The notes below the pieces were generated by a model. That model ran no database searches, had not been told where the DNA came from, and worked only from the letters and a program-made list of their open reading frames with translations. The translations under genes were made by a program, and so were the position numbers. A stretch of DNA of 64,000 bases, taken from positions 62,001 through 126,000 of the IMG/VR virus record IMGVR_UViG_3300031669_000001. One strand, 5' to 3'. Shown here piece after piece: positions 1-64,000 of the stretch (its first letter is position 1; every line of letters begins with the position of its first letter).

Positions 1-321
1 GATTCCTGCTACGGTAGCAGTTCCTGTACCCGAGCCTACAACGTGAGGATACATTCCATAAGGAGGATAATCACCAGGGGGGTTAGCTCTTGCTACGAAT
101 GTAACACCGACTGTATTAGAAGCTGCACCGATCAAAGTAAAGTCTGTAGTGCCGACAGTCGCTATAGTGTACGCAACGCCTACTACAAATTGGCCCGCAA
201 CAACAGGGGCATCATCGTAGCTCCATTGCTTGTCTGCTGACATGTTATCCAGCGTAAAAGTTACAAAGCGCGGATCAGCGTGTCCGTAGATAGTTAAAAT
301 TTTTCCTACTTGGGTTGTCAT
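1..321 (-). CDS. Virion structural protein, truncated by the window edge (not in ORF track)
   Basis: Manual translation from ATG at 321: MTTQVGKILTIYGH...AGQFVVGVAYTIATVGTTDFTLIGAASNTVGVTFVA...GSGTGTATVAGI; open to position 1; GAGG SD and TAAATA late motif upstream; module shared with gp13 and gp15. Confidence 0.7.
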   Translation of the reverse strand, partial: MTTQVGKILTIYGHADPRFVTFTLDNMSADKQWSYDDAPVVAGQFVVGVAYTIATVGTTDFTLIGAASNTVGVTFVARANPPGDYPPYGMYPHVVGSGTGTATVAGI

Positions 322-349
322 GGTTAGACCCTCATTAATGTTCTAGTTG

Positions 350-355
350 TATTTA
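350..355 (-). promoter_or_regulatory. T4-type late promoter core (GATAAATA)
   Basis: TAAATA about 30 nt upstream of the ATG at 321, overlapping the sulfotransferase stop codon. Confidence 0.55.
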
Positions 356-973
356 TCTTGAGTTCAAGAACGATTGATAATTATAGTCGAAGTATAGTAA
401 ATCATTTCGAAATGCGCGTTCTACAACTTTGATTGTGTCTTCACTGTATAACTTTGACCTATCTTTCAATTCATTCTTTTTAAGATTGATATTATCATGA
501 CTTAAGTCATTCTTCAGATTATATTTTTTGCAAAATTTATCATAATCTTCAGATAGATTTTCAAATTTTAATATGTCTGTAGCTATGACTTTATCATTAT
601 TTTCGACAAAATCATAACAAGGATTAAATTGGATTCTTTTACCTGCAAATTTTAATTCATAAGAAAGCACAAACTGTTCAAATGTCATATCAGGATTGAT
701 ATCCGTTCTACCCAATTTTTCATATTTTAATTGTTCTTGAGTTTGATTAGTTTTAGGTCTAAATTGATAAAATTCAAAAATTGAATAGAGTCTATCAAAA
801 GGATTCCTAACAATTGACATTATTGGTAAATGTGAATCTTCTTCTATTAAGACATTTTTAATAAATCCATGAGTTAAATAGCATTTACGTAAAAATCGCG
901 CATTTTGTTTATCTAAACTGTTACTAATAGATACACCTGCCGTTTTGGGTATATGAATAAAAATTATTTGCAA
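353..973 (-). CDS. Sulfotransferase family 2 protein
   Basis: [15 protein letters not shown]-binding motif and [12 protein letters not shown] motif. Confidence 0.85.
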
Positions 974-1509
974 TTTAAAACCTCATCTATTTTTTCTGAA
1001 CATAATAAAGAAGCATTAGTTTTAATTTTATCAATATCCCAATCCCACCAGCGCAATTCAAGTAATTTTTCTATCTCAATTTCTTTGAAACGATAACGAA
1101 TAATTTTTGAAGGATTACCAATAACAATTGCATAAGGTGGTATATCTTTAGCAATTACGGCTCCTGCTCCAATTACAGCTCCATGTCCTATCGTGACACC
1201 AGAAAGTATCATTGCATTAGATCCTATCCATACATCGTTCCCAATTATAGTTGGGCCTTTAGCGAAAGCTTCACCTAAATTAGAAATCCCAAAAGCTAGT
1301 CCCAACGGGAATGATGTTATATAATTAGTTCGATGTTCTCCTCCACCAAAAATTTGAATGCCATCAGCCATCGAACAAAAAGAACCTATTTTAATTTTAT
1401 CTGTATCAAGCCATAATTTTAGACTTGGTGATGACCCGTATGTAAATCTTCCAATTTCGATTCTAGGATCATCAGAAATTAAATAATCCATTACCATTAC
1501 CATTCCCAA
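964..1509 (-). CDS. Hexapeptide-repeat O-acetyltransferase (CatB/Vat-like fold)
   Basis: [54 protein letters not shown]; true start probably a few codons downstream. Confidence 0.85.
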
Positions 1510-2288
1510 AAATGACGTTTTAATGGTGTTCCAAGATCAAATTTATGAATGTTTGGATTGTCAGTGTGCTTTAAACCTGGAATATTCTTTACATTAAAAT
1601 GTTTGATATTTGTACGATCAACGTGCCAACCCTTTTTAGTTTCTTTAGTAGAATAGACTCTTTTTAGATATTTTTGTTTAGCATGCTGTTCACTAAGAAT
1701 AATGTAATGTCTTAAAAAGAATATATTTGGTGAAATCTTCAAATTGTGAGCATACGAATCCCATCCCAACATGTAATCTCCATTAGGATTAGTTGTTGTT
1801 CTTTTCCAAGCACGGTGGAGGCGAAACTTATTGTAAAAATAATAAGTTGACATTAGTTCAGCATAATTTTCAACGTAAAAGTCCTCTCCTGTTAGTGGTA
1901 CAAATACAATTTCATAGAAATTGATGCAGTTAAAGCCTGCTGCATCAGCTTCTACTATCCCCTCATATAACGTCTGTCCTTCTACAGAGGAACATAACCA
2001 TTCATCGGCGTCTGCGTGTACTATCCAGTCATATTTTGATGAAAGAATTATCTGCTTCTTGAGATTTAATTGATCTGCAAGTGAGAATTCACCAGACCAA
2101 GGAAGTCGCTCTATCCGCAGAAGTCCGTTTCCTAGAAATTCTTTAGCAATTTCTACTGAACGATCTGTTGAATCATTATCGATCAATATTACATCAAGAC
2201 CAGATTCAATTAGATGGGTAAGACAACGACGGATGTGGATTTCCTCGTTGCGAATACATACAATAGCTAACACTCTTATTTTATTCAT
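1497..2288 (-). CDS. Glycosyltransferase family 2
   Basis: [23 protein letters not shown] DxD motif. Confidence 0.85.
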
Positions 2289-3199
2289 TTTGTTAAAAAT
2301 ACCTGTTCAAATTTTTGCATAACGTTCTCAGGAGTATATTGCTGATATCCCCAACTGACTGTAGGTTTGTTAATCAAGCTGTTTAATACTGCTTTCAAAG
2401 AATCTTTATCAGCATACAAGTAAGCCTGTTGTCCCAATTCTTGTAAATGAGCCCTTTCATTAGAGTGAGCATAAGTAATGATAGGCTTTCCAGCTACAGC
2501 AAATTCTGCAACGGCTAAACCAAAAGTTTCTCCTCTTCCCCTGGCGTGAAGAAACGCATTTGAAGAATTTATGAACCTTCTCTTTTCACGAGGATCTACA
2601 GTAGCTTGCAAGAAGATAACTCTTTTCACGTCAAAGATCTTGCTTGGAGCTGCAGTGTTCATAAAGAGAAAATAAACGTCAGTTCTAGATTCTAGTAGTT
2701 CATTGATCGCATCCCATACAAAGGGGATGTCAAAACTATCTAACCCACCATAGCGTCCAAAAACCATTGACGTTACTGGAATCCCGAGTTCATTTCTAAG
2801 ATCGTCATCCGTTTGAAATATCTCAACGATATGTGGGACAAACGGTAAATTGTAACGTTCTCCCATCCATGGAGAGATGGTAGCGTAAATGGTGCCGTGA
2901 GGTTCATTGTCAAATACGCTATGAACTAGATAAGGAAGACCTGGAGAAAAACCATCCTTGACACCACTCTTAATATGATACAATGCATCTAACTTTGCAA
3001 AACCTTCGGTTACATCAGACACTCGACCAAATCTATTTTCAAAATTTACATACGCTGCAGCATCGTGTCTTCCACGAGCAAAGGTATATATCGAAGACTT
3101 ATTACCTAGGATTTCCTCATTGTAGTGAGCGTAGTTATAAAGTGCATTTCCCGTGCCTCTATTGTCTAATTGATTGCTCAAAAATCCTACGTGCATCAC
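2285..3199 (-). CDS. GT-B (GT4-like) glycosyltransferase
   Basis: FLHARGRGETFGLAVAEFAVAGKPII matches the E-x-FG-x7-E donor-binding motif. Confidence 0.75.
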   Translation of the reverse strand: MMHVGFLSNQLDNRGTGNALYNYAHYNEEILGNKSSIYTFARGRHDAAAYVNFENRFGRVSDVTEGFAKLDALYHIKSGVKDGFSPGLPYLVHSVFDNEPHGTIYATISPWMGERYNLPFVPHIVEIFQTDDDLRNELGIPVTSMVFGRYGGLDSFDIPFVWDAINELLESRTDVYFLFMNTAAPSKIFDVKRVIFLQATVDPREKRRFINSSNAFLHARGRGETFGLAVAEFAVAGKPIITYAHSNERAHLQELGQQAYLYADKDSLKAVLNSLINKPTVSWGYQQYTPENVMQKFEQVFLTK

Positions 3200-3804
3200 T
3201 TTATGCGCCTATAAGATGCTTTTCGTTGAGTTTTTTCAACGATCTCAAATCCATTTCTCAGCATCCAATCTTCAAGTTGATCGTGAGGATATACCAAGAT
3301 GTCATCAAATACCCACATTCCACCTAATGGAGTACGAGAATCAAAGAACTGAATCTCTCTCATCAATGAAGCTTGATTATGAGGGCCGTCAAAAAATACC
3401 AAAGCGTAGATATTTGAGATTTGCTTAAATTGATTATAAAATGGATACCCATCGGAGAATCTCAAGAAAAATTCGGTATCCTCCAAATTACACATCACAA
3501 TGTTTACAGGTTTACCTTGAGCATAATTGTAGATCGCCTCGTAACTTTCATTCCGCATGTCATTGGTATAATCGCACCTGATTACACAATTTTCATCCGT
3601 TGCGTATTCTATGTTACCGTATGGATCTATGCAGAGAACATTTCGTCCAAGATCTCCGTTAGCTAAAAGCGCATCGACGATCACTTTCATGCTTCCGCCT
3701 CGCCTTGTTCCAAGCTCACATACAGTTCCCTGGACATCTTTAATTGCAGTTGCAGCATTTCCTAATACGTGATAATCTGCAGAATCTGTTTCTAAGTTTT
3801 TCAT
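3196..3804 (-). CDS. Class I SAM-dependent methyltransferase (TylF/Methyltransf_24-like)
   Basis: CELGTRRGGS, VFFDGPH, GGMWVFDD. Confidence 0.75.
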   Translation of the reverse strand: MKNLETDSADYHVLGNAATAIKDVQGTVCELGTRRGGSMKVIVDALLANGDLGRNVLCIDPYGNIEYATDENCVIRCDYTNDMRNESYEAIYNYAQGKPVNIVMCNLEDTEFFLRFSDGYPFYNQFKQISNIYALVFFDGPHNQASLMREIQFFDSRTPLGGMWVFDDILVYPHDQLEDWMLRNGFEIVEKTQRKASYRRIK

Positions 3805-4535
3805 CTATCCAACCTGTTATGTGTAAAGAGTCCTTCGCCCTGCGCTACTTTAAAATCTTGCTGTTCCCACCATCGCTGAATAGATTTTTCAATATCTCCA
3901 TTGCCCATTGGAACTATGACATCTCTTAACCATTTAGTTTTGGCTATATAGGGATTATTTGTCCAGTTCGCATATTTGCTAGACGTAACATACCATTCTC
4001 GCAAACGTTGAATATGATTAGGGAATAAAATATCAGGATGTGCTTGCCAATGTAAACAATTTAGTAAATGACTTGGTGATGAGAGTTCTTTATCTTTATT
4101 CATCCCGTAAAGGGGTTTTCCAGGGTTTTCTCTGCTTCGTAATCTTATTAGGTCCGCGTTTCCATCTGTCAATAAGATCAACGCATCATGCAAAATAGAA
4201 CTAGGATCTAATAGCAATTTCCAATCATTCTCTAAAAATAAAAAATTCTCATTTTCTACAATATCAAGTAATTTTGTATACCCTTGAGCTATGCCTATAT
4301 TATTTTTTTCTCCAATATATTCATATCCAAATTCTTCTGCAATATCTTTATCTTCGCTTGACATTTCTTGAAAGAAGATAACTTTTTGCTTAGTCAACTT
4401 ATCTAATCCCAAAAATCTATAACTTTCAAGTGACACACGAAGGGTTCTATGTGATCTCCAGCTTAAAACTCCCATTGATAATTCATTCATAATCATGATC
4501 TTAGTAGTACTTTTTTGTAGTAGTTCTGTAATCAT
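3801..4535 (-). CDS. Putative GT-A glycosyltransferase
   Basis: NIGIAQG, FLFLENDW DxD-like motif, located inside the GT cluster. Confidence 0.5.
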   Translation of the reverse strand: MITELLQKSTTKIMIMNELSMGVLSWRSHRTLRVSLESYRFLGLDKLTKQKVIFFQEMSSEDKDIAEEFGYEYIGEKNNIGIAQGYTKLLDIVENENFLFLENDWKLLLDPSSILHDALILLTDGNADLIRLRSRENPGKPLYGMNKDKELSSPSHLLNCLHWQAHPDILFPNHIQRLREWYVTSSKYANWTNNPYIAKTKWLRDVIVPMGNGDIEKSIQRWWEQQDFKVAQGEGLFTHNRLDR

Positions 4536-5055
4536 AGAAGTAGAGAATCTTATTGATTCTCGCTTCTGTTTTGATCAAAGGCAACATTCTAGCTGCCCAT
4601 TCATCATCCTCACCAAAATTGATCTCCTTGAAGAGCTCAGTGCAATTGGAACGTTTATGAACCATTCGAGGGTTAGGACGTCTGTAATAAGCATCGGGCG
4701 CTTCATAATGTCCAAAATCCTTTCCATATTTTACGAGCTTTGGACGTTGACCATCGAAGGTAATCTCCACGTCGTACACTATGGTGTCAGCGTCAATATG
4801 AACTTGAGATAAGATTTGATCAACGAAATCAGGAGTAACTCGATCATCGTCATCTACATAGACGATGTACTTTCCTTTCGCCAACTTCAATAAATCATTT
4901 CTCTTCTCTCCAATGGTCCTTTTTGCATTATCAGAGATCACGAGTACTTCAACGTTATCCTTTAACTGAGGCTTTAATTGAGCCAGAAGAATATCGAGGA
5001 ATGCATTTTGTCTCTCAAGCAGAGAGCACACTAAAATCGATAGATCAATTGTCAT
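4501..5055 (-). CDS. Glycosyltransferase family 2
   Basis: TIGEKRNDLLKLAKGKYIVYVDDDD, FGEDDEW. Confidence 0.85.
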   Translation of the reverse strand: MTIDLSILVCSLLERQNAFLDILLAQLKPQLKDNVEVLVISDNAKRTIGEKRNDLLKLAKGKYIVYVDDDDRVTPDFVDQILSQVHIDADTIVYDVEITFDGQRPKLVKYGKDFGHYEAPDAYYRRPNPRMVHKRSNCTELFKEINFGEDDEWAARMLPLIKTEARINKILYFYDYRTTTKKYY

Positions 5056-5710
5056 GATGTATTTCTTTCTTTGGTTGATATTTTTTAAAGTTAATCTGAT
5101 CTTGTTTTTTAATATCTGAAAAGATATGAAGACGAGATGTAGTACTGAGTTCGGTCTGAACTTTTAAACCATTCATCGTATTTATAGTTCCATTACGAGT
5201 TAACAACCAGTTGTCACCGCACCAAATCAGCAAATCATCTGGTATTGGGATGTAATTTTTTTTGTTTACGAAGATCATGCATCCCCAACCCCACAAATTA
5301 GAAATTAACGTTTCTTGCACTTGAAAATTTTTATCTTGTTGTAGTATATAATTCTCACGTGCCATGCCGACGACTCCGTTATTTACCAAACTTCCATCAT
5401 CAAAGACCTTGAAAACTTCAGCGTTAAAGTTGATGTCATCGTTCACTAATGCGATATCATCATACTTCGCCTCCTTAACCCCCATATTCCATGCAGGGTT
5501 GACGTAGATGTTCTTTTCCATCTTCATGATCTTCAGCTTTGGGTGATCTTCTACCAGTGACTTATGAGCTGCGTCTGTCGTGAATGTGCCGATATCCGGG
5601 GCATTGTCTATGATGATTACCTCACCAACAGAGTCACAAGCGCAAAGATCTTTCACAAGTTGAACTATTCGTCTTGACTTCCAAAGAGTGGGGATTATGC
5701 AGGTAAACAT
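5045..5710 (-). CDS. Glycosyltransferase family 2 (tandem paralog A)
   Basis: CIIPTLW, IIIDNA, NIYVNPAWNMG, IALVNDDI, WCGDNW. Confidence 0.75.
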   Translation of the reverse strand: MFTCIIPTLWKSRRIVQLVKDLCACDSVGEVIIIDNAPDIGTFTTDAAHKSLVEDHPKLKIMKMEKNIYVNPAWNMGVKEAKYDDIALVNDDINFNAEVFKVFDDGSLVNNGVVGMARENYILQQDKNFQVQETLISNLWGWGCMIFVNKKNYIPIPDDLLIWCGDNWLLTRNGTINTMNGLKVQTELSTTSRLHIFSDIKKQDQINFKKYQPKKEIHHDN

Positions 5711-6345
5711 TAAGAATTTTTATATTTCGAATTAAAAATTGTAATATCATTGTTTGCAATACGCCTTAAAGCTCCATCGCTACTTGAACTACTCATTTCA
5801 GTAAGAACCTTCAATCCGTAGAGAGTATAAACTGGCATCTTCTTCGCCATCCAATTATCTCCACAGTAAATTAAAAGATCATTTGGAATTCTTACATAAT
5901 TGTCACGGTTGATCAAAATCATGCAGCCCCAACCATAATGAATGTTTCCGCGAAGAACTACTCTAAATTCTTCGTCAGCCGTTAGCTTTCTATAAGCTTC
6001 GCTGGACATGCCTACCGCGCCCTTTAACTCTTTCAAGCTACCTTCTTTGTCGAAGATCTTGAACACTTCAGCATTGAAGTTAATATCATCGTTAACGAGC
6101 GCGATGTCATCATACTTAGCCTCATGAACTCCTAGATTCCAGGCTTGATTCACGTAGATATTTTCTTTCATCTCTATGATTCTTAGCTTAGCGTGAACGT
6201 TGGTGTTTGTGTAAAGTTCTTTTGCATTCTTATGATCGTTGTCTATTACGATCACCTCTCCAACGCTGGTACAACGACATAAGTCTTTAACGAGATCTAT
6301 GATTCTTGGAGACTTCCAAATTGTAGGTATCACGCAAGTAAACAT
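5710..6345 (-). CDS. Glycosyltransferase family 2 (tandem paralog B)
   Basis: Near-identical motifs to 5045..5710 (MFTCVIPT, NIYVNQAWNLG, YDDIALVNDDINFNAEVFK). Confidence 0.75.
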   Translation of the reverse strand: MFTCVIPTIWKSPRIIDLVKDLCRCTSVGEVIVIDNDHKNAKELYTNTNVHAKLRIIEMKENIYVNQAWNLGVHEAKYDDIALVNDDINFNAEVFKIFDKEGSLKELKGAVGMSSEAYRKLTADEEFRVVLRGNIHYGWGCMILINRDNYVRIPNDLLIYCGDNWMAKKMPVYTLYGLKVLTEMSSSSSDGALRRIANNDITIFNSKYKNS

Positions 6346-6719
6346 TATTCGGCAGAACTGGAAAACTGCTTTTTAAAGTCTTCATTTTGCTTCTTGACAA
6401 GTTCAAGCTCCAGCAACAGTTCTCTGATGGTTTGCTTTGCTTGTGCTAGATCTACCTGCATCTCTACGATCTCAAATGCGCTCATCGCTTTATTCATCTT
6501 GTTGTTTTCTCCGAATATTCTTACTAAAATTTCTCGGCGCTCTTGTGGTTCGTAGATCGCCCAATCTGTAATCTCATCTATCGTCCTGAGACAACCTACA
6601 CACTTACCATTGTTTAGCCTACACAAACCTCGGCAGGGAGAAGATTCTCTGCCGAGGGATAGTAGATTTATAGGAGCTAGGTTGTAGTCAGGCCACTTAA
6701 ACGATTTCACACCCACCAC
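6345..6719 (-). CDS. DUF1289-like Cys-rich protein with coiled-coil tail
   Basis: SPCRGLCRL...CVGCLRTIDEITDW; start uncertain. Confidence 0.6.
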   Translation of the reverse strand: MVGVKSFKWPDYNLAPINLLSLGRESSPCRGLCRLNNGKCVGCLRTIDEITDWAIYEPQERREILVRIFGENNKMNKAMSAFEIVEMQVDLAQAKQTIRELLLELELVKKQNEDFKKQFSSSAE

Positions 6720-8556
6720 CAGAGCAAGCAGCCTCTTCCTTCAGAGTAGTGTTATCATCTCGTTCAACGATCTTGCTTAGGTCAATCTTACCTTTGCTCA
6801 AGACGGCCATCATCTCATCATATTTATCTTTGGTGATGTCTTCGAATGGGGCTTGAACGTAAGTTCCACCGTCGTAAGGAAGCACGGAGATGCCTGTGTA
6901 GAACTCGCGGTTCTTCCACATCCAACGGCCACACTTACCCCACTCCTTATGTTTCAGAGAGATGGTGCAAGAAACGTTGTGACGATTCTTACCTTCACGG
7001 TGACCAGTTTGAACCCATTCAATGTTGAACTTCTTGACACGTTCGAGCAGATCCAGGAAGTGTTCAGTCCTGAGGATAGAACCTTCCGGTGCCTTCTGAG
7101 GGAAGGACATGACGGCCTCGATGTGTGGCTTGTGGAAGCAATCTTCTACCAGACTTGGGAAGTTTTCCTTCATGTAATGATACAGGGCTTCATTCTTACC
7201 AACGCGCATGCGACGAACGTAGTAGTCATTGTGCCAAGCATGAATTCCAGATGAAGATCCTACAGCGCAACTTGTCGTGCCAGATGGCTTGATAGTAGTT
7301 GTTCGTGCAGCTGCATTGATCCCAAGGATTCCTGCAACGCGTGCATTTTCTTCCTTGACACCTTCAGCGGCCTGCTTGAGGTCAAGCTTCAAGATTGTGC
7401 CTGAACCGATGCCGGTGATGCCGACGCCGATCAATGCTTCCTTCTTGGTGATCTCTTCCCATTCAGGACGAAGGTAATGGAAGTCCGTGTAACCTGCCTG
7501 CAAAGTGCCAAGAAAGGCTGCAGCCTTAGTGCGAGCGTTTAGATCTTCCTGAGTCTCTACGTCAGAAGCATTCACCTCGGTGAGGTTACAGAACTGAAAT
7601 GGATTCAGGGAAATTTCACAGCAAGGGTTTGTGCCGAGGTTGACGTCATTCGTCCAAAAGATTCCAGGTTCACCTGCGCCTGACTCTTCAACGCGATCCC
7701 AGATGTCGTAGAACTCTTCATCTGTAATGTTGTTGCGTTCTAGGACGATAGAATTGTTTGCGCGACCACGCTGAGGGTTAAGTTCCCACCAAGAACCTGA
7801 CTTACATGACAACATGTCCATGTCATTCTTGGAGAACAACGAGATCATTGCAGCTCTGCGAATACCACCTGAGAGCACCGCGTCGGCAATGTGACACTGC
7901 ATGTCGTGAGCTTCTAATGATGTCAGCTTTCTGCCGGTTGCGTTGGAGAGAATAGCTCTGAGCTGTTCGATGCAGATGCGAAGAGGTGCAGAACCTGGAG
8001 CTTTACCACCACTCGTGATCAGCCTAGCACCCTTAGGGCGAATATCCCTGTAATCAAAGATTGGTTCTAGCTTACCATAAAAGTAAGATTCAACCAAGAT
8101 CTTGATAGCGTCAGCCCAACCTTCTATAGAATCTCCAATCAGGAATCTTCGATTTTTATTCTTTGGTCCTAACACGGTAGGAAGCTTCGCAACTTGATGC
8201 TGTTGAACTCCGTAGCCTACACCGGTTCCTCCAAGCAGAAGGAACATCGTTTCAGAGAATGCATCTGGGTGATCAACTGGCAAGTAAGCGCAGTTGTAGA
8301 TTCTGTTGTTTGATAACTCGATTGAGTTACCGCCAAACTGTAGAGACCTCATTGAAGGTAGAACCTTCTTTGGTATCACGTAATCGTGATATACCTTTTG
8401 AATCTCTTTCTTCAGCTTTGGATATTTTCTAACGTGCATAGCCAAGTTTCTTTGGCAGAGTTCTTCCCAAGTTTCACGTCTAGATATTTCTGGGATAAAG
8501 CGGGCGTATTTGTTGAAGATTGTTATTTCCGATAGGATTTTTTGTGAAACATCCAT
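6697..8556 (-). CDS. nrdJ: Class II (adenosylcobalamin-dependent) ribonucleotide reductase
   Basis: KYARF..RRETWEE, LPSMRSL, NCAY, TNPCCEI..FCNLTEV, TTIKPSGT, C-terminal ACSGGGCEI; start set at MDVSQ. Confidence 0.92.
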   Translation of the reverse strand: MDVSQKILSEITIFNKYARFIPEISRRETWEELCQRNLAMHVRKYPKLKKEIQKVYHDYVIPKKVLPSMRSLQFGGNSIELSNNRIYNCAYLPVDHPDAFSETMFLLLGGTGVGYGVQQHQVAKLPTVLGPKNKNRRFLIGDSIEGWADAIKILVESYFYGKLEPIFDYRDIRPKGARLITSGGKAPGSAPLRICIEQLRAILSNATGRKLTSLEAHDMQCHIADAVLSGGIRRAAMISLFSKNDMDMLSCKSGSWWELNPQRGRANNSIVLERNNITDEEFYDIWDRVEESGAGEPGIFWTNDVNLGTNPCCEISLNPFQFCNLTEVNASDVETQEDLNARTKAAAFLGTLQAGYTDFHYLRPEWEEITKKEALIGVGITGIGSGTILKLDLKQAAEGVKEENARVAGILGINAAARTTTIKPSGTTSCAVGSSSGIHAWHNDYYVRRMRVGKNEALYHYMKENFPSLVEDCFHKPHIEAVMSFPQKAPEGSILRTEHFLDLLERVKKFNIEWVQTGHREGKNRHNVSCTISLKHKEWGKCGRWMWKNREFYTGISVLPYDGGTYVQAPFEDITKDKYDEMMAVLSKGKIDLSKIVERDDNTTLKEEAACSGGGCEIV

Positions 8557-8617
8557 TTTGTTATTCCTTGTAGCTAAATTATTTTCTAAACCAGTTAGAA
8601 AAGGTGTTGCGCGCTGA

Positions 8618-8842
8618 TTATATCTGCTTGAGTCCGTGTGTTTCAATAAATTTTACTGCTTCATAAAAGTTGGTGATGATGGTGCACATCTGAGGACTTT
8701 TAGGATATGCGTAAACACCTACAGCCGTGGAAGGGTTTACGCAACCTCGTTTAAACTTCATGATAACTCCAAGATCATCTATGACTTCGTATGGAACATG
8801 CTCATATTCCAAGATAAATTTTATGGTGCTGAGCATGTCCAT
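8618..8842 (-). CDS. Small protein, possibly a degenerate glutaredoxin-like fold
   Basis: LEYEHVPYEVID and PQ..I pattern next to nrdJ, but no CxxC. Confidence 0.35.
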   Translation of the reverse strand: MDMLSTIKFILEYEHVPYEVIDDLGVIMKFKRGCVNPSTAVGVYAYPKSPQMCTIITNFYEAVKFIETHGLKQI

Positions 8843-8844
8843 GC

Positions 8845-9078
8845 TTATCTTTTGCGATCATCAATGTACGTTTGACAGTCAATGCAGAGCGTTGCACTCG
8901 GCACTGCTTCAAGTCTTGCTGTTCCAATCTCTTCACCACAATCCAAGCAGATCGTTGTTAGAGACTTTTTGTTTAACTTTTCCCTTACAGCTAAGAGTGA
9001 CTTGTCCACCTGATCCTGTTGGATGAGGAATGGTTCATCGTCACCCGTAACTTGGGTGTCTGTTATTTCACTTGACAT
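8845..9078 (-). CDS. DksA/TraR C4 zinc-finger protein
   Basis: CLDCGEEIGTARLEAVPSATLCIDCQ. Confidence 0.85.
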   Translation of the reverse strand: MSSEITDTQVTGDDEPFLIQQDQVDKSLLAVREKLNKKSLTTICLDCGEEIGTARLEAVPSATLCIDCQTYIDDRKR

Positions 9079-9081
9079 AGT

Positions 9082-9480
9082 TTAACTTGCTGCTGGTGCT
9101 GTAGGTGTAGCTGGGTCTGGAGTTGGTGAAACTTCAGGAGCTGGAGCTGGTTCTACTGGAGCTGGAGTTACAAAGTGGGCTTCAAGACGGCTGAAGAAGT
9201 CCTTAACGGCTGTTACATCTTTATCAAGAACGCTAGAAAAATCTGCTTCTAGAACTGCTAGATCTGCTTTGACAGTAGAAACTTTTGCAGCTGCGACGCT
9301 GTAAAGAGCTTCAACTTTTGCAAATTCTGCTTCAGCCTTTGTGACGCCGGCTTGTAATACTTCGCGGAATGTTGACATTTTTGGTTCCTCTTGTGGTTGT
9401 TGTGTGTTGTTTGTTGGTTCTGTTTTTGTACTGCCTGTTATGTTGCGGTAAATATCTTCTATCTCTGTGAGGATGTTCAT
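9082..9480 (-). CDS. Hypothetical coiled-coil protein with Pro-rich tail
   Basis: Ala-rich heptads and PAPVEPAPAP tail; strong internal SD (GAGGA) before MSTFREV suggests a second or true start. Confidence 0.55.
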   Translation of the reverse strand: MNILTEIEDIYRNITGSTKTEPTNNTQQPQEEPKMSTFREVLQAGVTKAEAEFAKVEALYSVAAAKVSTVKADLAVLEADFSSVLDKDVTAVKDFFSRLEAHFVTPAPVEPAPAPEVSPTPDPATPTAPAAS

Positions 9481-10325
9481 GTTGCTTTCTCCAATGATTT
9501 CTTTATCTTTTCCACCTCTGCTTGAGTGTTGTAACCCATCAAAGGATGTTTCGTTTCATATACATACGATGGATCGCCGATGTTGTAAAGATAATGAACG
9601 ATGTTTAGAAACGTCAATTCACCGGACTGGGTTGTAAATTTGACGTGACCGTCTTGATCAATTTTCAACGCTGAATAACGCATCTCTTGTAAAGCAGAAG
9701 CTACGGAATTCCACGTAACACCAAAAATTGATTGATCATGCCAGCCTTCATCTCTTACCTCGCCAAATTTAATGAAGTCGGCAGACATCGCCACGCTCAT
9801 ATCTACTCTGTCTGCAATCAGGCTGGTATTTATAGCGACGTATGGCCTGTACTCTAAAACAGCTGGAATTATAATCGATGACGCAGCAGGAGATTTTAGT
9901 CTCTCCAGCATTTCATCAACGATCTCCGCTGACCTAAGATGAGCATCACCCCATAAAATTACCGCTTGAGGAGTGACGTCGAAGCTCTTGGAAACTTTCT
10001 CAAACGCCTCCAATACAGCTTTGCCGTCTCCTCCACCACTCTCGATGCCGATAATTTTGATGTTGTTTGCGTGAAAACCTACGTGTGTATCATACACAGC
10101 TTCACTGACATAATCTTCAGCCTCATGAGATACAATGACGAAAACCTTTCTGAACTTATGCGCTACCAAATTCAGCGTGTTCTCTAAGTTTGATTTGCCA
10201 TTGATTTCTACGAGAGCTTTAGGAATGTTGATGTCACCCATTCTAGTGCCCTTGCCCGCCGCGATGATCCAAAGATCATGCTTCAAGTTGGCCTCAACTT
10301 GAGAAAGTCTAGAAAAACCACTCAT
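9477..10325 (-). CDS. Sugar-phosphate nucleotidyltransferase (GlmU-N/MurU-like)
   Basis: IIAAGKGTRMG..IPKAL, GGGDGKAV, ILWGD, GYNTQAEV. Confidence 0.85.
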   Translation of the reverse strand: MSGFSRLSQVEANLKHDLWIIAAGKGTRMGDINIPKALVEINGKSNLENTLNLVAHKFRKVFVIVSHEAEDYVSEAVYDTHVGFHANNIKIIGIESGGGDGKAVLEAFEKVSKSFDVTPQAVILWGDAHLRSAEIVDEMLERLKSPAASSIIIPAVLEYRPYVAINTSLIADRVDMSVAMSADFIKFGEVRDEGWHDQSIFGVTWNSVASALQEMRYSALKIDQDGHVKFTTQSGELTFLNIVHYLYNIGDPSYVYETKHPLMGYNTQAEVEKIKKSLEKAT

Positions 10326-12148
10326 CTCAGATTCATCCTGTAGTACATTCCAAGAGTTAGCAAAAAGACATAGGTGTCTTTTGGGTTCTTAACATTTACA
10401 AAATCCACTCTATCGTTGATGAATAGAGAGTGATCATTACCACCTTCATGCGATTCATCTCCAATGACTGTAATACGACCTTTGAGTTCTTTTAAGATGA
10501 CGTTCTTTGTAGCACCTAGAGAAATATCAATCGTCGTTCTTCCAGTAGCTTCTACAGTTAGATCCTTGAAAAGAATCCTGATGAGAGTTAAAAGCGGCAG
10601 CCTGTATTCTGGATCGATAGGCTTGATGGAAACTATCGTGTTGCTTCTATTTTGTATCTTAGACAGATTGATACCAATCTTCTCAAGGTTTGAGATTATG
10701 TGAGTGATCTGATCTTGTGAGAAGATGAATTTAGGTGCTATGATTTTTCCGGCGCTCAACGTTGTTGATGTTGAAAAATCTTGATCTGTCTCCGACGTCA
10801 ACTCATATCTGTTTACACCACCTTCCGCGAAGATAGATATGCGCGGAGATAACATTCGCAGATCACCGAAATTTATAGCCTTAATGGAATTCCCCGTGCA
10901 GATGCAGAAGCTTTTTCCCATCGATCTCAAAGTGTTCGAACAACGAATTAACAGCTCCTTGTTACTCTTCGAAGCTTCTTGATATGTAGAATTTCTGCCA
11001 ACCAAAGTATCGTCATAATCAAAAACGAAAGTGTCATTTAACATAGTTGGAAAGTAGTAATCAAACATGATCATCTTCATGAGCTTGCGACCGTCATGAG
11101 TCTTTTTATTTCCATTTACCGCGTCAGCAAGATCTGCTGATATGTATTTCCAACCTCTGTCAGTCATGAATTTAAAATCTGCTTGCATGTCAGGATCTGA
11201 TTTATCGTTGAACATGCAAACGATGTCTGTCAAGTCGAGGAATCTGGTACCTAGAATTGTTAGCATCTCACTAGCAGATACTCCAGCCATGTCTTTGTCT
11301 TGTGTATTGTTGACAACGAGAAACTTTTTAGCCTTAGATTTCTCTATAGATTCTTTGAACAAGTCATGCTGGTATGTAGGGATAAGAGATGACCATTGAG
11401 TACCAGATGAGAATATGATGACGTCAGCTTCATCAATGGCTATCAACGCATCGTTACACAAGACCCCTTTAGTTTCTTTTCCATGAGGGTCTGTGAAGAA
11501 AGTTGTTACAATCTTATCATCAGGATTATTCCAATCGACTATGTCGCCTTCATCTGAGATGATTCTTCCAGATTCTGTCCACGCTTGTAGGTAGAGTGAA
11601 TGATCATCCGCTACGATGACTGCATCTTCAGGAATCTGAAGAACGTTGCGCGCCATGATCTTACCCGCTTCTGCAAGTGAAAAGTTAGGTGCAGCTAATC
11701 CAGCATAAACGATGTTTGCGAGGGAGAAGTCAACGTAATCAACTTGAACAGCTTTCGGAAATGAGAAGTAATTCTCAACACCCTCGATCAAAGTGTTGAT
11801 CGTCAACGAATCAAGCTTGGGTGCTCGTTCATCCACGATAGACATCTTGTTGATGAGATTCAAGCACAATTCTTTTGCGTCTTGAGCCGGGCAATCAAAG
11901 CGCTTATTGAGTAGAGCTATGAGATTTTTATTCCCGCCTTGAAGTCCATATCGAAGAACCTGGTTCTTCCTAAGGTCAGACGGGCCGTTGATCTTTCCGT
12001 CAAGCACCTTTCTAACAGTGCCTGTCGACTTGCCGTTGTCTTGTGTGTTTGTGATGACACGAACGTCTACATTATTACCGTAGAGTTGGTGGAGCCCAGT
12101 TTGGATGGCGACACTTCCCGTGCCGCCGGAGAAAATCAATACATTCAT
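10322..12148 (-). CDS. CofD/YvcK(UPF0052)-family protein fused to HAD-IIB (phosphomannomutase-like) domain
   Basis: N-term FSGGTGS, NTQDNGKSTG, GPSDLRKN, EADVIIFSSGTQWSSLIP; C-term FVFDYDDTL, CTGN, FAEGG, GRTTIDI, IGDESHEGGND. Confidence 0.85.
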   Translation of the reverse strand: MNVLIFSGGTGSVAIQTGLHQLYGNNVDVRVITNTQDNGKSTGTVRKVLDGKINGPSDLRKNQVLRYGLQGGNKNLIALLNKRFDCPAQDAKELCLNLINKMSIVDERAPKLDSLTINTLIEGVENYFSFPKAVQVDYVDFSLANIVYAGLAAPNFSLAEAGKIMARNVLQIPEDAVIVADDHSLYLQAWTESGRIISDEGDIVDWNNPDDKIVTTFFTDPHGKETKGVLCNDALIAIDEADVIIFSSGTQWSSLIPTYQHDLFKESIEKSKAKKFLVVNNTQDKDMAGVSASEMLTILGTRFLDLTDIVCMFNDKSDPDMQADFKFMTDRGWKYISADLADAVNGNKKTHDGRKLMKMIMFDYYFPTMLNDTFVFDYDDTLVGRNSTYQEASKSNKELLIRCSNTLRSMGKSFCICTGNSIKAINFGDLRMLSPRISIFAEGGVNRYELTSETDQDFSTSTTLSAGKIIAPKFIFSQDQITHIISNLEKIGINLSKIQNRSNTIVSIKPIDPEYRLPLLTLIRILFKDLTVEATGRTTIDISLGATKNVILKELKGRITVIGDESHEGGNDHSLFINDRVDFVNVKNPKDTYVFLLTLGMYYRMNLR

Positions 12149-12156
12149 GTAGTGGG

Positions 12157-13179
12157 TTAGAGTTCAAGGAGTGCGCTCTTCACTCGTGGGGAGGCGGTAG
12201 TTACGTACGGCATGTAGCTAGCCAGATCTTCTGGAGATATGACAGGCTTGCGCGTATTTTCTTTCTTACAGCACATGATGGTATAACATTGTGCTAGATG
12301 AGGGTACATGTTTGCGAGAACTGCAGTTGCAAATCCTGTGCTGATCGTCTTCATGCGATCGTACATCTTACGCTGCTCAGGAGTAAACTTGTGCTTCATT
12401 GGAACTGCTTTGCCCAGCCAACCAGTGATCTGGTATGGACGTAGACCAGCTTCTTCAACTTCAGCCAGCATCTCTGGGAGGGTGAATTCATAGAGGTGAT
12501 TCTCTGGCCACGTGAACTGTTGTCCTTCATGTTTCTTTGGGTTTGGAGTGGAGATAACGATCACACCGTCATCTGTCAACATCTCCTTGGAATCCTTCAA
12601 CACGCTCTTCACACAGGGGATGCCGATGTGTTCAAGAACCTCCTGAAGCAAGATCATCTCATACTTCATCTGCTTCGCAGTTGGATCACTTTGAAACATC
12701 TTGTTGTGCCAATCAAGCAGGCGTTCTTCCATCGCGTCCATCAGGTACACATTGACTTGCTTCTTGTCAGAGTTTGCTTCGGCGTAGATCGCGTTAGCCT
12801 TCTTCACGATCTCTGGCCGAACTTCAAGACCGACGTAGTTGACGCGAGGGCGACCTGGGCTAGAGAAAGAAGACATCCAGAAGGTGTAGAACGTTGCGAT
12901 AGAACAACCAAGATCCAACACGTTCAACGCGCGTTCGATCTCTGGATAACGCAGACCGTAAAGTTCATTGCAGGCGGTGGCGTAACGGAAGATGTTAGCC
13001 ATATCCCAGCCTGAGCTGAAGTTTACCTTACCGAGAGTCGCCTTTGTAAAGAGGGCTTCATTGGAATCATCCCACAGGCGCTCATGTGAATCGAGTCGCT
13101 GGTTGGAATCATGCGCAACGTCTGCGATCTGATCATTCGCAAGTTCATCGGCGGTTGCGTCAATTGTTGTTGTGTTCAT
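12157..13179 (-). CDS. Class I SAM-dependent methyltransferase
   Basis: VLDLGCS, YVGLE, LMDA, LQEVLEHI, VISTPN. Confidence 0.8.
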   Translation of the reverse strand: MNTTTIDATADELANDQIADVAHDSNQRLDSHERLWDDSNEALFTKATLGKVNFSSGWDMANIFRYATACNELYGLRYPEIERALNVLDLGCSIATFYTFWMSSFSSPGRPRVNYVGLEVRPEIVKKANAIYAEANSDKKQVNVYLMDAMEERLLDWHNKMFQSDPTAKQMKYEMILLQEVLEHIGIPCVKSVLKDSKEMLTDDGVIVISTPNPKKHEGQQFTWPENHLYEFTLPEMLAEVEEAGLRPYQITGWLGKAVPMKHKFTPEQRKMYDRMKTISTGFATAVLANMYPHLAQCYTIMCCKKENTRKPVISPEDLASYMPYVTTASPRVKSALLEL

Positions 13180-13201
13180 TTACTTTCCTTTATTGGTTAG
13201 C

Positions 13202-13230
13202 ATTCTATCACGCGTTGAGTGGTTTGTAAA
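13202..13230 (-). promoter_or_regulatory. Early sigma70-type promoter TTTACA-17-TAGAAT with GTGA extended -10
   Basis: Read directly on the minus strand upstream of the methyltransferase. Confidence 0.75.
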
Positions 13231-13294
13231 TTTTCAGACAGTCGCCGGTTCGCCGGTTGTCTATTGAATTGTTCCAAGCGATTCATGACAGCCG

Positions 13295-13642
13295 TCAGGT
13301 TGCATCTACATCGATGCCAGCCCCGTAGTTGTCGATAGCATGATCCAAGATCGATTGACCGATGATGCCAAGCTGAACCGCGCGAAGCTGAGCGACTGTC
13401 ATTACAAGATCTTCACCACAAACATCTTTGTACAGCATCCAGATGCGGCTTCCATAGATGCCGTGAGTGTCGAGAGCCAAAACTGATCCGAGTCCACCCA
13501 TAAAATCTTGAGGGTCAATATGTGCAGCGTTCTGGTAAAGCTGCATGATGACGTTCATCGCGCCAGGATTTCCTTCGGCAAGCTTTATTACTACATCCAT
13601 AAAGCTATCTTCGAGAGTTACGCGGTCTTTAGTCTTGTTCAT
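13295..13642 (-). CDS. Hypothetical protein
   Basis: Coupled ORF with SD; LAEGNPGA motif, no function recognised. Confidence 0.6.
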   Translation of the reverse strand: MNKTKDRVTLEDSFMDVVIKLAEGNPGAMNVIMQLYQNAAHIDPQDFMGGLGSVLALDTHGIYGSRIWMLYKDVCGEDLVMTVAQLRAVQLGIIGQSILDHAIDNYGAGIDVDAT

Positions 13643-14748
13643 GTGCTTCTCCTTAGCAATTCAACAAAATTGTTGCAAAAGTCGGCAGCATCAAAGTTGA
13701 ATGCCGCCATCTGGTACTCAAGAACTTCTCGACGGGCGCCATCGTCGTCTTTCAAGATCATAATCTTTGCTTCGACGTCAACGTTATCTGTAACGTACAA
13801 AAGCTCATTGAGGTATTTGTCTTTGCCGAAGATCCGGCGGGCGCGATCCATGTCATGATCTACAAATGTTACGACTTGGGACCAAACAGATTCCGCTAAC
13901 CGTTGTGGGACGTCATCTGTGTCTTCATAGAGCTTATCGCCGATGACAACGTGAGCAAGGCTCTTGTTCATCTTCCCCATCATCTGCTCATACTTCACTG
14001 GGCCAGAAAATGTTGGAGGTCTCGGAGTCACCAAGTCAAAATCTTCTCTTTTTATCTTTCCAAAGATTTCAACTTCAATATCTTCTGAATAACCAAAGTA
14101 GAACTTCAGCATCTTTCCAGCTCTGCGACCACCTCTGAAGGTTCCACCGTAAGACAGGTCTGTAAGTGGCATGGGATTGATAGATAGTGGGGTCTGCAAA
14201 CATGGGAACTTCTCGAAAGGGTAGTGATCCATCCTCGAGATGCCGATAGCACTCTTGCTCTTGTTGACGAATTGGAGGTATTTAGCCGTGTTGTAAGGTT
14301 GGCAAATATAGTGTATGTCTGTCCTGGTGACCTCGATATTCTCGCGTTTATACAGCGAATCCTTATCCTTTGACGCGACAGAAGACCAGATCTGCTTCAA
14401 AGTGATAGCTGGATCGCACAAAATGTAGTGTACGGGGCCATTGAATCGGTTCAGGATGTGATAGTTTAGGATCTGGGCGTTGTCGAGAACACCACCGAAG
14501 AAGTTGACGTTGCCATTTATTACGACCAGAGCGTCAGCGCTTACGTCATCAAACTCTTCTTCTATCTGATGCAGCGTTACACCTTCCGGTGCTGGCTCAT
14601 CCTTATCCAGAATCTTGGTGTAGATGTGAACGTCTGCGCCGCCTAAACGAAGCATGTTGCAGATGGCTTGTGCCTCTCCAACTGAACCTGCAGAGCTCGA
14701 TGATCCAAAGGCTATTCTAGCCCCGAGTTTAACTACGGCAACTTTCAT
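13639..14748 (-). CDS. bgt: T4-like DNA beta-glucosyltransferase homolog
   Basis: Colinear with T4 BGT: MKVAVVKLG, VINGNVNFFGG, YILCDP, LSYGGTFRGGRRAGKM, EIFGK, PTFSGPV, VIGDKLYE. Confidence 0.85.
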   Translation of the reverse strand: MKVAVVKLGARIAFGSSSSAGSVGEAQAICNMLRLGGADVHIYTKILDKDEPAPEGVTLHQIEEEFDDVSADALVVINGNVNFFGGVLDNAQILNYHILNRFNGPVHYILCDPAITLKQIWSSVASKDKDSLYKRENIEVTRTDIHYICQPYNTAKYLQFVNKSKSAIGISRMDHYPFEKFPCLQTPLSINPMPLTDLSYGGTFRGGRRAGKMLKFYFGYSEDIEVEIFGKIKREDFDLVTPRPPTFSGPVKYEQMMGKMNKSLAHVVIGDKLYEDTDDVPQRLAESVWSQVVTFVDHDMDRARRIFGKDKYLNELLYVTDNVDVEAKIMILKDDDGARREVLEYQMAAFNFDAADFCNNFVELLRRST

Positions 14749-14767
14749 ACAGTTCCTCATTTTTGTT

Positions 14768-14796
14768 ATTGTACCACGATTTCTAACGAAAGTACA
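14768..14796 (-). promoter_or_regulatory. Early promoter TGTACT-17-TACAAT with GTGG extended -10
   Basis: Directly upstream of bgt. Confidence 0.7.
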
Positions 14797-14799
14797 TAG

Positions 14800-14964
14800 T
14801 TATTTGCAGAAAGCATCCCAGATCATACCAGCATTTGCAATTGCGTAACACAAGAATGCAAGAGACATTCCAGGTCTACCAACAAAGAGATAAGATCCAG
14901 ACGCCCCTAGACATAGCAGAGAACTAAGACCTAGGAATGCAAACAACCAATAAGTGGGATTCAT
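14800..14964 (-). CDS. Small hydrophobic membrane protein (54 aa, not in ORF track)
   Basis: MNPTYWLFAFLGLSSLLCLGASGSYLFVGRPGMSLAFLCYAIANAGMIWDAFCK; ATGA overlap with upstream gene. Confidence 0.55.
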   Translation of the reverse strand: MNPTYWLFAFLGLSSLLCLGASGSYLFVGRPGMSLAFLCYAIANAGMIWDAFCK

Positions 14965-15227
14965 TCATTTACCTCTTTTAATTCATCAATTGCTTTTGTT
15001 AGGTCTCTCATCTGAGCCATGGTTATGTGTTTGCGGAAGTACAGCAAGATGTATTCTATAAGTTCTATGAACGATTTGCGAACATCTTTTAACTTACCAG
15101 AAAGTCTTTCATTTTCTGCAGTCAGTCGTTCATTTTCTTTTCGAAGCTCAAAGATAGAATTTTGTTCATACCGAGCTTTGGTTTCACTTGGAGTCAGCAT
15201 ATTCTTGTCCCACATTTTTGAAGGCAA
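14961..15227 (-). CDS. Hypothetical coiled-coil protein
   Basis: ORF in co-oriented run. Confidence 0.5.
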   Translation of the reverse strand: MPSKMWDKNMLTPSETKARYEQNSIFELRKENERLTAENERLSGKLKDVRKSFIELIEYILLYFRKHITMAQMRDLTKAIDELKEVNE

Positions 15228-15633
15228 AGTCGATCATCTGTTCAGATTCGTGATCAACATAATTATCGATGTAGCCTTGGTCTAATAAAACTGAAATTCC
15301 TATCTTAACGTTGTTGCTAAACGCAGTAAAATCTCTAAAAGTTTCTACTCTTGTAACTCGAATGTTGGTAGACAGAGTCGCAGCAAGATTCTTTTCTACC
15401 GCGCTGATAAAATGACTATTAGATGTATTTGCATTGCAGTCTAAGATATTGATCATCATCCTAGACAAGGAATCTAGCATCAAGAAATAAAGATCTGAAT
15501 CTTTCTTTATGGTACACTTATCACCCACCAAGTGAATCTCAAACTTTACGTCATCATACGGTGCCATTTTTGGAAATGGCGCTGGCTTTGGTGGAATTAG
15601 AGCACTCGTTCTGAAAGGTAAGCTTATCGCCAT
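15184..15633 (-). CDS. Hypothetical protein
   Basis: ORF coupled to acb1 by TAATG overlap. Confidence 0.55.
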   Translation of the reverse strand: MAISLPFRTSALIPPKPAPFPKMAPYDDVKFEIHLVGDKCTIKKDSDLYFLMLDSLSRMMINILDCNANTSNSHFISAVEKNLAATLSTNIRVTRVETFRDFTAFSNNVKIGISVLLDQGYIDNYVDHESEQMIDFAFKNVGQEYADSK

Positions 15634-16124
15634 TACTCTTCATCTTTCCAATTTGCATTGAGAGGTTCAAAGTAGATTTCTTCAGGAACGATAGACACGT
15701 CTGGAATCTGAATCTTTGACCAATCGAATCCAGGCGCGCTGTATGATATAGTGATGTGAGCGTCATAGCTTTCAAAGTCATGAGTTGCACCACTAGCTAT
15801 CAATTTATCGTGTAGAGCTTCTAGCTCAGGTGCGTGAAGCATCAAGACCAAAACAGTCTTGTCGTGGATTTCTGATGAAGAATCCATCATTCGAAATCCA
15901 CTGATCGGGAACTTCCATCCAAGGCGCTTGAGCTCTGCATGGTCCATGTTGTGCTGCTTATCTTCAGGAACTGGCTTCCTGCTGTAGATGAGAGTTGAGT
16001 GAAAGTGATCTGGATTGATCGGGTTTGGAACGTTCCACAACGTCATCAGTGCCTTTAGAGCTTCACATGAAGCTTTATCATATCTCACCGCTGCGTAGGT
16101 ACCTGTTCTTCTTTCTGTCATCAT
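15633..16124 (-). CDS. acb1: Anti-CBASS 2H phosphodiesterase (T4 gp57B/Acb1 homolog)
   Basis: GTYAAV, VPNP..FHSTLIYSR, LVLML, GATHDF..YDAHITISY, EPLNANW are colinear with T4 Acb1. Confidence 0.9.
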   Translation of the reverse strand: MMTERRTGTYAAVRYDKASCEALKALMTLWNVPNPINPDHFHSTLIYSRKPVPEDKQHNMDHAELKRLGWKFPISGFRMMDSSSEIHDKTVLVLMLHAPELEALHDKLIASGATHDFESYDAHITISYSAPGFDWSKIQIPDVSIVPEEIYFEPLNANWKDEE

Positions 16125-16648
16125 AGGATGACTTCCATCGCTGTCATATTGTTCATGTGTTTTCCTAAATCTTGAGGTGTTAAGAGACAGCAGTAACTGA
16201 GATCAGTCTTCTTTGAATTTCTTGAGAAGTTAGACGCGTTAAGCTGTCCTACTGGGTGTAGCATCATGTGCATTCTTGGGATCATCACGTATGTACACGT
16301 CTCTTTGATCATTAGATCTAAAAGAACGACGGGAGAAACGTGGTAGTCGTGAGTTTCAGGGTGCATTAGTAGCGCGCTATAACTACTTGAAGAACATTGA
16401 GTGATAGGAACGGTGTCCACCATCTTTGTTTCTTCATCGACTATCAAAAGGTTCCACGATGCTGGAACGTTGAAGTCAAAGTCATTAATTCTGACTCTAA
16501 CTGTAGGGCCTTGTGTTTCTTCGAGCAGGTTTATTGGACGGAGGACAAAGTCATTCATCGCAACATCGTAGAACCAACTGAACTTAGGAACTACAGGGCC
16601 TGAAACATCATCAACACGGTACGGGTGTCCAAAATCGGGAAGAATTAT
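16121..16648 (-). CDS. Hypothetical protein downstream of uvsW, probable non-ATG start
   Basis: Frame stays open 30 codons upstream of ATG 16558 (IILPDFGHPYRV...) with AAGGA SD but only ATA/ATT codons available. Confidence 0.55.
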   Translation of the reverse strand: MILPDFGHPYRVDDVSGPVVPKFSWFYDVAMNDFVLRPINLLEETQGPTVRVRINDFDFNVPASWNLLIVDEETKMVDTVPITQCSSSSYSALLMHPETHDYHVSPVVLLDLMIKETCTYVMIPRMHMMLHPVGQLNASNFSRNSKKTDLSYCCLLTPQDLGKHMNNMTAMEVIL

Positions 16649-16652
16649 AATT

Positions 16653-16847
16653 TTAGTTTCCTTTGAATACTGCGGAGAGCTCTCTCAATCTAATGACGAG
16701 CTTCATTTGATCTAATGACAGAGCATTGAACTTAACCTTTTGGGCTGAAGCATCTTCTGCTGATAGTGCTACGTTCGAAGTCTCGATGTAATTCGACCAT
16801 AAAAGCAAAGCGTGAGCAACAAGCTCCTCATCTGTCATATTTTCCAT
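16653..16847 (-). CDS. Hypothetical protein
   Basis: First ORF after an early promoter. Confidence 0.55.
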   Translation of the reverse strand: MENMTDEELVAHALLLWSNYIETSNVALSAEDASAQKVKFNALSLDQMKLVIRLRELSAVFKGN

Positions 16848-16853
16848 TTTGGT

Positions 16854-16882
16854 ATTATAACACGCTTCTTAGTGAAAAGAAA
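16854..16882 (-). promoter_or_regulatory. Early promoter TTTCTT-17-TATAAT with GTGT extended -10
   Basis: Perfect -10, weak -35. Confidence 0.55.
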
Positions 16883-16883
16883 C

Positions 16884-17102
16884 TTAATGATAGATGTTGT
16901 ATGCGACGACGATGACTATCAAAATGATCGTCAAAATTATTTTTCTATGATAAGTAATTTCGGGCTCAGTTTCGTCAAATTCATGGTCTTCAATTTCAAT
17001 GTGATTTCTGGTCGCAGAAATTCTACGTTCAACTTCATCCATCTGCAAATTGAGTCTCTCGATCTCTTCTTGCATCTCTTCAGGTGTCATTCTCTTCATC
17101 AT
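16884..17102 (-). CDS. Small protein with C-terminal transmembrane helix
   Basis: KIILTIILIVIVVAY. Confidence 0.55.
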   Translation of the reverse strand: MMKRMTPEEMQEEIERLNLQMDEVERRISATRNHIEIEDHEFDETEPEITYHRKIILTIILIVIVVAYNIYH

Positions 17103-17103
17103 C

Positions 17104-18516
17104 TTAGTACTTCATCTTTCTGACAGCTGTCATTGGGTAACAAGCTTCATCGTAATACTTCTTACGTTCCTTAAAGTGCTTCTTAGCATACTTCAGCTTC
17201 GAGTATGCGTCCACTACGTGGATCTTATTCTTGTCGCCCTTCTTCCTAAGTCCACGGCCTACAGCCTGAATGCACTTAACGAAAGACTTTCCCGTATCAA
17301 GCATCACAAGGCAGAAGATTCTATCTATGCTCAATCCAACTGAAGCGATACCAGCAGATGCTATAACGATGACATCATCACGAGCTGCGTATTGTTCGTA
17401 CTGTTCCTGACGAAGATCAGATCCTGATTGGCCGTCAAGGTACACTGCGTCAGGAATCAATTCTGCGATAGCTCGTCCTTGCGCCAGGGACTGGGTATTT
17501 ACAAGGACTAGAGTATTTCCATATTTTTCTCTGTAGCCTTGAATCATCTCTGCTAATGCTTCATTGCGTTCTTCGTGCTTTGTAAGATAAGAACGCTCTG
17601 ACGCGTAGTCAGGAAGTTCAGGATCTACGTCCACCGTCTCTACAGGTTCAATCAGAATCTCTGACAGATAGCCTTGAGCGATCAACCAAGAAGCTGGTAC
17701 CTCTCTAACGATTCTACCGATAGAAAGCTTTAAGCTATAACCATCTGTTGGTGACTTTGGATAAGTTCCAGTACAGCCGTAGCGGTGAGAGATGTGTTTG
17801 CCGTGTTCATTGATCAACTCTTTGATCACGTTAGCCTTTGCACCATGAGCTTCATCGACGATGATCGCCTGAAAGAAGCTCATGTAGTGAGGAACGTTTT
17901 GAAGAGATTGCCAGGTAGCTACTACGATGGGGTGATCGATATCTTTTTGACTGCCAGAATATTCACCGATGCTTACAGGGTAAGCCTTCAATCTATCTCT
18001 AAACTCATCTACAGTTTGTGTTACAAGATCTGCAGATGGAACGATTATCAGAGTCTGAAGACCATTGAGGTGCAATACCATCGAAAGAGCTGCACACATT
18101 GAAGTCTTGCCAGAGCCGGTGGCGCAGATAGCAAAGCCTGATCCCTCATCTAAGAGTCCATTGACAACTTCTACCTGATAAGGACGAAGTTGAAAAGTTT
18201 CATGCCCAAAGAACGTTTCATCGATTCGATCTGTGATGACTGGAGCGTGCTGTCTATTATCTCTTAAATCTACCTCATAGCCCCAAGAACAGACGTAAGG
18301 TAGAATTTCATCCAGGATCTTAGTGAAGGTCTTACCGGTCTTTTCAAAGAACCTAATCTTACCATCCCACCGGCGTAGTTGATACGCTGGCATGTGGAAG
18401 TAACCATCTACAAAGACTCCAAACTTTTCCCACAAAAGTTCGAGGTGTTCTGGGCGAAGGCCGCCGAAACGACAATGGACTTCATCTTCTAGATGAAGAG
18501 TACAGGTAAGAGTCAT
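17104..18516 (-). CDS. uvsW: UvsW-like SF2 DNA helicase
   Basis: LRPYQ, ATGSGKT, IVDEAHG, GCTGT, VGLSI, QAVGRGLR; T4 UvsW-like N-terminus (FFVDGY..W.GKIR). Confidence 0.9.
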   Translation of the reverse strand: MTLTCTLHLEDEVHCRFGGLRPEHLELLWEKFGVFVDGYFHMPAYQLRRWDGKIRFFEKTGKTFTKILDEILPYVCSWGYEVDLRDNRQHAPVITDRIDETFFGHETFQLRPYQVEVVNGLLDEGSGFAICATGSGKTSMCAALSMVLHLNGLQTLIIVPSADLVTQTVDEFRDRLKAYPVSIGEYSGSQKDIDHPIVVATWQSLQNVPHYMSFFQAIIVDEAHGAKANVIKELINEHGKHISHRYGCTGTYPKSPTDGYSLKLSIGRIVREVPASWLIAQGYLSEILIEPVETVDVDPELPDYASERSYLTKHEERNEALAEMIQGYREKYGNTLVLVNTQSLAQGRAIAELIPDAVYLDGQSGSDLRQEQYEQYAARDDVIVIASAGIASVGLSIDRIFCLVMLDTGKSFVKCIQAVGRGLRKKGDKNKIHVVDAYSKLKYAKKHFKERKKYYDEACYPMTAVRKMKY

Positions 18517-18773
18517 TTAAAGAAGCCAAATAAAAGTTCAGTAAACCAATTGTGTTTGATAAGTTCGTAGCCTTTAATTGAGCATGAAGTACAGGGCTGC
18601 ATGATGCCAATATCTAGATCGAGAACAGCATGATTTGAGCGACATATTGGGCAGCTGTAGTCATGAGTAGCACACAATCCACTATCGTGTATGTAAACGT
18701 CAACATCTTTAACTTGAAGATCAAAAGGATATTCCCTTAGACCCTCGCCGTTGCAGTGATAAGTGTTTTGCAT
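18513..18773 (-). CDS. Small zinc-binding hypothetical protein
   Basis: CPIC...CTSC. Confidence 0.5.
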   Translation of the reverse strand: MQNTYHCNGEGLREYPFDLQVKDVDVYIHDSGLCATHDYSCPICRSNHAVLDLDIGIMQPCTSCSIKGYELIKHNWFTELLFGFFK

Positions 18774-18774
18774 G

Positions 18775-19308
18775 TTATACCTTCAACTCAAGCTTGATAT
18801 ATTCTTGAAGGAAGAATAACTTAGCTTCTGCGGAGTTCATAGGTTCTACTGGAAATGGTGCTAATTCAAAAGTCTTAAGAAATGCCCACTTATCTTCATC
18901 AAGTGGTGAATTGATAAGTGCCAATCTTTCTGTAGCCAACATTCTTAAGTCTGCAACCTTCACTTCAGGCGGCTCTACATCAGGAAGTCCGAATCTTTCA
19001 TTGACGGCTTTTGTAACTTTTGCTTCAATTGTCCTATAATCAGGAAGCATTCTCTTCAGAGGAGAAGAAACGTCACCGATGAAAGCTTCAGGCGCATCGT
19101 GTAACAGTCCATAGAGTCTATTCTCTGGAGAGCAGAGACGTGAAACATAAACACTGTGTTGAGCAACAGAATAAAATCTGTTACAATGGCCGGTGAATCG
19201 ACAAATGTGTGATAGAGCGTGAGCTACATCTACAATCGTAAATTCACTCAGATGTGGGTTTTCAAGGTCAAAGATCTCACCGGAGTAAATTGCAATCGAA
19301 TTAGCCAT
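18775..19308 (-). CDS. HD-domain phosphohydrolase (YfbR/YfdR-like)
   Basis: AHALSHICRFTGH..FYSVAQHS, LLHDAPEAFIGD, KVAD. Confidence 0.85.
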   Translation of the reverse strand: MANSIAIYSGEIFDLENPHLSEFTIVDVAHALSHICRFTGHCNRFYSVAQHSVYVSRLCSPENRLYGLLHDAPEAFIGDVSSPLKRMLPDYRTIEAKVTKAVNERFGLPDVEPPEVKVADLRMLATERLALINSPLDEDKWAFLKTFELAPFPVEPMNSAEAKLFFLQEYIKLELKV

Positions 19309-19462
19309 CCACACTCTCCTGTATGATTTTCTTTATTTTGTTTTGGAACCGGATCTTGCCTTGATCTGACATGCAATCAAATGCAGCACCGAGTAGGGTA
19401 GACTTGTCTATTTCTTCAACGATCTTAACAACCGCGGTCTTTAGAGCATCTTCTTCTATCAT
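19301..19462 (-). CDS. Small hypothetical protein (53 aa, not in ORF track)
   Basis: MIEEDALKTAVVKIVEEIDK...; AGAGG SD; overlaps HD gene start. Confidence 0.5.
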   Translation of the reverse strand: MIEEDALKTAVVKIVEEIDKSTLLGAAFDCMSDQGKIRFQNKIKKIIQESVDG

Positions 19463-19486
19463 ATAATGTAACCTCTTTGTTGTATA

Positions 19487-20029
19487 TTATTCCCGCGGAT
19501 CTTCAGGGTACTCGTAATCAGTAGCTCTAACGAGTTGAAACAGTTCAATTTTTTCAATTTGTTCCAAATATCTGATCCCCTTGCGATGCTTCTTCGCATA
19601 TTCGATCTCTGATCTGGTGCTACTTCCTATGTACTTACCAACATTCAAGACAAAAATTTCATCTGCAAGGTCAATCTTTCGCTTGTGAAGTTCATCAAGC
19701 TCCTCCTTCTGTTCTGGTGTGATCCCAATATGTTCACCATGAGCTTCGCCAGAGTGCATGAAGAATCCAACTGAAAGGATGATGTTACCTTTCATAGTCT
19801 CCTTGTAATTTTGTTCTACGAACTCCTTGTGGAATCTAGTTGAACCACAGAGACAAACAATCTTTGGAAGTTCTTTCTTTTCTTTAGAGTACGAAATCTC
19901 CTCGGTAGAGATCGTTAATAGGTTTTCTGGAAAGACATAAAACGGTTCTTTTCGTTTGCCTATAAAAACTTGAACATAACCATTGGAATCTAAATCGGTT
20001 GGCTTTAATTTCATTTTGATATTTGACAT
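19487..20029 (-). CDS. Nucleoside-deoxyribosyltransferase-like (DUF4406-type) protein
   Basis: VCLCGSTRF, KIDLADEIFVLN..YIGSSTRSEIEYA. Confidence 0.6.
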   Translation of the reverse strand: MSNIKMKLKPTDLDSNGYVQVFIGKRKEPFYVFPENLLTISTEEISYSKEKKELPKIVCLCGSTRFHKEFVEQNYKETMKGNIILSVGFFMHSGEAHGEHIGITPEQKEELDELHKRKIDLADEIFVLNVGKYIGSSTRSEIEYAKKHRKGIRYLEQIEKIELFQLVRATDYEYPEDPRE

Positions 20030-20038
20030 GTGAATTCC

Positions 20039-20503
20039 TTACAGTACTGTATTTTCTAATTGAGATATTCTCAGCTTGACGATGTGGCCTAGAGACCAGC
20101 CCATCGACTTCAAAGCCTCGACGATTGATTCTAGCCTGCGCTTCGTGTGTACAACTTCAAGGAGGATTTCCATAGCTTGAACGTATTGTGGTTCGCTTTT
20201 AACGTAGACTTGAACTTCTCTGGTGCCAAGGGCCTTCTTATTTGATTCATTGATGTTTCTGTAGAGAGTAGCTTCTACCTCTTCAACCTTCTCTCTGATA
20301 GTCTCTTCGATAGTCTTGCACTCTTGAAGCATCATGTCGTAGAACATCAGATCTTTAGCGTGATTCTTGCAGGCATCTTCTAAGTTCCTACCTTCAAGAG
20401 TAAAACAAGCTTCAGCGGCATCGATAAGCTGTTCATACAGCTCGATCCTGCCTGGAATCTTGTTGAGGTTTACATCCCTCTTTGTATCAGAGACTATAGA
20501 CAT
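20039..20503 (-). CDS. uvsY: UvsY-like recombination mediator
   Basis: ALGTREVQVYVKSE, ALKSMGWSLGHIVKLR C-terminus; located near uvsX and uvsW. Confidence 0.7.
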   Translation of the reverse strand: MSIVSDTKRDVNLNKIPGRIELYEQLIDAAEACFTLEGRNLEDACKNHAKDLMFYDMMLQECKTIEETIREKVEEVEATLYRNINESNKKALGTREVQVYVKSEPQYVQAMEILLEVVHTKRRLESIVEALKSMGWSLGHIVKLRISQLENTVL

Positions 20504-20649
20504 TATTCAAACCACCAAAATATTGTGTAAAGAATTTTTGCTGACGGATAAATCACCCATCGTCTTTGAAAAGAATCGTTCTTTGAATTGCCGCTAAGTA
20601 CTATCAACTGAACACGATCAAAGACTCGATCAAAGAATTTTCTTATCAT
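20503..20649 (-). CDS. Possible small ORF (48 aa, not in ORF track)
   Basis: MIRKFFDRVFDRVQ...FWWFE; TAATG-coupled to uvsY. Confidence 0.35.
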   Translation of the reverse strand: MIRKFFDRVFDRVQLIVLSGNSKNDSFQRRWVIYPSAKILYTIFWWFE

Positions 20650-20935
20650 AGATTGGGCTTCCAGTAGGAATAATACATTCAAAGTCTACCTCAGCGATTT
20701 CTTTTTCAAAGCCTTCTGCAGTACACCATTGAATAAAATCAGCTACAAATTTTTTAAAATCTTCAGGTTCAGGTGTCGGACAAACTAACACTCCAGGTTC
20801 TTCAATTTCAGGTACGTCTATTTCAAGAGAGTACTGATGCATGTCAGAGACTGTGAGAATAGGCTCCTGTCTCTCAATGCTAGTATGAGAGACAGGAATT
20901 ATTTCACTTTTCTGTGGATCAAGCAGCTTCTTCAT
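20630..20935 (-). CDS. Hypothetical protein
   Basis: ORF in operon. Confidence 0.5.
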   Translation of the reverse strand: MKKLLDPQKSEIIPVSHTSIERQEPILTVSDMHQYSLEIDVPEIEEPGVLVCPTPEPEDFKKFVADFIQWCTAEGFEKEIAEVDFECIIPTGSPIYDKKIL

Positions 20936-21242
20936 GACCGATGGTGCAAAGAACTTCGGACACTGGAACTACAAGGAATGATTCGCCAGATTGACTAACG
21001 ACACGAGCTGCATTCTTAACGAATACAACATGATCACCAACAGTAATTGAAAGTGGCACGATGTCACCTTTCTTGTTTGGTTTACCAGGTCCAACAGCAA
21101 CCACCATTCCTTCAATAGGTGCTGTATCATTTTTGTCGACCACATCTGGAATGTAGATACCAGACGCGGTGTTTTTTGACTTGACAATCGGATAGATCAT
21201 AACGAGATCATGGAGCAGTGTAAATTTTGCTTTTGGTTTCAT
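20919..21242 (-). CDS. groES: GroES-like co-chaperonin
   Basis: LHDLVMI, TASGIYIPD, GMVVAVGPG, VGDHVVF, EVLC. Confidence 0.88.
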   Translation of the reverse strand: MKPKAKFTLLHDLVMIYPIVKSKNTASGIYIPDVVDKNDTAPIEGMVVAVGPGKPNKKGDIVPLSITVGDHVVFVKNAARVVSQSGESFLVVPVSEVLCTIGHEEAA

Positions 21243-22369
21243 TTTATACTTTCTGTTGTGAGTATTTCACCAGTGTTGGTGTCGATAATTTCTGGATCTA
21301 CGTCAGGGGTGAACAGATCATTTGATTCAAATTCTTCAAATGCTTTTTCAAGTTCCTTAACCCTTGGGTTAGTTTTAAGAATCTGTAAAGCTAATTCATC
21401 TGTCAGCGTCGCGTCCTTGAATTTGACTTGAGTCATGACACCATCGATCTCGACGTCAGCTACATAACTGTAACCTTCTTTGGTAACGATTCCATCTGCT
21501 TCCCATATACCAACGTCCTTTCCATTAGAAAGTAAACCAGCTGTGGTGCTTAGACCTGTCGAGAATGGAATTTCAACCTCAATCTTAGTGCCAGGTTGGA
21601 CGAAGCGAGACTTATATGCTTCCATCCGCATTCTGATACCTTTGATCTCGGTACCTTCTTTCAACTTCAACTTTGTCAACAAGCCTATGCCTGAAGCGGA
21701 GTACTTTACCCCGTTAGTTACAGCCCAAGGTCCATCACCCAACATAACATCTTGCGGGTAAACCTGATCTGTAAAGACAAAAGCTGCATTGTAACGTGGA
21801 AGACGAGAGACGAGAGTACGAAGCATGTGCTTCTTGTTCTTCGCTGATTGACCTTGATCACCAGTTTGAACGCCTTTGTCGAACTTTTCATTTTCAGCGT
21901 CTGTCAAACAGTTACCAAGAGAGTCTAGAACGACCATGATCTTCGGTGCCGTCTTGCTAAATTTACCGTATTCTTTTTCGTAACCAGTGAATAGTTCAGA
22001 CAACACCTTGGTGACATCCTGAATTGTAACCACCTGTGCGTAGGTAAGCATATCATCGTTGATGTTGATGCCAGTGCGTGCCATGAACTTAGGATCCAAC
22101 GCGTTCTCTGAATCTAGAACAACAACAATTGAACCTTGACGTTGAGCTTCTCTGATGATGTTGCAAACTACAAACGATTTACCTGCAGCGCTTGGACCAA
22201 CGAATGCTGTAAGGCGGCCGTTAGGGATGGCTTTGAAGTAGGATCCAGATATAACCCTGTTTAACGCGTAGCAACCTGTTGAGTACCACATATCAGGCGG
22301 AGAAAAATCCGTTGATACGTTCTCAAGCTTTGCAATGTCTTTCCTAAATTTTTTTAAAAATGGTAGCAT
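21239..22369 (-). CDS. uvsX: UvsX/RecA recombinase
   Basis: STGCYALN, GPSAAGKS, LDSENA, VLDSLGN, GG-like VKYSAS. Confidence 0.9.
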   Translation of the reverse strand: MLPFLKKFRKDIAKLENVSTDFSPPDMWYSTGCYALNRVISGSYFKAIPNGRLTAFVGPSAAGKSFVVCNIIREAQRQGSIVVVLDSENALDPKFMARTGININDDMLTYAQVVTIQDVTKVLSELFTGYEKEYGKFSKTAPKIMVVLDSLGNCLTDAENEKFDKGVQTGDQGQSAKNKKHMLRTLVSRLPRYNAAFVFTDQVYPQDVMLGDGPWAVTNGVKYSASGIGLLTKLKLKEGTEIKGIRMRMEAYKSRFVQPGTKIEVEIPFSTGLSTTAGLLSNGKDVGIWEADGIVTKEGYSYVADVEIDGVMTQVKFKDATLTDELALQILKTNPRVKELEKAFEEFESNDLFTPDVDPEIIDTNTGEILTTESIK

Positions 22370-22385
22370 GAGTATGCTTCTCCTA

Positions 22386-22418
22386 AAGAAAATGAGGGAG
22401 CGAAGTTAATCGCTCCCT
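22386..22418 (-). terminator. Rho-independent terminator after gp32
   Basis: AGGGAGCGA/TCGCTCCCT stem followed by a T-rich tract on the minus strand. Confidence 0.7.
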
Positions 22419-22427
22419 GCTAACTAC

Positions 22428-23336
22428 TTATCCCTGACGAGCTTTGAGCTTTGCCAGAATTTCCTGTGGAGAAAGCTTTGCAGGAGCTGCAGCAGGTGGA
22501 GTTACAGATGCTGGAGTTGATGCTGCGACCTGTTGAACAACAGCTTCAGCTGACTGAACTGGCTTTGCAGTTGCAATCGCTGCATCTACCGCTGGGCTGC
22601 CAGTAGAATCTGAAGCAGCTTGTTCCTTTTCGGCTTCATAGGAACGGCCGGTCAGGAAAGCTTCGATCATCGCTTCCATCTGTTCACGCTCGATGTGACC
22701 GTAACGGAAGTTCTTGAGGTCGTACATTTCAAGATTTGCCAGGAACTGTTCTGGGATCGGAGTAGACTTACGAGCGAAGTCGGAAGTTGTGTAATCAGCG
22801 TACTCACCTTGATGAGTTTTGTTGATGCGGAAGTTGTAACCATTGACCATGTCGTAAGGCATTTCTTCGAGATCGCCTTTGACGATCTTAGCTTCGATTA
22901 CCTTGTACAGCTTTGGTCCGAGAGACAACATACGGACTGGATTGTCTTCAGCTGCGATTGGGTATTCGAACGGTGTGGAGATGATCAGGCCTTGAACGAT
23001 GTAATCGATCTTGCGCCAGAAGGATTTGCCCATCTTTTCATCGCCAGAGTCGTAGTACTTCTGTGAATTTTCGCAGCACGCACAGGACTCACCGTACATC
23101 TTGGCACAAGCGATGCGCTTCTTCTTACCGTTGATCAATAGTTCGTGGTATTTGTTTTCGACGATGAAGCCGAGAGGATTCTCTTCATCAAGGTCTGGGA
23201 GGAAACGGAATTCGACAGTTTCTTCGAAACCCATTTTGTAGAAAGGATAAAATTTATCCCAAAAGCCGGTGTTTTCACCACCTTCTGATTCTTTTTTCTT
23301 GAATGCATTGCGTAGCGCGATAATATCTAGTGCCAT
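22428..23336 (-). CDS. gp32: gp32-like single-stranded DNA-binding protein
   Basis: RFLPD, C..YGESCACC zinc site, GPKLYKVI, GYNFRINK..GEYADY..SDF, Ala-rich tail. Confidence 0.8.
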   Translation of the reverse strand: MALDIIALRNAFKKKESEGGENTGFWDKFYPFYKMGFEETVEFRFLPDLDEENPLGFIVENKYHELLINGKKKRIACAKMYGESCACCENSQKYYDSGDEKMGKSFWRKIDYIVQGLIISTPFEYPIAAEDNPVRMLSLGPKLYKVIEAKIVKGDLEEMPYDMVNGYNFRINKTHQGEYADYTTSDFARKSTPIPEQFLANLEMYDLKNFRYGHIEREQMEAMIEAFLTGRSYEAEKEQAASDSTGSPAVDAAIATAKPVQSAEAVVQQVAASTPASVTPPAAAPAKLSPQEILAKLKARQG

Positions 23337-23414
23337 GATTATTTCCTTATCAAAATTATTAGTTGTTTACTGTACTACTCGATTATGAAGTGACATCATT
23401 TGATGTTCACTGAT

Positions 23415-23450
23415 TATTTATACTATAACTCAAAAAAGCGCTATTGAACA
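23415..23450 (-). promoter_or_regulatory. Overlapping sigma70-type (TGTTCA-17-TATAGT) and late (TATAAATA) promoters for gp32
   Basis: Both motifs read in the intergenic gap. Confidence 0.6.
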
Positions 23451-23689
23451 TTTACCCCAAGAGACTCTTTCAATCGTTCTATCACTTCATTTATACCTGC
23501 GTCCTCAATCTCCTCGTAGGTAATTAGCCTCAAAGGTTCCGAATCACTATCTTCTTTTCCAAACATAGCAACTACACAAATGCTAGACCAAAGCTTAAAT
23601 CTGTAGCCTCCATCCTCAAATTCTTTATTCGCAGCGTCGATAAAATTCTTGACGATAGGCGGTGGCAAGTAGATGCCGTATCCCTTCAT
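23441..23689 (-). CDS. Hypothetical protein
   Basis: ATGA-coupled ORF. Confidence 0.5.
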   Translation of the reverse strand: MKGYGIYLPPPIVKNFIDAANKEFEDGGYRFKLWSSICVVAMFGKEDSDSEPLRLITYEEIEDAGINEVIERLKESLGVNVQ

Positions 23690-24126
23690 TTCACCATACC
23701 CTCGTCGATATAAGAAAAAACATGTTTCTGGCGACCGCCGTTGATGTAAATGAACTCCATGCTTTCTACTGGTCTAACAGCAATGTCTACACAAAGAGAA
23801 TCGCTATCTTGAGGATTATTTGAGCTGTCACAGACCACAACATAATCCTGAACATGTGAATTTTCTAGGGCGTGTTCTATTTGAACTGCAATGCTGTTGC
23901 GGGTTTGATCATCATTAGGTTCGAACATATGACATGTCAATGCGCTTTCAACAGCATCCTGAATCCATTTAAGAAGCATTTTAACGCTAACACTATCAAG
24001 CGCACTTTTCTTTTGAGCTGCTAAAAGATTTGCAGCTTTAGCTTCAAGATCTAAGTTTGAATTATGTCTTGGACTAGTAGTTACTACCGTCCTTACAATC
24101 TTAGGAGATGTTTTAGTCTTTAACAT
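23686..24126 (-). CDS. Stand-alone tail-sheath C-terminal-domain paralog
   Basis: FEPNDDQTRNSI..DYVVVCDSSNN..CVDIAVRPVESMEFIYI versus gp18 FELNDRITQDSI..DYVVICDSSNN..WVDIAVQPTKSVEFIYI. Confidence 0.75.
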   Translation of the reverse strand: MLKTKTSPKIVRTVVTTSPRHNSNLDLEAKAANLLAAQKKSALDSVSVKMLLKWIQDAVESALTCHMFEPNDDQTRNSIAVQIEHALENSHVQDYVVVCDSSNNPQDSDSLCVDIAVRPVESMEFIYINGGRQKHVFSYIDEGMVK

Positions 24127-24141
24127 GGATCGTAAGCTCCT

Positions 24142-24723
24142 TCATATGTTCTCGGGAATATAAGGGCAACAGATTCCGCCTGCATATCTTCTAGTTTCGA
24201 CATCATAAAGATGGGCACAGCCTGGCTTGTACCAAATGCTCAACGTTTTACCATCTTCAGATAAAGTTTGTTGTGGGTACGCCACCAATTCCTTCAGCGT
24301 TGCAATGAGAGCGTAAGGAAGTTTGCTCTTGAACCTTTTCCAGTATTGTGGATGGTAGAACGGTTTGAAGTTGTAAATCTCCTGCTTCTGTAACTCGTTC
24401 TGAGCGATACCACCGAGAGCCACGATCGCGATGGGTTTCATCGTCTCAACTACATATTTCAGATTTGCAGCAGTGTTATCGTTGTTGAGAGCGTTAACCC
24501 AAAAGAGCTTCTCCTCTGGAATGTTCTCATCATCAAGCTGTTTGTTTAGCCATCCTGTACAACCTTTTGTAGTGCAGAACGGTCGTTGCTTCACGGAGGC
24601 TGTAGGATCTGAATCCTGTTCGCCTACGATCATAACGTTTCCAGTTATGAAAGCGCCTGCACCAAACGGTGCATGGGTTTCTTCTGTAAGGTCTATTCGC
24701 CTTTGAACTCTGTCTTCACTCAT
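24142..24723 (-). CDS. Uracil-DNA-glycosylase-superfamily (family 4-like) protein
   Basis: VMIVGEQ, RPF, G.WLNKQL, FWVNA, IVALGGIA, YHPQY. Confidence 0.65.
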   Translation of the reverse strand: MSEDRVQRRIDLTEETHAPFGAGAFITGNVMIVGEQDSDPTASVKQRPFCTTKGCTGWLNKQLDDENIPEEKLFWVNALNNDNTAANLKYVVETMKPIAIVALGGIAQNELQKQEIYNFKPFYHPQYWKRFKSKLPYALIATLKELVAYPQQTLSEDGKTLSIWYKPGCAHLYDVETRRYAGGICCPYIPENI

Positions 24724-24729
24724 ACAGTC

Positions 24730-24758
24730 ATTGTAACACTGACGTCTTCAGAAGAACA
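24730..24758 (-). promoter_or_regulatory. Early promoter TGTTCT-17-TACAAT with GTGT extended -10
   Basis: Between the terL stop and the UDG-like start. Confidence 0.65.
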
Positions 24759-24764
24759 TTATCC

Positions 24765-26297
24765 CTAGCTGAAGAAGAATGGAATTGGATCTTCAAACGC
24801 ATTAGTAGTCTCGTCATAAAATTCTGTCTCTGACTTGTAAAGTGTATCGAACACCTCAGGTTCATAATCAGATAGTTGCTTCAGCATTCTCATGATAATC
24901 AACATCGCAGACACCAAGTCATCAGTGGCTCCACTTTTCGCAGCATAAGATGCACCCATTTGGATGTAATTTTTCAGCTCAAAGATCAAAAGCTTTGACT
25001 TGATCTTCAAGTTTCCATTTTTCTTCTCTACAAGATTTTTAAGGTGACGGCAAGCTTCGAGCTTAGGCTTGTTCACAGTTCTAAACCCGGCGCGAGCGCC
25101 TTTGTCACTCAAAATCTGAGCCGCTTCTGGAAACTTCTCATCATTGTAATAGAGAGTTCCAATAGCTGCACCAGCAGAGTTATTTTCGAATGACCAGTAA
25201 AGAGTTGGCGGCTTGTTTGTTCTTGGATCCTTGTAGGATAAGATCTTCTGAATGATGAACTTCAACGCATCGTAGAGTTGGGATTCATTGATGCCGTTGT
25301 TTCTAAACTCAGCGACCTGTTCCATAGTTTCAAGCTCTACAACCTGAATCGTCGAGAAGTCTTGATGCACACCCTCAGCAACGTCGGCGCCGATCAGATA
25401 AGTTTTACCTGGATCAGGATCCTTCCAAAATACAAACCCCTTATCGATGTAGATAGGTTCAATCTCTCTAAGTCCTTGAAGAGTTAGTGATTTGATTAGG
25501 AGTGGATCATCTGAAAGGAATTCTGCAAGGTACTCTTGCCTAAACTTCAAATCACCAACCTTCGATCGCATCTCAGCCTGCCACTTTTCATCCCTCTCTG
25601 GAATTTCCTCTATGGGAACAAACACAGGTGCGAAGCCGTTGGTACCTGCCTCTGCACCACGCCAAAGATCTGCAAAAAGCTCATTGTCACCGTTAGGAGT
25701 GGACATGATGATACATGAACCACCCGTTGACAGCGTAGGTAGGATGGAAGCCCACATCAATTCTTGAATGTTTCTTCTAACGTGTGCCAACTCATCGGAG
25801 ATAAACAGAGCCACAGATCTACCACGACCTGTATCTGCGGTGGTAGCTTCAGACCAGAGGTTTGAACCGTTATCAAATTCTATCGATCCACGATTATAGA
25901 ATAGAACGCCTGGACGAAGGAAGTTAGGGGTACTCTCATACATGAACTTGATTCTGTTCATGATGTCGGTGGATCCCTTTTGTTTGTTAGAAGCGATCAA
26001 CACGTTCTTGTCAGGGTGGAAGCAGGCAAACCAGTACGCGTAAGCTGCTGTAGTTTCAGTCTTACCACACTGTCTACCAATTCGAAGAATGTTGAATCGA
26101 TTGTGCTGAAGAGACCTTACGATCTTGACTTGATAGGGACGAAGCGTAAACTTAACCTTACCAAGAGATTGATTCTGGATGTAACAATAATTGCTAATGA
26201 AGTAAACTGGATCTTTAGCGCACTTCTTTAGCTCTCTTAGTTGAGCCTCGGAGAACTCAGTCTCCGAGTGTGGAGCTTTAATAAAGTCGTTTGCCAT
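24765..26297 (-). CDS. terL: Terminase large subunit (T4 gp17-like)
   Basis: DPVYFI.NY, LRPYQ, GRQCGKT, GRGRS..ISDELAHV, STPNG, GADVAEG..DFS, DDLVSA. Confidence 0.95.
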   Translation of the reverse strand: MANDFIKAPHSETEFSEAQLRELKKCAKDPVYFISNYCYIQNQSLGKVKFTLRPYQVKIVRSLQHNRFNILRIGRQCGKTETTAAYAYWFACFHPDKNVLIASNKQKGSTDIMNRIKFMYESTPNFLRPGVLFYNRGSIEFDNGSNLWSEATTADTGRGRSVALFISDELAHVRRNIQELMWASILPTLSTGGSCIIMSTPNGDNELFADLWRGAEAGTNGFAPVFVPIEEIPERDEKWQAEMRSKVGDLKFRQEYLAEFLSDDPLLIKSLTLQGLREIEPIYIDKGFVFWKDPDPGKTYLIGADVAEGVHQDFSTIQVVELETMEQVAEFRNNGINESQLYDALKFIIQKILSYKDPRTNKPPTLYWSFENNSAGAAIGTLYYNDEKFPEAAQILSDKGARAGFRTVNKPKLEACRHLKNLVEKKNGNLKIKSKLLIFELKNYIQMGASYAAKSGATDDLVSAMLIIMRMLKQLSDYEPEVFDTLYKSETEFYDETTNAFEDPIPFFFS

Positions 26298-26298
26298 C

Positions 26299-26898
26299 TT
26301 AACCTCCTAGGCTAACGATCAGCTTTCCATTTGTGTGATAGATACATGGCAACATCGCTGCCATCATGTCGTTATTTAGATCTTCCATCGTGTGAACGTT
26401 GAACAGATCGATGAATGTGTTGTCAAGTGTAAGGCCCCTGAACGCGCAAGAATTATCACTCTTGTTATCTACGCGAAAATAGATTCGACTTCCATTGATC
26501 AATTCAATGATGTTACGATTTCGAACTTTGATAAGCTCGGGAAGACTGAAGACCTCGCAGAACGTTGTGAGGTAATCTAGGAATTTGCGTTGATGATACT
26601 TTATCATCTGCTCGTTTGACGCCATCACCAATGAAGAAGAATCGCTCTTGAACAGCGCAGTAGCAAGTACCATGCCAATTCCTATCGATGTTCTACCTGA
26701 ACATCTTTCTCCGTTGAGGTGGACTACGTGACCTTCTGGAGATGTGAATTCTTCGATCCACCTAACCTGATCAGCTGAAAGTTTTATCTCTTCCATCTTG
26801 AAGTTAGTTTCTTCTAGCATGCCTTGAAGAACTATTTGTTCTACCATCTTAGGGATGGTGCTTGGTGTTTCAAAAATCTTTTTTGTTATCTTTATCAT
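26299..26898 (-). CDS. Degenerate terminase ATPase-domain paralog
   Basis: GERCSGRT, LVMASNEQ, NRNIIELINGS, FRGLTLDNTFIDL align to the TerL N-domain with Walker A K to R and Walker B E to L. Confidence 0.7.
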   Translation of the reverse strand: MIKITKKIFETPSTIPKMVEQIVLQGMLEETNFKMEEIKLSADQVRWIEEFTSPEGHVVHLNGERCSGRTSIGIGMVLATALFKSDSSSLVMASNEQMIKYHQRKFLDYLTTFCEVFSLPELIKVRNRNIIELINGSRIYFRVDNKSDNSCAFRGLTLDNTFIDLFNVHTMEDLNNDMMAAMLPCIYHTNGKLIVSLGG

Positions 26899-26913
26899 TT
26901 TATGCTTTCTATA

Positions 26914-27141
26914 TTATTGTTTAAGTAGTACATTTCCCTTCTCTGTCGCTTCATATCGAGTTACATCTGGGTCTCGAATCTGTCTCAACAATCCCATCTT
27001 CATCAGACGCGTTATGTGCCTCATCTGTTCAGGGTTGGTGTGAGTGGTAGGATCTTCATGGATCCTACCTGCATTCTTTAGCAATTCAAACTCTTTGATA
27101 GTTAGAATCGGTTGAATGTTCTTTAGGTCTTTTAACTTCAT
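26914..27141 (-). CDS. Small hypothetical protein (possible winged helix)
   Basis: HITRLMKMGLL..YEATEKG. Confidence 0.5.
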   Translation of the reverse strand: MKLKDLKNIQPILTIKEFELLKNAGRIHEDPTTHTNPEQMRHITRLMKMGLLRQIRDPDVTRYEATEKGNVLLKQ

Positions 27142-27950
27142 AAGGATTTACAATTATCAAAATGCCAACGTTTCATCATAGGAATTCCACCTTCTTTCAT
27201 ACAATAGGGACATATAATCTTCGTTTGAGATTTACCTTTTTTAGCAATTGACATTTTATTTCTAGATTCCAATGATGGATTTTTATTTGCTTTGCTTATT
27301 TTTTCGCATGTTTCTTTGGATACAATGTGTCCCTTTAAAGATTCTGACATCTTATTACGGGTTTCTATAGAAGCTTTTTTCCCCTTGTTGATAATTGAAA
27401 GTTTTTCTTTATGTTCATTGGAAAGAGGTGGCTTTTTCTTTCCTAAAGTTGACGTAGAAATTTTTTGTTTTTGTTGTTCTGACATGGGTCCTCTTTTCTT
27501 CCCCCTTTTAGATAAAGAAATTTTTGCACGAGATTCTGGAGAAATAATTTTCCCTTTATTTCCTAAAGAAATTTTTTCCTTGTGTTCTTTTGAAAGTGAT
27601 TGCTTCTTCTTTCCCAAATTAGAAATTGAGATCTTTTTACAGTGTTCTGCAGTATGTTTTATGCCTTTAACACCACCAGATAATCCATTTTCTGGTATAA
27701 AATTTAACCATCTATCAGACTTTGTGATATTTTGCTGCTCAGAGAATAGCAGAGCTACTCTAGTACATTCAGACTGATCCGTGAATGGCTTATACCAAAG
27801 AGTTTCTACATGTTGTATCCCATGTTTCTTAATATGATTTATCCAATGTTTTCCAGATCCATTATATTTTAATGGATCGTTACACGTTTTACCAAAATAA
27901 CATTTCCCTGTTATCGAATGCCGCTTAATATAAAGATAGATTAGATTCAA
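27138..27950 (-). mobile_element. Free-standing GIY-YIG-like homing endonuclease with NUMOD3 repeats
   Basis: YLYIKRHSITGKCYFGKT..YNGSG; repeated S.EHKEKIS...KGK; C-terminal CPYC..MKRWHFDNCK; AT-rich. Confidence 0.8.
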
Positions 27951-28615
27951 GATAATTTATTTATACGGTAACTTATACGATATACTTTTCCAATCAACTC
28001 TTCGTAAAGGTTGATGATGAAGGAGTCAGAACCGATTAACGTTCTTCCAGTTCCTTCAAGCCACTCGGTCAATGTAGCAATGAATGCTAATGGGCAATCT
28101 TGGCCAAACAAATCGTTCGCAGCTGGAATTTTGAGCGGCATTAAACCATGTTTGCCTTGGAACGTCTCTGACATCTTGTCAGCAAATTCAAGGAGCAAGT
28201 CATACAGCTCATTTAGAGCGATGTGTCTTGAGTACATGTTTGTAGCTAGGTGCAACTCATGAGCCTTATCTCTCGCAGCAAAGATACACGCGATGAATCG
28301 GGTGTAGCCTTCACAATCTCCAGCGCAGCCAGGGGTAGGATCAGGCGTAGGAGTTGGAGCTTCTTGTGGTGGTCCAGCGGGAACGATGTCTGTTTGAGGA
28401 GCATCGAACGTCAGCTCAGCAAACTCCTTGAATGTAATGGATTCTGTAAGACCTAAAGCCTTCTTCACAGATCCATTTACATAAGCCCAGAGATGAGGAT
28501 CATCAGCCTTGAACTTCTTCTTGGCACCGGCTTTGATTTTGCCCCAGAGAGTTTCTACCTCTGCGACAGACTTTCCTGACTTCTTCGCGTAACTTTTAAC
28601 GACTGAATTTGGCAT
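27947..28615 (-). CDS. Two-domain protein: basic N-domain plus ferritin/Dps-like helical domain
   Basis: AHELHLAT..YSRHIALNELYD..ADKMSETFQGK; internal LTESITFKEFAE propeptide-like motif. Confidence 0.6.
   Translation of the reverse strand: MPNSVVKSYAKKSGKSVAEVETLWGKIKAGAKKKFKADDPHLWAYVNGSVKKALGLTESITFKEFAELTFDAPQTDIVPAGPPQEAPTPTPDPTPGCAGDCEGYTRFIACIFAARDKAHELHLATNMYSRHIALNELYDLLLEFADKMSETFQGKHGLMPLKIPAANDLFGQDCPLAFIATLTEWLEGTGRTLIGSDSFIINLYEELIGKVYRISYRINKLS
27958..27965 (-). promoter_or_regulatory. Late promoter TATAAATA
   Basis: Perfect T4 late consensus 7 nt before the TTG start of the endonuclease. Confidence 0.6.
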
Positions 28616-28616
28616 G

Positions 28617-29054
28617 TTATTTTCCTCTTAATGCTATAACGTGATCTTTTGGTTTTGGCACGAAGTTAGGCTTCTTCATGATAGTCTTGCAGGTCAAGAT
28701 GTACTTGCCCTTCTTCTTGTCAAACTCTAACGTGAATGGAACGTTGATCTTTCTGAATGTGTCCATGATGACGCCTTCAAATTCACCACGCTTAACCTCA
28801 TCGTTGAAGTTTCCTGCCTCTGCAAAGATTGCCTTGTGATGGGCTTTCAGCTCTCTAAAGGTCTTAAACAGTTCATCAGGTGTAACATTATCTCTACGAT
28901 AACCTTTCTCATCTACAGCTTCATCGGCGATTCGATCACCGAAATGCTTTGAAAAGTTAACAATGATTCCAATCGTGGCAAAGCTCTTCCTGATCTCAAA
29001 CTCAATGTTATTGATCTGTTCTTGTGACATCTCCATCAATTCATGCAGCTTCAT
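28617..29054 (-). CDS. Putative internal head protein
   Basis: MKLHELME N-terminus; FSKHFGDR motif. Confidence 0.6.
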   Translation of the reverse strand: MKLHELMEMSQEQINNIEFEIRKSFATIGIIVNFSKHFGDRIADEAVDEKGYRRDNVTPDELFKTFRELKAHHKAIFAEAGNFNDEVKRGEFEGVIMDTFRKINVPFTLEFDKKKGKYILTCKTIMKKPNFVPKPKDHVIALRGK

Positions 29055-29497
29055 TTCTTTCCCTTTTTAGTCAGTACAAACAGAGCTCCGCTATCTCCTT
29101 CGATTTTATCTAACTTATAGCCTGTCAAATAATTCTTTATCATACGCTCATAAAGTTTCGCTCTTGCATCACCTGCATCTCTCTTTACAGCAGAAAACTT
29201 TAACATGTAAGGATCGTGCTTCTTTATCAAATTCTCTAAACACTTTTTGATGAAGGCAAAAACTTCAAATTCTCGACCCGATCCTGTCTTTTCATGAGAT
29301 TGATGCTTGTCAGCATTTTCTTCTGTAAAGTCTATTTCCCAAAAATATTCTTCTTCAAATGGCACTCTTTCCTTAGCAGCACCAAAATTGATAGTGCGAT
29401 CTCCGATTTTTGCCGATGCACCATATTCTTGTGGACTATCAGCGGTCACCTTAAAGTCAGTGAATTTTGATGTGTTCAAGAGCTCCTGAAGATTCAT
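29051..29497 (-). CDS. Putative internal head protein (paralog A)
   Basis: MNLQELLN; GSGREFEVFAFIKKC. Confidence 0.6.
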   Translation of the reverse strand: MNLQELLNTSKFTDFKVTADSPQEYGASAKIGDRTINFGAAKERVPFEEEYFWEIDFTEENADKHQSHEKTGSGREFEVFAFIKKCLENLIKKHDPYMLKFSAVKRDAGDARAKLYERMIKNYLTGYKLDKIEGDSGALFVLTKKGKK

Positions 29498-29972
29498 TTC
29501 TTCTCCAATGTAAACTCTATGGTTGAATCACCAGAAACTCTTGCATGTCTAATTCCAACTTCCTGCTTTGAAATGGTGTAGCCTTTTAAAAATCGCTTCA
29601 AGAGCCGTTCATAAACTTCCGCACGCTTGATGGTTCCCTTCACCTTATCTGCTGTAAATCTTATTGCACCAGGGTGATGCTTGGATATCAGGTGTTCCAT
29701 ACACTGTTTGATGAACGCGAAAACCTGAAATTCGTAACCTGATCCAGTGATTTCAAAGGATGTATGTCTTAGCTCATCACCAGTTTCTTCTGAAAAAGCT
29801 ACTTCCCATAGATCAACAGACTTGTCATCTTGATCAGTTTCTTTCTCATCAGCGCACCAAAAACAATCTTACGAGCCCCTATGGTGGCTTCAACGTCGTA
29901 CTCATCCGAGTTGTCAGCTTTAACCTTGACATCAGTAAATTTCTTGGTATCTAAAAGCTCTTGCAATATCAC
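29494..29972 (-). pseudogene. Frameshifted paralog B of 29051..29497
   Basis: GTG-start frame MILQELLDTKKFTD...VFGA shifts near 29853 into ADEKE..WEVAF..GSGYEFQVFAFIKQCMEHL. Confidence 0.75.
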
Positions 29973-30718
29973 TTTGATCCTCCAGTTTTCTTTTTAGGTG
30001 TCTTACCTTTTACAGTTTCAATTTTATTCTCTTCATCATCATCTTCTCTCTTATTTCTGATTCGATAAAGAGCAGTTTTAATCTTTTCAGCTTTGTAATA
30101 ATCGCTGTGATTATAGACCGGATCCGTGATGACAAGTTGATTATTTGCTCTCAACATCATATTTCCCGAGTGGAGATCTAATTGATTACCACCTTTTAGG
30201 ACAACTCTGAGCATCTTGAAACATTCTCTGCAAAAATCTGGAACATCATGAACCATAGATTGAAATCTTTTAAATTCGGCTGCGCTATAAGGTTCATGAA
30301 TCCTTTTGATATATTCCTCCAACTTAGATTCTGAGTGTATGTCCCTCAATTCTCCAAAAATATCTGCAACTATATCTGCATCCTCGAATTTCTTCATAGG
30401 ATTAAGCTTTTCCATTCTTACGTATCTAATCTTGTCCGGGAAGTCTTTTGGTCGAAGAAAGAACGAAGATAGCGTCTTTGGCTTAGAAAGAAGTTTTGGA
30501 AAATAGATGCTTGGATTAGCCGCGATGTAGTTTATGTAGTCATCATAGCTAGAATCTTGAATCCAAAATTTAACAATCCCAGATTTTGACTTGCTTAATG
30601 TCACACCAAAAGTTCCACGACCTTCTTCCTTATAGCCGCTGCTACCCATAGATTGAAGAGCGGCTTCTACGTCGGTGTCGTAGAACTTTTTAACTCCAAC
30701 TAATTCAAATAGCTTCAT
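29969..30718 (-). CDS. Protein-kinase-like fold protein with head-targeting motif
   Basis: GRGTFG loop, IVKF, FPK, MEKL, DLHSGN, VITDP; MKLFEL N-terminus. Confidence 0.75.
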   Translation of the reverse strand: MKLFELVGVKKFYDTDVEAALQSMGSSGYKEEGRGTFGVTLSKSKSGIVKFWIQDSSYDDYINYIAANPSIYFPKLLSKPKTLSSFFLRPKDFPDKIRYVRMEKLNPMKKFEDADIVADIFGELRDIHSESKLEEYIKRIHEPYSAAEFKRFQSMVHDVPDFCRECFKMLRVVLKGGNQLDLHSGNMMLRANNQLVITDPVYNHSDYYKAEKIKTALYRIRNKREDDDEENKIETVKGKTPKKKTGGSK

Positions 30719-31866
30719 TTAATAAATTCCTTGATCATCTTTTCTTCGGATGGAGTCTTCATCTTGGTACCATCTGCAAATGTCACATTGTGGAACGTTG
30801 TAGGGTATTGTTGAAAGTATGTTCCAAGATGGTTAGACTTGTTGACGACTTTGTTGTTCACGTCAAAGTGAGAACCATCTGTAAAGAGGAACTTGAATCC
30901 AACCTCCACAGTTCCCATGCTAGAGTTTATTCTTGGTGGCTTGCTCTTGAGTACTTCTATCTTGTCAAGGTTAGCTTTCTTTTCTACAATATGACTAAGC
31001 TTTGCTACAGTCTTTGACAAGAATTGCTTCTCAATTGCTTCACGAATCTCACTCGATTCTTTCTTAGGCCAAGCTTTACCAGCAGGCGTAACCTTAAAGT
31101 TATACATTCTATATGGCTTGTCAGAATCTTTTTCTGGTTTGTCAGTGTCAAATTCGAAGAACTTCATCGCGATCTGATACGTTTGTTGGTTAACGTTTAG
31201 ATCAGTAACTTTAGATGACCAACGAACTTTCTCTCTCTTGTAGGTGATCTCTTTTGCGTTCTCAACAGACTTGATCAATTCTTCAAAATAGTCTTTCATC
31301 ACCTTCTCAAACTCTGTAAGCTGCTTATCGACTGTAGGCTTGACAGCATCGACTACCAGCTTTTGAGCTTCAGCGCTGCCCATCTTCCTATTGAATGCAT
31401 TTAGATCCGCAGGCTTTGGTACACGACCTTTGAGGATCTTTGGTTTCAAGTCTTTAAGAATCTTTTGGATTTCGGTTGCAGCCACAACAATCTCACGACG
31501 ACCTGTTAGATACTTCTTAATGTCCACGTTACTCATTCCCTGCAAGGCATGATCAATATCACGAAGTTGCTTTGGACTACCATTAAAATTTAAGTAATGA
31601 CCAGCTACATCTTTATCATAAGCGTAGCGCATCGTATCACTACCATTGAATGGCTTTCCTTGTTCATCGAGAGCTCGTTCAAGGGCGTGTGTTAGTACAT
31701 CTTTTATGGTAACGTAGGTTACGTTGTAGATCACACCAGTTTTGACAGCGTTAGAAAGGGCTTCAAGTTGTTCTTCAGCTTTCTTTTTCCTAGGTTCTGC
31801 TAAGTATTTGATGATAGGATCAAACTTTTTAAGGTCAAGACTCTCTAACAGGATAGCTAACTTCAT
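30715..31866 (-). CDS. Putative internal head protein
   Basis: MKLAILLE N-terminus; Lys-rich; no domain recognised. Confidence 0.6.
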   Translation of the reverse strand: MKLAILLESLDLKKFDPIIKYLAEPRKKKAEEQLEALSNAVKTGVIYNVTYVTIKDVLTHALERALDEQGKPFNGSDTMRYAYDKDVAGHYLNFNGSPKQLRDIDHALQGMSNVDIKKYLTGRREIVVAATEIQKILKDLKPKILKGRVPKPADLNAFNRKMGSAEAQKLVVDAVKPTVDKQLTEFEKVMKDYFEELIKSVENAKEITYKREKVRWSSKVTDLNVNQQTYQIAMKFFEFDTDKPEKDSDKPYRMYNFKVTPAGKAWPKKESSEIREAIEKQFLSKTVAKLSHIVEKKANLDKIEVLKSKPPRINSSMGTVEVGFKFLFTDGSHFDVNNKVVNKSNHLGTYFQQYPTTFHNVTFADGTKMKTPSEEKMIKEFIK

Positions 31867-31877
31867 TTAATTCTCCG

Positions 31878-32276
31878 TTATTGCAATAAATTGTCAAGCT
31901 TGTCAAAGAAGTTTTGAGTCTTTGAATGTAAGTTGTCAGGTAGATCCACAAGTTTGAATGATTTCACCTTGCTGATCTCCTTTGAAGCGGATGCTGTGCC
32001 TGCATTGTCAACCTTACATGAAAAGTAGGTTGCGTTGCCAATCTCAGCGATCTTCTTTAACTGTCCAGAAGTTACACTGACATGTGCTTCTTCCTTAAGT
32101 TCTCTGACAGCAGCTTCAACGGGTGATTCACCTTCATCTACTCCACCGCCAAAGAAGTTCCATTGATTTGGATTGCTTGATGTTGGCGCTCTCTTTCCAA
32201 GAATCAACTTATCTGACGTGAATAGGATGACCCATGCAGTCTGTTTAGGTGCTTCAAAAATATCAACTAACTTCAC
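31878..32276 (-). CDS. Nudix hydrolase with head-targeting motif
   Basis: GGGVDEGESPVEAAVRELKEE Nudix box; MKLVDIFE. Confidence 0.88.
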   Translation of the reverse strand: MKLVDIFEAPKQTAWVILFTSDKLILGKRAPTSSNPNQWNFFGGGVDEGESPVEAAVRELKEEAHVSVTSGQLKKIAEIGNATYFSCKVDNAGTASASKEISKVKSFKLVDLPDNLHSKTQNFFDKLDNLLQ

Positions 32277-32815
32277 TTAGTAGCCTCAACTTCTATGTCA
32301 ATTGGTTCTGCATCGGTTCCAAATATTTGTTTTAGTAGAGCATTTCTATCCGCAACGATGACAGTATTATTTACAGTGCTAGGCGTACCAGCTGCAATTT
32401 TTGCAGCTCTTACCTTTTGACGCTTAAACTTTGCATCGACTCTAGAATTGACTGCATTTAAAGCGATGTTCAAGAATTGCGCTGCAACTTCATTCTGTCT
32501 AGCAGCAAACTTTGGATCAACTTCTTGCGCCATTCTAGCGCTCTTCTCAAACGCGATGAGCGCGCTGGTGTGTACAGTCTCTAGCTGTCCATCGATGTGA
32601 AGATCTTCTATGCGCTCCTCTTTATCTATCTCTTCCAGAGTAGGCTCAGATTTACGAGGCACCAGTTCACCAGAAGTTGGATCGATGATGATAGACGCCC
32701 TTTCATTCACCTCAACCGCTGCCTTCTTGTGAACGTCATCAAACACTGGAGTACTTCCAGGCTCTATGTCGAACACACTTTCTAGGGGGTTTGCCTTTTT
32801 GTCATTGTCTGTCAT
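32273..32815 (-). CDS. terS: Terminase small subunit (gp16-like)
   Basis: Helical core EVAAQFLNIALNA and C-terminal VNNTVIVADRNALLKQI. Confidence 0.6.
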   Translation of the reverse strand: MTDNDKKANPLESVFDIEPGSTPVFDDVHKKAAVEVNERASIIIDPTSGELVPRKSEPTLEEIDKEERIEDLHIDGQLETVHTSALIAFEKSARMAQEVDPKFAARQNEVAAQFLNIALNAVNSRVDAKFKRQKVRAAKIAAGTPSTVNNTVIVADRNALLKQIFGTDAEPIDIEVEATK

Positions 32816-32921
32816 TCTATTTCTCCTCGATTTTCAAATGAAAATCTTCTATAGTATATATAAGCTCTAGTGATCACCAGATGACACCAGGTTTAACGCA
32901 ATCAAATTGATGATAGCTTCA

Positions 32922-33365
32922 TCATCTCAAGAACATTTCTTTCTCAGTCATCACTCTGAACTTAATGCCATGACTCTTGCAAAATGCATCAGCTGCTGTC
33001 CACTTCGCCTGATTGATAACCATCTGAACTGCATCGTAGGTAGTTGGTTTCTTCCGAGTGATCCTGTTAGGATCTTGGCTTGACGGTTTAATTTCAATCA
33101 CTTCAGTGATAATGTCGCCTGTCCGATTCTTATACTTAACGATAAAGTCTGGAAAGTAGTTACACAGCTTCGGCTTACCATCAATGCTTCTCTTTATTGG
33201 GTGAAAATATGGAATTTTAAACTCTTCAGATCCCCACTTGATGACGTTTGGATTCTTGTCACAGAAGTCCATGAATCGAAGTTCCCATGAACTCAAAAAT
33301 CTAATCTTTCTAGGATCACCTAGATACTTTTCAACGTTGATTGGGGTATAAAGTCCTTTAGCCAT
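32922..33365 (-). CDS. gp4: Head completion nuclease (T4 gp4, TnsA-like)
   Basis: YTPINVEKYLGD, SSWE..FM.FCD.NP.VIKWGSE, YFPDF, IEIKP. Confidence 0.88.
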   Translation of the reverse strand: MAKGLYTPINVEKYLGDPRKIRFLSSWELRFMDFCDKNPNVIKWGSEEFKIPYFHPIKRSIDGKPKLCNYFPDFIVKYKNRTGDIITEVIEIKPSSQDPNRITRKKPTTYDAVQMVINQAKWTAADAFCKSHGIKFRVMTEKEMFLR

Positions 33366-34621
33366 TATGTAGAACTCTCAGGATTAAATGGTGATGGTGG
33401 AGTAGGTTGAGTTATAGTTTGATCTTGAACAGCAGCCTTGCCTCCATTGACAGCGTTGCTACCAGATGTGATAGATGCTAACGTTGTAGAAACGTTAAGT
33501 GACACAACATCAATCGCGCTGCTGGCTGCAGTTCCTATAGTCTTGTCAACTCCACTGATAATTTTTGCAGGACCTGCAAGCAATGGACTAAGGACGTTAC
33601 TTAACGCAGCCGGAACATGATTGAGGATATCGCTGCCTTTTCTAAGCGCGTCGTAGATGCCAGAAGTTTTGACTGTTGGAGGAGCATCTCCATACATTGG
33701 AGCTCCATCTATATGTCCCGCGTTAGGAATGCCAGAGGTTCCACCAGCTCTAAACAAATCTGTAACACCCCAAGAATAAAGAGTATTGTCGTTAACTGTT
33801 TTAAGATCTATCGCATCGTACGAGAACGTTATAGTTGCCATAGATCCAGTGTTGCTGTCTTCGTGACTCAGCTCATCAAATTCAAAAGTTTCAATGCGTG
33901 GATTTAAGAAAGTAAAACGATTGGCTCTTGGTCCGCCATTTTTTGTAAGATCAACGTAGATCTGTTCTAGAATTATCTTCTGACCTCGAGTGTTAGAATA
34001 TCCATTTGCGTAAGGAATTGTCGATGACGCCAATCCCCAGCCTCTATCGATACCGTAATTGCCTGCACCTACTCCAGAAGTCTGAGCCATGTAAGCTCTA
34101 AAGAAGTCATTGACGCTGTTGCCAATTTCATCCAAGAATGTAATTTGAAGAGGTTCGAGGATGGTATTTGTTAGAACTCTTGTTCTAAAGTTGTAATAAT
34201 TTACATCAACGTGATTGAATTTGATCTTTGGCTTATCACAACGATGAACGTAAAAATAAAAATCATCGCCACCTGGAAATCCAACAAATTGAACCTTAAA
34301 GAGGAACTTGAACTTTGGGTGATGCAAGTTCATGTCATCAGCATAGTGAATAGCTTCAAATTCACCAGCAACACCGAATTTTGCTGTGTTTATAGGAGCT
34401 AAAAGCCTATTAAGCTCTGTAGCACCAGGAAGAGGAATCTTACTAAGACCTGGAATTCTACTTTCTATCCCAGGAATTCCTCCAAGAGTTTGAGGTATCT
34501 GATTGCCTAATGAGAAGATTTCCGATGGTGATAAATTCTGAGCTTGAAACGCGTCTATCTCAGCCTGGATGCTTGGAGGGCTTCCTACTGTAAGGCCTAA
34601 AGCATTTACTGGATCTGTCAT
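33365..34621 (-). CDS. Tail-tube-fold protein (tube initiator, gp48/gp54-like)
   Basis: PKFKFLFKV, KPKIKF..VNYYN, PLQITFLDE, DELS.ED..ITFSYD. Confidence 0.65.
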   Translation of the reverse strand: MTDPVNALGLTVGSPPSIQAEIDAFQAQNLSPSEIFSLGNQIPQTLGGIPGIESRIPGLSKIPLPGATELNRLLAPINTAKFGVAGEFEAIHYADDMNLHHPKFKFLFKVQFVGFPGGDDFYFYVHRCDKPKIKFNHVDVNYYNFRTRVLTNTILEPLQITFLDEIGNSVNDFFRAYMAQTSGVGAGNYGIDRGWGLASSTIPYANGYSNTRGQKIILEQIYVDLTKNGGPRANRFTFLNPRIETFEFDELSHEDSNTGSMATITFSYDAIDLKTVNDNTLYSWGVTDLFRAGGTSGIPNAGHIDGAPMYGDAPPTVKTSGIYDALRKGSDILNHVPAALSNVLSPLLAGPAKIISGVDKTIGTAASSAIDVVSLNVSTTLASITSGSNAVNGGKAAVQDQTITQPTPPSPFNPESST

Positions 34622-35118
34622 TTATCTTTCTTCTTAGAAGGTTTTTCTTGCTCTACATCTTCATCTTCATCTTTGCCTTGCTTGAGAATCTTCAGGAGGT
34701 CTATCACCAACTTTTGAGCAGATCTTCCAAGCTTAGTCCCGAGAGAAATTTCACGAAGGTAGGATACGTCTGACTTTACGATGTAACCTAGCTTTTTCTT
34801 AGTATCTATTTCATGCTTCAAAAAAAGCTTTTTGATCTGTTTGTCTATAGCACCACCTTTTTCTATCTTCAAAGGTGTAAGAGAATCTATCTCAAATTCA
34901 CCAGAGTCAGTGCTGTTGTCAAATGTTAAGTTGATAGGTTTACCATTTGCACCTTTGATGGTGCTCTTCTCATGGGCTACGCCCAGATAATCTTTATCCT
35001 TGTCTCTCTTAGGATCCTTGACGATTCCAGCCTTTTGACGAAATAGCAGCATCGCGATAGCATCTATCGGCAGCAGCTTTTCCTTCTTTTTCTCTTCAAA
35101 TAGATCACAGATTTTCAT
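34618..35118 (-). CDS. Putative internal head protein
   Basis: MKICDLFE start with GGAG SD; late promoter upstream. Confidence 0.6.
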   Translation of the reverse strand: MKICDLFEEKKKEKLLPIDAIAMLLFRQKAGIVKDPKRDKDKDYLGVAHEKSTIKGANGKPINLTFDNSTDSGEFEIDSLTPLKIEKGGAIDKQIKKLFLKHEIDTKKKLGYIVKSDVSYLREISLGTKLGRSAQKLVIDLLKILKQGKDEDEDVEQEKPSKKKDK

Positions 35119-35139
35119 ACCCATCTCCAAATTTTTAAG

Positions 35140-35147
35140 TATTTATA
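35140..35147 (-). promoter_or_regulatory. Late promoter TATAAATA
   Basis: Perfect consensus in the intergenic gap. Confidence 0.75.
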
Positions 35148-35182
35148 AACAAAGAAGGCGAATGCATTTTCTGCATTCGCCT
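35147..35182 (-). terminator. Rho-independent terminator
   Basis: AGGCGAATGCA/TGCATTCGCCT 11-bp stem plus T-rich tail. Confidence 0.75.
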
Positions 35183-35201
35183 CTAAAGGATAGAATTGAT
35201 G

Positions 35202-35429
35202 TTAAATTTTGTTACGTTTACCGTTTAGATCAGCGGGACCTACTATCTTGTCCTTTTCCATTTCATCCAACAATCTATAAGCTAATTCAATTGAAATTTG
35301 CATCTTACGAGCTAGCGCAGGCCCAGAGATTCTATCTAGTTCAGTGATAGACTTCTTAGCGCGATCATACATGACTTCACGGTCATGTATGTTACGACGA
35401 TCTTGTTGTAGAATTTCAAAAAGCTTCAT
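35202..35429 (-). CDS. Small protein with FtsK-gamma-like winged-helix pattern and head-targeting motif
   Basis: MKLFEIL; SGPALARKMQISIELAYRLLDEMEKDKIVGP..GKR. Confidence 0.6.
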   Translation of the reverse strand: MKLFEILQQDRRNIHDREVMYDRAKKSITELDRISGPALARKMQISIELAYRLLDEMEKDKIVGPADLNGKRNKI

Positions 35430-35704
35430 CGTTTTCCGTAATGACCATTGAAGCTTTTTTGATCCAATTCAATTGTGATGGTACCTTTGTAAAAGATGCT
35501 TGAGTGCTGGGAATCTTGAAGATCAAACTTGACGATGCCTTTTCTCAGATCAGAATCCTTTGATACATTTGTAATCTTGCCAGAGATTTCTTTACCGAAA
35601 ACTTTCTGAATGTTCTTGCTTATAGCACCAGCCATAGCGTGCTGCTCGGTAGACCAGTCACCAGAAGATTCTTTTAACTTCAACAACTCTTTTATCAAGC
35701 TCAT
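35426..35704 (-). CDS. Putative internal head protein
   Basis: MSLIKELLKLKE. Confidence 0.55.
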   Translation of the reverse strand: MSLIKELLKLKESSGDWSTEQHAMAGAISKNIQKVFGKEISGKITNVSKDSDLRKGIVKFDLQDSQHSSIFYKGTITIELDQKSFNGHYGKR

Positions 35705-36204
35705 TTTAATCCCCTGTAACCTGCAACGTGACGCTGGAATAATTTTACTTGACGTTGAACCTCTGCAATAGAACAGGTTTTAAGCTTATCTGTTTCTTTT
35801 GAAGCTACACCCATCTTTCTCATCATGGCTATTGCTTCTTTCCTGAGCTTTGCATCTGTCGGAGATTCCTTTTTGACAGGCTTAACAGGAACACCTTTTT
35901 GTGTAAAATCCTCTTTAAGAGATTTTAGATGTTGTCTTTCAGCGCTCTTCAACTTTGGGATGAAATTTTTCACGTAATTTTCATCTTTATCTACATAAGC
36001 TTGAGCCATATCCGTTGCTTGATATTCTCTATCAGTAACATAATCTTTTCCAGCAGATTCTCCGTTCTTAAAAAATTTAACGGTATATTCAGCTTTGCTA
36101 GAGTCGTGATATTTTTTAGCAGTTCGAGTCTTATCAGCACTTATGTAAGAATCGATTTCTTGACCGCCTTTTGTAAGATTCAACAATTCTTTTAATAGTT
36201 CCAC
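35701..36204 (-). CDS. Putative internal head protein
   Basis: MELLKELLNL; internal KSLKE. Confidence 0.55.
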   Translation of the reverse strand: MELLKELLNLTKGGQEIDSYISADKTRTAKKYHDSSKAEYTVKFFKNGESAGKDYVTDREYQATDMAQAYVDKDENYVKNFIPKLKSAERQHLKSLKEDFTQKGVPVKPVKKESPTDAKLRKEAIAMMRKMGVASKETDKLKTCSIAEVQRQVKLFQRHVAGYRGLK

Positions 36205-36213
36205 GATATTTCC

Positions 36214-36495
36214 TTAATAAGTCTTTCCACTTGGTGTGCATGTAGGATTATCCAACCACATAACTTCACCATTGCCATTATCTGGTCCAATTTTGCCCAT
36301 GCGCTTTAGCTTTAGCTTCTTCCTGTTAATCTTAGGAACAGACTGCTTTGGGCCTGCAGGGTAAGCTTGATCAGCGGAGAAGGATCGTTGAATCGCATCT
36401 GTTCCAAGGTAAACTATCTTATCGTTGCCCTTGTTTATCACTTCAGGACGCTTGATCTTAAAATTGTGTCCTTCAAAAAGTTCATCGAGTTTCAC
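36214..36495 (-). CDS. Putative internal head protein, basic
   Basis: MKLDELFE. Confidence 0.55.
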   Translation of the reverse strand: MKLDELFEGHNFKIKRPEVINKGNDKIVYLGTDAIQRSFSADQAYPAGPKQSVPKINRKKLKLKRMGKIGPDNGNGEVMWLDNPTCTPSGKTY

Positions 36496-36854
36496 TTGAA
36501 TTTCTTCAGCTTGGTGATCAATTTGTTTACTATTGCATTTTGTTCAACATTGTCACTCTTGTGTTTCTTCGCCCATTGTGCTTCATCTTGCAGTAAGTGT
36601 AAGGTCATCTTTGCTACTTGGGAAAGTCGATCGCTCCGTCCAGAAAACGGCATCAGGAATTCATCAAAGATCATTCCAACGTTGATGTAGCCTGGAGTGT
36701 TGTACTCGTTGCCTTTATCCTTGAGTGCAGCTTGTAGGATTCCAGCCATCTTGTCGCACGCGTCAGCAAAAAGATCGGCAGCAGTATCTGATCCTCCAAC
36801 AGTGTACGCGGAAAATCCTTCACTCAATAAATCTAATTCTTTTAGGATGCTCAT
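36492..36854 (-). CDS. Putative internal head protein
   Basis: MSILKELDLLSE. Confidence 0.55.
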   Translation of the reverse strand: MSILKELDLLSEGFSAYTVGGSDTAADLFADACDKMAGILQAALKDKGNEYNTPGYINVGMIFDEFLMPFSGRSDRLSQVAKMTLHLLQDEAQWAKKHKSDNVEQNAIVNKLITKLKKFK

Positions 36855-36926
36855 TTTCTTTTCCTTTATAGCAAAAGATCAACGGATTTTACCCCGTTGA
36901 TCTCGAGTTTGAAACAGGGTCTAACC

Positions 36927-37523
36927 TTAACCGTTAAACATACCGCCGATAGCAGAACCCGTAACAGCAGAGTTAAGATTCTGACGAGCATGGTCGAAAC
37001 GAACGGTAAGATCGATAGTAACCTTTTCACCGGTTGCGTAATCCATTTCACCCCAGTTAACTGTCTGGAGAGAGCAACCTTCATAGATCCAGGATTCAGT
37101 GACAGCTTCATTACCATCTAGCATCTCAAGCTGCATAGCAAACTTGTAAGAGAATGCAGTTGGAGCTGCGTTAAGCCATGGGCCAGTTGCACCAATTAAG
37201 CGCTGTTGAAGCTCAAGCTGTTGTTGAATAGCGTGAGTTGCGCGGTTGGTGATGTCATCTTCGATAGTCAGAGTTGCAGGTTCAAACGTGTGTTTGCCCA
37301 GAACGTAGATGCGAGAGTTGTAACGATCAAGTTGAATTTCTTCCCATGAAAGACTAGGACGAGTAGCAGTAATTACTTGAAGTGAAAGATCATTCGGTAC
37401 GCTTGCGTTAGAAGCGGATACACCGCCTAGACCAGTAAACAGCGCTCTCCAACGGTTTTTAGCCTTTGGTTGAAGAATACCGTTACCAACACCTGCAATT
37501 CCGACTTGTGAGAGAGTAGCCAT
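36927..37523 (-). CDS. gp19: Tail tube protein
   Basis: QPKAKNRWR, RPSLSWEEI, GKHTFEP..TIEDD, W..EGC, LDY..GE.VTI.LT.RFD; late promoter and strong SD. Confidence 0.8.
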   Translation of the reverse strand: MATLSQVGIAGVGNGILQPKAKNRWRALFTGLGGVSASNASVPNDLSLQVITATRPSLSWEEIQLDRYNSRIYVLGKHTFEPATLTIEDDITNRATHAIQQQLELQQRLIGATGPWLNAAPTAFSYKFAMQLEMLDGNEAVTESWIYEGCSLQTVNWGEMDYATGEKVTIDLTVRFDHARQNLNSAVTGSAIGGMFNG

Positions 37524-37576
37524 TGTAAAATTTCTCCTATTTGATGCGAGTTTGCATCAGTTTCTTTGGACAATAT

Positions 37577-37584
37577 TATTTATA
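37577..37584 (-). promoter_or_regulatory. Late promoter TATAAATA
   Basis: Upstream of the tail tube gene. Confidence 0.75.
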
Positions 37585-37588
37585 CGGG

Positions 37589-38206
37589 TTAAACAACTGG
37601 AAGTCCTGTGGTTGAATCTATCCAAGGCCCGGTAGGTCCAGTAACTGAGAAACAAAGTGTGCCTGTAACGTGAGCACCAATTGCATCACTCACAAAGATT
37701 ATTTCGCCTTGTGTAGTATATGCTGGAAGACTACCAACAGTATATAATCCCAAAAAGTTACTTCCATTTGTTCCTTGAGCACCAGTAGGACCTGTTGCTC
37801 CATCAGCACCAGTAGGACCAGTTGCTCCTTCTGCACCGGTAGGACCTGTAACGGTTGAATCTGCACCTGTTAAGCCTGTAGGACCCGTAGCACCATCTGG
37901 ACCTGTAGGACCTGTAACAGTAGAATCTACACCATTTAAACCTGCAGGGCCTACTAGACCTGTAGGACCTGTTGGACCTTCAATTCCAGCAATACCTGTA
38001 GGACCCATAGGACCTGCTATTCCAGTAGGGCCAGTTGGTCCACCGGATCCTATAGAATAAGATAAATTATTCCAAGTATTAACACCATCACCGTATTTGA
38101 TTTTGCCTGTATCTATCTCTAAACCAGGTTCACCTTGAGCTAAAATTGGATTCGTTGATGTCCAATTTGCTGCATTATCGCGTCTTAACTGAATTTTACT
38201 TGCCAT
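37589..38206 (-). CDS. Collagen-like fibre protein with Mtd-N/hyaluronidase-like N-domain
   Basis: [35 protein letters not shown] followed by Gly-X-Y repeats. Confidence 0.85.
37764..38044 (-). repeat. Gly-X-Y (mostly GPT) collagen repeat tract
   Basis: Recurrent GGTCCTAC(T/A/C)GG units at DNA level; two interruptions (DSTVTGPTG). Confidence 0.9.
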
Positions 38207-38238
38207 TTTAACTTCTCCACTTGTGGAATATTCAAGGT

Positions 38239-38244
38239 TATTTA
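38239..38244 (-). promoter_or_regulatory. Late promoter core (CATAAATA)
   Basis: Upstream of the collagen gene. Confidence 0.6.
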
Positions 38245-38281
38245 TGATTCATGTGCATAGAACTTCAAGATAGGACGTTAA

Positions 38282-38566
38282 TCAAGCGTCTCCACCGTCA
38301 ATTACAAAATCGGAACCAAGGTTTCCATCAAATGTTTGATCTGTCAAACCGTGTACTGAGATTGAAGTTCCACCATCAACATATGAAGCTTTTATTTCAT
38401 AAATGGTTACAGCCCCGCCGCCATCTATGTCAACATTGCTGCTTACAATTCCAAGAGATGATGCCAATGCATTTATTTCATCAACTGCTATCTGAAAGTT
38501 ACTTCGAATGTCAGCAGTCTTTGGGTTCCAATGTGTAGGTTTTGTTGCATCAATTTGTGATTTCAT
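38282..38566 (-). CDS. Small putative structural protein
   Basis: Repeated IDGG/VDGG motifs; SD present. Confidence 0.55.
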   Translation of the reverse strand: MKSQIDATKPTHWNPKTADIRSNFQIAVDEINALASSLGIVSSNVDIDGGGAVTIYEIKASYVDGGTSISVHGLTDQTFDGNLGSDFVIDGGDA

Positions 38567-38577
38567 GATCTTTCCTT

Positions 38578-39621
38578 TTAGTCAGGATTCGGTAGAGATT
38601 CTGAATTTTCCTGCTCTTCATTCCAAGGCGCAGCGCCGTCATCCCAATTTACACCACCCGTTGGTACGTTAGCATTTATTGTTGCAGTACCGTCACCAGT
38701 TCCTGCATTTGTAGCGATGAATGTAGTACCTATCGTATTTGATATCGATCCACACTGAGTAAAATCTGTTGGAATAGGCGTACCAATAGTTTCAATCTCA
38801 TACGTCTGACCGACTACAAATGAGCCGGCAGTTATAGAAGCTGTAGTGCTGTCCCAAACACCAGGACCTTCATCGCCTGTTACAGTGAATGCTGTTACTG
38901 GACCTGCAGATCCGAATGGGACCAACTCGCCATTTTCATCTATCTCATCTAGAGTAAGTTTATCCAAGTCACCAATTCTAACTGTGATGCTTTGAATCAA
39001 ATCATTTCTAACTTCAATTGGTGGTGACAACCATACTGGAAGTTCAAATTGAAGAGTCCAGATTATCATTCGACGATCCACGCCCATCGGATAATTCTCT
39101 TCATTTTGCATACTGCGCAGAAACAGCTTTGCAATCTTCGTCCAGTCAAATGGCGCGTCGTTGAACTGTAGTTGAAGATCATAATCAAATAGGATCAAAA
39201 TTTGTTCTAAGATCTGGAACATTTGATCTGTGTTTGAAGCATATACTGCGAGTTCCATCTGCATGTTGTAAGGTATCGCCATAACTCGTCTTAGAGTTTT
39301 AACATCATCTGGAAACACACCGCCTTGTTCTAACATCGTCCTTCGATCAACTTGATTTACACCGTGAAGCCTATCAGGAGCAAGTTCAAGTCCTGTCATG
39401 TATGCAGACATCATTGGAATGGTGTGAAGCTTGTTTTGAGTGTTACCAGCCGCGATGGCCGCAGTTACTCGATCACTTGAACCGTACCTCACGGGGACCG
39501 TCATGGTGATCAATTTTCCAGCACCATCAAGACCACCGGTAACCTGCATTCCTGTAAAAACGTTTGCGAAACCAAGAATGAACTTCTTGAGTTGCTGATT
39601 GTAGTAATAATTTCTGATCAT
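38578..39621 (-). CDS. gp15: Tail terminator / sheath stabiliser (gp15-like) with C-terminal extra module
   Basis: YYYNQQLKKFILGFANVF, VPVRYG, PYNMQMEL, QILEQIL..F. Confidence 0.8.
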   Translation of the reverse strand: MIRNYYYNQQLKKFILGFANVFTGMQVTGGLDGAGKLITMTVPVRYGSSDRVTAAIAAGNTQNKLHTIPMMSAYMTGLELAPDRLHGVNQVDRRTMLEQGGVFPDDVKTLRRVMAIPYNMQMELAVYASNTDQMFQILEQILILFDYDLQLQFNDAPFDWTKIAKLFLRSMQNEENYPMGVDRRMIIWTLQFELPVWLSPPIEVRNDLIQSITVRIGDLDKLTLDEIDENGELVPFGSAGPVTAFTVTGDEGPGVWDSTTASITAGSFVVGQTYEIETIGTPIPTDFTQCGSISNTIGTTFIATNAGTGDGTATINANVPTGGVNWDDGAAPWNEEQENSESLPNPD

Positions 39622-40160
39622 TTTATGACCTTTATAGTTGCTAATCTCTTCTTATCATCTCGTGAGACTATCTCAAACTTTAAATTACGAGGTAACAAAT
39701 AATTGTCTTCCCAATCTGCTAATTTTTTAGCTTCAGGAGGCGCAATAGTTGAATCTTTTACTACTTGAGATAGGTCTAACACGGGAACACCTCTTGGTAC
39801 TTGAATCGTTAAGATCATCCTATCATCTGGGTGAACATAACCTGGATGTTTTACCATTCCCTTATTTGGCGATGTAGTGACAAATCCTTTGTCGATAAAA
39901 GTATCACCTACTTTCTTATCATTTAATGCATACATCGGAATAGCTCTGTACAGAATCATTGACTTAGAGTTAGGTGCCCTCTCAATTACTTTATCTAGCA
40001 ACTTGATCGCATTAGCCTGTAATTCCTTGACGTTCTTATCATTGAATCTCAAAGTACTGTTAAGCCACCCTGAATCTCTCAAGTAATCTAGCACAGCCTT
40101 ATTTTCTTCTTCAGTCTGCGCTTCACCTGCCATCTCCAAAAGTTCTTTAAATAGATGCAT
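39618..40160 (-). CDS. VIP2/Alt-like ADP-ribosyltransferase fold with head-targeting motif
   Basis: LN..LR, LYRA, VGDTFIDKGFVTTS, LLPRNLKFEI; ExE motif reads EDN; MHLFKELLE. Confidence 0.75.
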   Translation of the reverse strand: MHLFKELLEMAGEAQTEEENKAVLDYLRDSGWLNSTLRFNDKNVKELQANAIKLLDKVIERAPNSKSMILYRAIPMYALNDKKVGDTFIDKGFVTTSPNKGMVKHPGYVHPDDRMILTIQVPRGVPVLDLSQVVKDSTIAPPEAKKLADWEDNYLLPRNLKFEIVSRDDKKRLATIKVIK

Positions 40161-40827
40161 ACATCTTCAATTCATTTTTCCACTTGGTAACATACTCTGG
40201 ATTCAATCCTGTGTGGTGACGAACATTTGTAATTCCCACGTTATACGCGTGGATAGCCTTATCTTTACTTCCAAGCTTATGGTAGTATCTGCTCAGAATG
40301 TCGGAAGCAAATTCTACCTGCTTATCCATGTTTCCTTTCAAATCTTTCGCTTTAATACCCCAAACCTTTGGACGAACTTGTGTAAGACCTATTGCTTTGT
40401 CATGCCTAAGTCCAGATTTAGCAGCTGGATTAAAGCTACTTTCAATTCCAATGACAGCTAACAGATCGGTGGCTTTTGGGAAAACAGGATCAGCATATTT
40501 TGTTACAAGCTCAACTATATGCTTCGCTTTTGCAGGCGAGACACTGTTTTTATACTTGTCAAGGACGATGTCAGTCAGCTTAGAAACTATTTCTTTCTCT
40601 TTTTCTGCCGAAGACTTTGCGGCTTTAGCTTCGGCTTCGGCTTTATCTACCTTCGACTGCGCAGCTTTTTGTGCCGCGGTAATTTGTGTCTTTACTTGTT
40701 GAGTATCATGACTGTGAATAGCACCTGATGCCAAACCTGCTGCCAATGCAGCTCCTGCTACAGCATGTCTTAGCTTGATCTCGTCAAGTTGTTCATCTTC
40801 CAGGATTATTTCATTCACCTTCATCAT
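40147..40827 (-). CDS. SLT-family lytic transglycosylase with propeptide and hydrophobic segment
   Basis: IGIESSFNPAA, AIGLTQV, AIHAYNVG; N-term MKVNEIILEDEQLDE then AVAGAALAAGLA. Confidence 0.85.
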   Translation of the reverse strand: MMKVNEIILEDEQLDEIKLRHAVAGAALAAGLASGAIHSHDTQQVKTQITAAQKAAQSKVDKAEAEAKAAKSSAEKEKEIVSKLTDIVLDKYKNSVSPAKAKHIVELVTKYADPVFPKATDLLAVIGIESSFNPAAKSGLRHDKAIGLTQVRPKVWGIKAKDLKGNMDKQVEFASDILSRYYHKLGSKDKAIHAYNVGITNVRHHTGLNPEYVTKWKNELKMYASI

Positions 40828-40851
40828 GAGGCCTTTGTAATAGAGATTGAT

Positions 40852-40857
40852 TATTTA
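40852..40857 (-). promoter_or_regulatory. Late promoter core (GTAAATA)
   Basis: Upstream of the SLT gene. Confidence 0.6.
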
Positions 40858-40864
40858 CGGTTTT

Positions 40865-42490
40865 TCAGATCTTTTGATCTGGCTTCATGTTATTAGACGA
40901 TGACATGATAGAACCGATAGTCTTCTTATGAGATTCAGGAATCATACGAGTGTTGATTTCAACAACCTTCCAACGACCAAGCTTTGCATTCCACTGTAAT
41001 AAACGGTCTGCAGGTCTGATAGAGTAATCAACGTTTGTGTAAGTCTGACGATGATAGACTCCATCTGCAAGTGGAGGAACATTGCTAGGTAAAGTATCTC
41101 CCGTAGTGTATGTAATTCCATTTGGTGGAATTGCATCTTGCGCGTAAAAGTCTTTACCATCATACCCACCATTTGGACCAAGAAGAGGTTTACCTGACTG
41201 GATGTCCTGAGGGTCTTCACCGGTCTGAGGAACTAGATCAGCAGAATCCTGAGTTATAGCCTCAGTAGCTTCAAACGCTTGATTGTTCATCATCAATCCA
41301 TTCAAGAAGCTATCATCTGATTGAAGGTCATCTACTTGGCCTGGAACACCAAGAATATCTTTATGCTCGATTGACGGCATGATAGGCTGAGCATAGAATC
41401 TAAAGAGGTTCGGCCGCCAATTAGGAGTGTAACCCTCTGTGCTCCAACCACAGTCAGTAACTTCTAGCCACTTTCGAACTGGCTTCAAATTTGGATCAAA
41501 TTGAATCTCTCCTGGAAGTTCAACGATGTCACCTACAACGACAGGACGTCCAAGAATAACTACCATGTCAGCAAATGCAGTGGTGAAGATGTAAGTTTGT
41601 GGAAGATTGATACCAAACTTTGCAAGCTCTGATTGAACATCAAGCAGATCGTACGTGCACTTGAGCATAGTTGAAGAGTGACAATATGCGCGCGCGCGAT
41701 TTTCCAGCAACACAAAGTCTTCAATGTTGTCAAGAGAGATCTGAGTCGAAGCTAGCATGTGAATTTCCAAAACTTCCCACGGACTATCTGTCGCTACACC
41801 AGCGAAGAACGTTGGTATCAAGCGCCACTGATTGTAAGCAGCTACTGACCGAATTCCAACAGTTACTACATTTACCGTGCTCTGTATGTTGACAACGTCA
41901 ACTCTGTGCCATGTAAGACCGTCAGAAGAAGCTTCGACTCTCAATTGAGTAGCTCTCTTTAAGGTGTCTGCGCTCTGTTTTATCATCAGAGTAGAAACTT
42001 GCATTAGAACAGGTGCACTTGGGAAGTAACGTTGCTCACTACCATTCCACGCCATCTTTGTACCAAAGTTAAACCCTATGAATGCTGGAGCAGATGTTAC
42101 AGCTTTTCCAGTTTGAATAGACTGCCACGCGCTTGAATTTGTATTGAAGGCATCATTCACGTTGTACGCGCCTGACTGACCACCAGAGATAGCAAAACCA
42201 TTTCCAGGCTGATCTATAGTCGAACCTTGATTGTGAATCCCTAACATTGGGAATACGTTGACTGGGCCTGCTGCAATGTTCAAAGATTCTGACATCAAAC
42301 TTGCTAGATAGTTTGAATCTGTTTCAGCACAGTTTGACGTTGATAGATCAAATGAACCGTGTGGATATACAGGGGCTACGTATGTACCATCCACCACGTT
42401 TGTATTCTTTATCGTGCCATCGTTGGCAAACTTGTTGTTAGGTGGTTGAGTAGTGTCGTTTACGCCACAATTTTTAGGTGGAGTTGCCAT
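40865..42490 (-). CDS. gp14: Neck protein gp14-like with inserted discoidin/F5-8-like domain
   Basis: LLENRARAY, ELAKFGI, VVGDIVELP, WLEVTD; insertion DAFN..SSAWQS..LRVEASSDG.TW. Confidence 0.7.
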   Translation of the reverse strand: MATPPKNCGVNDTTQPPNNKFANDGTIKNTNVVDGTYVAPVYPHGSFDLSTSNCAETDSNYLASLMSESLNIAAGPVNVFPMLGIHNQGSTIDQPGNGFAISGGQSGAYNVNDAFNTNSSAWQSIQTGKAVTSAPAFIGFNFGTKMAWNGSEQRYFPSAPVLMQVSTLMIKQSADTLKRATQLRVEASSDGLTWHRVDVVNIQSTVNVVTVGIRSVAAYNQWRLIPTFFAGVATDSPWEVLEIHMLASTQISLDNIEDFVLLENRARAYCHSSTMLKCTYDLLDVQSELAKFGINLPQTYIFTTAFADMVVILGRPVVVGDIVELPGEIQFDPNLKPVRKWLEVTDCGWSTEGYTPNWRPNLFRFYAQPIMPSIEHKDILGVPGQVDDLQSDDSFLNGLMMNNQAFEATEAITQDSADLVPQTGEDPQDIQSGKPLLGPNGGYDGKDFYAQDAIPPNGITYTTGDTLPSNVPPLADGVYHRQTYTNVDYSIRPADRLLQWNAKLGRWKVVEINTRMIPESHKKTIGSIMSSSNNMKPDQKI

Positions 42491-42837
42491 TAGGTACTTA
42501 CCTTACAGTTGTCAAAATGCCATCTTTTCATAGACCCGCCGGCTCCTGTTTTACTACAATGTGGGCAAATTAAAATTGGACGCCCAAACGACCGAATTTA
42601 CAATATCAAGTTCTTCCGAAAAGAACTCTGCAAATTCCATACAATCATCTCTCTATTTACAAACAATTTATGCCAAACTGTTTCTACATGTTTTTTACCA
42701 TGCTTTCTGATATGACGAGTCCAGACTAATCCAGACCCTTTATATTCAACAGGATCCGATTTTGTCGTTTTTCCAAAATACATCAAACCTGTAATAGAAT
42801 GTCGTTTGATGTAGAGATATGTAGGCTTGAATTCCAT
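42490..42837 (-). pseudogene. Decayed GIY-YIG-like homing endonuclease
   Basis: N-term YLYIKRHSITG as in 27138..27950; frameshift in the AGAGAG tract near 42650; NUMOD3 region missing; CPHC..MKRWHFDNCK remnant in a third frame. Confidence 0.85.
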
Positions 42838-42852
42838 AAGTATATGATTCTA

Positions 42853-44814
42853 TTAACCTATCATAAATGGTAAATAAAAGTTATCAGGACCATTCTGACC
42901 AATTTCAAAGTCCATGATCTGACGCAAACAATCTTCTTGTAGGCGCTGTGCTTCTGCGTGCAGTGTTTCTGCATTCATCGTAAGACCACCACCGGGTCCA
43001 GGAAGAGTGGCATACTTACCACGAATATGAGCGAGGATCATCATCGCTTCAGCTTCAGCCCACTGCTGAATCCATTGAGCAACCCAACGATCTGTCAGCA
43101 ATTCCTGTTCAGTTTTCTCACAGCTCGCTTCAACTAGAACTTTTTCTGGCGTACCGAACTTCTTGTAGATCCTCATCTCACGAGTTGCTTCACGCCAGTT
43201 AAACGCAACTTCACCTGCAAACAATAGTGAAAAGGTTTCAGACATAGCAGCGATCAAGTGAACAGATACCAAGTCATACGAAACACCTGGAGCGTAGAAC
43301 TGGTTCAAGAATTGTTGAGCGTAGATGTTATCAGGCGCAAAGTTTACAAGACCTAGCATGTTCAATCTGTGGATCTTCAGAACGTCAACGATCTTGTCAG
43401 TTCCGGCTGACGCATCATTGAGGTAATATACATCCTGGAACTGCTGGATCTGCACAAAGAAGTACTGCTTTGAGTATGCAGAATCTGTACGGTGACGAAG
43501 TTCTTGAAGAGCGTTGTCGATAGAGATGTTGAAGTGCTCATCAATAAGTTCTACACAAACTACAGGCCAACCAAACATCTTCTTCAACGTGTTGATCATG
43601 CTTGTTCTGGCACCTGAAGTGTTGTCAGTACCTACACCCTGTTTGTTGTACATTGGAACGCCAGAATCTGTCTCAACTGGATTCCAATAATTACCATCCC
43701 AACACTTAAGCTTTCTCTCTGTTGTGTTGTAGAAGAAGTCTCCAAGAACAGGATAACCTACTGGAAGACCAGCTTGTCCTGGGATAGGATCAAAGTTGTT
43801 AGTAAGTACGTTAGAAGGCGAAGTAGGAACCCACTCGTTAGAGTCCCAGACGAACACCAACTTTTGATCGATATCAAAGTAAACTTGTCCTAGAGTAGGA
43901 TTCAATGGTGGGCCATTACTCTTGTTCATGTCTGATGCGTAACCTGGGGTAGCTTCAGATATTGGATAAGATGTCACGCCTGGAGTGTAGTAAGTTATGA
44001 CGTTAGAAACTACATGAGCAGAGAAGAAATAAGGTACTCCAGGAATTAATCCCGTGATATTAAGAGAGGTTGTTTCTACGTCATTGTAGAATGCACCTAC
44101 TACTTGAGCGTTACCAATTTTGTCAACTCTAGCAGAAGCTACATTGACGTTGAAGCCATTTCCACCAGTAATGATGGTCGGACTAAAGCTCAATAGATCC
44201 CCATCACCATAGTTTATTCCAGGTGCGTTGATGACTGCGCTCGTAACTACCCCATTTGCAACGACGATATCAGCAGTCGCGCCAGATCCTGATCCACCGA
44301 TAAGAGGAACTCCTACGTAAGATCCATTTGTATAGTTAGATCCAGGTGTAAACGCGCCTAGATATACGATGCCTCCGTCTGCAAGAGTTGGAGATGCATT
44401 ATAAACTACAGAATCTGTTGGAAAATTTGAAGCATTGATTTCTTTGATAGAAGAGGTTAACAAGATGCCGTCATAAACAAGCGTTTGAACTCTTCCAGTT
44501 GTAGAATTTACTGGCAAGGTCCAAGTCAATGTGCCTTCAGTTCCAGCAAGACCAGAGGCTGGAGTAGTTACAGTACCACCTCCAGTTGTGGGATCAGCTC
44601 CGCTAAAGGAAGCAGTAAAAGTAGTTCCTACTAAATTGTCTGGAGATCCGATAACTGTAAAGTCAGTTGTATTTCCAGTTGGTTGAGACAGGATAGTGTA
44701 AACGGTACCGTTCACAAATGACCCGGCTGTAACCAATGTCTTTCTAGTAAACGTCAAAGTGATGGCTTGTCCATCAACCCAAAGTTGGCCTTTTGAATCT
44801 GAAACTTTTGCCAT
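42853..44814 (-). CDS. gp13: Neck protein gp13-like with long N-terminal multi-module extension
   Basis: C-term GWPVVCVEL..HF..SIDNAL, IRGKYATLPGPGGGLTMN. Confidence 0.8.
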   Translation of the reverse strand: MAKVSDSKGQLWVDGQAITLTFTRKTLVTAGSFVNGTVYTILSQPTGNTTDFTVIGSPDNLVGTTFTASFSGADPTTGGGTVTTPASGLAGTEGTLTWTLPVNSTTGRVQTLVYDGILLTSSIKEINASNFPTDSVVYNASPTLADGGIVYLGAFTPGSNYTNGSYVGVPLIGGSGSGATADIVVANGVVTSAVINAPGINYGDGDLLSFSPTIITGGNGFNVNVASARVDKIGNAQVVGAFYNDVETTSLNITGLIPGVPYFFSAHVVSNVITYYTPGVTSYPISEATPGYASDMNKSNGPPLNPTLGQVYFDIDQKLVFVWDSNEWVPTSPSNVLTNNFDPIPGQAGLPVGYPVLGDFFYNTTERKLKCWDGNYWNPVETDSGVPMYNKQGVGTDNTSGARTSMINTLKKMFGWPVVCVELIDEHFNISIDNALQELRHRTDSAYSKQYFFVQIQQFQDVYYLNDASAGTDKIVDVLKIHRLNMLGLVNFAPDNIYAQQFLNQFYAPGVSYDLVSVHLIAAMSETFSLLFAGEVAFNWREATREMRIYKKFGTPEKVLVEASCEKTEQELLTDRWVAQWIQQWAEAEAMMILAHIRGKYATLPGPGGGLTMNAETLHAEAQRLQEDCLRQIMDFEIGQNGPDNFYLPFMIG

Positions 44815-44844
44815 TGTTCTTGCTCCCTAAATATGGTTCTAATG

Positions 44845-44850
44845 TATTTA
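44845..44850 (-). promoter_or_regulatory. Late promoter core (CATAAATA) for gp13
   Basis: Intergenic, followed by GGGAG SD. Confidence 0.65.
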
Positions 44851-44892
44851 TGCTTTGTGGAGAGAAAAAGTAGCTAAAGTTACATGTTCAAA

Positions 44893-44898
44893 TAAATA
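44893..44898 (+). promoter_or_regulatory. Late promoter core (AATAAATA), divergent
   Basis: Upstream of plus-strand ORF 44927 with GGAG SD. Confidence 0.6.
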
Positions 44899-44926
44899 TT
44901 CGAAACAACCTGAGCTGGAGCCCTAA

Positions 44927-46132
44927 ATGAAACTCTTAGAAGAACTTTTAACAATCAATGAAGCATCAACTGCAGGCCGTGCATGGGAAGGTCGTATAAA
45001 GAACATCGACAATCTTATGTCATGGATGTATGACAAGGGTATCTTGACAAAAACAGAACAGGCAAGCAAAGATACTATCTTCCGTCAATATTACAGGTTC
45101 TACAATGACGGTGATCTTCCAAGAGCTCTTGCAAACAAGGGATTCTCAAAGCTTGACATGAAATACAACAAACAAAAGATTGAAAAAGCTCTCGAAGATT
45201 ATCTAGAAGACTTTATCAAGAAGATGCTTGGTAAGTATCTTCCAAAAATTGATCGTAAAGAATTCAGAATTGACAACTCAATCGCAGATCTAAGCACAGT
45301 CAAAGATGTAGCTAAACGTGTAGATGCTCATGGATTGTTGACATACTGGATCAAGAAAGTCAAGATAAATGATGATGCTGGTGAATTGGCTAAGTATGTT
45401 GATGATCTGCAAAAGATCTATGACAAGCTTTTAAATGTCTTAAACAAAGCAGATCCAAAGGGTAAAAATTTTATCTATTCTCATCGCAAAGATTTAATGA
45501 CGGAAGCTGGAACGTGGACTTCGGCGATGGAAGCTGATTATAAGAAGATAGAGGATACTTGCAAAAAGATAGAAGATTTCATCGGTAACTTAATTGAGGG
45601 ACTTAAGAAGCTGAAGAAGAATTCTGTCTTCAAGGAAAGTCTCAATGAGATGGCAGCTAGTCACAAGTTTTCATCTGGCTTTATGAAGTCATTGGATGCT
45701 AAAATATTGGTGAAGAAATTTCGCGATGGTGAAGAAACTTTCGATCTTAAGAACGGTGATTCCTACAAAGCTGTTAAGAAGATTCAAGGCAACATGCTAG
45801 AGGCTGGAATGCTAGTGATGGGAAGTTACAGCAGTACCAATCAAGGCGCAGAACTTTATCAGATCCTAGGCTTTACTGGCGATGAAAAGAAGTATGGAGA
45901 AGGTGGTGTAAAGTTTAAAACTGCTAAAGAGATGCTAGCTCACTATAAAGTTACAAGCTTGAAAGCTCTCAAAGCACTTCAAGATAAAAATGAGTATGGG
46001 TATCACTCATACATTGTAGTAAAGGATCTTGAAGATGGAGATGAAGGTCCTTGGTTCTATGTTTATTCTGGCCGCTGGGCACGTGGAAGTGGTGCTGAAC
46101 AACTAACATTTACCTTGGTAGAGAAAGTTTAA
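44927..46132 (+). CDS. Putative internal head protein, two-domain polyprotein-like
   Basis: MKLLEELLTINE start; internal FKESLNE-M junction. Confidence 0.65.
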   Translation: MKLLEELLTINEASTAGRAWEGRIKNIDNLMSWMYDKGILTKTEQASKDTIFRQYYRFYNDGDLPRALANKGFSKLDMKYNKQKIEKALEDYLEDFIKKMLGKYLPKIDRKEFRIDNSIADLSTVKDVAKRVDAHGLLTYWIKKVKINDDAGELAKYVDDLQKIYDKLLNVLNKADPKGKNFIYSHRKDLMTEAGTWTSAMEADYKKIEDTCKKIEDFIGNLIEGLKKLKKNSVFKESLNEMAASHKFSSGFMKSLDAKILVKKFRDGEETFDLKNGDSYKAVKKIQGNMLEAGMLVMGSYSSTNQGAELYQILGFTGDEKKYGEGGVKFKTAKEMLAHYKVTSLKALKALQDKNEYGYHSYIVVKDLEDGDEGPWFYVYSGRWARGSGAEQLTFTLVEKV

Positions 46133-46353
46133 CATAGCAGCGGCGATCTACTCGCCGCTGTTTTTGTTGGGCCAAACATCACGTACAATAAAACGATTAT
46201 TGCTACGATACCAACAGCAACACCAACAGTTCCAGGATACAAAGCAATCAGAAATGAAATTACAGCAATTCCCATAATTTTCAAAAATTCTTTTCCTACA
46301 TCTCTGACTTCTGTCTGATGTTTCTGATCAATCCTTGGTAATCTCATTCTCAT
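46129..46353 (-). CDS. Small two-helix membrane protein
   Basis: Two hydrophobic segments. Confidence 0.55.
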   Translation of the reverse strand: MRMRLPRIDQKHQTEVRDVGKEFLKIMGIAVISFLIALYPGTVGVAVGIVAIIVLLYVMFGPTKTAASRSPLLC

Positions 46354-46627
46354 CTACCTTGTTGTCTCTGTTTTTACCAATGTGATAGCCGTCACAGAAG
46401 ATGCACTTGTAGTTGCTAAAGTAAGCACCACGCTTCTTTGACATTGCTGCAGCTGATTTTATTGCAGTCTCTTTTGTGTTGTACGCGACCTTAGGTCTAC
46501 CATTTGCGTTGACATGTGAACGCTCGTGAAAAAGACCAAACACATTACCAGTCCTAATGTTTTTGATAAGCCTACTAAGGGGTAGCTGGTCTTTTAGACC
46601 AAGATAAATGTTACGGAGTTTCATCAA
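46328..46627 (-). CDS. Hypothetical zinc-binding protein
   Basis: YKCIFCDGYHIG. Confidence 0.55.
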   Translation of the reverse strand: MMKLRNIYLGLKDQLPLSRLIKNIRTGNVFGLFHERSHVNANGRPKVAYNTKETAIKSAAAMSKKRGAYFSNYKCIFCDGYHIGKNRDNKVDENEITKD

Positions 46628-46811
46628 AATCGTCCGGGCAAAGAATTTTTATCATCGGGTTCACACCATCATACATCGTAAATTGACAGTTTCTACCCAT
46701 TTTAGCCTTCAAGATCAAGGCGTGGCCTAGAGCTTCTAACCCTGAGGCCTCGCCAAGAATCTCTACAGATCCATCTGCATGTTTATGAATGTACGGAGTC
46801 TTAACTGACAT
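46611..46811 (-). CDS. Hypothetical protein
   Basis: Coupled ORF. Confidence 0.5.
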   Translation of the reverse strand: MSVKTPYIHKHADGSVEILGEASGLEALGHALILKAKMGRNCQFTMYDGVNPMIKILCPDDFDETP

Positions 46812-47898
46812 TTTGCAAGTTCTTCAGGTAAGTCATGAACCATTGACGAGCAAAGTTATTGATCGACGGCATCACTTCACGACGGTCTAAGCCGCTAGCT
46901 TCGATTGTGTCAGTCTCTTCCTTCAACACGTCGTTACCAACCAGCTTCAAGAATGCGCCAATGTTCTGAGTGCTCCGTTCAACGTTCGTCTCAATCATCT
47001 TCTCAACCATCTTTTCCAGACGGTGATCAGTACAAACATTCTCGGTAAACTCTTTGATAGAATTCACCTTCTCAATGTCAACGCTTGCGGTCTTCTTAAC
47101 CTTAGTGTCGCTGTGCTTCTCGCCTTTTACCTTGAAGATCAGGTCGTGCGTCTTAAAGTTACACTTCGAGATGCAACGCCATACTACACCTTCACCGACG
47201 CCTTCAACTCCGAACGCCTTTCCAACAGGGCACATCTTTTCTACTTCAGTCGTCAGCTCTACCAATTGATTTTGGATGAGCTCTGGGTTGGTAAAGTCAA
47301 TGTCGATAGTCCATGTTTGGAACTTTTGGATAGAGAAGATGTTACTCTCAGCGGCAGAACCTTCTGTCATCCAAAATTCATGATCAAATTGATCCTGAAC
47401 TTGAATCAGCTGTTTAGGAGAGAACCAACGAGATGTTCCACCGTCTTGACCATCTTCTGTGACAGGACCAGGAGTGTAGATCTTGATACCAAAAACGACG
47501 AAGCGCTTTGGCACTTGGCTGATAGCAACTTTCTTCATGATGCCTTTACCGCACCATTCACCGTAAATCCCAATAAGATCTCCTTGATTGATGTTGGTCA
47601 TGCCGTAAACACCAGCTGCAATGTTGAAGTAAGTGTCGATGCCTTTACCAGGAAGTTCAGAGATAAAGCGTGCGAAGCCTGCATTATCTTTTTCAACTGT
47701 AATAATCTGTTCGCGAGACTGACACCAGATTTCACCAGTGCGAGGGTCTTTCAAGACACCCGCGTTCGTTCCGTGGAGCTTCACGCTACCATTGAACTGT
47801 AGGACAGGCAGAGGTTCATCATGGAAACGCGCGCGATCGCGAACTTTCTTGACAGCGTCTCTGAATTGTTTGATTTCAGGAAATTTAACTAATTGCAT
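46801..47898 (-). CDS. ATP-dependent RNA ligase (Rnl2-like family)
   Basis: KLHGTN (motif I), IYGEWCG, FVVFGI, GEGVVW, FKVKGEKH. Confidence 0.85.
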   Translation of the reverse strand: MQLVKFPEIKQFRDAVKKVRDRARFHDEPLPVLQFNGSVKLHGTNAGVLKDPRTGEIWCQSREQIITVEKDNAGFARFISELPGKGIDTYFNIAAGVYGMTNINQGDLIGIYGEWCGKGIMKKVAISQVPKRFVVFGIKIYTPGPVTEDGQDGGTSRWFSPKQLIQVQDQFDHEFWMTEGSAAESNIFSIQKFQTWTIDIDFTNPELIQNQLVELTTEVEKMCPVGKAFGVEGVGEGVVWRCISKCNFKTHDLIFKVKGEKHSDTKVKKTASVDIEKVNSIKEFTENVCTDHRLEKMVEKMIETNVERSTQNIGAFLKLVGNDVLKEETDTIEASGLDRREVMPSINNFARQWFMTYLKNLQNVS

Positions 47899-47924
47899 AA
47901 TGTTCTTTCTCTTTAAGATGTGTA

Positions 47925-47953
47925 ATTATAACACAGTAGCCTAATTCTGTACA
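47925..47953 (-). promoter_or_regulatory. Early promoter TGTACA-17-TATAAT with GTGT extended -10
   Basis: Upstream of the RNA ligase. Confidence 0.75.
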
Positions 47954-47957
47954 CAAA

Positions 47958-47963
47958 TAAATA
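47958..47963 (+). promoter_or_regulatory. Late promoter core (AATAAATA), back-to-back with the early promoter
   Basis: Upstream of ORF 47986 with CAGGAG SD. Confidence 0.55.
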
Positions 47964-47985
47964 AAGACATCTTCAGGAGATTCCA

Positions 47986-48513
47986 ATGAAAATTATAGCG
48001 ATGCTTCTATTCCTCTTCTCAACTCTGGCATATGCAACTCCCATGCCAACAGCTGATAAACCATTTTTACGACTAGGTGGAAGTTCAGATGGTAATACTT
48101 CAATCTACATTGGAGCTTATGGTGATCTTTTACCACAAAAGCTTACTCAGCCAGGCGACAGTGACATAGTTTTAACTGGGATGACTTATCAAGATTATGC
48201 AGAACCTGGACATAAACAAGGTGAAAGTGTTGAGTTTACTGTAGTTGCTAGTTGTAGTAAGCAACTAGTAAAGGTCTTGCCTATCTGGGTGAAGTATAGT
48301 AGCGATGAACCTGGTAAATCTCGCTATAATTTATCAGGTAAAAAGTTGGCAGATAAAATAGCTTCAGAAATAAACAAAGAACCTGCTGAAGCTTTAGATC
48401 CTACATCTTTATTATTTCTATTGGTAGGATCAGGTTGTCATTATCTACACGAAGATCTTAATGTGAAGGTTAAACCAAATGTGAAGCTTATGAAGACTGA
48501 TAAGTGGATCTAG
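47986..48513 (+). CDS. Secreted/periplasmic hypothetical protein
   Basis: Signal peptide MKIIAMLLFLFSTLAYA; two Cys. Confidence 0.65.
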   Translation: MKIIAMLLFLFSTLAYATPMPTADKPFLRLGGSSDGNTSIYIGAYGDLLPQKLTQPGDSDIVLTGMTYQDYAEPGHKQGESVEFTVVASCSKQLVKVLPIWVKYSSDEPGKSRYNLSGKKLADKIASEINKEPAEALDPTSLLFLLVGSGCHYLHEDLNVKVKPNVKLMKTDKWI

Positions 48514-48991
48514 TCCAGAAGTGCATGTGACGAATCAATGGAAATGTGCCTCTTACTAACTTAGTCGTTATTCCTATCGGACGCTCAAATAAAATCACAT
48601 CATCGAGATTGTAATTGTTCGACTCGATGATGGTCTTCACAAACTCTGCAACATTCTCCCTCGACTCGCTTGGATCTTTTATCCAAATGATGAACTGATC
48701 TGTATTTTGAGGTACCATGTAGGGGAACTCATTAGCGCCTATGATGAATCTCGAATCTCCCAACCACTTCCAAACATTTTCTGCAAGTTGATTCTTATCA
48801 AGAGTCTTGTAGTAAGCTCTCATCTCATCGCTCTTCACCGGCAGCAAGATCAAATCTCTGATATGTTCACGCCACAAAATGAGATCATCAAATGTAGGGA
48901 ATCGTTCTGGTAGGATTGGGAACGCCTGTTTAAACTCAGTGCTTTCTAACACTGAAACAGGAGTCATCAAGTCGAGAATTTTATCGATCAT
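48488..48991 (-). CDS. DUF3605-like (HIT-related) protein
   Basis: ANEFPY..NTDQFIIW, ILFERP, LIRHMHFW. Confidence 0.55.
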   Translation of the reverse strand: MIDKILDLMTPVSVLESTEFKQAFPILPERFPTFDDLILWREHIRDLILLPVKSDEMRAYYKTLDKNQLAENVWKWLGDSRFIIGANEFPYMVPQNTDQFIIWIKDPSESRENVAEFVKTIIESNNYNLDDVILFERPIGITTKLVRGTFPLIRHMHFWTRSTYQSS

Positions 48992-49152
48992 TTACAGTGA
49001 GTATCGCAATGGTTCATGATACAAAAACCAAGAGCGATAGCTAAAGGTATGGCTATCCACACGCTAACCGCGTAAAAGATGCCTGTACCGACGGTAAGAG
49101 CTGCAATTTTTGCGTAGGACTGTTTACGTTTGCTGAGTTTCATCATTTTCAT
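48988..49152 (-). CDS. Small membrane protein (54 aa, not in ORF track)
   Basis: MKMMKLSKRKQSYAKIAALTVGTGIFYAVSVWIAIPLAIALGF; GAGG SD. Confidence 0.5.
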   Translation of the reverse strand: MKMMKLSKRKQSYAKIAALTVGTGIFYAVSVWIAIPLAIALGFCIMNHCDTHCK

Positions 49153-49156
49153 TTCC

Positions 49157-49495
49157 TCACCAACGATCTATAACATCAGGATCACTTTCATCAATTGGAT
49201 TTAAAAGACCTATGAAGCGGTCTTTGTTCTTTACGATCCAATCACCAACATCAACCCAACCTTCTGGGGTCTGACGAACTTCTTTTGAGTATGGATGCAT
49301 GTGTGACAACAAGTAGATTGCAACTCCGTGTGGGAATGGAATTCCAGCGTCCTCAAGTTGCTGTCTGAAGCCGTAGCACTTATCACCATGAGCACCGATG
49401 TAACCTTTACAACACATTCCAGCATCACCTCCCAATAGCTTCTCTACGAAGTCAGGGAAGTTCTTTTCGAGCCACTTGTAATGATTGACCCTCAT
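49157..49495 (-). CDS. Hypothetical protein
   Basis: Coupled ORF. Confidence 0.55.
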   Translation of the reverse strand: MRVNHYKWLEKNFPDFVEKLLGGDAGMCCKGYIGAHGDKCYGFRQQLEDAGIPFPHGVAIYLLSHMHPYSKEVRQTPEGWVDVGDWIVKNKDRFIGLLNPIDESDPDVIDRW

Positions 49496-49746
49496 CCCAT
49501 GTCCACTCCAAGAATTTCCAAATCACTTCTAATCTGATCAGAAGTTTGTTCGAATTGATCCAGTTCAATCAAGTCAGTCCCCGTTGGAAAGAATCTAAAA
49601 TAAGCTTCATTGCCATCTTCACGCATCGCCCAAATGGCTGCACCCAAGACCTGTAATTCATGCTTGCTGACTTCAAGAAGAATTGTATCTTCGTCCAGTC
49701 TGAGTGACTTTCCAAATTCATCATTAGTTGCATTGCTAAGCTTCAT
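49492..49746 (-). CDS. Hypothetical protein
   Basis: Coupled ORF. Confidence 0.5.
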   Translation of the reverse strand: MKLSNATNDEFGKSLRLDEDTILLEVSKHELQVLGAAIWAMREDGNEAYFRFFPTGTDLIELDQFEQTSDQIRSDLEILGVDMG

Positions 49747-50006
49747 CTGTTGCTCCTTGGGATCTTGCCACCCTTACGAACGATCCATACAGTGCAGCAT
49801 GGAACGATGTTGATGCAGGTGCACTTGTATTCATTTGAATGATGAACACCTATCCACCAAGCGTTCAGATTGAAGAGGAAGCCAATCGTCAGCTTCTTGG
49901 CGATCTTCTTTTGAACTTTCAAGTCTGAGCTGCTTAACTTACTAACCCTGCCATTGCCGCGATAGTCTCGCTGTTTCGACATTACATTTTGTGTGAGTAT
50001 GCTCAT
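49743..50006 (-). CDS. Hypothetical basic protein
   Basis: Coupled ORF with GGAGG SD. Confidence 0.5.
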   Translation of the reverse strand: MSILTQNVMSKQRDYRGNGRVSKLSSSDLKVQKKIAKKLTIGFLFNLNAWWIGVHHSNEYKCTCINIVPCCTVWIVRKGGKIPRSNR

Positions 50007-50470
50007 TATGCCTCCGCCTTCTTATTTTTCCGTTGTGATTTCTTGTACTCTTTGTACCAAGCTTTTGCTCTGGTCAGATCGAGTGTGCCTCTTTTAACTG
50101 GTTTAGCTTTGCCGAGACGCTTCATGATTTCTTGCCATTCAGCACCATGGTTTTGAGTATCTGCACCCCGATGATCAAACTTGTCATATTGAACGAGATG
50201 AGCAATCTCATGAGGAATGGTATCATTCAACATGTCTGCAACGTCATCCTCGAATAAAATCATGTTCAAATCGATCAACATTGAGCTGTGAGCTGCACCT
50301 GACCATGAAGGGTTAATCTTGCAAAGATCAAACGTCATCGGCACAGGTATTGGTATGTTACATCCCATCTCCCTGTTTGCAATTTCAGCGTAGACGTTTG
50401 CTACGCGCTGAGCTGCATTTTGCAGCTGCTCGGTGGTGTACATACCTTCATTGTCAAACGGCAAAATCAT
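50006..50470 (-). CDS. SprT-like zinc metalloprotease
   Basis: TIPHEIAHLV and HGAEWQEIM; start reset to MILPF (ATGA overlap). Confidence 0.85.
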   Translation of the reverse strand: MILPFDNEGMYTTEQLQNAAQRVANVYAEIANREMGCNIPIPVPMTFDLCKINPSWSGAAHSSMLIDLNMILFEDDVADMLNDTIPHEIAHLVQYDKFDHRGADTQNHGAEWQEIMKRLGKAKPVKRGTLDLTRAKAWYKEYKKSQRKNKKAEA

Positions 50471-50637
50471 GATAGCACCACTAATGGAGTAGCAGGCTTT
50501 GTTATCCAATAGATCGCACGATCTGGATCGAGGCCATTATCAAAACAGAAGTTAAAAGCTTCATCCAAGGTGGTTTTAAAGTCATGGACTTTACCGAGCT
50601 TTACTTTACATGGGAATGATTCTGTAGCTTCACTCAT
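50467..50637 (-). CDS. Small early protein (56 aa, not in ORF track)
   Basis: MSEATESFPCKVKLGKVH...; GGAGG SD; first ORF after early promoter. Confidence 0.55.
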   Translation of the reverse strand: MSEATESFPCKVKLGKVHDFKTTLDEAFNFCFDNGLDPDRAIYWITKPATPLVVLS

Positions 50638-50664
50638 GTTACCTCCAGCAAGATTTGATGTGAA

Positions 50665-50693
50665 ATTATATCACATCTGTGCGAAAAGTAAAC
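50665..50693 (-). promoter_or_regulatory. Early promoter GTTTAC-17-TATAAT with GTGA extended -10
   Basis: Matches the T4 early consensus. Confidence 0.8.
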
Positions 50694-50702
50694 TGTTTTG
50701 TG

Positions 50703-51509
50703 CTATTTTGGAGTGGAAGTGAGCTTAAACAGCGTTAAGCCAGCTACATTGGAAGGTTCGAACTCTTTAAGCTGTCTAATCATCTCTATCATCGTAGAAC
50801 CAGTTGAAAGAATATCGTCGACTACTAAGACGTTACTGTCAAGAACTTTCTCAAGCACAGTGTATGCATCTTTAAGTTCGATGAAGTTTTTGATGAACTT
50901 CAGGTATGGCTTGTAGAACTTCTTCAACTCGAGTTCACCATTCTTGATCTGATTTTTCAATGATCTCTTTAGCTCTTTAACAGAGTCAGGATTCTCCTCG
51001 GAGAACTTCTTCCAGAGGTGATGATTGGTGTTAATGAGAGGTTCTACATCTTCTGCGTTCAATGCTTTCTTTATAAATGCATCTGACAGAACTTCTGCAG
51101 TCGGATAAGCAGCGTGAATCTCATCTACAAACTGTTTGACAAGAGAGGAGCTGGATTTAGGGTAGATGATGATATCAGGCTTGATACGTTTCACTAAGAT
51201 GCCAGCTGCAGCTTTTACCTGATTCATTAGAGCTGCAAACTGCTTCTCATTTACCTTGTACGCTCCACTACCTTTGAGAGATTTTAGGATCTTAGTTGTA
51301 GTTTCAGATGATACGTAATTTAACAGAGAGTAGATGTCTGCATCGACATCCTTAACGTGCATTACATACGGCTGAGTTCTAAAGTAAGTCGAGATAGCAT
51401 CTTTTGTAGAGGCAGACTTATAATTCTGCGAAGTGATTCTAACGGAACCGCCTTCGATAGAGATATCCTCGAGGATAGTTTCTGACAGGAATTGTTTGAA
51501 AGTTATCAT
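50703..51509 (-). CDS. Phosphoribosyltransferase-fold protein with T4-like capsid-targeting sequence
   Basis: VLVVDDILSTGSTM PRPP loop; IIYPKSSS; N-term MITFKQFLSE. Confidence 0.8.
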   Translation of the reverse strand: MITFKQFLSETILEDISIEGGSVRITSQNYKSASTKDAISTYFRTQPYVMHVKDVDADIYSLLNYVSSETTTKILKSLKGSGAYKVNEKQFAALMNQVKAAAGILVKRIKPDIIIYPKSSSSLVKQFVDEIHAAYPTAEVLSDAFIKKALNAEDVEPLINTNHHLWKKFSEENPDSVKELKRSLKNQIKNGELELKKFYKPYLKFIKNFIELKDAYTVLEKVLDSNVLVVDDILSTGSTMIEMIRQLKEFEPSNVAGLTLFKLTSTPK

Positions 51510-51514
51510 GTTCT

Positions 51515-51520
51515 TATTTA
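51515..51520 (-). promoter_or_regulatory. Late promoter core (GTAAATA) 5 nt before ATG
   Basis: Directly after the sheath terminator. Confidence 0.55.
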
Positions 51521-51530
51521 CTGATCTAAG

Positions 51531-51559
51531 AAAAAAGCCCGACGTAAGCCGGGCTTTTT
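51531..51559. terminator. Rho-independent terminator after gp18 (bidirectional form)
   Basis: AAAAAGCCCG-ACGTAAGC-CGGGCTTTTT. Confidence 0.85.
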
Positions 51560-51574
51560 GAAGTTTTACTCAAC

Positions 51575-53770
51575 TTAGCCTAAAGTAGAGCCAGTAGCAA
51601 CGATGTTGATTGGGATGTAGATAAATTCTACAGACTTAGTAGGTTGAACTGCGATGTCTACCCAAAGTTGATTTGCATCAACTCTCGTTGGAGTATTGTT
51701 GCTTGAATCACAGATTACGACGTAGTCATACAGACCGCGACGAAGCAGGATGTCATTTAAGTAGTTATCGATCATTGACTTGATAGAATCTTGAGTGATA
51801 CGATCATTCAATTCGAACAGGTAAGACATTGAAGCCTTACGGATATCACGCTTGATCATAACCATCAGACGCATAACGTTTACACGGTCAAGTCCAGATG
51901 CAACAGAACCCACAGAAGTTTTCTGTCCAAATACAACGATACCTTGTCCTGGGATGAATGGAATAGGGTTAACATCTGCACCGTATTCATACAGAATATC
52001 ACGCTGACCTTGGTTAAGAGGAGTAGATACGAACGTTGTTGCTGTACCCAAAGTTCCCTTGACGTAACCAATGTCAGTAATTCCAGTAACTACACCACGA
52101 CGTAAACCTGCTGGTGGATACCAAACTTCAGACACGCTATCGCTGTAAGCGTAAGTCTTAAGCGCCACACCAGAAGCTGCACAGAACACTGACGCTCCAT
52201 CAAGATTGGTTGTGAGAGCGTTAGGGTAGTAATATGCTACGTTAGTGCTTGATTGACGTTCAATACCAATAGACCAAACTGCTGTATCTTCTGGAGTTCT
52301 ATCGAATGGGCAATCAGCGATTACAAAAGCTTCATCATTGATAGCATCATTCAAGCTCAACAGAGAGCTGATTGTTTCGTGATATCCAGGGCAAAGAATC
52401 AAGTTGTATTCGTAGATTTCTGAACGAACATCTTGGTTAGAGTTGATTTCGGCGTTGAGAGCTGCTACGATAGAAACACGTCTTGCAGCATCATTTGAAC
52501 CTAAAGGTTCAGCAAGTGAAACCTGAGTAACGTTAAATGTCCATGCATCGGCAGCTCTGAACGCGATCGTTCCACCTGTGATGGTGAATGAGACTCTAGA
52601 GTTCGCGTAAAGAACTCCTTGTGTTGCGTTTCCTTGACTACCTGAAACCGTTCCGCTAACTGCAAAAGTTGGAACTGTTACAGATCCAACCGCAACGGTA
52701 AATCCAGTTCCACCCGCAAAAGTTCCAGTTAATTGATTGCCAACAACGTAACCTGTGCCACCACCAACAAGAACAACATTCGTAACTCCACTTGTTCCTG
52801 CTGTGCTTACGTTTGTATTTGTCGCTGTGAGAGCTGTATTGATTGCACCGATAAGATCAGTTCCAGTAGAAGCAGGGATAGTTGCAACTACAGTAGAAGT
52901 TGCTCCTGTAGTTGCACTGGTAATAACAAGTGCATTGCCAACTACGCTAACAGTTCCTGTCACACCGAGTTGTGCAGTCATCAATGCCGCAAGAGATGAT
53001 AGTGTATCGACACCAGTTGCAGTAACTACGTGATCTATAGCTCCAGCTCCATTGATATTTGTAGTGAATGTAAATGGTGCGGCAGCGATTCCCAATACGG
53101 TAGATCCAGTAACAGCAGGGGTTGCGGTGAAAGCGATTGTTGCCTTACCACTTGTGATACCAGCGACGGTGATATTAGCAGTTGCACCAGTACCTGTTCC
53201 TGATACAGGAGTCAGGGAAATTCCATTGTATGTTCCGTTTGTGTAACCTTGACCAGGAACAACCGTGCTAAGAGAAACGATTCCATTTGAACCTGAATTT
53301 GCAGTAACGGTCCAAAGTTCTGCAACTGAAGTTGCCTGATTTAATACGGGAGCTGAGATAGTACCATTGCCAGTTCCACCGAATGTTGGACCGGCTGATA
53401 CATATTCAGAGGTTGTCAAGTCTGCAAGATCGACGTCAGCGCGAACAGTGTAAGCACGATTCAAGATCGTTAGAGCTTGATTTAAAGCTAGAAGACCATA
53501 TTCATTACGAGCATCACCGTGCAAAGCTGCACCAGTGTTGTCTGTTCTAAAGACGGGAACGCCGAATGTAGAAACAGATTGATTCAGTGAAGTGATCGTA
53601 CGTACAACGCTATGTTCCAGTGTACCTGTAGCTGAGGTAATCCCATCAGCCTGTACTTTATTGGCTTGCGTTGCAAGAAAGATGAGCGGCACTGTAGGAG
53701 CTGCAGCAGGTATGTAGTAACTTTCATTGACGATAGTTACTGAAACTCCAGGACTTACTAATGTTGCCAT
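51575..53770 (-). CDS. gp18: Tail sheath protein
   Basis: MATLVSPGVSV, NEYGLLA, W.PPAG.RRG, VNPI, GQKT..LDRVNV.RL, DYVVICDSSNN. Confidence 0.93.
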   Translation of the reverse strand: MATLVSPGVSVTIVNESYYIPAAAPTVPLIFLATQANKVQADGITSATGTLEHSVVRTITSLNQSVSTFGVPVFRTDNTGAALHGDARNEYGLLALNQALTILNRAYTVRADVDLADLTTSEYVSAGPTFGGTGNGTISAPVLNQATSVAELWTVTANSGSNGIVSLSTVVPGQGYTNGTYNGISLTPVSGTGTGATANITVAGITSGKATIAFTATPAVTGSTVLGIAAAPFTFTTNINGAGAIDHVVTATGVDTLSSLAALMTAQLGVTGTVSVVGNALVITSATTGATSTVVATIPASTGTDLIGAINTALTATNTNVSTAGTSGVTNVVLVGGGTGYVVGNQLTGTFAGGTGFTVAVGSVTVPTFAVSGTVSGSQGNATQGVLYANSRVSFTITGGTIAFRAADAWTFNVTQVSLAEPLGSNDAARRVSIVAALNAEINSNQDVRSEIYEYNLILCPGYHETISSLLSLNDAINDEAFVIADCPFDRTPEDTAVWSIGIERQSSTNVAYYYPNALTTNLDGASVFCAASGVALKTYAYSDSVSEVWYPPAGLRRGVVTGITDIGYVKGTLGTATTFVSTPLNQGQRDILYEYGADVNPIPFIPGQGIVVFGQKTSVGSVASGLDRVNVMRLMVMIKRDIRKASMSYLFELNDRITQDSIKSMIDNYLNDILLRRGLYDYVVICDSSNNTPTRVDANQLWVDIAVQPTKSVEFIYIPINIVATGSTLG

Positions 53771-53823
53771 TTTTATATTCTCCTAAACGATTGGAACTTG
53801 AGTTCCTCGATTCTTCATACACA

Positions 53824-53829
53824 TATTTA
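53824..53829 (-). promoter_or_regulatory. Late promoter core (CATAAATA) for gp18
   Basis: Intergenic; strong AGGAG SD downstream. Confidence 0.7.
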
Positions 53830-53871
53830 TGCATAGTGCACTTCCTGGAGATGATTTTAACGCAAATTGGT

Positions 53872-53900
53872 GTTTACTTATTTCTAGCCTGTGATATAAT
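53872..53900 (+). promoter_or_regulatory. Early promoter GTTTAC-17-TATAAT with GTGA extended -10
   Basis: Drives the plus-strand small-ORF island. Confidence 0.8.
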
Positions 53901-53918
53901 TACCTTATTGTTAATGAG

Positions 53919-54155
53919 GTGCTTCTAATGTCCGAAAAAGAACCGTTGTCACTCAATGCCAAGAACGCATATTGGAGTGCCGATAAGCCTGAAGTTATCG
54001 ATGCGTTAGAGATTCCACCAGAGAAGATGAGCAACGAACAATTGCTATTGGTCGTACGCGAATTGGATCGCAGGTTCATGCAACTTTGGGATAAAGTAAT
54101 TTTTGAACGTCAGCATAATCTGGTAGATTATGCCAAATTGAAGGGAAAGAGATGA
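53919..54155 (+). CDS. Early hypothetical protein
   Basis: First ORF after the early promoter. Confidence 0.55.
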   Translation: MLLMSEKEPLSLNAKNAYWSADKPEVIDALEIPPEKMSNEQLLLVVRELDRRFMQLWDKVIFERQHNLVDYAKLKGKR

Positions 54156-54514
54156 ATTATTGGATGAAACACCGTAGAGGAACATCTGCCAGCGCAGGAC
54201 ACTGGGAGTGGGTTTTGCTTGGTAGCTCAACGGAAGAAGACGCAAAGTCAGACGCAGAAGAGATTGCAGCCGAAATAAACAACTCCTACTACTGGTCTGA
54301 GCACCACAGGGGCGTCACATGGGAAGTAACAACAGCAGCTCCAAAACATATCGTCGAAGGCCACTTAAATTCTGCAAAGAACAGAATTGAAAAACTCAAA
54401 GCTGATGTGATTAGTCTCGAAGCGGATGTCGCAACAGCAAAAGAGTGTGTGTGCGTTGGTGAGAAAGAATATTCCTGCTACTGCATGCACTGTGGTAGAA
54501 CATTAAAACGTTAG
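54152..54514 (+). CDS. Early hypothetical protein with C-terminal Cys cluster
   Basis: CVCV..YSCYCMHCG. Confidence 0.55.
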   Translation: MNYWMKHRRGTSASAGHWEWVLLGSSTEEDAKSDAEEIAAEINNSYYWSEHHRGVTWEVTTAAPKHIVEGHLNSAKNRIEKLKADVISLEADVATAKECVCVGEKEYSCYCMHCGRTLKR

Positions 54515-54522
54515 GATCAATA

Positions 54523-54747
54523 ATGAGCTATCAAGATTTAGCGCCGGAAGAAAAATTCATCTATGATTGGCAGCATGACATGCTTGGAGGATTTTCATCA
54601 AATCTCATGGCTGCAATCATGGCTGCCGATTCATATAACCTTCATCGTTTAGCAGCTGGATTTCCAACTGAAGTAAACGGCTACATACAATTTACAAGAG
54701 TTGAAGGTTGGTGGGAATCAGTTCAAGAGAAAGTAAAATCTAAATGA
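54523..54747 (+). CDS. Early hypothetical protein
   Basis: GGFSSNLMAAIMAAD..NLHRLAAGFP. Confidence 0.55.
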   Translation: MSYQDLAPEEKFIYDWQHDMLGGFSSNLMAAIMAADSYNLHRLAAGFPTEVNGYIQFTRVEGWWESVQEKVKSK

Positions 54748-55097
54748 GCTCAAAACTACGGAAAGTTTCAAAGTACTTCACAGGCCTAGCCCCTAAAAGA
54801 GGTTGTGTGAAGCAATTCAAAGCTATCGACGCGGAGATCAGAGAGCTGAATGCCAATCTGACTCACTTCATCATTCAAGACGTTGCTAGCTTTTCTTGCG
54901 GTAATATCACTCACAACGCCGACGAAACAAAGGCAAAGATCGCTGCAAAAATGATAGAACTTCAAGAATTTGCTTTGACAGAGGATGAACAGTTTTGGCA
55001 AGAAGAAAAGCGTTACGCAGCCGAGCAGCGAAAGCTACACAGCCTTTCATCCATGAACGACATTTCTGATGCTATACTGGGATTTACAAGGAGATAA
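54744..55097 (+). CDS. Early hypothetical protein
   Basis: ATGA-coupled. Confidence 0.55.
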   Translation: MSSKLRKVSKYFTGLAPKRGCVKQFKAIDAEIRELNANLTHFIIQDVASFSCGNITHNADETKAKIAAKMIELQEFALTEDEQFWQEEKRYAAEQRKLHSLSSMNDISDAILGFTRR

Positions 55098-55098
55098 T

Positions 55099-55389
55099 AT
55101 GAGTAGACGATTTGTTAACGGATTCTTGACACTATTCAATCTGACAAAGCAGAAGGTTCAGCCGCAGAGCGAGCGTAATAAAGAGCTCGAAGCCAACAGG
55201 CCTAAAAATGCTCCTTATATCACAGCACTCAAAAGATTCCCAGAATATGAGGGACGAGTCTTCTACTCACAACGTGAGATGAGTAGTCTGAGACACTCTG
55301 AAGCTGTTCTGAATGGACGAAGGAAAAGAAATGTTTGTGACCGTTCTGTAGATCGTTGGGATGTCTTTGGCTGGCCAAGTCAAAGATGA
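55099..55389 (+). CDS. Early hypothetical basic protein
   Basis: AAGGAG SD before MSRRFV. Confidence 0.55.
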   Translation: MSRRFVNGFLTLFNLTKQKVQPQSERNKELEANRPKNAPYITALKRFPEYEGRVFYSQREMSSLRHSEAVLNGRRKRNVCDRSVDRWDVFGWPSQR

Positions 55390-55832
55390 GTGACATTGGA
55401 ATAAAATTATCAAGATTTGGACGTTGGTGGTCAAGTAACGGTGTAACATACACTGGAATACTTTCTCCTCAAGAATTATTTGGATGCTGTGTACTTAACA
55501 TTCCGCAATATTGGAGAAGAATTCATACAGTTATAGATCCAGAGAACTATCCAATTCCACTCATGGGAGGTGGAGTTTTTGTCCCCATGCAATTAGTGAG
55601 TCCAAAAGATAGAAATAGAAGAATTGCAAATTTAAACAATTTTTGTTTAAAATGGACAGTTAGAGCTCAAATTATACAGCCTATTTTTGTTGGGATTATT
55701 AGTATCTTAACATTTGAAATATTCAGAACTATATGGGAGTTGAATGATCTGATTATCATTTTCCCTTTAATTGGAGTGATTACGATATTATCAGGTTATA
55801 TGTTAGGGATATTGACAGATAGATCTCAATAG
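55386..55832 (+). CDS. Membrane protein (two C-terminal helices)
   Basis: ATGA-coupled start MSDIG; hydrophobic C-terminus; AT-rich. Confidence 0.55.
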   Translation: MSDIGIKLSRFGRWWSSNGVTYTGILSPQELFGCCVLNIPQYWRRIHTVIDPENYPIPLMGGGVFVPMQLVSPKDRNRRIANLNNFCLKWTVRAQIIQPIFVGIISILTFEIFRTIWELNDLIIIFPLIGVITILSGYMLGILTDRSQ

Positions 55833-55835
55833 AAA

Positions 55836-55841
55836 TAAATA
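55836..55841 (+). promoter_or_regulatory. Late promoter core (AATAAATA)
   Basis: Upstream of the Sel1 gene. Confidence 0.55.
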
Positions 55842-55867
55842 AAATAAGTCAATTACAAGGAATCATC

Positions 55868-56608
55868 ATGAAACTCCATGAAATTTTAGATCAAGTAGAA
55901 CAAGAACAATTAGATGAAGGTCTAAAAGATTTAATCACAAAGCTCAAAACTAATTGGAAGAAAACCATGATTGCAGGTCTACTTGCAACAGCAACCGCAA
56001 TGGGGCCTTCAGCTGTTAAAGCTTGTGATTTTATTGGATGGAATGATACATTCAAAAATATCCAACATACACAATTAAATAAGCTTACACCAGAAGCAAA
56101 AAAAGCTATCGATCAAAGTGATTATATAAAAGCTGCCAAGACAATCACAAATAAACCTGACGAAATAAATTTAGTTGCAGCATGCCTGGCATTATCAAAT
56201 GATGAAGCTTCTATATCTGTTAAATTCTTAACTCAATTAGCTAAAAAAGATATACCAGAAGCACAATTTCAATTGAGTCTTGCATATTCAAATGGTAAGG
56301 GAGTTGCAGAAAATGATAATGAAGCATTAAAATGGAATGAAAAAGCTGCGTATCATAAAAAATCTCCAGGTGCTACAAGTGCACAAGGATATATGGCTCT
56401 TAATTATATGTATGGGCTAGATAGCAAAATAGATAATGTTAAAGCTTATGCATGGGCTATTATTTCAGTTGAAAATTATATGGAAAATGATACATTTAAA
56501 AGAAAAGATCTTATAAGAACGAGAGAGACTCTTGCAAATTTTTTATCTGATGATCAACAAAAACAAGCTGAAAATTTAGTTAAAAATATTACTAAATCAC
56601 TACATTAA
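55868..56608 (+). CDS. Sel1-repeat protein with propeptide and signal-like segment
   Basis: AQFQLSLAYSNGKGV..DNEALKW..AA; AQGYMALNYMYG..DNVKAYAW; N-term MKLHEILD..EQLDE. Confidence 0.8.
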   Translation: MKLHEILDQVEQEQLDEGLKDLITKLKTNWKKTMIAGLLATATAMGPSAVKACDFIGWNDTFKNIQHTQLNKLTPEAKKAIDQSDYIKAAKTITNKPDEINLVAACLALSNDEASISVKFLTQLAKKDIPEAQFQLSLAYSNGKGVAENDNEALKWNEKAAYHKKSPGATSAQGYMALNYMYGLDSKIDNVKAYAWAIISVENYMENDTFKRKDLIRTRETLANFLSDDQQKQAENLVKNITKSLH

Positions 56609-57272
56609 GAAGTGCTTCAGCTTCTAAAGTCAGCACCTGTTTCTTCGAAAGGTTCTTCTTCGCCAAAACAATCCTCAGGTTCCGTGCATCTGCCAAAATC
56701 TCAGGCGCCAGACCATTTTTAAACCCGTAGATGATTGGGATGATATGGTCGAGGTTGACCGCATCAGGATGTCTACTTGGAGTTGTTCTTGGAAAGTTAT
56801 TTGGGTTCATCGTGACTTTATTCTCACGATAGACTTTTTCAGATAGAATTCTAACATGATCGCAATAATCTCTCCACTTCTTCAGATCATAGGTTCGTCC
56901 GTACTTCTCGACGTATGCTTTTAAAGCTCCAGCAAATCGCTTCTTAGGACCACAAAATCCACAAATTGTTCTACGCGTTATCAAATTGCCAACGCGAGCA
57001 GAAAAAGTATGTCCACAAGCTCTATTAGTTACAGTCACATTCGAATGACTGCCCTGAGTTATGTTGAATTCAACGATGTCATAGCCAAGAGAATCAAATT
57101 GGATCTTCCATTCCTGATTCTGAATAATTCTCTTCAATTTAATGTAACACGAATTGCAATTGCCAGGCTTTGCTGCTGGATGACGTTCTACACTACAAGT
57201 TTGACAGAGGTTCATTGGACATTGTAACATAAAATTCACAGAAAGAGTATTAGTCTGCTCTATAGACAACAA
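56592..57272 (-). mobile_element. HNH-type endonuclease with zinc ribbons, probably homing
   Basis: Cys pairs; LDHIIP..G....NLR.....N.SK; inserted after the gp23 terminator. Confidence 0.6.
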
Positions 57273-57293
57273 AGGACTCCGAAGAGTCCTTTG
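57264..57293 (-). terminator. Terminator after major capsid gene with C(UUCG)G tetraloop
   Basis: CAAAGGACTC-TTCG-GAGTCCTTTG on the minus strand. Confidence 0.8.
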
Positions 57294-57336
57294 CAGTTTT
57301 GATGCTTTTCTTGCTGTTTCGCGTTACTTCTTACGA

Positions 57337-58689
57337 TTACAGGAAGGTTAGGTTGTTAACAACGACCTTTCCATAATAATCGGCCGAGTTCGCAAGCGAT
57401 GAAGCGTTGCTTACGAAGGTGACTTTACCGTAACGTGTCATAACCATCAGCTGGTTGTTGTAGGTCGTTGGATCCACAACAGTGTTGCTGGTCATCAGAG
57501 GAACGTATGGGCAGTAGAAGTAGCCGGTATCTGTTTCACCGCCACCACCTTTGTAACCGACGAGAACGATGTCGGATGTCGAGGTAGCGCCGCCTGGTAC
57601 TGGAGCACCTGCAGCAACGGTTCCGAAGGAAGCGTTAAACAGGAAGCTGTACACTTTGATAGTTCCGTTAAGAACACCAACGAGACGGGTGTTGTTTGGG
57701 CCTTCGAAAGAACCGCTAACAGCTGGTGCGAACACCGACTTAGCAGCAGATTGAAGAACAGAAACAACCTGTGGGGATACAACGATAAAGTTACCAGCAC
57801 CACGACGGGTTTTAGCAGCGATTTCGTTAGCAACCTTGTTGATCAGCACACCGAGAACAGCGTGACGATCACCAACGTAGTGAGGAACACCTGTGAAGGC
57901 ACCAGACATATCGAAGGTTTCGGTTGTACCAGCCAAGCGAATCAGATCGGTAACGATTTCGTTGTCGATTTCGTGAACGATTTCAGCGCTAAGGGCTTGA
58001 GTGATTTCAGCTTCGAGGTCGAGACCATGCTGGGACGAAAGGTCCTGCATTGCTTCGATTGTCCACTTAGCTTGCAGCTTACGGGTCTTAGCAACCACAG
58101 GCTGACGGAGAACTTGCAGACCGAGTGAACGACCTGGGAAGCTTTCCATATCGACTACGTCACCAGCTTCTCCGGAGAGTGGGCTAGAAGAAGTCGAGAA
58201 TGCACCTGCTGGAGTATATGCACCACCAGTAGCAACACCGGTAGTTGGATCATACAGACCACCAGAAGAAGCTGGGTTAACGCCACCAGAGTAGAAACGG
58301 CGCATTTTTGAAGCGTAAGGTTGTGTCCACGATGTGTTACCAAATACTTCATCGTTTACTGCGATGTCTGCAGATCCACCTTCGCTAGTTGTTGCAGCAT
58401 TCTTGTAAGTGAAACGCAGCGAGAACACCAGTCCTGTAGGACCAGTCATAGGCTGCACACCTACGATTTCAGTTGCAATCGTTCCTGGGATGATACGACG
58501 TACCATAGGAAGAATAATTTTTTGGAAACTACCAATGGATCCGGTAGAGTTTGCATCAGCTCCGGCTGTTTCGGTTAGGTACTTGGCTTGGTTATCCAGG
58601 ACCGTCGAGACGATCGAAGCCTTGCGAGGATCTAGACCTTCAAGCAATGCTGCCTTGGTGTCTGCCCAATTTTCGAAGAGTTCCTTCAT
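57337..58689 (-). CDS. gp23: Major capsid protein
   Basis: VGVQPMTGPTGLVF.LR, AKTRKLQAKWTIEAMQDL..HGLD.EAE, RRGAGNF, YCPYVPL, MTRYG; start reset to MKELFE. Confidence 0.95.
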   Translation of the reverse strand: MKELFENWADTKAALLEGLDPRKASIVSTVLDNQAKYLTETAGADANSTGSIGSFQKIILPMVRRIIPGTIATEIVGVQPMTGPTGLVFSLRFTYKNAATTSEGGSADIAVNDEVFGNTSWTQPYASKMRRFYSGGVNPASSGGLYDPTTGVATGGAYTPAGAFSTSSSPLSGEAGDVVDMESFPGRSLGLQVLRQPVVAKTRKLQAKWTIEAMQDLSSQHGLDLEAEITQALSAEIVHEIDNEIVTDLIRLAGTTETFDMSGAFTGVPHYVGDRHAVLGVLINKVANEIAAKTRRGAGNFIVVSPQVVSVLQSAAKSVFAPAVSGSFEGPNNTRLVGVLNGTIKVYSFLFNASFGTVAAGAPVPGGATSTSDIVLVGYKGGGGETDTGYFYCPYVPLMTSNTVVDPTTYNNQLMVMTRYGKVTFVSNASSLANSADYYGKVVVNNLTFL

Positions 58690-58717
58690 TTTTGTGGCTC
58701 CTTGTAAGGTTATCTTG

Positions 58718-59635
58718 TTACTTAACACCAGCCAGTTTCCGAATTCTGGAGAGCTGTGCGTCGTTTAGTTTAGTGCTGTTGTCAACTACGTCTTCTGTTA
58801 CTATTTCTTCGTTTCCGGTTACGAGTTTTGCAGCAGGCTTCACTACAACGCTCTTGTCTTCAACGATTTTTGTTACATCATCTTTCTTTGGATCGCTGAT
58901 TGCTTCTTTCAGAACGCGGCCAATATAAACTTTGTACGCTTCTTCTAGTTTGTCAGTTGATACATTTGAAAGGATGATCTTCATTTGCTCACGAGCGTTA
59001 CCGCTTAGTGGAGCGAGTAATTCTTCTAACTTGCCGTTACGTGCTTCAGCAAGACGTGAATGTTCAATGTCAGCAAGACGTGTTTCAGCATCGTTCAACT
59101 TATCAAGCGCTTCCGCCAGATCAGTTTCAACAGATGAAAGATCTTCCTTGCGGAAACTCTTAAATTCTGCTTCGACTGCTTCAAAAATCTTACGTCCAAA
59201 TTCGAGCTTCTTAACGTCTTCGATGTCTTCTTTAAGTTCAGACATTTCTTCGTCAATACGCACTTCGAGGAACGCGTCTAACTTGTCAACTAGCTGATTC
59301 AACTGCTCACCAAGAAGCTGTGCAAGCCTTTCTTTTTCTTCAACGAGTTTTTCTGCATATTCAACTTCCAAATCGCGGAACTTGTTAATGTCTTCTTTTA
59401 GCTCATCAAATTCTGTTGTGAGGAATTCTTCAATCTTTGTGTCGACCGTTTCGGCAAGCTCTTCTCTTGCCTTGACGAATTCTTCTGTCAGGGTAGAGCG
59501 GATCTCGACTTCAAGCTTGGAACGTTCCTCGGTCAGATATGCATCAACAGCAGTCTTAAACTGCTCATTGAGTTCTGCCTTAGTTTCTTCGCTCAGTAGG
59601 TCGGATTCGAGCAGTTTCTTAAGGATGGAATCCAT
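58718..59635 (-). CDS. gp22: Prohead core scaffold protein
   Basis: Acidic coiled coil, FGRKIFEA, directly upstream of gp23. Confidence 0.8.
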   Translation of the reverse strand: MDSILKKLLESDLLSEETKAELNEQFKTAVDAYLTEERSKLEVEIRSTLTEEFVKAREELAETVDTKIEEFLTTEFDELKEDINKFRDLEVEYAEKLVEEKERLAQLLGEQLNQLVDKLDAFLEVRIDEEMSELKEDIEDVKKLEFGRKIFEAVEAEFKSFRKEDLSSVETDLAEALDKLNDAETRLADIEHSRLAEARNGKLEELLAPLSGNAREQMKIILSNVSTDKLEEAYKVYIGRVLKEAISDPKKDDVTKIVEDKSVVVKPAAKLVTGNEEIVTEDVVDNSTKLNDAQLSRIRKLAGVK

Positions 59636-59697
59636 AGCTTGCTTTCTCCGTATAAAATTGTTGAGGTGAAAAGCTCACCTAATTTTTGTTACAAGAT

Positions 59698-59703
59698 TAT
59701 TTA
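59698..59703 (-). promoter_or_regulatory. Late promoter core (GTAAATA) for gp22-gp23
   Basis: Intergenic; GGAG SD downstream. Confidence 0.65.
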
Positions 59704-59726
59704 CACATGAGCAACAAAAAATGAAT

Positions 59727-60272
59727 TTATTCAGACAATTTCATTTCTTCTAGAAATTTTTTACGTTTTAGGTCGTGATTTGCGCAAGTTCTTGCAAATC
59801 CATCATACTTTCCCTTATATTCTCCAAGACCTTTATTCCAAATAACTCTGCCATTAGCATATGATTCTAATTGACTTTTTGTACAGTTAGCACGCTGTTC
59901 ATCTGTCATTTTTCTTCCACGATTCTTGGCAGCAATCTTTGCAATATGTTCTTTGGTCTTTGGAACCCCTGGCGCTCCACCTAAACCACCTAGTGCATTA
60001 TTCATACACAAGGGATCATCAATCAGAGCTTGATCTACAAATCGAGTTTCAAGAGCGGTGATATAATCTCTCGTAGGTCCAAAGCATAAAATTTCTCGTA
60101 TAAAATTTTCTCTTCCATAAGGTTTGACTGCATTTCTTAAATGATCACCTGAACCAAAATAATTTTTGGTGTGCGTAGAATTCATGTCATTTGTAGAATG
60201 AATTCCAACATAGTACTTACCATTAAGTTTGCAAGTTGAACGATAGAGGAAGTGAATTGATTTCTGTATCAT
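59727..60272 (-). mobile_element. Seg-like GIY-YIG homing endonuclease
   Basis: FLYRST..NGKYYVGIH, YFGSG, YGRENF.REIL, NNALGG, NUMOD3-like EHIAKIA..RGRK. Confidence 0.8.
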
Positions 60273-60314
60273 AGAATGATTTATGACAAAGCAACAAATT
60301 TATGCGCGAAATGA

Positions 60315-60342
60315 AAAAACCTGTTGAATTCAACAGGTTTTT
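60315..60342. terminator. Perfect 28-bp palindrome / bidirectional terminator
   Basis: AAAAACCTGTTGAATTCAACAGGTTTTT. Confidence 0.7.
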
Positions 60343-60374
60343 CTTGTTTTTTGATGTACTAATGTACTAACTCT

Positions 60375-61211
60375 CTATTCAATATCTTTCAATTGATCGA
60401 TCAATTCTGGTGCCTTGTCTTTAAAGTCAGGATCAACTATTCCGCGTTTCTTTTCTGGATTCCACGCTGCAAAATACTTACTTCTAATGTGATAAACTCG
60501 AATTCCTGCAACTATATCAACGCTAAAATTACCAGCTTTACGAACAAGTTCAAGTTTTGACACTGCATCTTCAAGCTTATCAAGTCTCTTGTAGACAGTT
60601 TGATCAGCTAAATCTTCAGTAATCTCAATAGATTCTGAAACTGGAACCCCAACTGCGTGCTTCTTCAAAAATGTCAAAGCTCTTCCAGTAGAGTGTTTCG
60701 CCATTCCAGTTACAGAGTTAAACAGCGATGCGACATTATTGTTCTTATCCTTTGGAGTGAATGAATAAGTCTTGTTACCAATCTTGGTCAGAATTACATC
60801 TTTATCAAGCTTAAAAGCTCCAAGTGAAAGACCTGCAGTGTCTTCTAACAGATCAAAAAGTTCATTCAATAATTCCATAGTGCTTACCTCTCCAATTTCT
60901 TCACCCAAAATTTCACCTCTATTTTTTGAGATGACGTATATTCCATACGAGCGATCTTTGCCCGGGATTTCAGCAGAGATGTTCTTTCCATTGTCCTTTG
61001 AAACAAATCTAAGCTTGTCCGCTTCTTTAGGATAATGTTTCTTTACTTGAGCTTTCCAAAAATCAACGCTACCAGTCACAGGTCGTTTCACTTCTTCTGG
61101 CTTACCATCTTTTCTAGATCCGTCTTTATTAAATCTGGATCTAGGATGACCTTCAGGCCAGGTGTCCTTGTCCTTGTCATAAATCTTGACTCTAACTTCA
61201 TCAATTTTCAC
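60375..61211 (-). CDS. Putative internal head polyprotein
   Basis: MKIDE; internal MELLNELFDLLE and VSESIEITE junctions. Confidence 0.6.
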   Translation of the reverse strand: MKIDEVRVKIYDKDKDTWPEGHPRSRFNKDGSRKDGKPEEVKRPVTGSVDFWKAQVKKHYPKEADKLRFVSKDNGKNISAEIPGKDRSYGIYVISKNRGEILGEEIGEVSTMELLNELFDLLEDTAGLSLGAFKLDKDVILTKIGNKTYSFTPKDKNNNVASLFNSVTGMAKHSTGRALTFLKKHAVGVPVSESIEITEDLADQTVYKRLDKLEDAVSKLELVRKAGNFSVDIVAGIRVYHIRSKYFAAWNPEKKRGIVDPDFKDKAPELIDQLKDIE

Positions 61212-61735
61212 AGATCAAGTCCTAATCCAGCATCTACAACCCAGCAGAGTGCTGCATTTTTCCACTCTTCAAATTCATCAGAATCTTTTATCGTTTTCCA
61301 TGCAACTGCTTTGCTAAGTTTTGTGCCTTTTACTTCGTTGGACCAATCAACAAACCTTCCAATGATGGCCTTTTGCATTGAGATCTTGTCGATGTAAACC
61401 TCAGTGCTATCAAATTCATCGTACTCAGCAATGCCACCATCAAGATCCATTATGAGACCGTATCGCTTCAATTCAGATTCAAATAGTTTTTTGTCTGTAG
61501 AAGCCAAAGCTTCATTTACAACCTCAGAAATGTCATATTCAGTCGCTTTTGTTTGTCCTGGGTGTAACACGTAAACAGCATCACCACCAAACTTAACAAG
61601 CTTTCCAGACTTACCATTAGCTTTAACTTTGTTACCAACTTTCAACTCGCCTCTCGGTCCTTGATTAGGATCTTGACCAAGACCTTCACCTTCACGGTCA
61701 ATAGTTTCCAGCATGTCTTTCAAAATCTTGCTCAT
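61208..61735 (-). CDS. Putative internal head protein
   Basis: MSKILKDMLE; internal VVNEAL. Confidence 0.55.
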   Translation of the reverse strand: MSKILKDMLETIDREGEGLGQDPNQGPRGELKVGNKVKANGKSGKLVKFGGDAVYVLHPGQTKATEYDISEVVNEALASTDKKLFESELKRYGLIMDLDGGIAEYDEFDSTEVYIDKISMQKAIIGRFVDWSNEVKGTKLSKAVAWKTIKDSDEFEEWKNAALCWVVDAGLGLDL

Positions 61736-61736
61736 G

Positions 61737-61943
61737 TCAGTCTTTCTTTGAAATTTGATCTTTAACTGGTTTCAAGAAGTTCTTAAGCTTCCTGCGATTT
61801 GGTATCTTTACCTTCTGGGTGTCAGGATCTACCATCATATTCTGAATTCCACTGTGTTGTGCACCCTTTGTAGGTGACGGCCATGCACGAAGGCTGATAA
61901 CTGTCAGTGGAATCTTAAATTCAAGTAGATCGTTAAGCTTCAT
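61737..61943 (-). CDS. Small basic putative internal head protein
   Basis: MKLNDLLE. Confidence 0.55.
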   Translation of the reverse strand: MKLNDLLEFKIPLTVISLRAWPSPTKGAQHSGIQNMMVDPDTQKVKIPNRRKLKNFLKPVKDQISKKD

Positions 61944-62269
61944 TATTCCTCGTCAGGATGATAATCTTTTTCGTTACTGAAGAATGCTAGACGATCACCT
62001 GAATTAAGTGAAGCAAATAGACCTCCAACTTTTACAGGTTCTTTCCAACCATCTTTGATGCCTAAAGCTTGAGCAAGCTTGGTTACATTCTTAGATGCAT
62101 CGATCGTGTAGATTTCACCTAGCTGTCCCATCGCTTTTGGCGAGTAATAAATTTCAACGCTTTGTGAAATTGACTCTTTCACAACTTTAACTTTGACGCC
62201 TTTATGCTTCATCAAGTCATTAGCCAGAAGCTGTTCAGAAACTTTGTCTTTGCATTCGATAATGATCAT
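61943..62269 (-). CDS. Putative head/core protein
   Basis: Start reset to MIIIECK; internal VVKES. Confidence 0.5.
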   Translation of the reverse strand: MIIIECKDKVSEQLLANDLMKHKGVKVKVVKESISQSVEIYYSPKAMGQLGEIYTIDASKNVTKLAQALGIKDGWKEPVKVGGLFASLNSGDRLAFFSNEKDYHPDEE

Positions 62270-62279
62270 GTTCGTTCTC

Positions 62280-62678
62280 TCAGATAGTTGACAATGCTTT
62301 GATCGCGTTATCAAGGTGTTTGTTTACATTTATAATTTGACCAGAGGCGCGAAGATTTGGCTTGCGAATCGCAGCTCTTTCATGATCTTTCAATCTCGAT
62401 TCTAAAGTTTTTAATTTCTCCTTTAGCTCGCTTGTTTGATCTTCATAATGTGCGAGAGCTGCAGCCTCTCCAGTTCCGATAGCTTCTTCTATCTCGACCT
62501 CGTTCAGCGCGTTCAGTTCTTTTAGTAGATCCATAGACTCTTTAACCTCTCTCCATGATCCAGGATTAGAAACTGCGCTCTTTGGTCCTGTTCGTTTGTA
62601 TTTTTTACTGTTCAACTCAACTTCATCTGCACCATTTGCTTTTTTATCAAGCTGAGCGCTAAGATTCTTGTCTATCAT
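62280..62678 (-). CDS. Putative internal head protein
   Basis: Internal VKESMDLLKELNALNE. Confidence 0.55.
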   Translation of the reverse strand: MIDKNLSAQLDKKANGADEVELNSKKYKRTGPKSAVSNPGSWREVKESMDLLKELNALNEVEIEEAIGTGEAAALAHYEDQTSELKEKLKTLESRLKDHERAAIRKPNLRASGQIINVNKHLDNAIKALSTI

Positions 62679-63211
62679 TTTGATTCCTTTTCTTCGAACT
62701 TCTTGATAGCTTTTTCAGCTTTTTCCTGACGATTAGATATAAGTTGATGTAAACGTTTCAACGCGTTTGTCATCGTCTTAACGACAGTCTTAACTGGATC
62801 ACCTACTACCATTGTAGGTTTTGGAACTGCACGATCACCGCGAGGTCTATCAGCAAACTGACTTGGACCTTGAGAGTAATCTATCTTACCATGCGGAAGA
62901 ACTTTATACTGCATGTTATTGTTGTAGATCTTTTTGCTGTAAGAATAAGCTTCTTTGATCTTACCTTTGAAGTTTAAAGTTCCAGTCTTCTTCTCACGAT
63001 CTGTCGATTCATCCTTCATCCCTAAGGCCAAGATTGCTTTATACTCAGGTGATCTCTTAATTTCAGTGTAAGCTTTCGCGACGTCTTCAGACGTTACACC
63101 CATACCTTTAAGCCAATCAGATATAGTACCTCTAATCCGACCATGCTCACTGTTAGGATTATCCTTCCTAAATGATGGATCGTATGCTTCCAGAAGATCT
63201 TCAACTTTCAT
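62675..63211 (-). CDS. Putative internal head protein
   Basis: Start reset to MKVEDLLE just after the gp21 stop. Confidence 0.6.
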   Translation of the reverse strand: MKVEDLLEAYDPSFRKDNPNSEHGRIRGTISDWLKGMGVTSEDVAKAYTEIKRSPEYKAILALGMKDESTDREKKTGTLNFKGKIKEAYSYSKKIYNNNMQYKVLPHGKIDYSQGPSQFADRPRGDRAVPKPTMVVGDPVKTVVKTMTNALKRLHQLISNRQEKAEKAIKKFEEKESK

Positions 63212-63212
63212 A

Positions 63213-63854
63213 TCAATCTTTCTTGATCTGTTGACCAGTGAGAACTTCAAAGAATATAGCAAGTTCTTTCTTGAAGTACTTTTGAGCAGCTTCATCGTGA
63301 ATCACGGATTCTGCAAGAGTCATGATCTTCTTGTTTCCCATCAGCTCTTCCATGACGTGACCAGGGTATGCATCAGGCGCAGACGGAGTAGCAACTACGT
63401 CAACTGTAACCAAGTTAAACTGAGAAACTTTGCCTTCATTCACGTTACCAGAACCACGAGTAGAAACACCTAGCTTACCGCCAGCGTTCAAGATTGCTTT
63501 AACGATTTGACCTTTTGGGTGCTCTTCGATGATACGAGCTTTACCAAGTGCGTTCTTGCCTTCGATCCACATCTTAGTGATGATGTGAGAGACATTGTTC
63601 AGATCAATTTGGAGATTGTCTGGGTGGTTTAATTCACCGTAGACAGTAAAGCCTTCAGAGATACGCTTGTTAACGTTCTCTACAGCCATAGTGATCTCAT
63701 TGAGAGGGTATTCACGTTGATTACCATTGACGATATCTGCTTGACAGAAGATACCAGACAGGTAAGAGTGTTTGGTTGACTGATGTTCTTCAACTATCAG
63801 GTTAGCCATTGATGGGTTGATCTCTTCGATTAGAATCATATCTTTTCCGTGCAT
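63213..63854 (-). CDS. gp21: Prohead protease
   Basis: GIFCQAD..NGNQREY, YGELNHP, SHII, GVSTRGSG, VDVVATPSAPDA. Confidence 0.93.
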   Translation of the reverse strand: MHGKDMILIEEINPSMANLIVEEHQSTKHSYLSGIFCQADIVNGNQREYPLNEITMAVENVNKRISEGFTVYGELNHPDNLQIDLNNVSHIITKMWIEGKNALGKARIIEEHPKGQIVKAILNAGGKLGVSTRGSGNVNEGKVSQFNLVTVDVVATPSAPDAYPGHVMEELMGNKKIMTLAESVIHDEAAQKYFKKELAIFFEVLTGQQIKKD

Positions 63855-63884
63855 TTTGTTTGCTCCTTAGGAGATTACTTTCAA

Positions 63885-63890
63885 TATTTA
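63885..63890 (-). promoter_or_regulatory. Late promoter core (CATAAATA) for gp21
   Basis: Intergenic; AAGGAG SD downstream. Confidence 0.65.
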
Positions 63891-63912
63891 TGCCATTGAA
63901 TGTAAAGTCTCG

Positions 63913-64000
63913 TTATTTTGTCACTTCTTTCTTAGCAGCTTCTTCAGGCACTTCTTTATTTTCTTCACCAGGTTCCGTCTTACCTTCTTTTCCTGTAGCA
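63913..64000 (-). CDS. Acidic C-terminal end of an upstream gene (possibly portal gp20 or a core protein)
   Basis: ATGKEGKTEPGEENKEVPEEAAKKEVTK-stop; identity inferred only from T4 gene order. Confidence 0.35.
   Translation of the reverse strand, partial: ATGKEGKTEPGEENKEVPEEAAKKEVTK

Follow-up and report, generated by a model that had tools for sequence, protein, structure and literature searches.

A lytic transglycosylase of a 345-kb T4-like phage has a signal-like segment behind a putative capsid-targeting tag

Results

The transglycosylase gene and its surroundings

The window that we analyzed is a 64,000-nucleotide stretch (positions 62,001 to 126,000 of IMG/VR record IMGVR_UViG_3300031669_000001) from the 345-kb genome of an uncultivated T4-like phage. 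Its machinery is T4-like, with gp23, gp13, gp15, a tail sheath, a gp22-like scaffold and a gp21-family protease. The minus strand of the window carries an open reading frame (ORF) for a lytic transglycosylase of the SLT type (Table 1), with its stop codon at 40147–40149. We rejected a plus-strand reading of the same interval, whose translation is full of stops.

The ORF begins with two adjacent ATG codons, the first giving a protein of 226 amino acids and the second (40824) one of 225. The second ATG is likely to be the true start, because the closest homolog is 225 amino acids long and begins with MKV, because a Shine-Dalgarno-like AAAGG element is better spaced for it, and because the start context of a second gene in the window, coding for a Sel1-repeat protein, aligns with it. 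A 37-nt intergenic gap lies upstream of the start and contains, at a distance of about 31 nt, the word GTAAATA, which matches ATAAATA with one mismatch. By k-mer count, ATAAATA-type words are enriched upstream of genes in this phage, and this late-promoter-like motif has equal spacing upstream of the transglycosylase and Sel1 genes.

The transglycosylase gene belongs to a same-strand block that comprises a gp13-like neck gene, the gene for a 541-residue virion protein, the SLT gene, an ADP-ribosyltransferase gene and gp15. The context of the gene is late and structural. The neighboring ADP-ribosyltransferase has a tag of its own, of the kind described below, ending in Leu-Leu-Glu at residue 9.

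Table 1. Coordinates of features in the window and the evidence for each.
Feature	Positions	Strand	Evidence
Tagged lytic transglycosylase, whole coding sequence	40147-40827	-	ORF list; Pfam SLT; homolog lengths and starts; start context compared with Sel1 gene
Acidic propeptide or capsid-targeting-like tag, residues 1-15 from the second ATG	40780-40824	-	Sequence; homolog conservation; shared ORF starts
Signal-like segment: basic (Lys, Arg, His), 16-residue Ala/Gly-rich uncharged run, His-Ser	40711-40779	-	Family metrics; position of class B signal
Lys/Ala/Glu-rich helical spacer	40537-40710	-	AlphaFold2 helix 39-92, pLDDT 82-94; variable, gappy alignment block
SLT catalytic domain, goose-lysozyme-like	40150-40536	-	PF01464; invariant residues; fold matches
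AAAGG, Shine-Dalgarno-like, transglycosylase gene	40832-40836	-	Sequence; aligned with AAGGA of Sel1 gene
GTAAATA, late-promoter-like, upstream of transglycosylase gene	40852-40858	-	k-mer enrichment; spacing in Sel1 gene
Alt-like ADP-ribosyltransferase, downstream, overlaps transglycosylase stop by 14 nt	39618-40160	-	PF03496, E 4.3e-12
ATAAATA upstream of gp13-like neck gene, at head of block containing transglycosylase	44845-44851	-	Motif search
ATAAATA, late-promoter-like, ~30 nt upstream of Sel1 gene	55835-55841	+	Motif search
Sel1-repeat protein	55868-56608	+	Translation; Pfam Sel1
Sel1 protein tag with EQLDE	55868-55918	+	Translation
Sel1 protein long basic stretch, hydrophobic run, Ala-x-Ala-like site	55919-56023	+	Translation
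gp22-like scaffold protein, tag-like start	58718-59635	-	Weak Pfam T4_CASP match; phrog_10922; motif density
gp21-family prohead protease, proposed processing enzyme; Leu-Ile-Glu at residues 8-10	63213-63854	-	PF03420, 94.9 bits

Catalytic domain and spacer

An earlier, sequence-only reading of this DNA had called the protein an SLT lytic transglycosylase, and Pfam, the catalytic motifs and the predicted fold of the minus-strand product all bear this out. Residues 122–207 match the SLT domain (PF01464) with an E-value of 2.2e-10 (40.5 bits, against a cut-off of 21.3), and a scan of the whole genome gives 41 bits for the same match. The catalytic Glu-Ser, GLTQ and AYNVG motifs are present, and residues E129, S130, G147, L148, Q150, N196 and G198 are invariant in an alignment of 38 sequences. 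An AlphaFold2 model of the protein has a mean pLDDT of 87, rising above 90 across residues 98–221. In Foldseek searches its best PDB matches are Slt, MltE, MltC and goose-type lysozymes (probability 1.00, with E-values of only ~2e-3), and in BFVD it matches phage SLT proteins with E-values down to 9e-7. Judged by motifs and model, the tagged ORF encodes a lytic transglycosylase with an Slt/MltE-like fold and predicted muralytic activity.

The helical spacer ahead of this domain differs in both length and sequence among homologs. The best PHROG match of the protein is to an internal part (614–793 of 1269) of a tape-measure family, and its other PHROG matches include 'internal virion protein with endolysin domain'. 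A tape measure protein with an SLT domain is expected to be a very long helical protein whose size scales with the tail, and we rejected this assignment for a protein of only 225 residues.

An acidic tag with candidate protease sites

The N-terminal layout set out in the earlier reading is as described: an acidic segment ends in EQLDE and is followed by IKLRH, a 16-residue uncharged run rich in Ala and Gly, HSHD, a linker and the SLT domain. The acidic tag has a net charge of −5 in the precursor (−1 to −7 across the family) and holds two candidate protease sites, Ile-Leu-Glu and Leu-Asp-Glu, the latter at residues 13–15 counted from the second ATG. Among the homologs from our first search that cover the Leu-Asp-Glu site, P1 is Glu in 36 of 36 and P3 is Leu, Ile, Met or Val in 36 of 36, while neighboring positions vary. 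The tag has a Glu-hydrophobic-hydrophobic-x-Glu pattern like that of the capsid targeting sequence (CTS) of phage T4, MKTYQEFIAE (PMC8442874). T4 gp21 cuts after such motifs–for example, at ITE-6 and LTE-619 in Alt (PMC5694885; PMC9026906). The predicted mature transglycosylase has a pI of 9.70. We also considered a signal-first isoform made from an internal start, as in holin/antiholin pairs, and rejected it, as there is no ATG, GTG or TTG between the tag and the hydrophobic run.

EQLDE occurs near the N-terminus of only two ORFs in the 345-kb genome, those for the transglycosylase and the Sel1 protein, and these are also the only two that combine a tag with a delayed hydrophobic run. The Sel1 protein had been said to share the layout, and its translation agrees: a 17-residue acidic start to EQLDE is followed by a basic stretch, a 14-residue hydrophobic run, Pro and Ala-Val-Lys-Ala. 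A search for close homologs of the Sel1 protein found none. Because only these two ORFs have an N-terminal EQLDE, and because the Glu and Leu positions are kept in 36 of 36 homologs, the layout shared by the two proteins is, on this comparison, more than chance.

The signal-like segment and its counterparts in relatives

The hydrophobic run of the transglycosylase consists to 75% of Ala, Gly, Ser and Thr; the family medians are 15 residues, 71% of these four amino acids and a Kyte-Doolittle value of 1.7. Its h-region metrics resemble those of a lipoprotein-type SLT paralog in the same genome. Small residues that could fit the −3/−1 rule are present near the segment but are not conserved. A crude hydrophobicity sum gives about +6 kcal/mol over 19 residues, by which the segment is predicted not to form a stable membrane helix. 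At the extreme N-terminus of the precursor we find not a Sec-type layout but 15–16 net-acidic residues ahead of the basic stretch, so a Sec-type, basic-then-hydrophobic N-terminus would arise only after the proposed cleavage. A net-negative stretch ahead of a Sec signal disfavors export.

We compared 96 relatives of the protein, most of which belong to two classes. The 55 sequences of class A combine the tag and the [LIVM]-x-Glu motif with a hydrophobic segment that is weak (median 12-residue Kyte-Doolittle value 1.97); their Glu and hydrophobic positions are kept throughout, down to about 35% identity, while the flanking residues vary. The 33 sequences of class B begin directly with a strong signal or anchor of the ordinary kind (median 2.66), which aligns in position with the hydrophobic segment of the tagged transglycosylase. 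The class B proteins are of the same size and share homology across spacer and catalytic domain (profile E-values down to 1e-40), and their genes are encoded in T4-like phage contigs, but they lack both the acidic tag and the [LIVM]-x-Glu motif, and their hydrophobic segment is much stronger. When a tree is computed from catalytic-domain columns only, class B falls into clades of its own, and the two classes are separated by 2–4 changes, compared to about 28 in shuffles.

Plain Sec-type signals are found on the 33 class B relatives, from other T4-like phages, and on two SLT paralogs that this phage itself encodes, so the export of these enzymes in the course of infection is tolerated. This weakens an earlier suggestion that masking keeps the enzyme harmless during synthesis. 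The likelier purpose of any masking is to retain the protein in the cytoplasm for long enough to be packaged.

The softness of the segment also bears on whether it still acts as a signal. The protein might be packaged and cleaved while its segment, no longer a signal or anchor, works inside the head or tail channel. It could, for example, bind the scaffold core, or bundle into an oligomer that makes up part of a trans-periplasmic conduit, as ejection proteins do in short-tailed phages. The segment is less hydrophobic than that of class B and, by the crude sum, too weak to be a stable membrane helix, as this would predict, and some ejected core proteins, T7 gp16 for one, do contain lytic transglycosylase domains (PMC5380687); the T7 core chain 9jyy_I is a weak, domain-level fold match to our model, at rank 44. 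On the other hand, the basic-then-hydrophobic order and the positional match to real signals are kept over deep divergence, in the Sel1 protein, which is unrelated, the same tag is followed by a textbook signal layout, and 225 residues is far below the size of known conduit proteins. We regard a purely in-head or conduit role for the segment as quite unlikely. T7 gp16 and related internal virion proteins of short-tailed phages, which have a lytic transglycosylase or lysozyme domain, cut the wall, are carried in the capsid and are expelled at infection to help cross the peptidoglycan (PMC5380687), and our transglycosylase can be likened to them by its PHROG matches and its weak fold match. However, they exceed 1000 residues, with the transglycosylase domain of the gp16 type at the N-terminus, form a podovirus core stack and have neither a CTS-type propeptide nor gp21-type processing, whereas the protein studied here has 225 residues and comes from a contractile-tailed, T4-like phage. 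Given its size, its T4-like myovirus background and the weak domain-level fold match, we did not classify it as an internal core protein of the T7 gp16 type.

In two close relatives the gene order is gp13, a ~540-residue protein, SLT and gp15. Replication or NAD-metabolism genes, not structural ones, surround the transglycosylase gene of class A phages that are more distant, so we rejected a structural-gene context as a universal feature of the family; it holds for close relatives only. A megablast search of 50,697 phage records, with the neck region as query, gave no match, and tblastn with the transglycosylase gave nothing beyond three weak domain-level matches. The nearest cultured relatives of the phage are Ralstonia phage RsoM2USA and Xanthomonas phage XacN1, whose capsid proteins are 57% and 54% identical to its own, and a profile search of both whole records found no transglycosylase homolog. 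The hosts infected by relatives are Ralstonia, Xanthomonas and Stenotrophomonas. Virions of XacN1 carry a chitinase and a lipase (PMC5852040); we checked both for the tag and it is absent, so they offer no proteomic analog of the tagged enzyme.

Prohead protease, scaffold and other tagged proteins

The genome encodes both a candidate processing enzyme, the gp21-family protease, and a scaffold protein that is dense in possible sites, with 19 [LI]xE motifs (6.2 per 100 amino acids, compared to 1.13 genome-wide). The capsid protein has Leu-Thr-Glu just ahead of its Pfam domain. Starts of the form MKxxE-hydrophobic-hydrophobic were found in 16 of 506 ORFs, where 0.9–1.4 are expected, which is a 12–18-fold enrichment over controls that used internal positions and internal Met residues. 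Twelve of the 16 tagged ORFs are located between 28.6 and 56.6 kb in the window, and 12 of the 16 have a pI above 9, compared to 25% genome-wide. Tag-like starts are also found on scaffold and core ORFs. The tagged ORFs include the Alt-like ADP-ribosyltransferase, a kinase, a NUDIX protein, a protein with a DNA-binding domain, the Sel1 protein and several unknowns, and from these annotations their functions look like those of host take-over cargo. Some of the tagged ORFs adjoin one another and may be paralogs.

Could the tag have no function? Under this reading, codon or initiation preferences and local gene duplication would account for the shared starts, and the EQLDE match would be a recombination remnant without a role. 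Lys is a common second residue in the products of bacterial and phage genes, and MK-Leu-x-Glu starts could partly stem from translation-initiation preferences. The possible paralogy of neighboring tagged ORFs points the same way, as does the likeness of the SLT and Sel1 genes in their 5' regions at the DNA level, even upstream of the start. Against this stand the enrichment over both kinds of control, the conservation of the Glu and hydrophobic positions among the 55 class A sequences despite variable flanks, and the association of the tag with a basic pI and with scaffold and core genes. We therefore consider a non-functional tag very improbable.

Other wall enzymes of the phage

Three SLT genes are encoded in the genome, all of them small stand-alone ORFs, and the two paralogs of the tagged gene have conventional export signals. 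About 20 other exported proteins of the phage likewise have ordinary signals from their first residues onward. Searches of the genome for PF00959 (T4-lysozyme) and M23 domains found none, which does not prove that the tail is without a wall-degrading domain; a search for the gp5 OB-fold domain gave no match anywhere, controls included. The genome also has a separate GH108 endolysin candidate, as does a relative's contig, and we rejected the transglycosylase as the phage's only endolysin.

These exported enzymes bring up a different account, in which the transglycosylase is not packaged: it would be a late Sec-exported or SAR-like (signal-anchor-release) periplasmic enzyme for lysis, wall remodeling or phage exclusion, with the acidic extension as a cytoplasmic tail or a brake on export. 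The class B relatives in T4-like phages are plainly exported or anchored, the two paralogs are conventionally exported, the hydrophobic segment is rich in Ala and Gly like SAR domains, and the distant class A genes are outside structural clusters. Export alone, however, leaves four things unexplained: why [LIVM]-x-Glu is invariant and lies precisely at the junction, why basic, soluble proteins that are not membrane proteins bear this tag, as do scaffold and core proteins, why the tag resembles the T4 CTS, and why a net-negative stretch precedes the segment. The ordinary N-terminal signals of the ~20 other exported proteins and the presence of a GH108 endolysin candidate also speak against it. 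We see this as an unlikely account, though one with some real weight.

In the SAR endolysins themselves, such as P1 Lyz and R of phage 21, the muralytic domain is preceded by a weakly hydrophobic N-proximal segment rich in Gly and Ala. That segment is at the very N-terminus, behind a few basic residues, whereas the segment here lies behind 15 net-acidic residues with a protease motif and is followed by a long helical spacer. We rejected membership in this group: the composition fits but the position, behind the tag, does not.

Discussion

We propose that the transglycosylase is a capsid-targeted pro-protein that is cut by the prohead protease, and that its hydrophobic segment derives from a real export signal. 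From the comparative evidence, we give this proposal about an even chance of being right. Because the acidic tag looks like the T4 head-packing tag, the enzyme is probably carried in the virion, with its signal exposed only after head maturation. The earlier reading, in which prohead-protease cleavage unmasks the signal, thus holds up in its comparative part, which covers the tag and its motif, the protease, the scaffold, the other tagged ORFs and the position of the segment; the part that has lost ground is its rationale of harmlessness.

The steps that we infer, namely packaging, cleavage, ejection and envelope targeting, would be as follows. The first 15 residues would serve as a capsid targeting sequence of the T4 type and bring the pro-form into the prohead, while the acidic tag and the softened hydrophobicity jointly hold the precursor in the cytoplasm for packaging. 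The gp21-family protease would then cut on the C-terminal side of Leu-Asp-Glu, and perhaps of Ile-Leu-Glu as well. In its mature, basic form the enzyme would stay in the head with the DNA, together with other tagged cargo (the Alt-like ADP-ribosyltransferase, the kinase, the NUDIX enzyme and the Sel1 protein), and would exit the virion at infection. Its new N-terminus, basic and then weakly hydrophobic and rich in Ala and Gly, would descend from the export signal or anchor that distant relatives still have. The exposed segment may bring or tether the enzyme to the envelope, where the helical spacer would point the catalytic domain toward the peptidoglycan.

The internal proteins of T4 enter the cytoplasm, and a transglycosylase has no substrate there; an extra step of export or release must therefore be assumed. 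In a bolder version of the proposal, giant T4-like phages would pack periplasm-destined effectors (at least the transglycosylase and the Sel1 protein) whose signals are masked by the tag and unmasked by the protease, eject them unfolded into the cytoplasm and leave their re-export to Sec. We hold this version to be rather improbable. If it were true, ready-made enzymes would reach the periplasm from inside, seconds after infection and before gene expression.

The closest parallel is with the internal proteins and Alt of T4. To our knowledge, none of the T4 internal proteins is a cell-wall enzyme or has a signal-like hydrophobic segment right after the cleavage site. As in the phage studied here, they have a short N-terminal propeptide, of about 6–20 residues, that resembles the T4 CTS and ends in [L/I]-x-Glu (PMC9026906, PMC5694885), and in both systems the mature proteins are basic, the protease is of the gp21 family and the scaffold is rich in such sites. 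The counterpart of Alt is the tagged ADP-ribosyltransferase that adjoins the transglycosylase. Compared with the T4 proteins, the propeptide here is longer and more acidic and has two candidate sites.

The job that we propose for the tagged transglycosylase is presumed to be the same as that of T4 gp5 and phiKZ gp181, tail-tip wall enzymes that open the peptidoglycan locally at infection (PMC5380687). Those enzymes are domains of the baseplate hub or spike, whereas the SLT enzymes here are small stand-alone ORFs in a genome without PF00959. Our literature search found no CTS-tagged transglycosylase; the lone paper that joins both terms concerns P1 DarB and the Sit tape measure protein.

The CTS of T4 is a classic device, and its known natural cargo (anti-restriction proteins and Alt) acts in the cytoplasm. 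If our proposal is true, CTS cargo extends to envelope-directed enzymes, a maturation protease switches on an export signal, and contractile-tailed phages without a tail-tip lysozyme gain another route through the cell wall. The split between classes A and B would be a natural experiment in which an exported enzyme became a packaged one by way of an acidic tag with a protease site and a softened signal. Short tags of this kind are used for loading foreign proteins into T4 heads, and a second, divergent tag family could be useful. For the phage itself, the ~16 tagged and mostly basic proteins are candidates for the injected arsenal of its 345-kb genome.

A lytic transglycosylase with an acidic N-terminal tag

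The virus record that contains the transglycosylase gene is 345,069 bp long, has a G+C content of 42.8% and carries direct terminal repeats. It belongs to a T4-like phage, in which gp15, gp13-type neck, tail sheath, gp23 capsid, gp22-like scaffold and gp21-family protease genes were identified. The closest cultured phages, as judged by capsid protein identity, are Ralstonia phage RsoM2USA (57%) and Xanthomonas phage XacN1 (54%), and no homolog of the transglycosylase gene was found in either. The SLT domain assigned to the protein in the sequence-only reading is borne out by Pfam, which places it at residues 122-207 (E = 2.2e-10; score 40.5 bits, cut-off 21.3), and no family member departs from the Glu-Ser, GLTQ and AYNVG motifs. 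PHROG matches include transglycosylases, lytic tail proteins, the inner part of a tape-measure family and an 'internal virion protein with endolysin domain'. An AlphaFold2 model made with 38 homologs as input (mean pLDDT 87) consists of a disordered start (residues 1-10), a low-confidence helix (11-31), a long confident helix (39-92) and a globular domain (98-221; pLDDT > 90). In Foldseek it matches Slt, MltE, MltC and goose-type lysozymes best among PDB entries, T7 core protein chain 9jyy_I coming lower in the ranking; among viral models its best matches are small SLT proteins from jumbo and T4-like phages.

A plus-strand reading of the interval was ruled out, its frame being interrupted by stops. 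The ORF opens with two adjacent ATGs, and the second (40824) appears the likelier start because the nearest homolog (92% identity, 225 aa) begins Met-Lys-Val, because an AAAGG element is better spaced from it, and because the start region matches that of the Sel1-repeat gene base for base, the single ATG of that gene corresponding to the second one here. The N-terminal residues described in the sequence-only reading are all present: an acidic stretch, the tag, runs to Glu-Gln-Leu-Asp-Glu and is followed by Ile-Lys-Leu-Arg-His, an uncharged Ala/Gly-rich run of 16 residues, and His-Ser-His-Asp.

Coordinates of the transglycosylase gene and other features, in the window unless marked G000:C1 (whole virus record) or L009 (contig of the closest relative with DNA)
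Feature	Position	Strand	Remarks
T7 gp0.7-like kinase	29969-30718	-	tagged
NUDIX hydrolase	31878-32276	-	tagged
FtsK-gamma DNA-binding domain protein, 75 aa	35202-35429	-	tagged
Row of small ORFs	35426-36495	-	tagged; no assignment
Tagged ORFs, extent	28617-36495	-	
Tagged ORFs, extent	44927-46132	+	
Collagen-like protein, 205 aa	37589-38206	-	own ATAAATA
gp15 tail sheath stabiliser	38578-39621		
ADP-ribosyltransferase, 180 aa (PF03496)	39618-40160	-	tag to Leu-Leu-Glu at residue 9; overlaps transglycosylase stop by 14 nt
Transglycosylase ORF	40147-40827	-	sole ORF in interval
AAAGG element	40832-40836	-	better spaced for ATG at 40824
gp13-type neck protein, 653 aa	42853-44814	-	
RNA ligase	46801-47898	-	
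RNA ligase	L009 3258-4337		
Tail sheath	51575-53770		
Sel1-repeat protein	55868-56608		own ATAAATA
HNH-type homing endonuclease	56592-57272	-	
gp23 capsid protein	57337-58728		
gp22-like scaffold	58718-59635		
GIY-YIG (SegE-like) homing endonuclease	59727-60272	-	
gp21-family prohead protease	63213-63854		
Small SLT ORF	G000:C1 55222-55815	-	outside window
Small SLT ORF	G000:C1 184515-185231	-	outside window
GH108 protein	G000:C1 252673-253230	-	outside window

Gene neighborhood and promoters

In two close relatives the gene order is gp13, a ~540-aa protein, SLT and gp15, with overlapping stops and starts; the window differs in having an ADP-ribosyltransferase, far shorter than T4 Alt, inserted ahead of gp15. 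The gp13-type neck protein is far bigger than the neck domain by itself, and its ~380-residue N-terminal extension has weak matches to tail-fibre and large virion-protein families. The neck module has an RNA ligase gene close by, as it does in the closest relative for which DNA is available. Just downstream of gp15 is a protein that is probably part of a fibre or whisker and has long collagen-like Gly-Pro-Thr-Gly repeats.

Words containing ATAAATA are enriched 12-19-fold within 60 nt upstream of genes, and the motif precedes the gp13-like, protease, tail sheath and Sel1 genes, and one further tagged ORF, by ~30 nt; GTAAATA occurs at the same spacing upstream of the transglycosylase. Since ATAAATA resembles the T4 late promoter sequence TATAAATA, we infer that it is a late promoter of this type. 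Extended -10-like words of the TGTGATATAAT type are enriched 10-13-fold upstream of genes genome-wide, pointing to an additional promoter class, host-sigma70-like, from which early genes would be transcribed.

Two N-terminal classes in the family

By word-based search the transglycosylase has 38 metagenomic relatives. All 36 that cover the site have a Glu ahead of the hydrophobic part and L/I/M/V two residues before it, and 34 of them have Lys or Arg four positions past the Glu; the positions immediately upstream of the site vary freely. The presumed propeptide has a negative net charge in all relatives (-1 to -7). The hydrophobic run (median 15 residues, 71% Ala/Gly/Ser/Thr, mean Kyte-Doolittle 1.7) has an insertion-energy sum over 19 residues of about +6 kcal/mol, a crude and only indicative figure, which fits a signal-peptide core or SAR-like segment and not a stable membrane helix. 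One close homolog, P0003 (286 aa, 73% identity), has ~65 extra residues between its Met-Lys-Leu-Asn-Glu-Ile-Ile start and Glu-Gln-Leu-Asp-Glu, which could be a genuine propeptide insertion or an artefact of assembly or gene calling.

A profile search widened the family to 91 matches, and 96 sequences were classified by N-terminus. Class A (n = 55) has the tag, [LIVM]-x-Glu, a basic stretch and a weak hydrophobic segment (median 12-residue hydropathy 1.97), whereas class B (n = 33) has an ordinary, strongly hydrophobic signal or anchor straight after the initiator Met (median 2.66); the other eight are truncated or not classifiable. On a maximum-likelihood tree made from columns from residue 85 on, thereby leaving out the N-terminal trait, class changes 2-4 times, whereas shuffled labels need ~28 changes and none of 500 shuffles came down to so few; we draw no direction of change from the tree, whose backbone is poorly resolved. 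Class B genes occur in T4-like phage contigs, beside RegA, clamp loader, RNase H, DsbA and PhoH genes. In position, the hydrophobic segment of the window protein thus corresponds to a genuine export signal or anchor, that of class B. In distant class A phages the SLT gene is near replication or NAD-metabolism genes; T4 internal-protein genes are scattered likewise. In one of these phages (contig L010) an ADP-ribosyltransferase gene also adjoins the SLT gene.

We can do without the proposal that masking the signal keeps the enzyme harmless during synthesis. That export of such enzymes is tolerated in infection can be seen from class B relatives and from the phage's two SLT paralogs, whose signals are of lipoprotein type (Cys after Ala-Phe-Ser) in one and classical in the other. 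Cytoplasmic retention for packaging accounts better than safety for the acidic tag and weaker hydrophobicity. Three stand-alone transglycosylases within a single phage are unusual. The GH108 protein is the likely endolysin, and the genome gave no match to a PF00959 lysozyme or M23 peptidase domain. The GH108 protein has a 13-residue N-terminal extension (Met-Gln-Ser-Trp-Lys-Glu-Phe-Leu...) before the usual family start, loosely like the tag but without a following [LI]-x-Glu.

Protease-type motifs and a set of tagged proteins

The prohead protease looks T4-like in specificity, as judged from motifs in its candidate substrates: the scaffold protein contains 19 [LI]-x-Glu motifs (6.2 per 100 residues, compared to 1.13 genome-wide), the capsid protein has Leu-Thr-Glu immediately ahead of its Pfam domain, and residues 8-10 of the protease are Leu-Ile-Glu. 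T4 gp21 cuts Alt at ITE-6 and LTE-619 and scaffold proteins at many sites, and LIE-9 is a candidate site within gp21 itself (PMC5694885, PMC9026906). In the T4 capsid targeting sequence, MKTYQEFIAE (PMC8442874), residues 4 and 7 have a role in targeting, and residues 8 and 10 have one in processing (PMC9026906).

A tag-type start (Met, polar, Leu/Val/Ile, x, Glu/Asp, hydrophobic, hydrophobic) is present in 16 of 506 ORFs in the genome, compared to 0.9-1.4 expected from internal-position and internal-Met controls; these and the other ORF counts are approximate because the ORF caller was a simple one that takes the longest ORF and filters overlaps. Twelve of the 16 fall within 28.6-56.6 kb of the window, and the set includes the ADP-ribosyltransferase at the transglycosylase stop codon; for several tagged proteins no match was found. 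The scaffold and two small head-module ORFs have related tags ending in Leu-Leu-Glu or Met-Leu-Glu. Mature pI exceeds 9 in 12 of the 16 tagged proteins, compared to 25% of all ORFs, and is computed as 9.70 for the transglycosylase after presumed cleavage; T4 internal proteins are highly basic too (PMC8442874). The ~16 mostly basic tagged ORFs are a candidate injected host take-over set. The two homing endonuclease genes lie on either side of the capsid and scaffold genes, and the GIY-YIG one stands between scaffold and the remainder of the head-core module.

The Sel1 protein, in which Pfam detects the Sel1 repeat, had been said to share the layout of the transglycosylase, and its translation agrees. 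Its 17-residue tag ends in the same five residues. After it come 15 residues of basic net charge, a hydrophobic run of 14, Pro, Ala-Val-Lys-Ala and Cys, which minus the tag would be a textbook signal layout. No close homologs of it were found. It and the transglycosylase are the only ORFs in the genome with a tag and a delayed hydrophobic run; ~20 others have ordinary signals starting within the first dozen residues.

In the main alternative, class A proteins would still be exported in the infected cell, the extension being a tail or brake. We think this unlikely, because it leaves unexplained the invariant protease-type motif, the occurrence of the tag on soluble basic proteins and proteins of the scaffold module, and the difference from the ordinary signals of the phage. 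The observations are most simply accounted for if the tag serves as a capsid-targeting propeptide that the prohead protease removes; the transglycosylase would then be cargo of the head interior, with a softened export signal as its mature N-terminus. We give this full reading an even chance, and the presence of a tag that is cleaved a somewhat better one. The prohead protease would remove the tag from the precursor, and the enzyme would be carried in the head. More tentatively, the unmasked segment may then direct it to the envelope. To reach peptidoglycan, a head-borne enzyme could leave the tail tube within the periplasm, or could enter the cytoplasm unfolded, like T4 cargo, and be re-exported by Sec.
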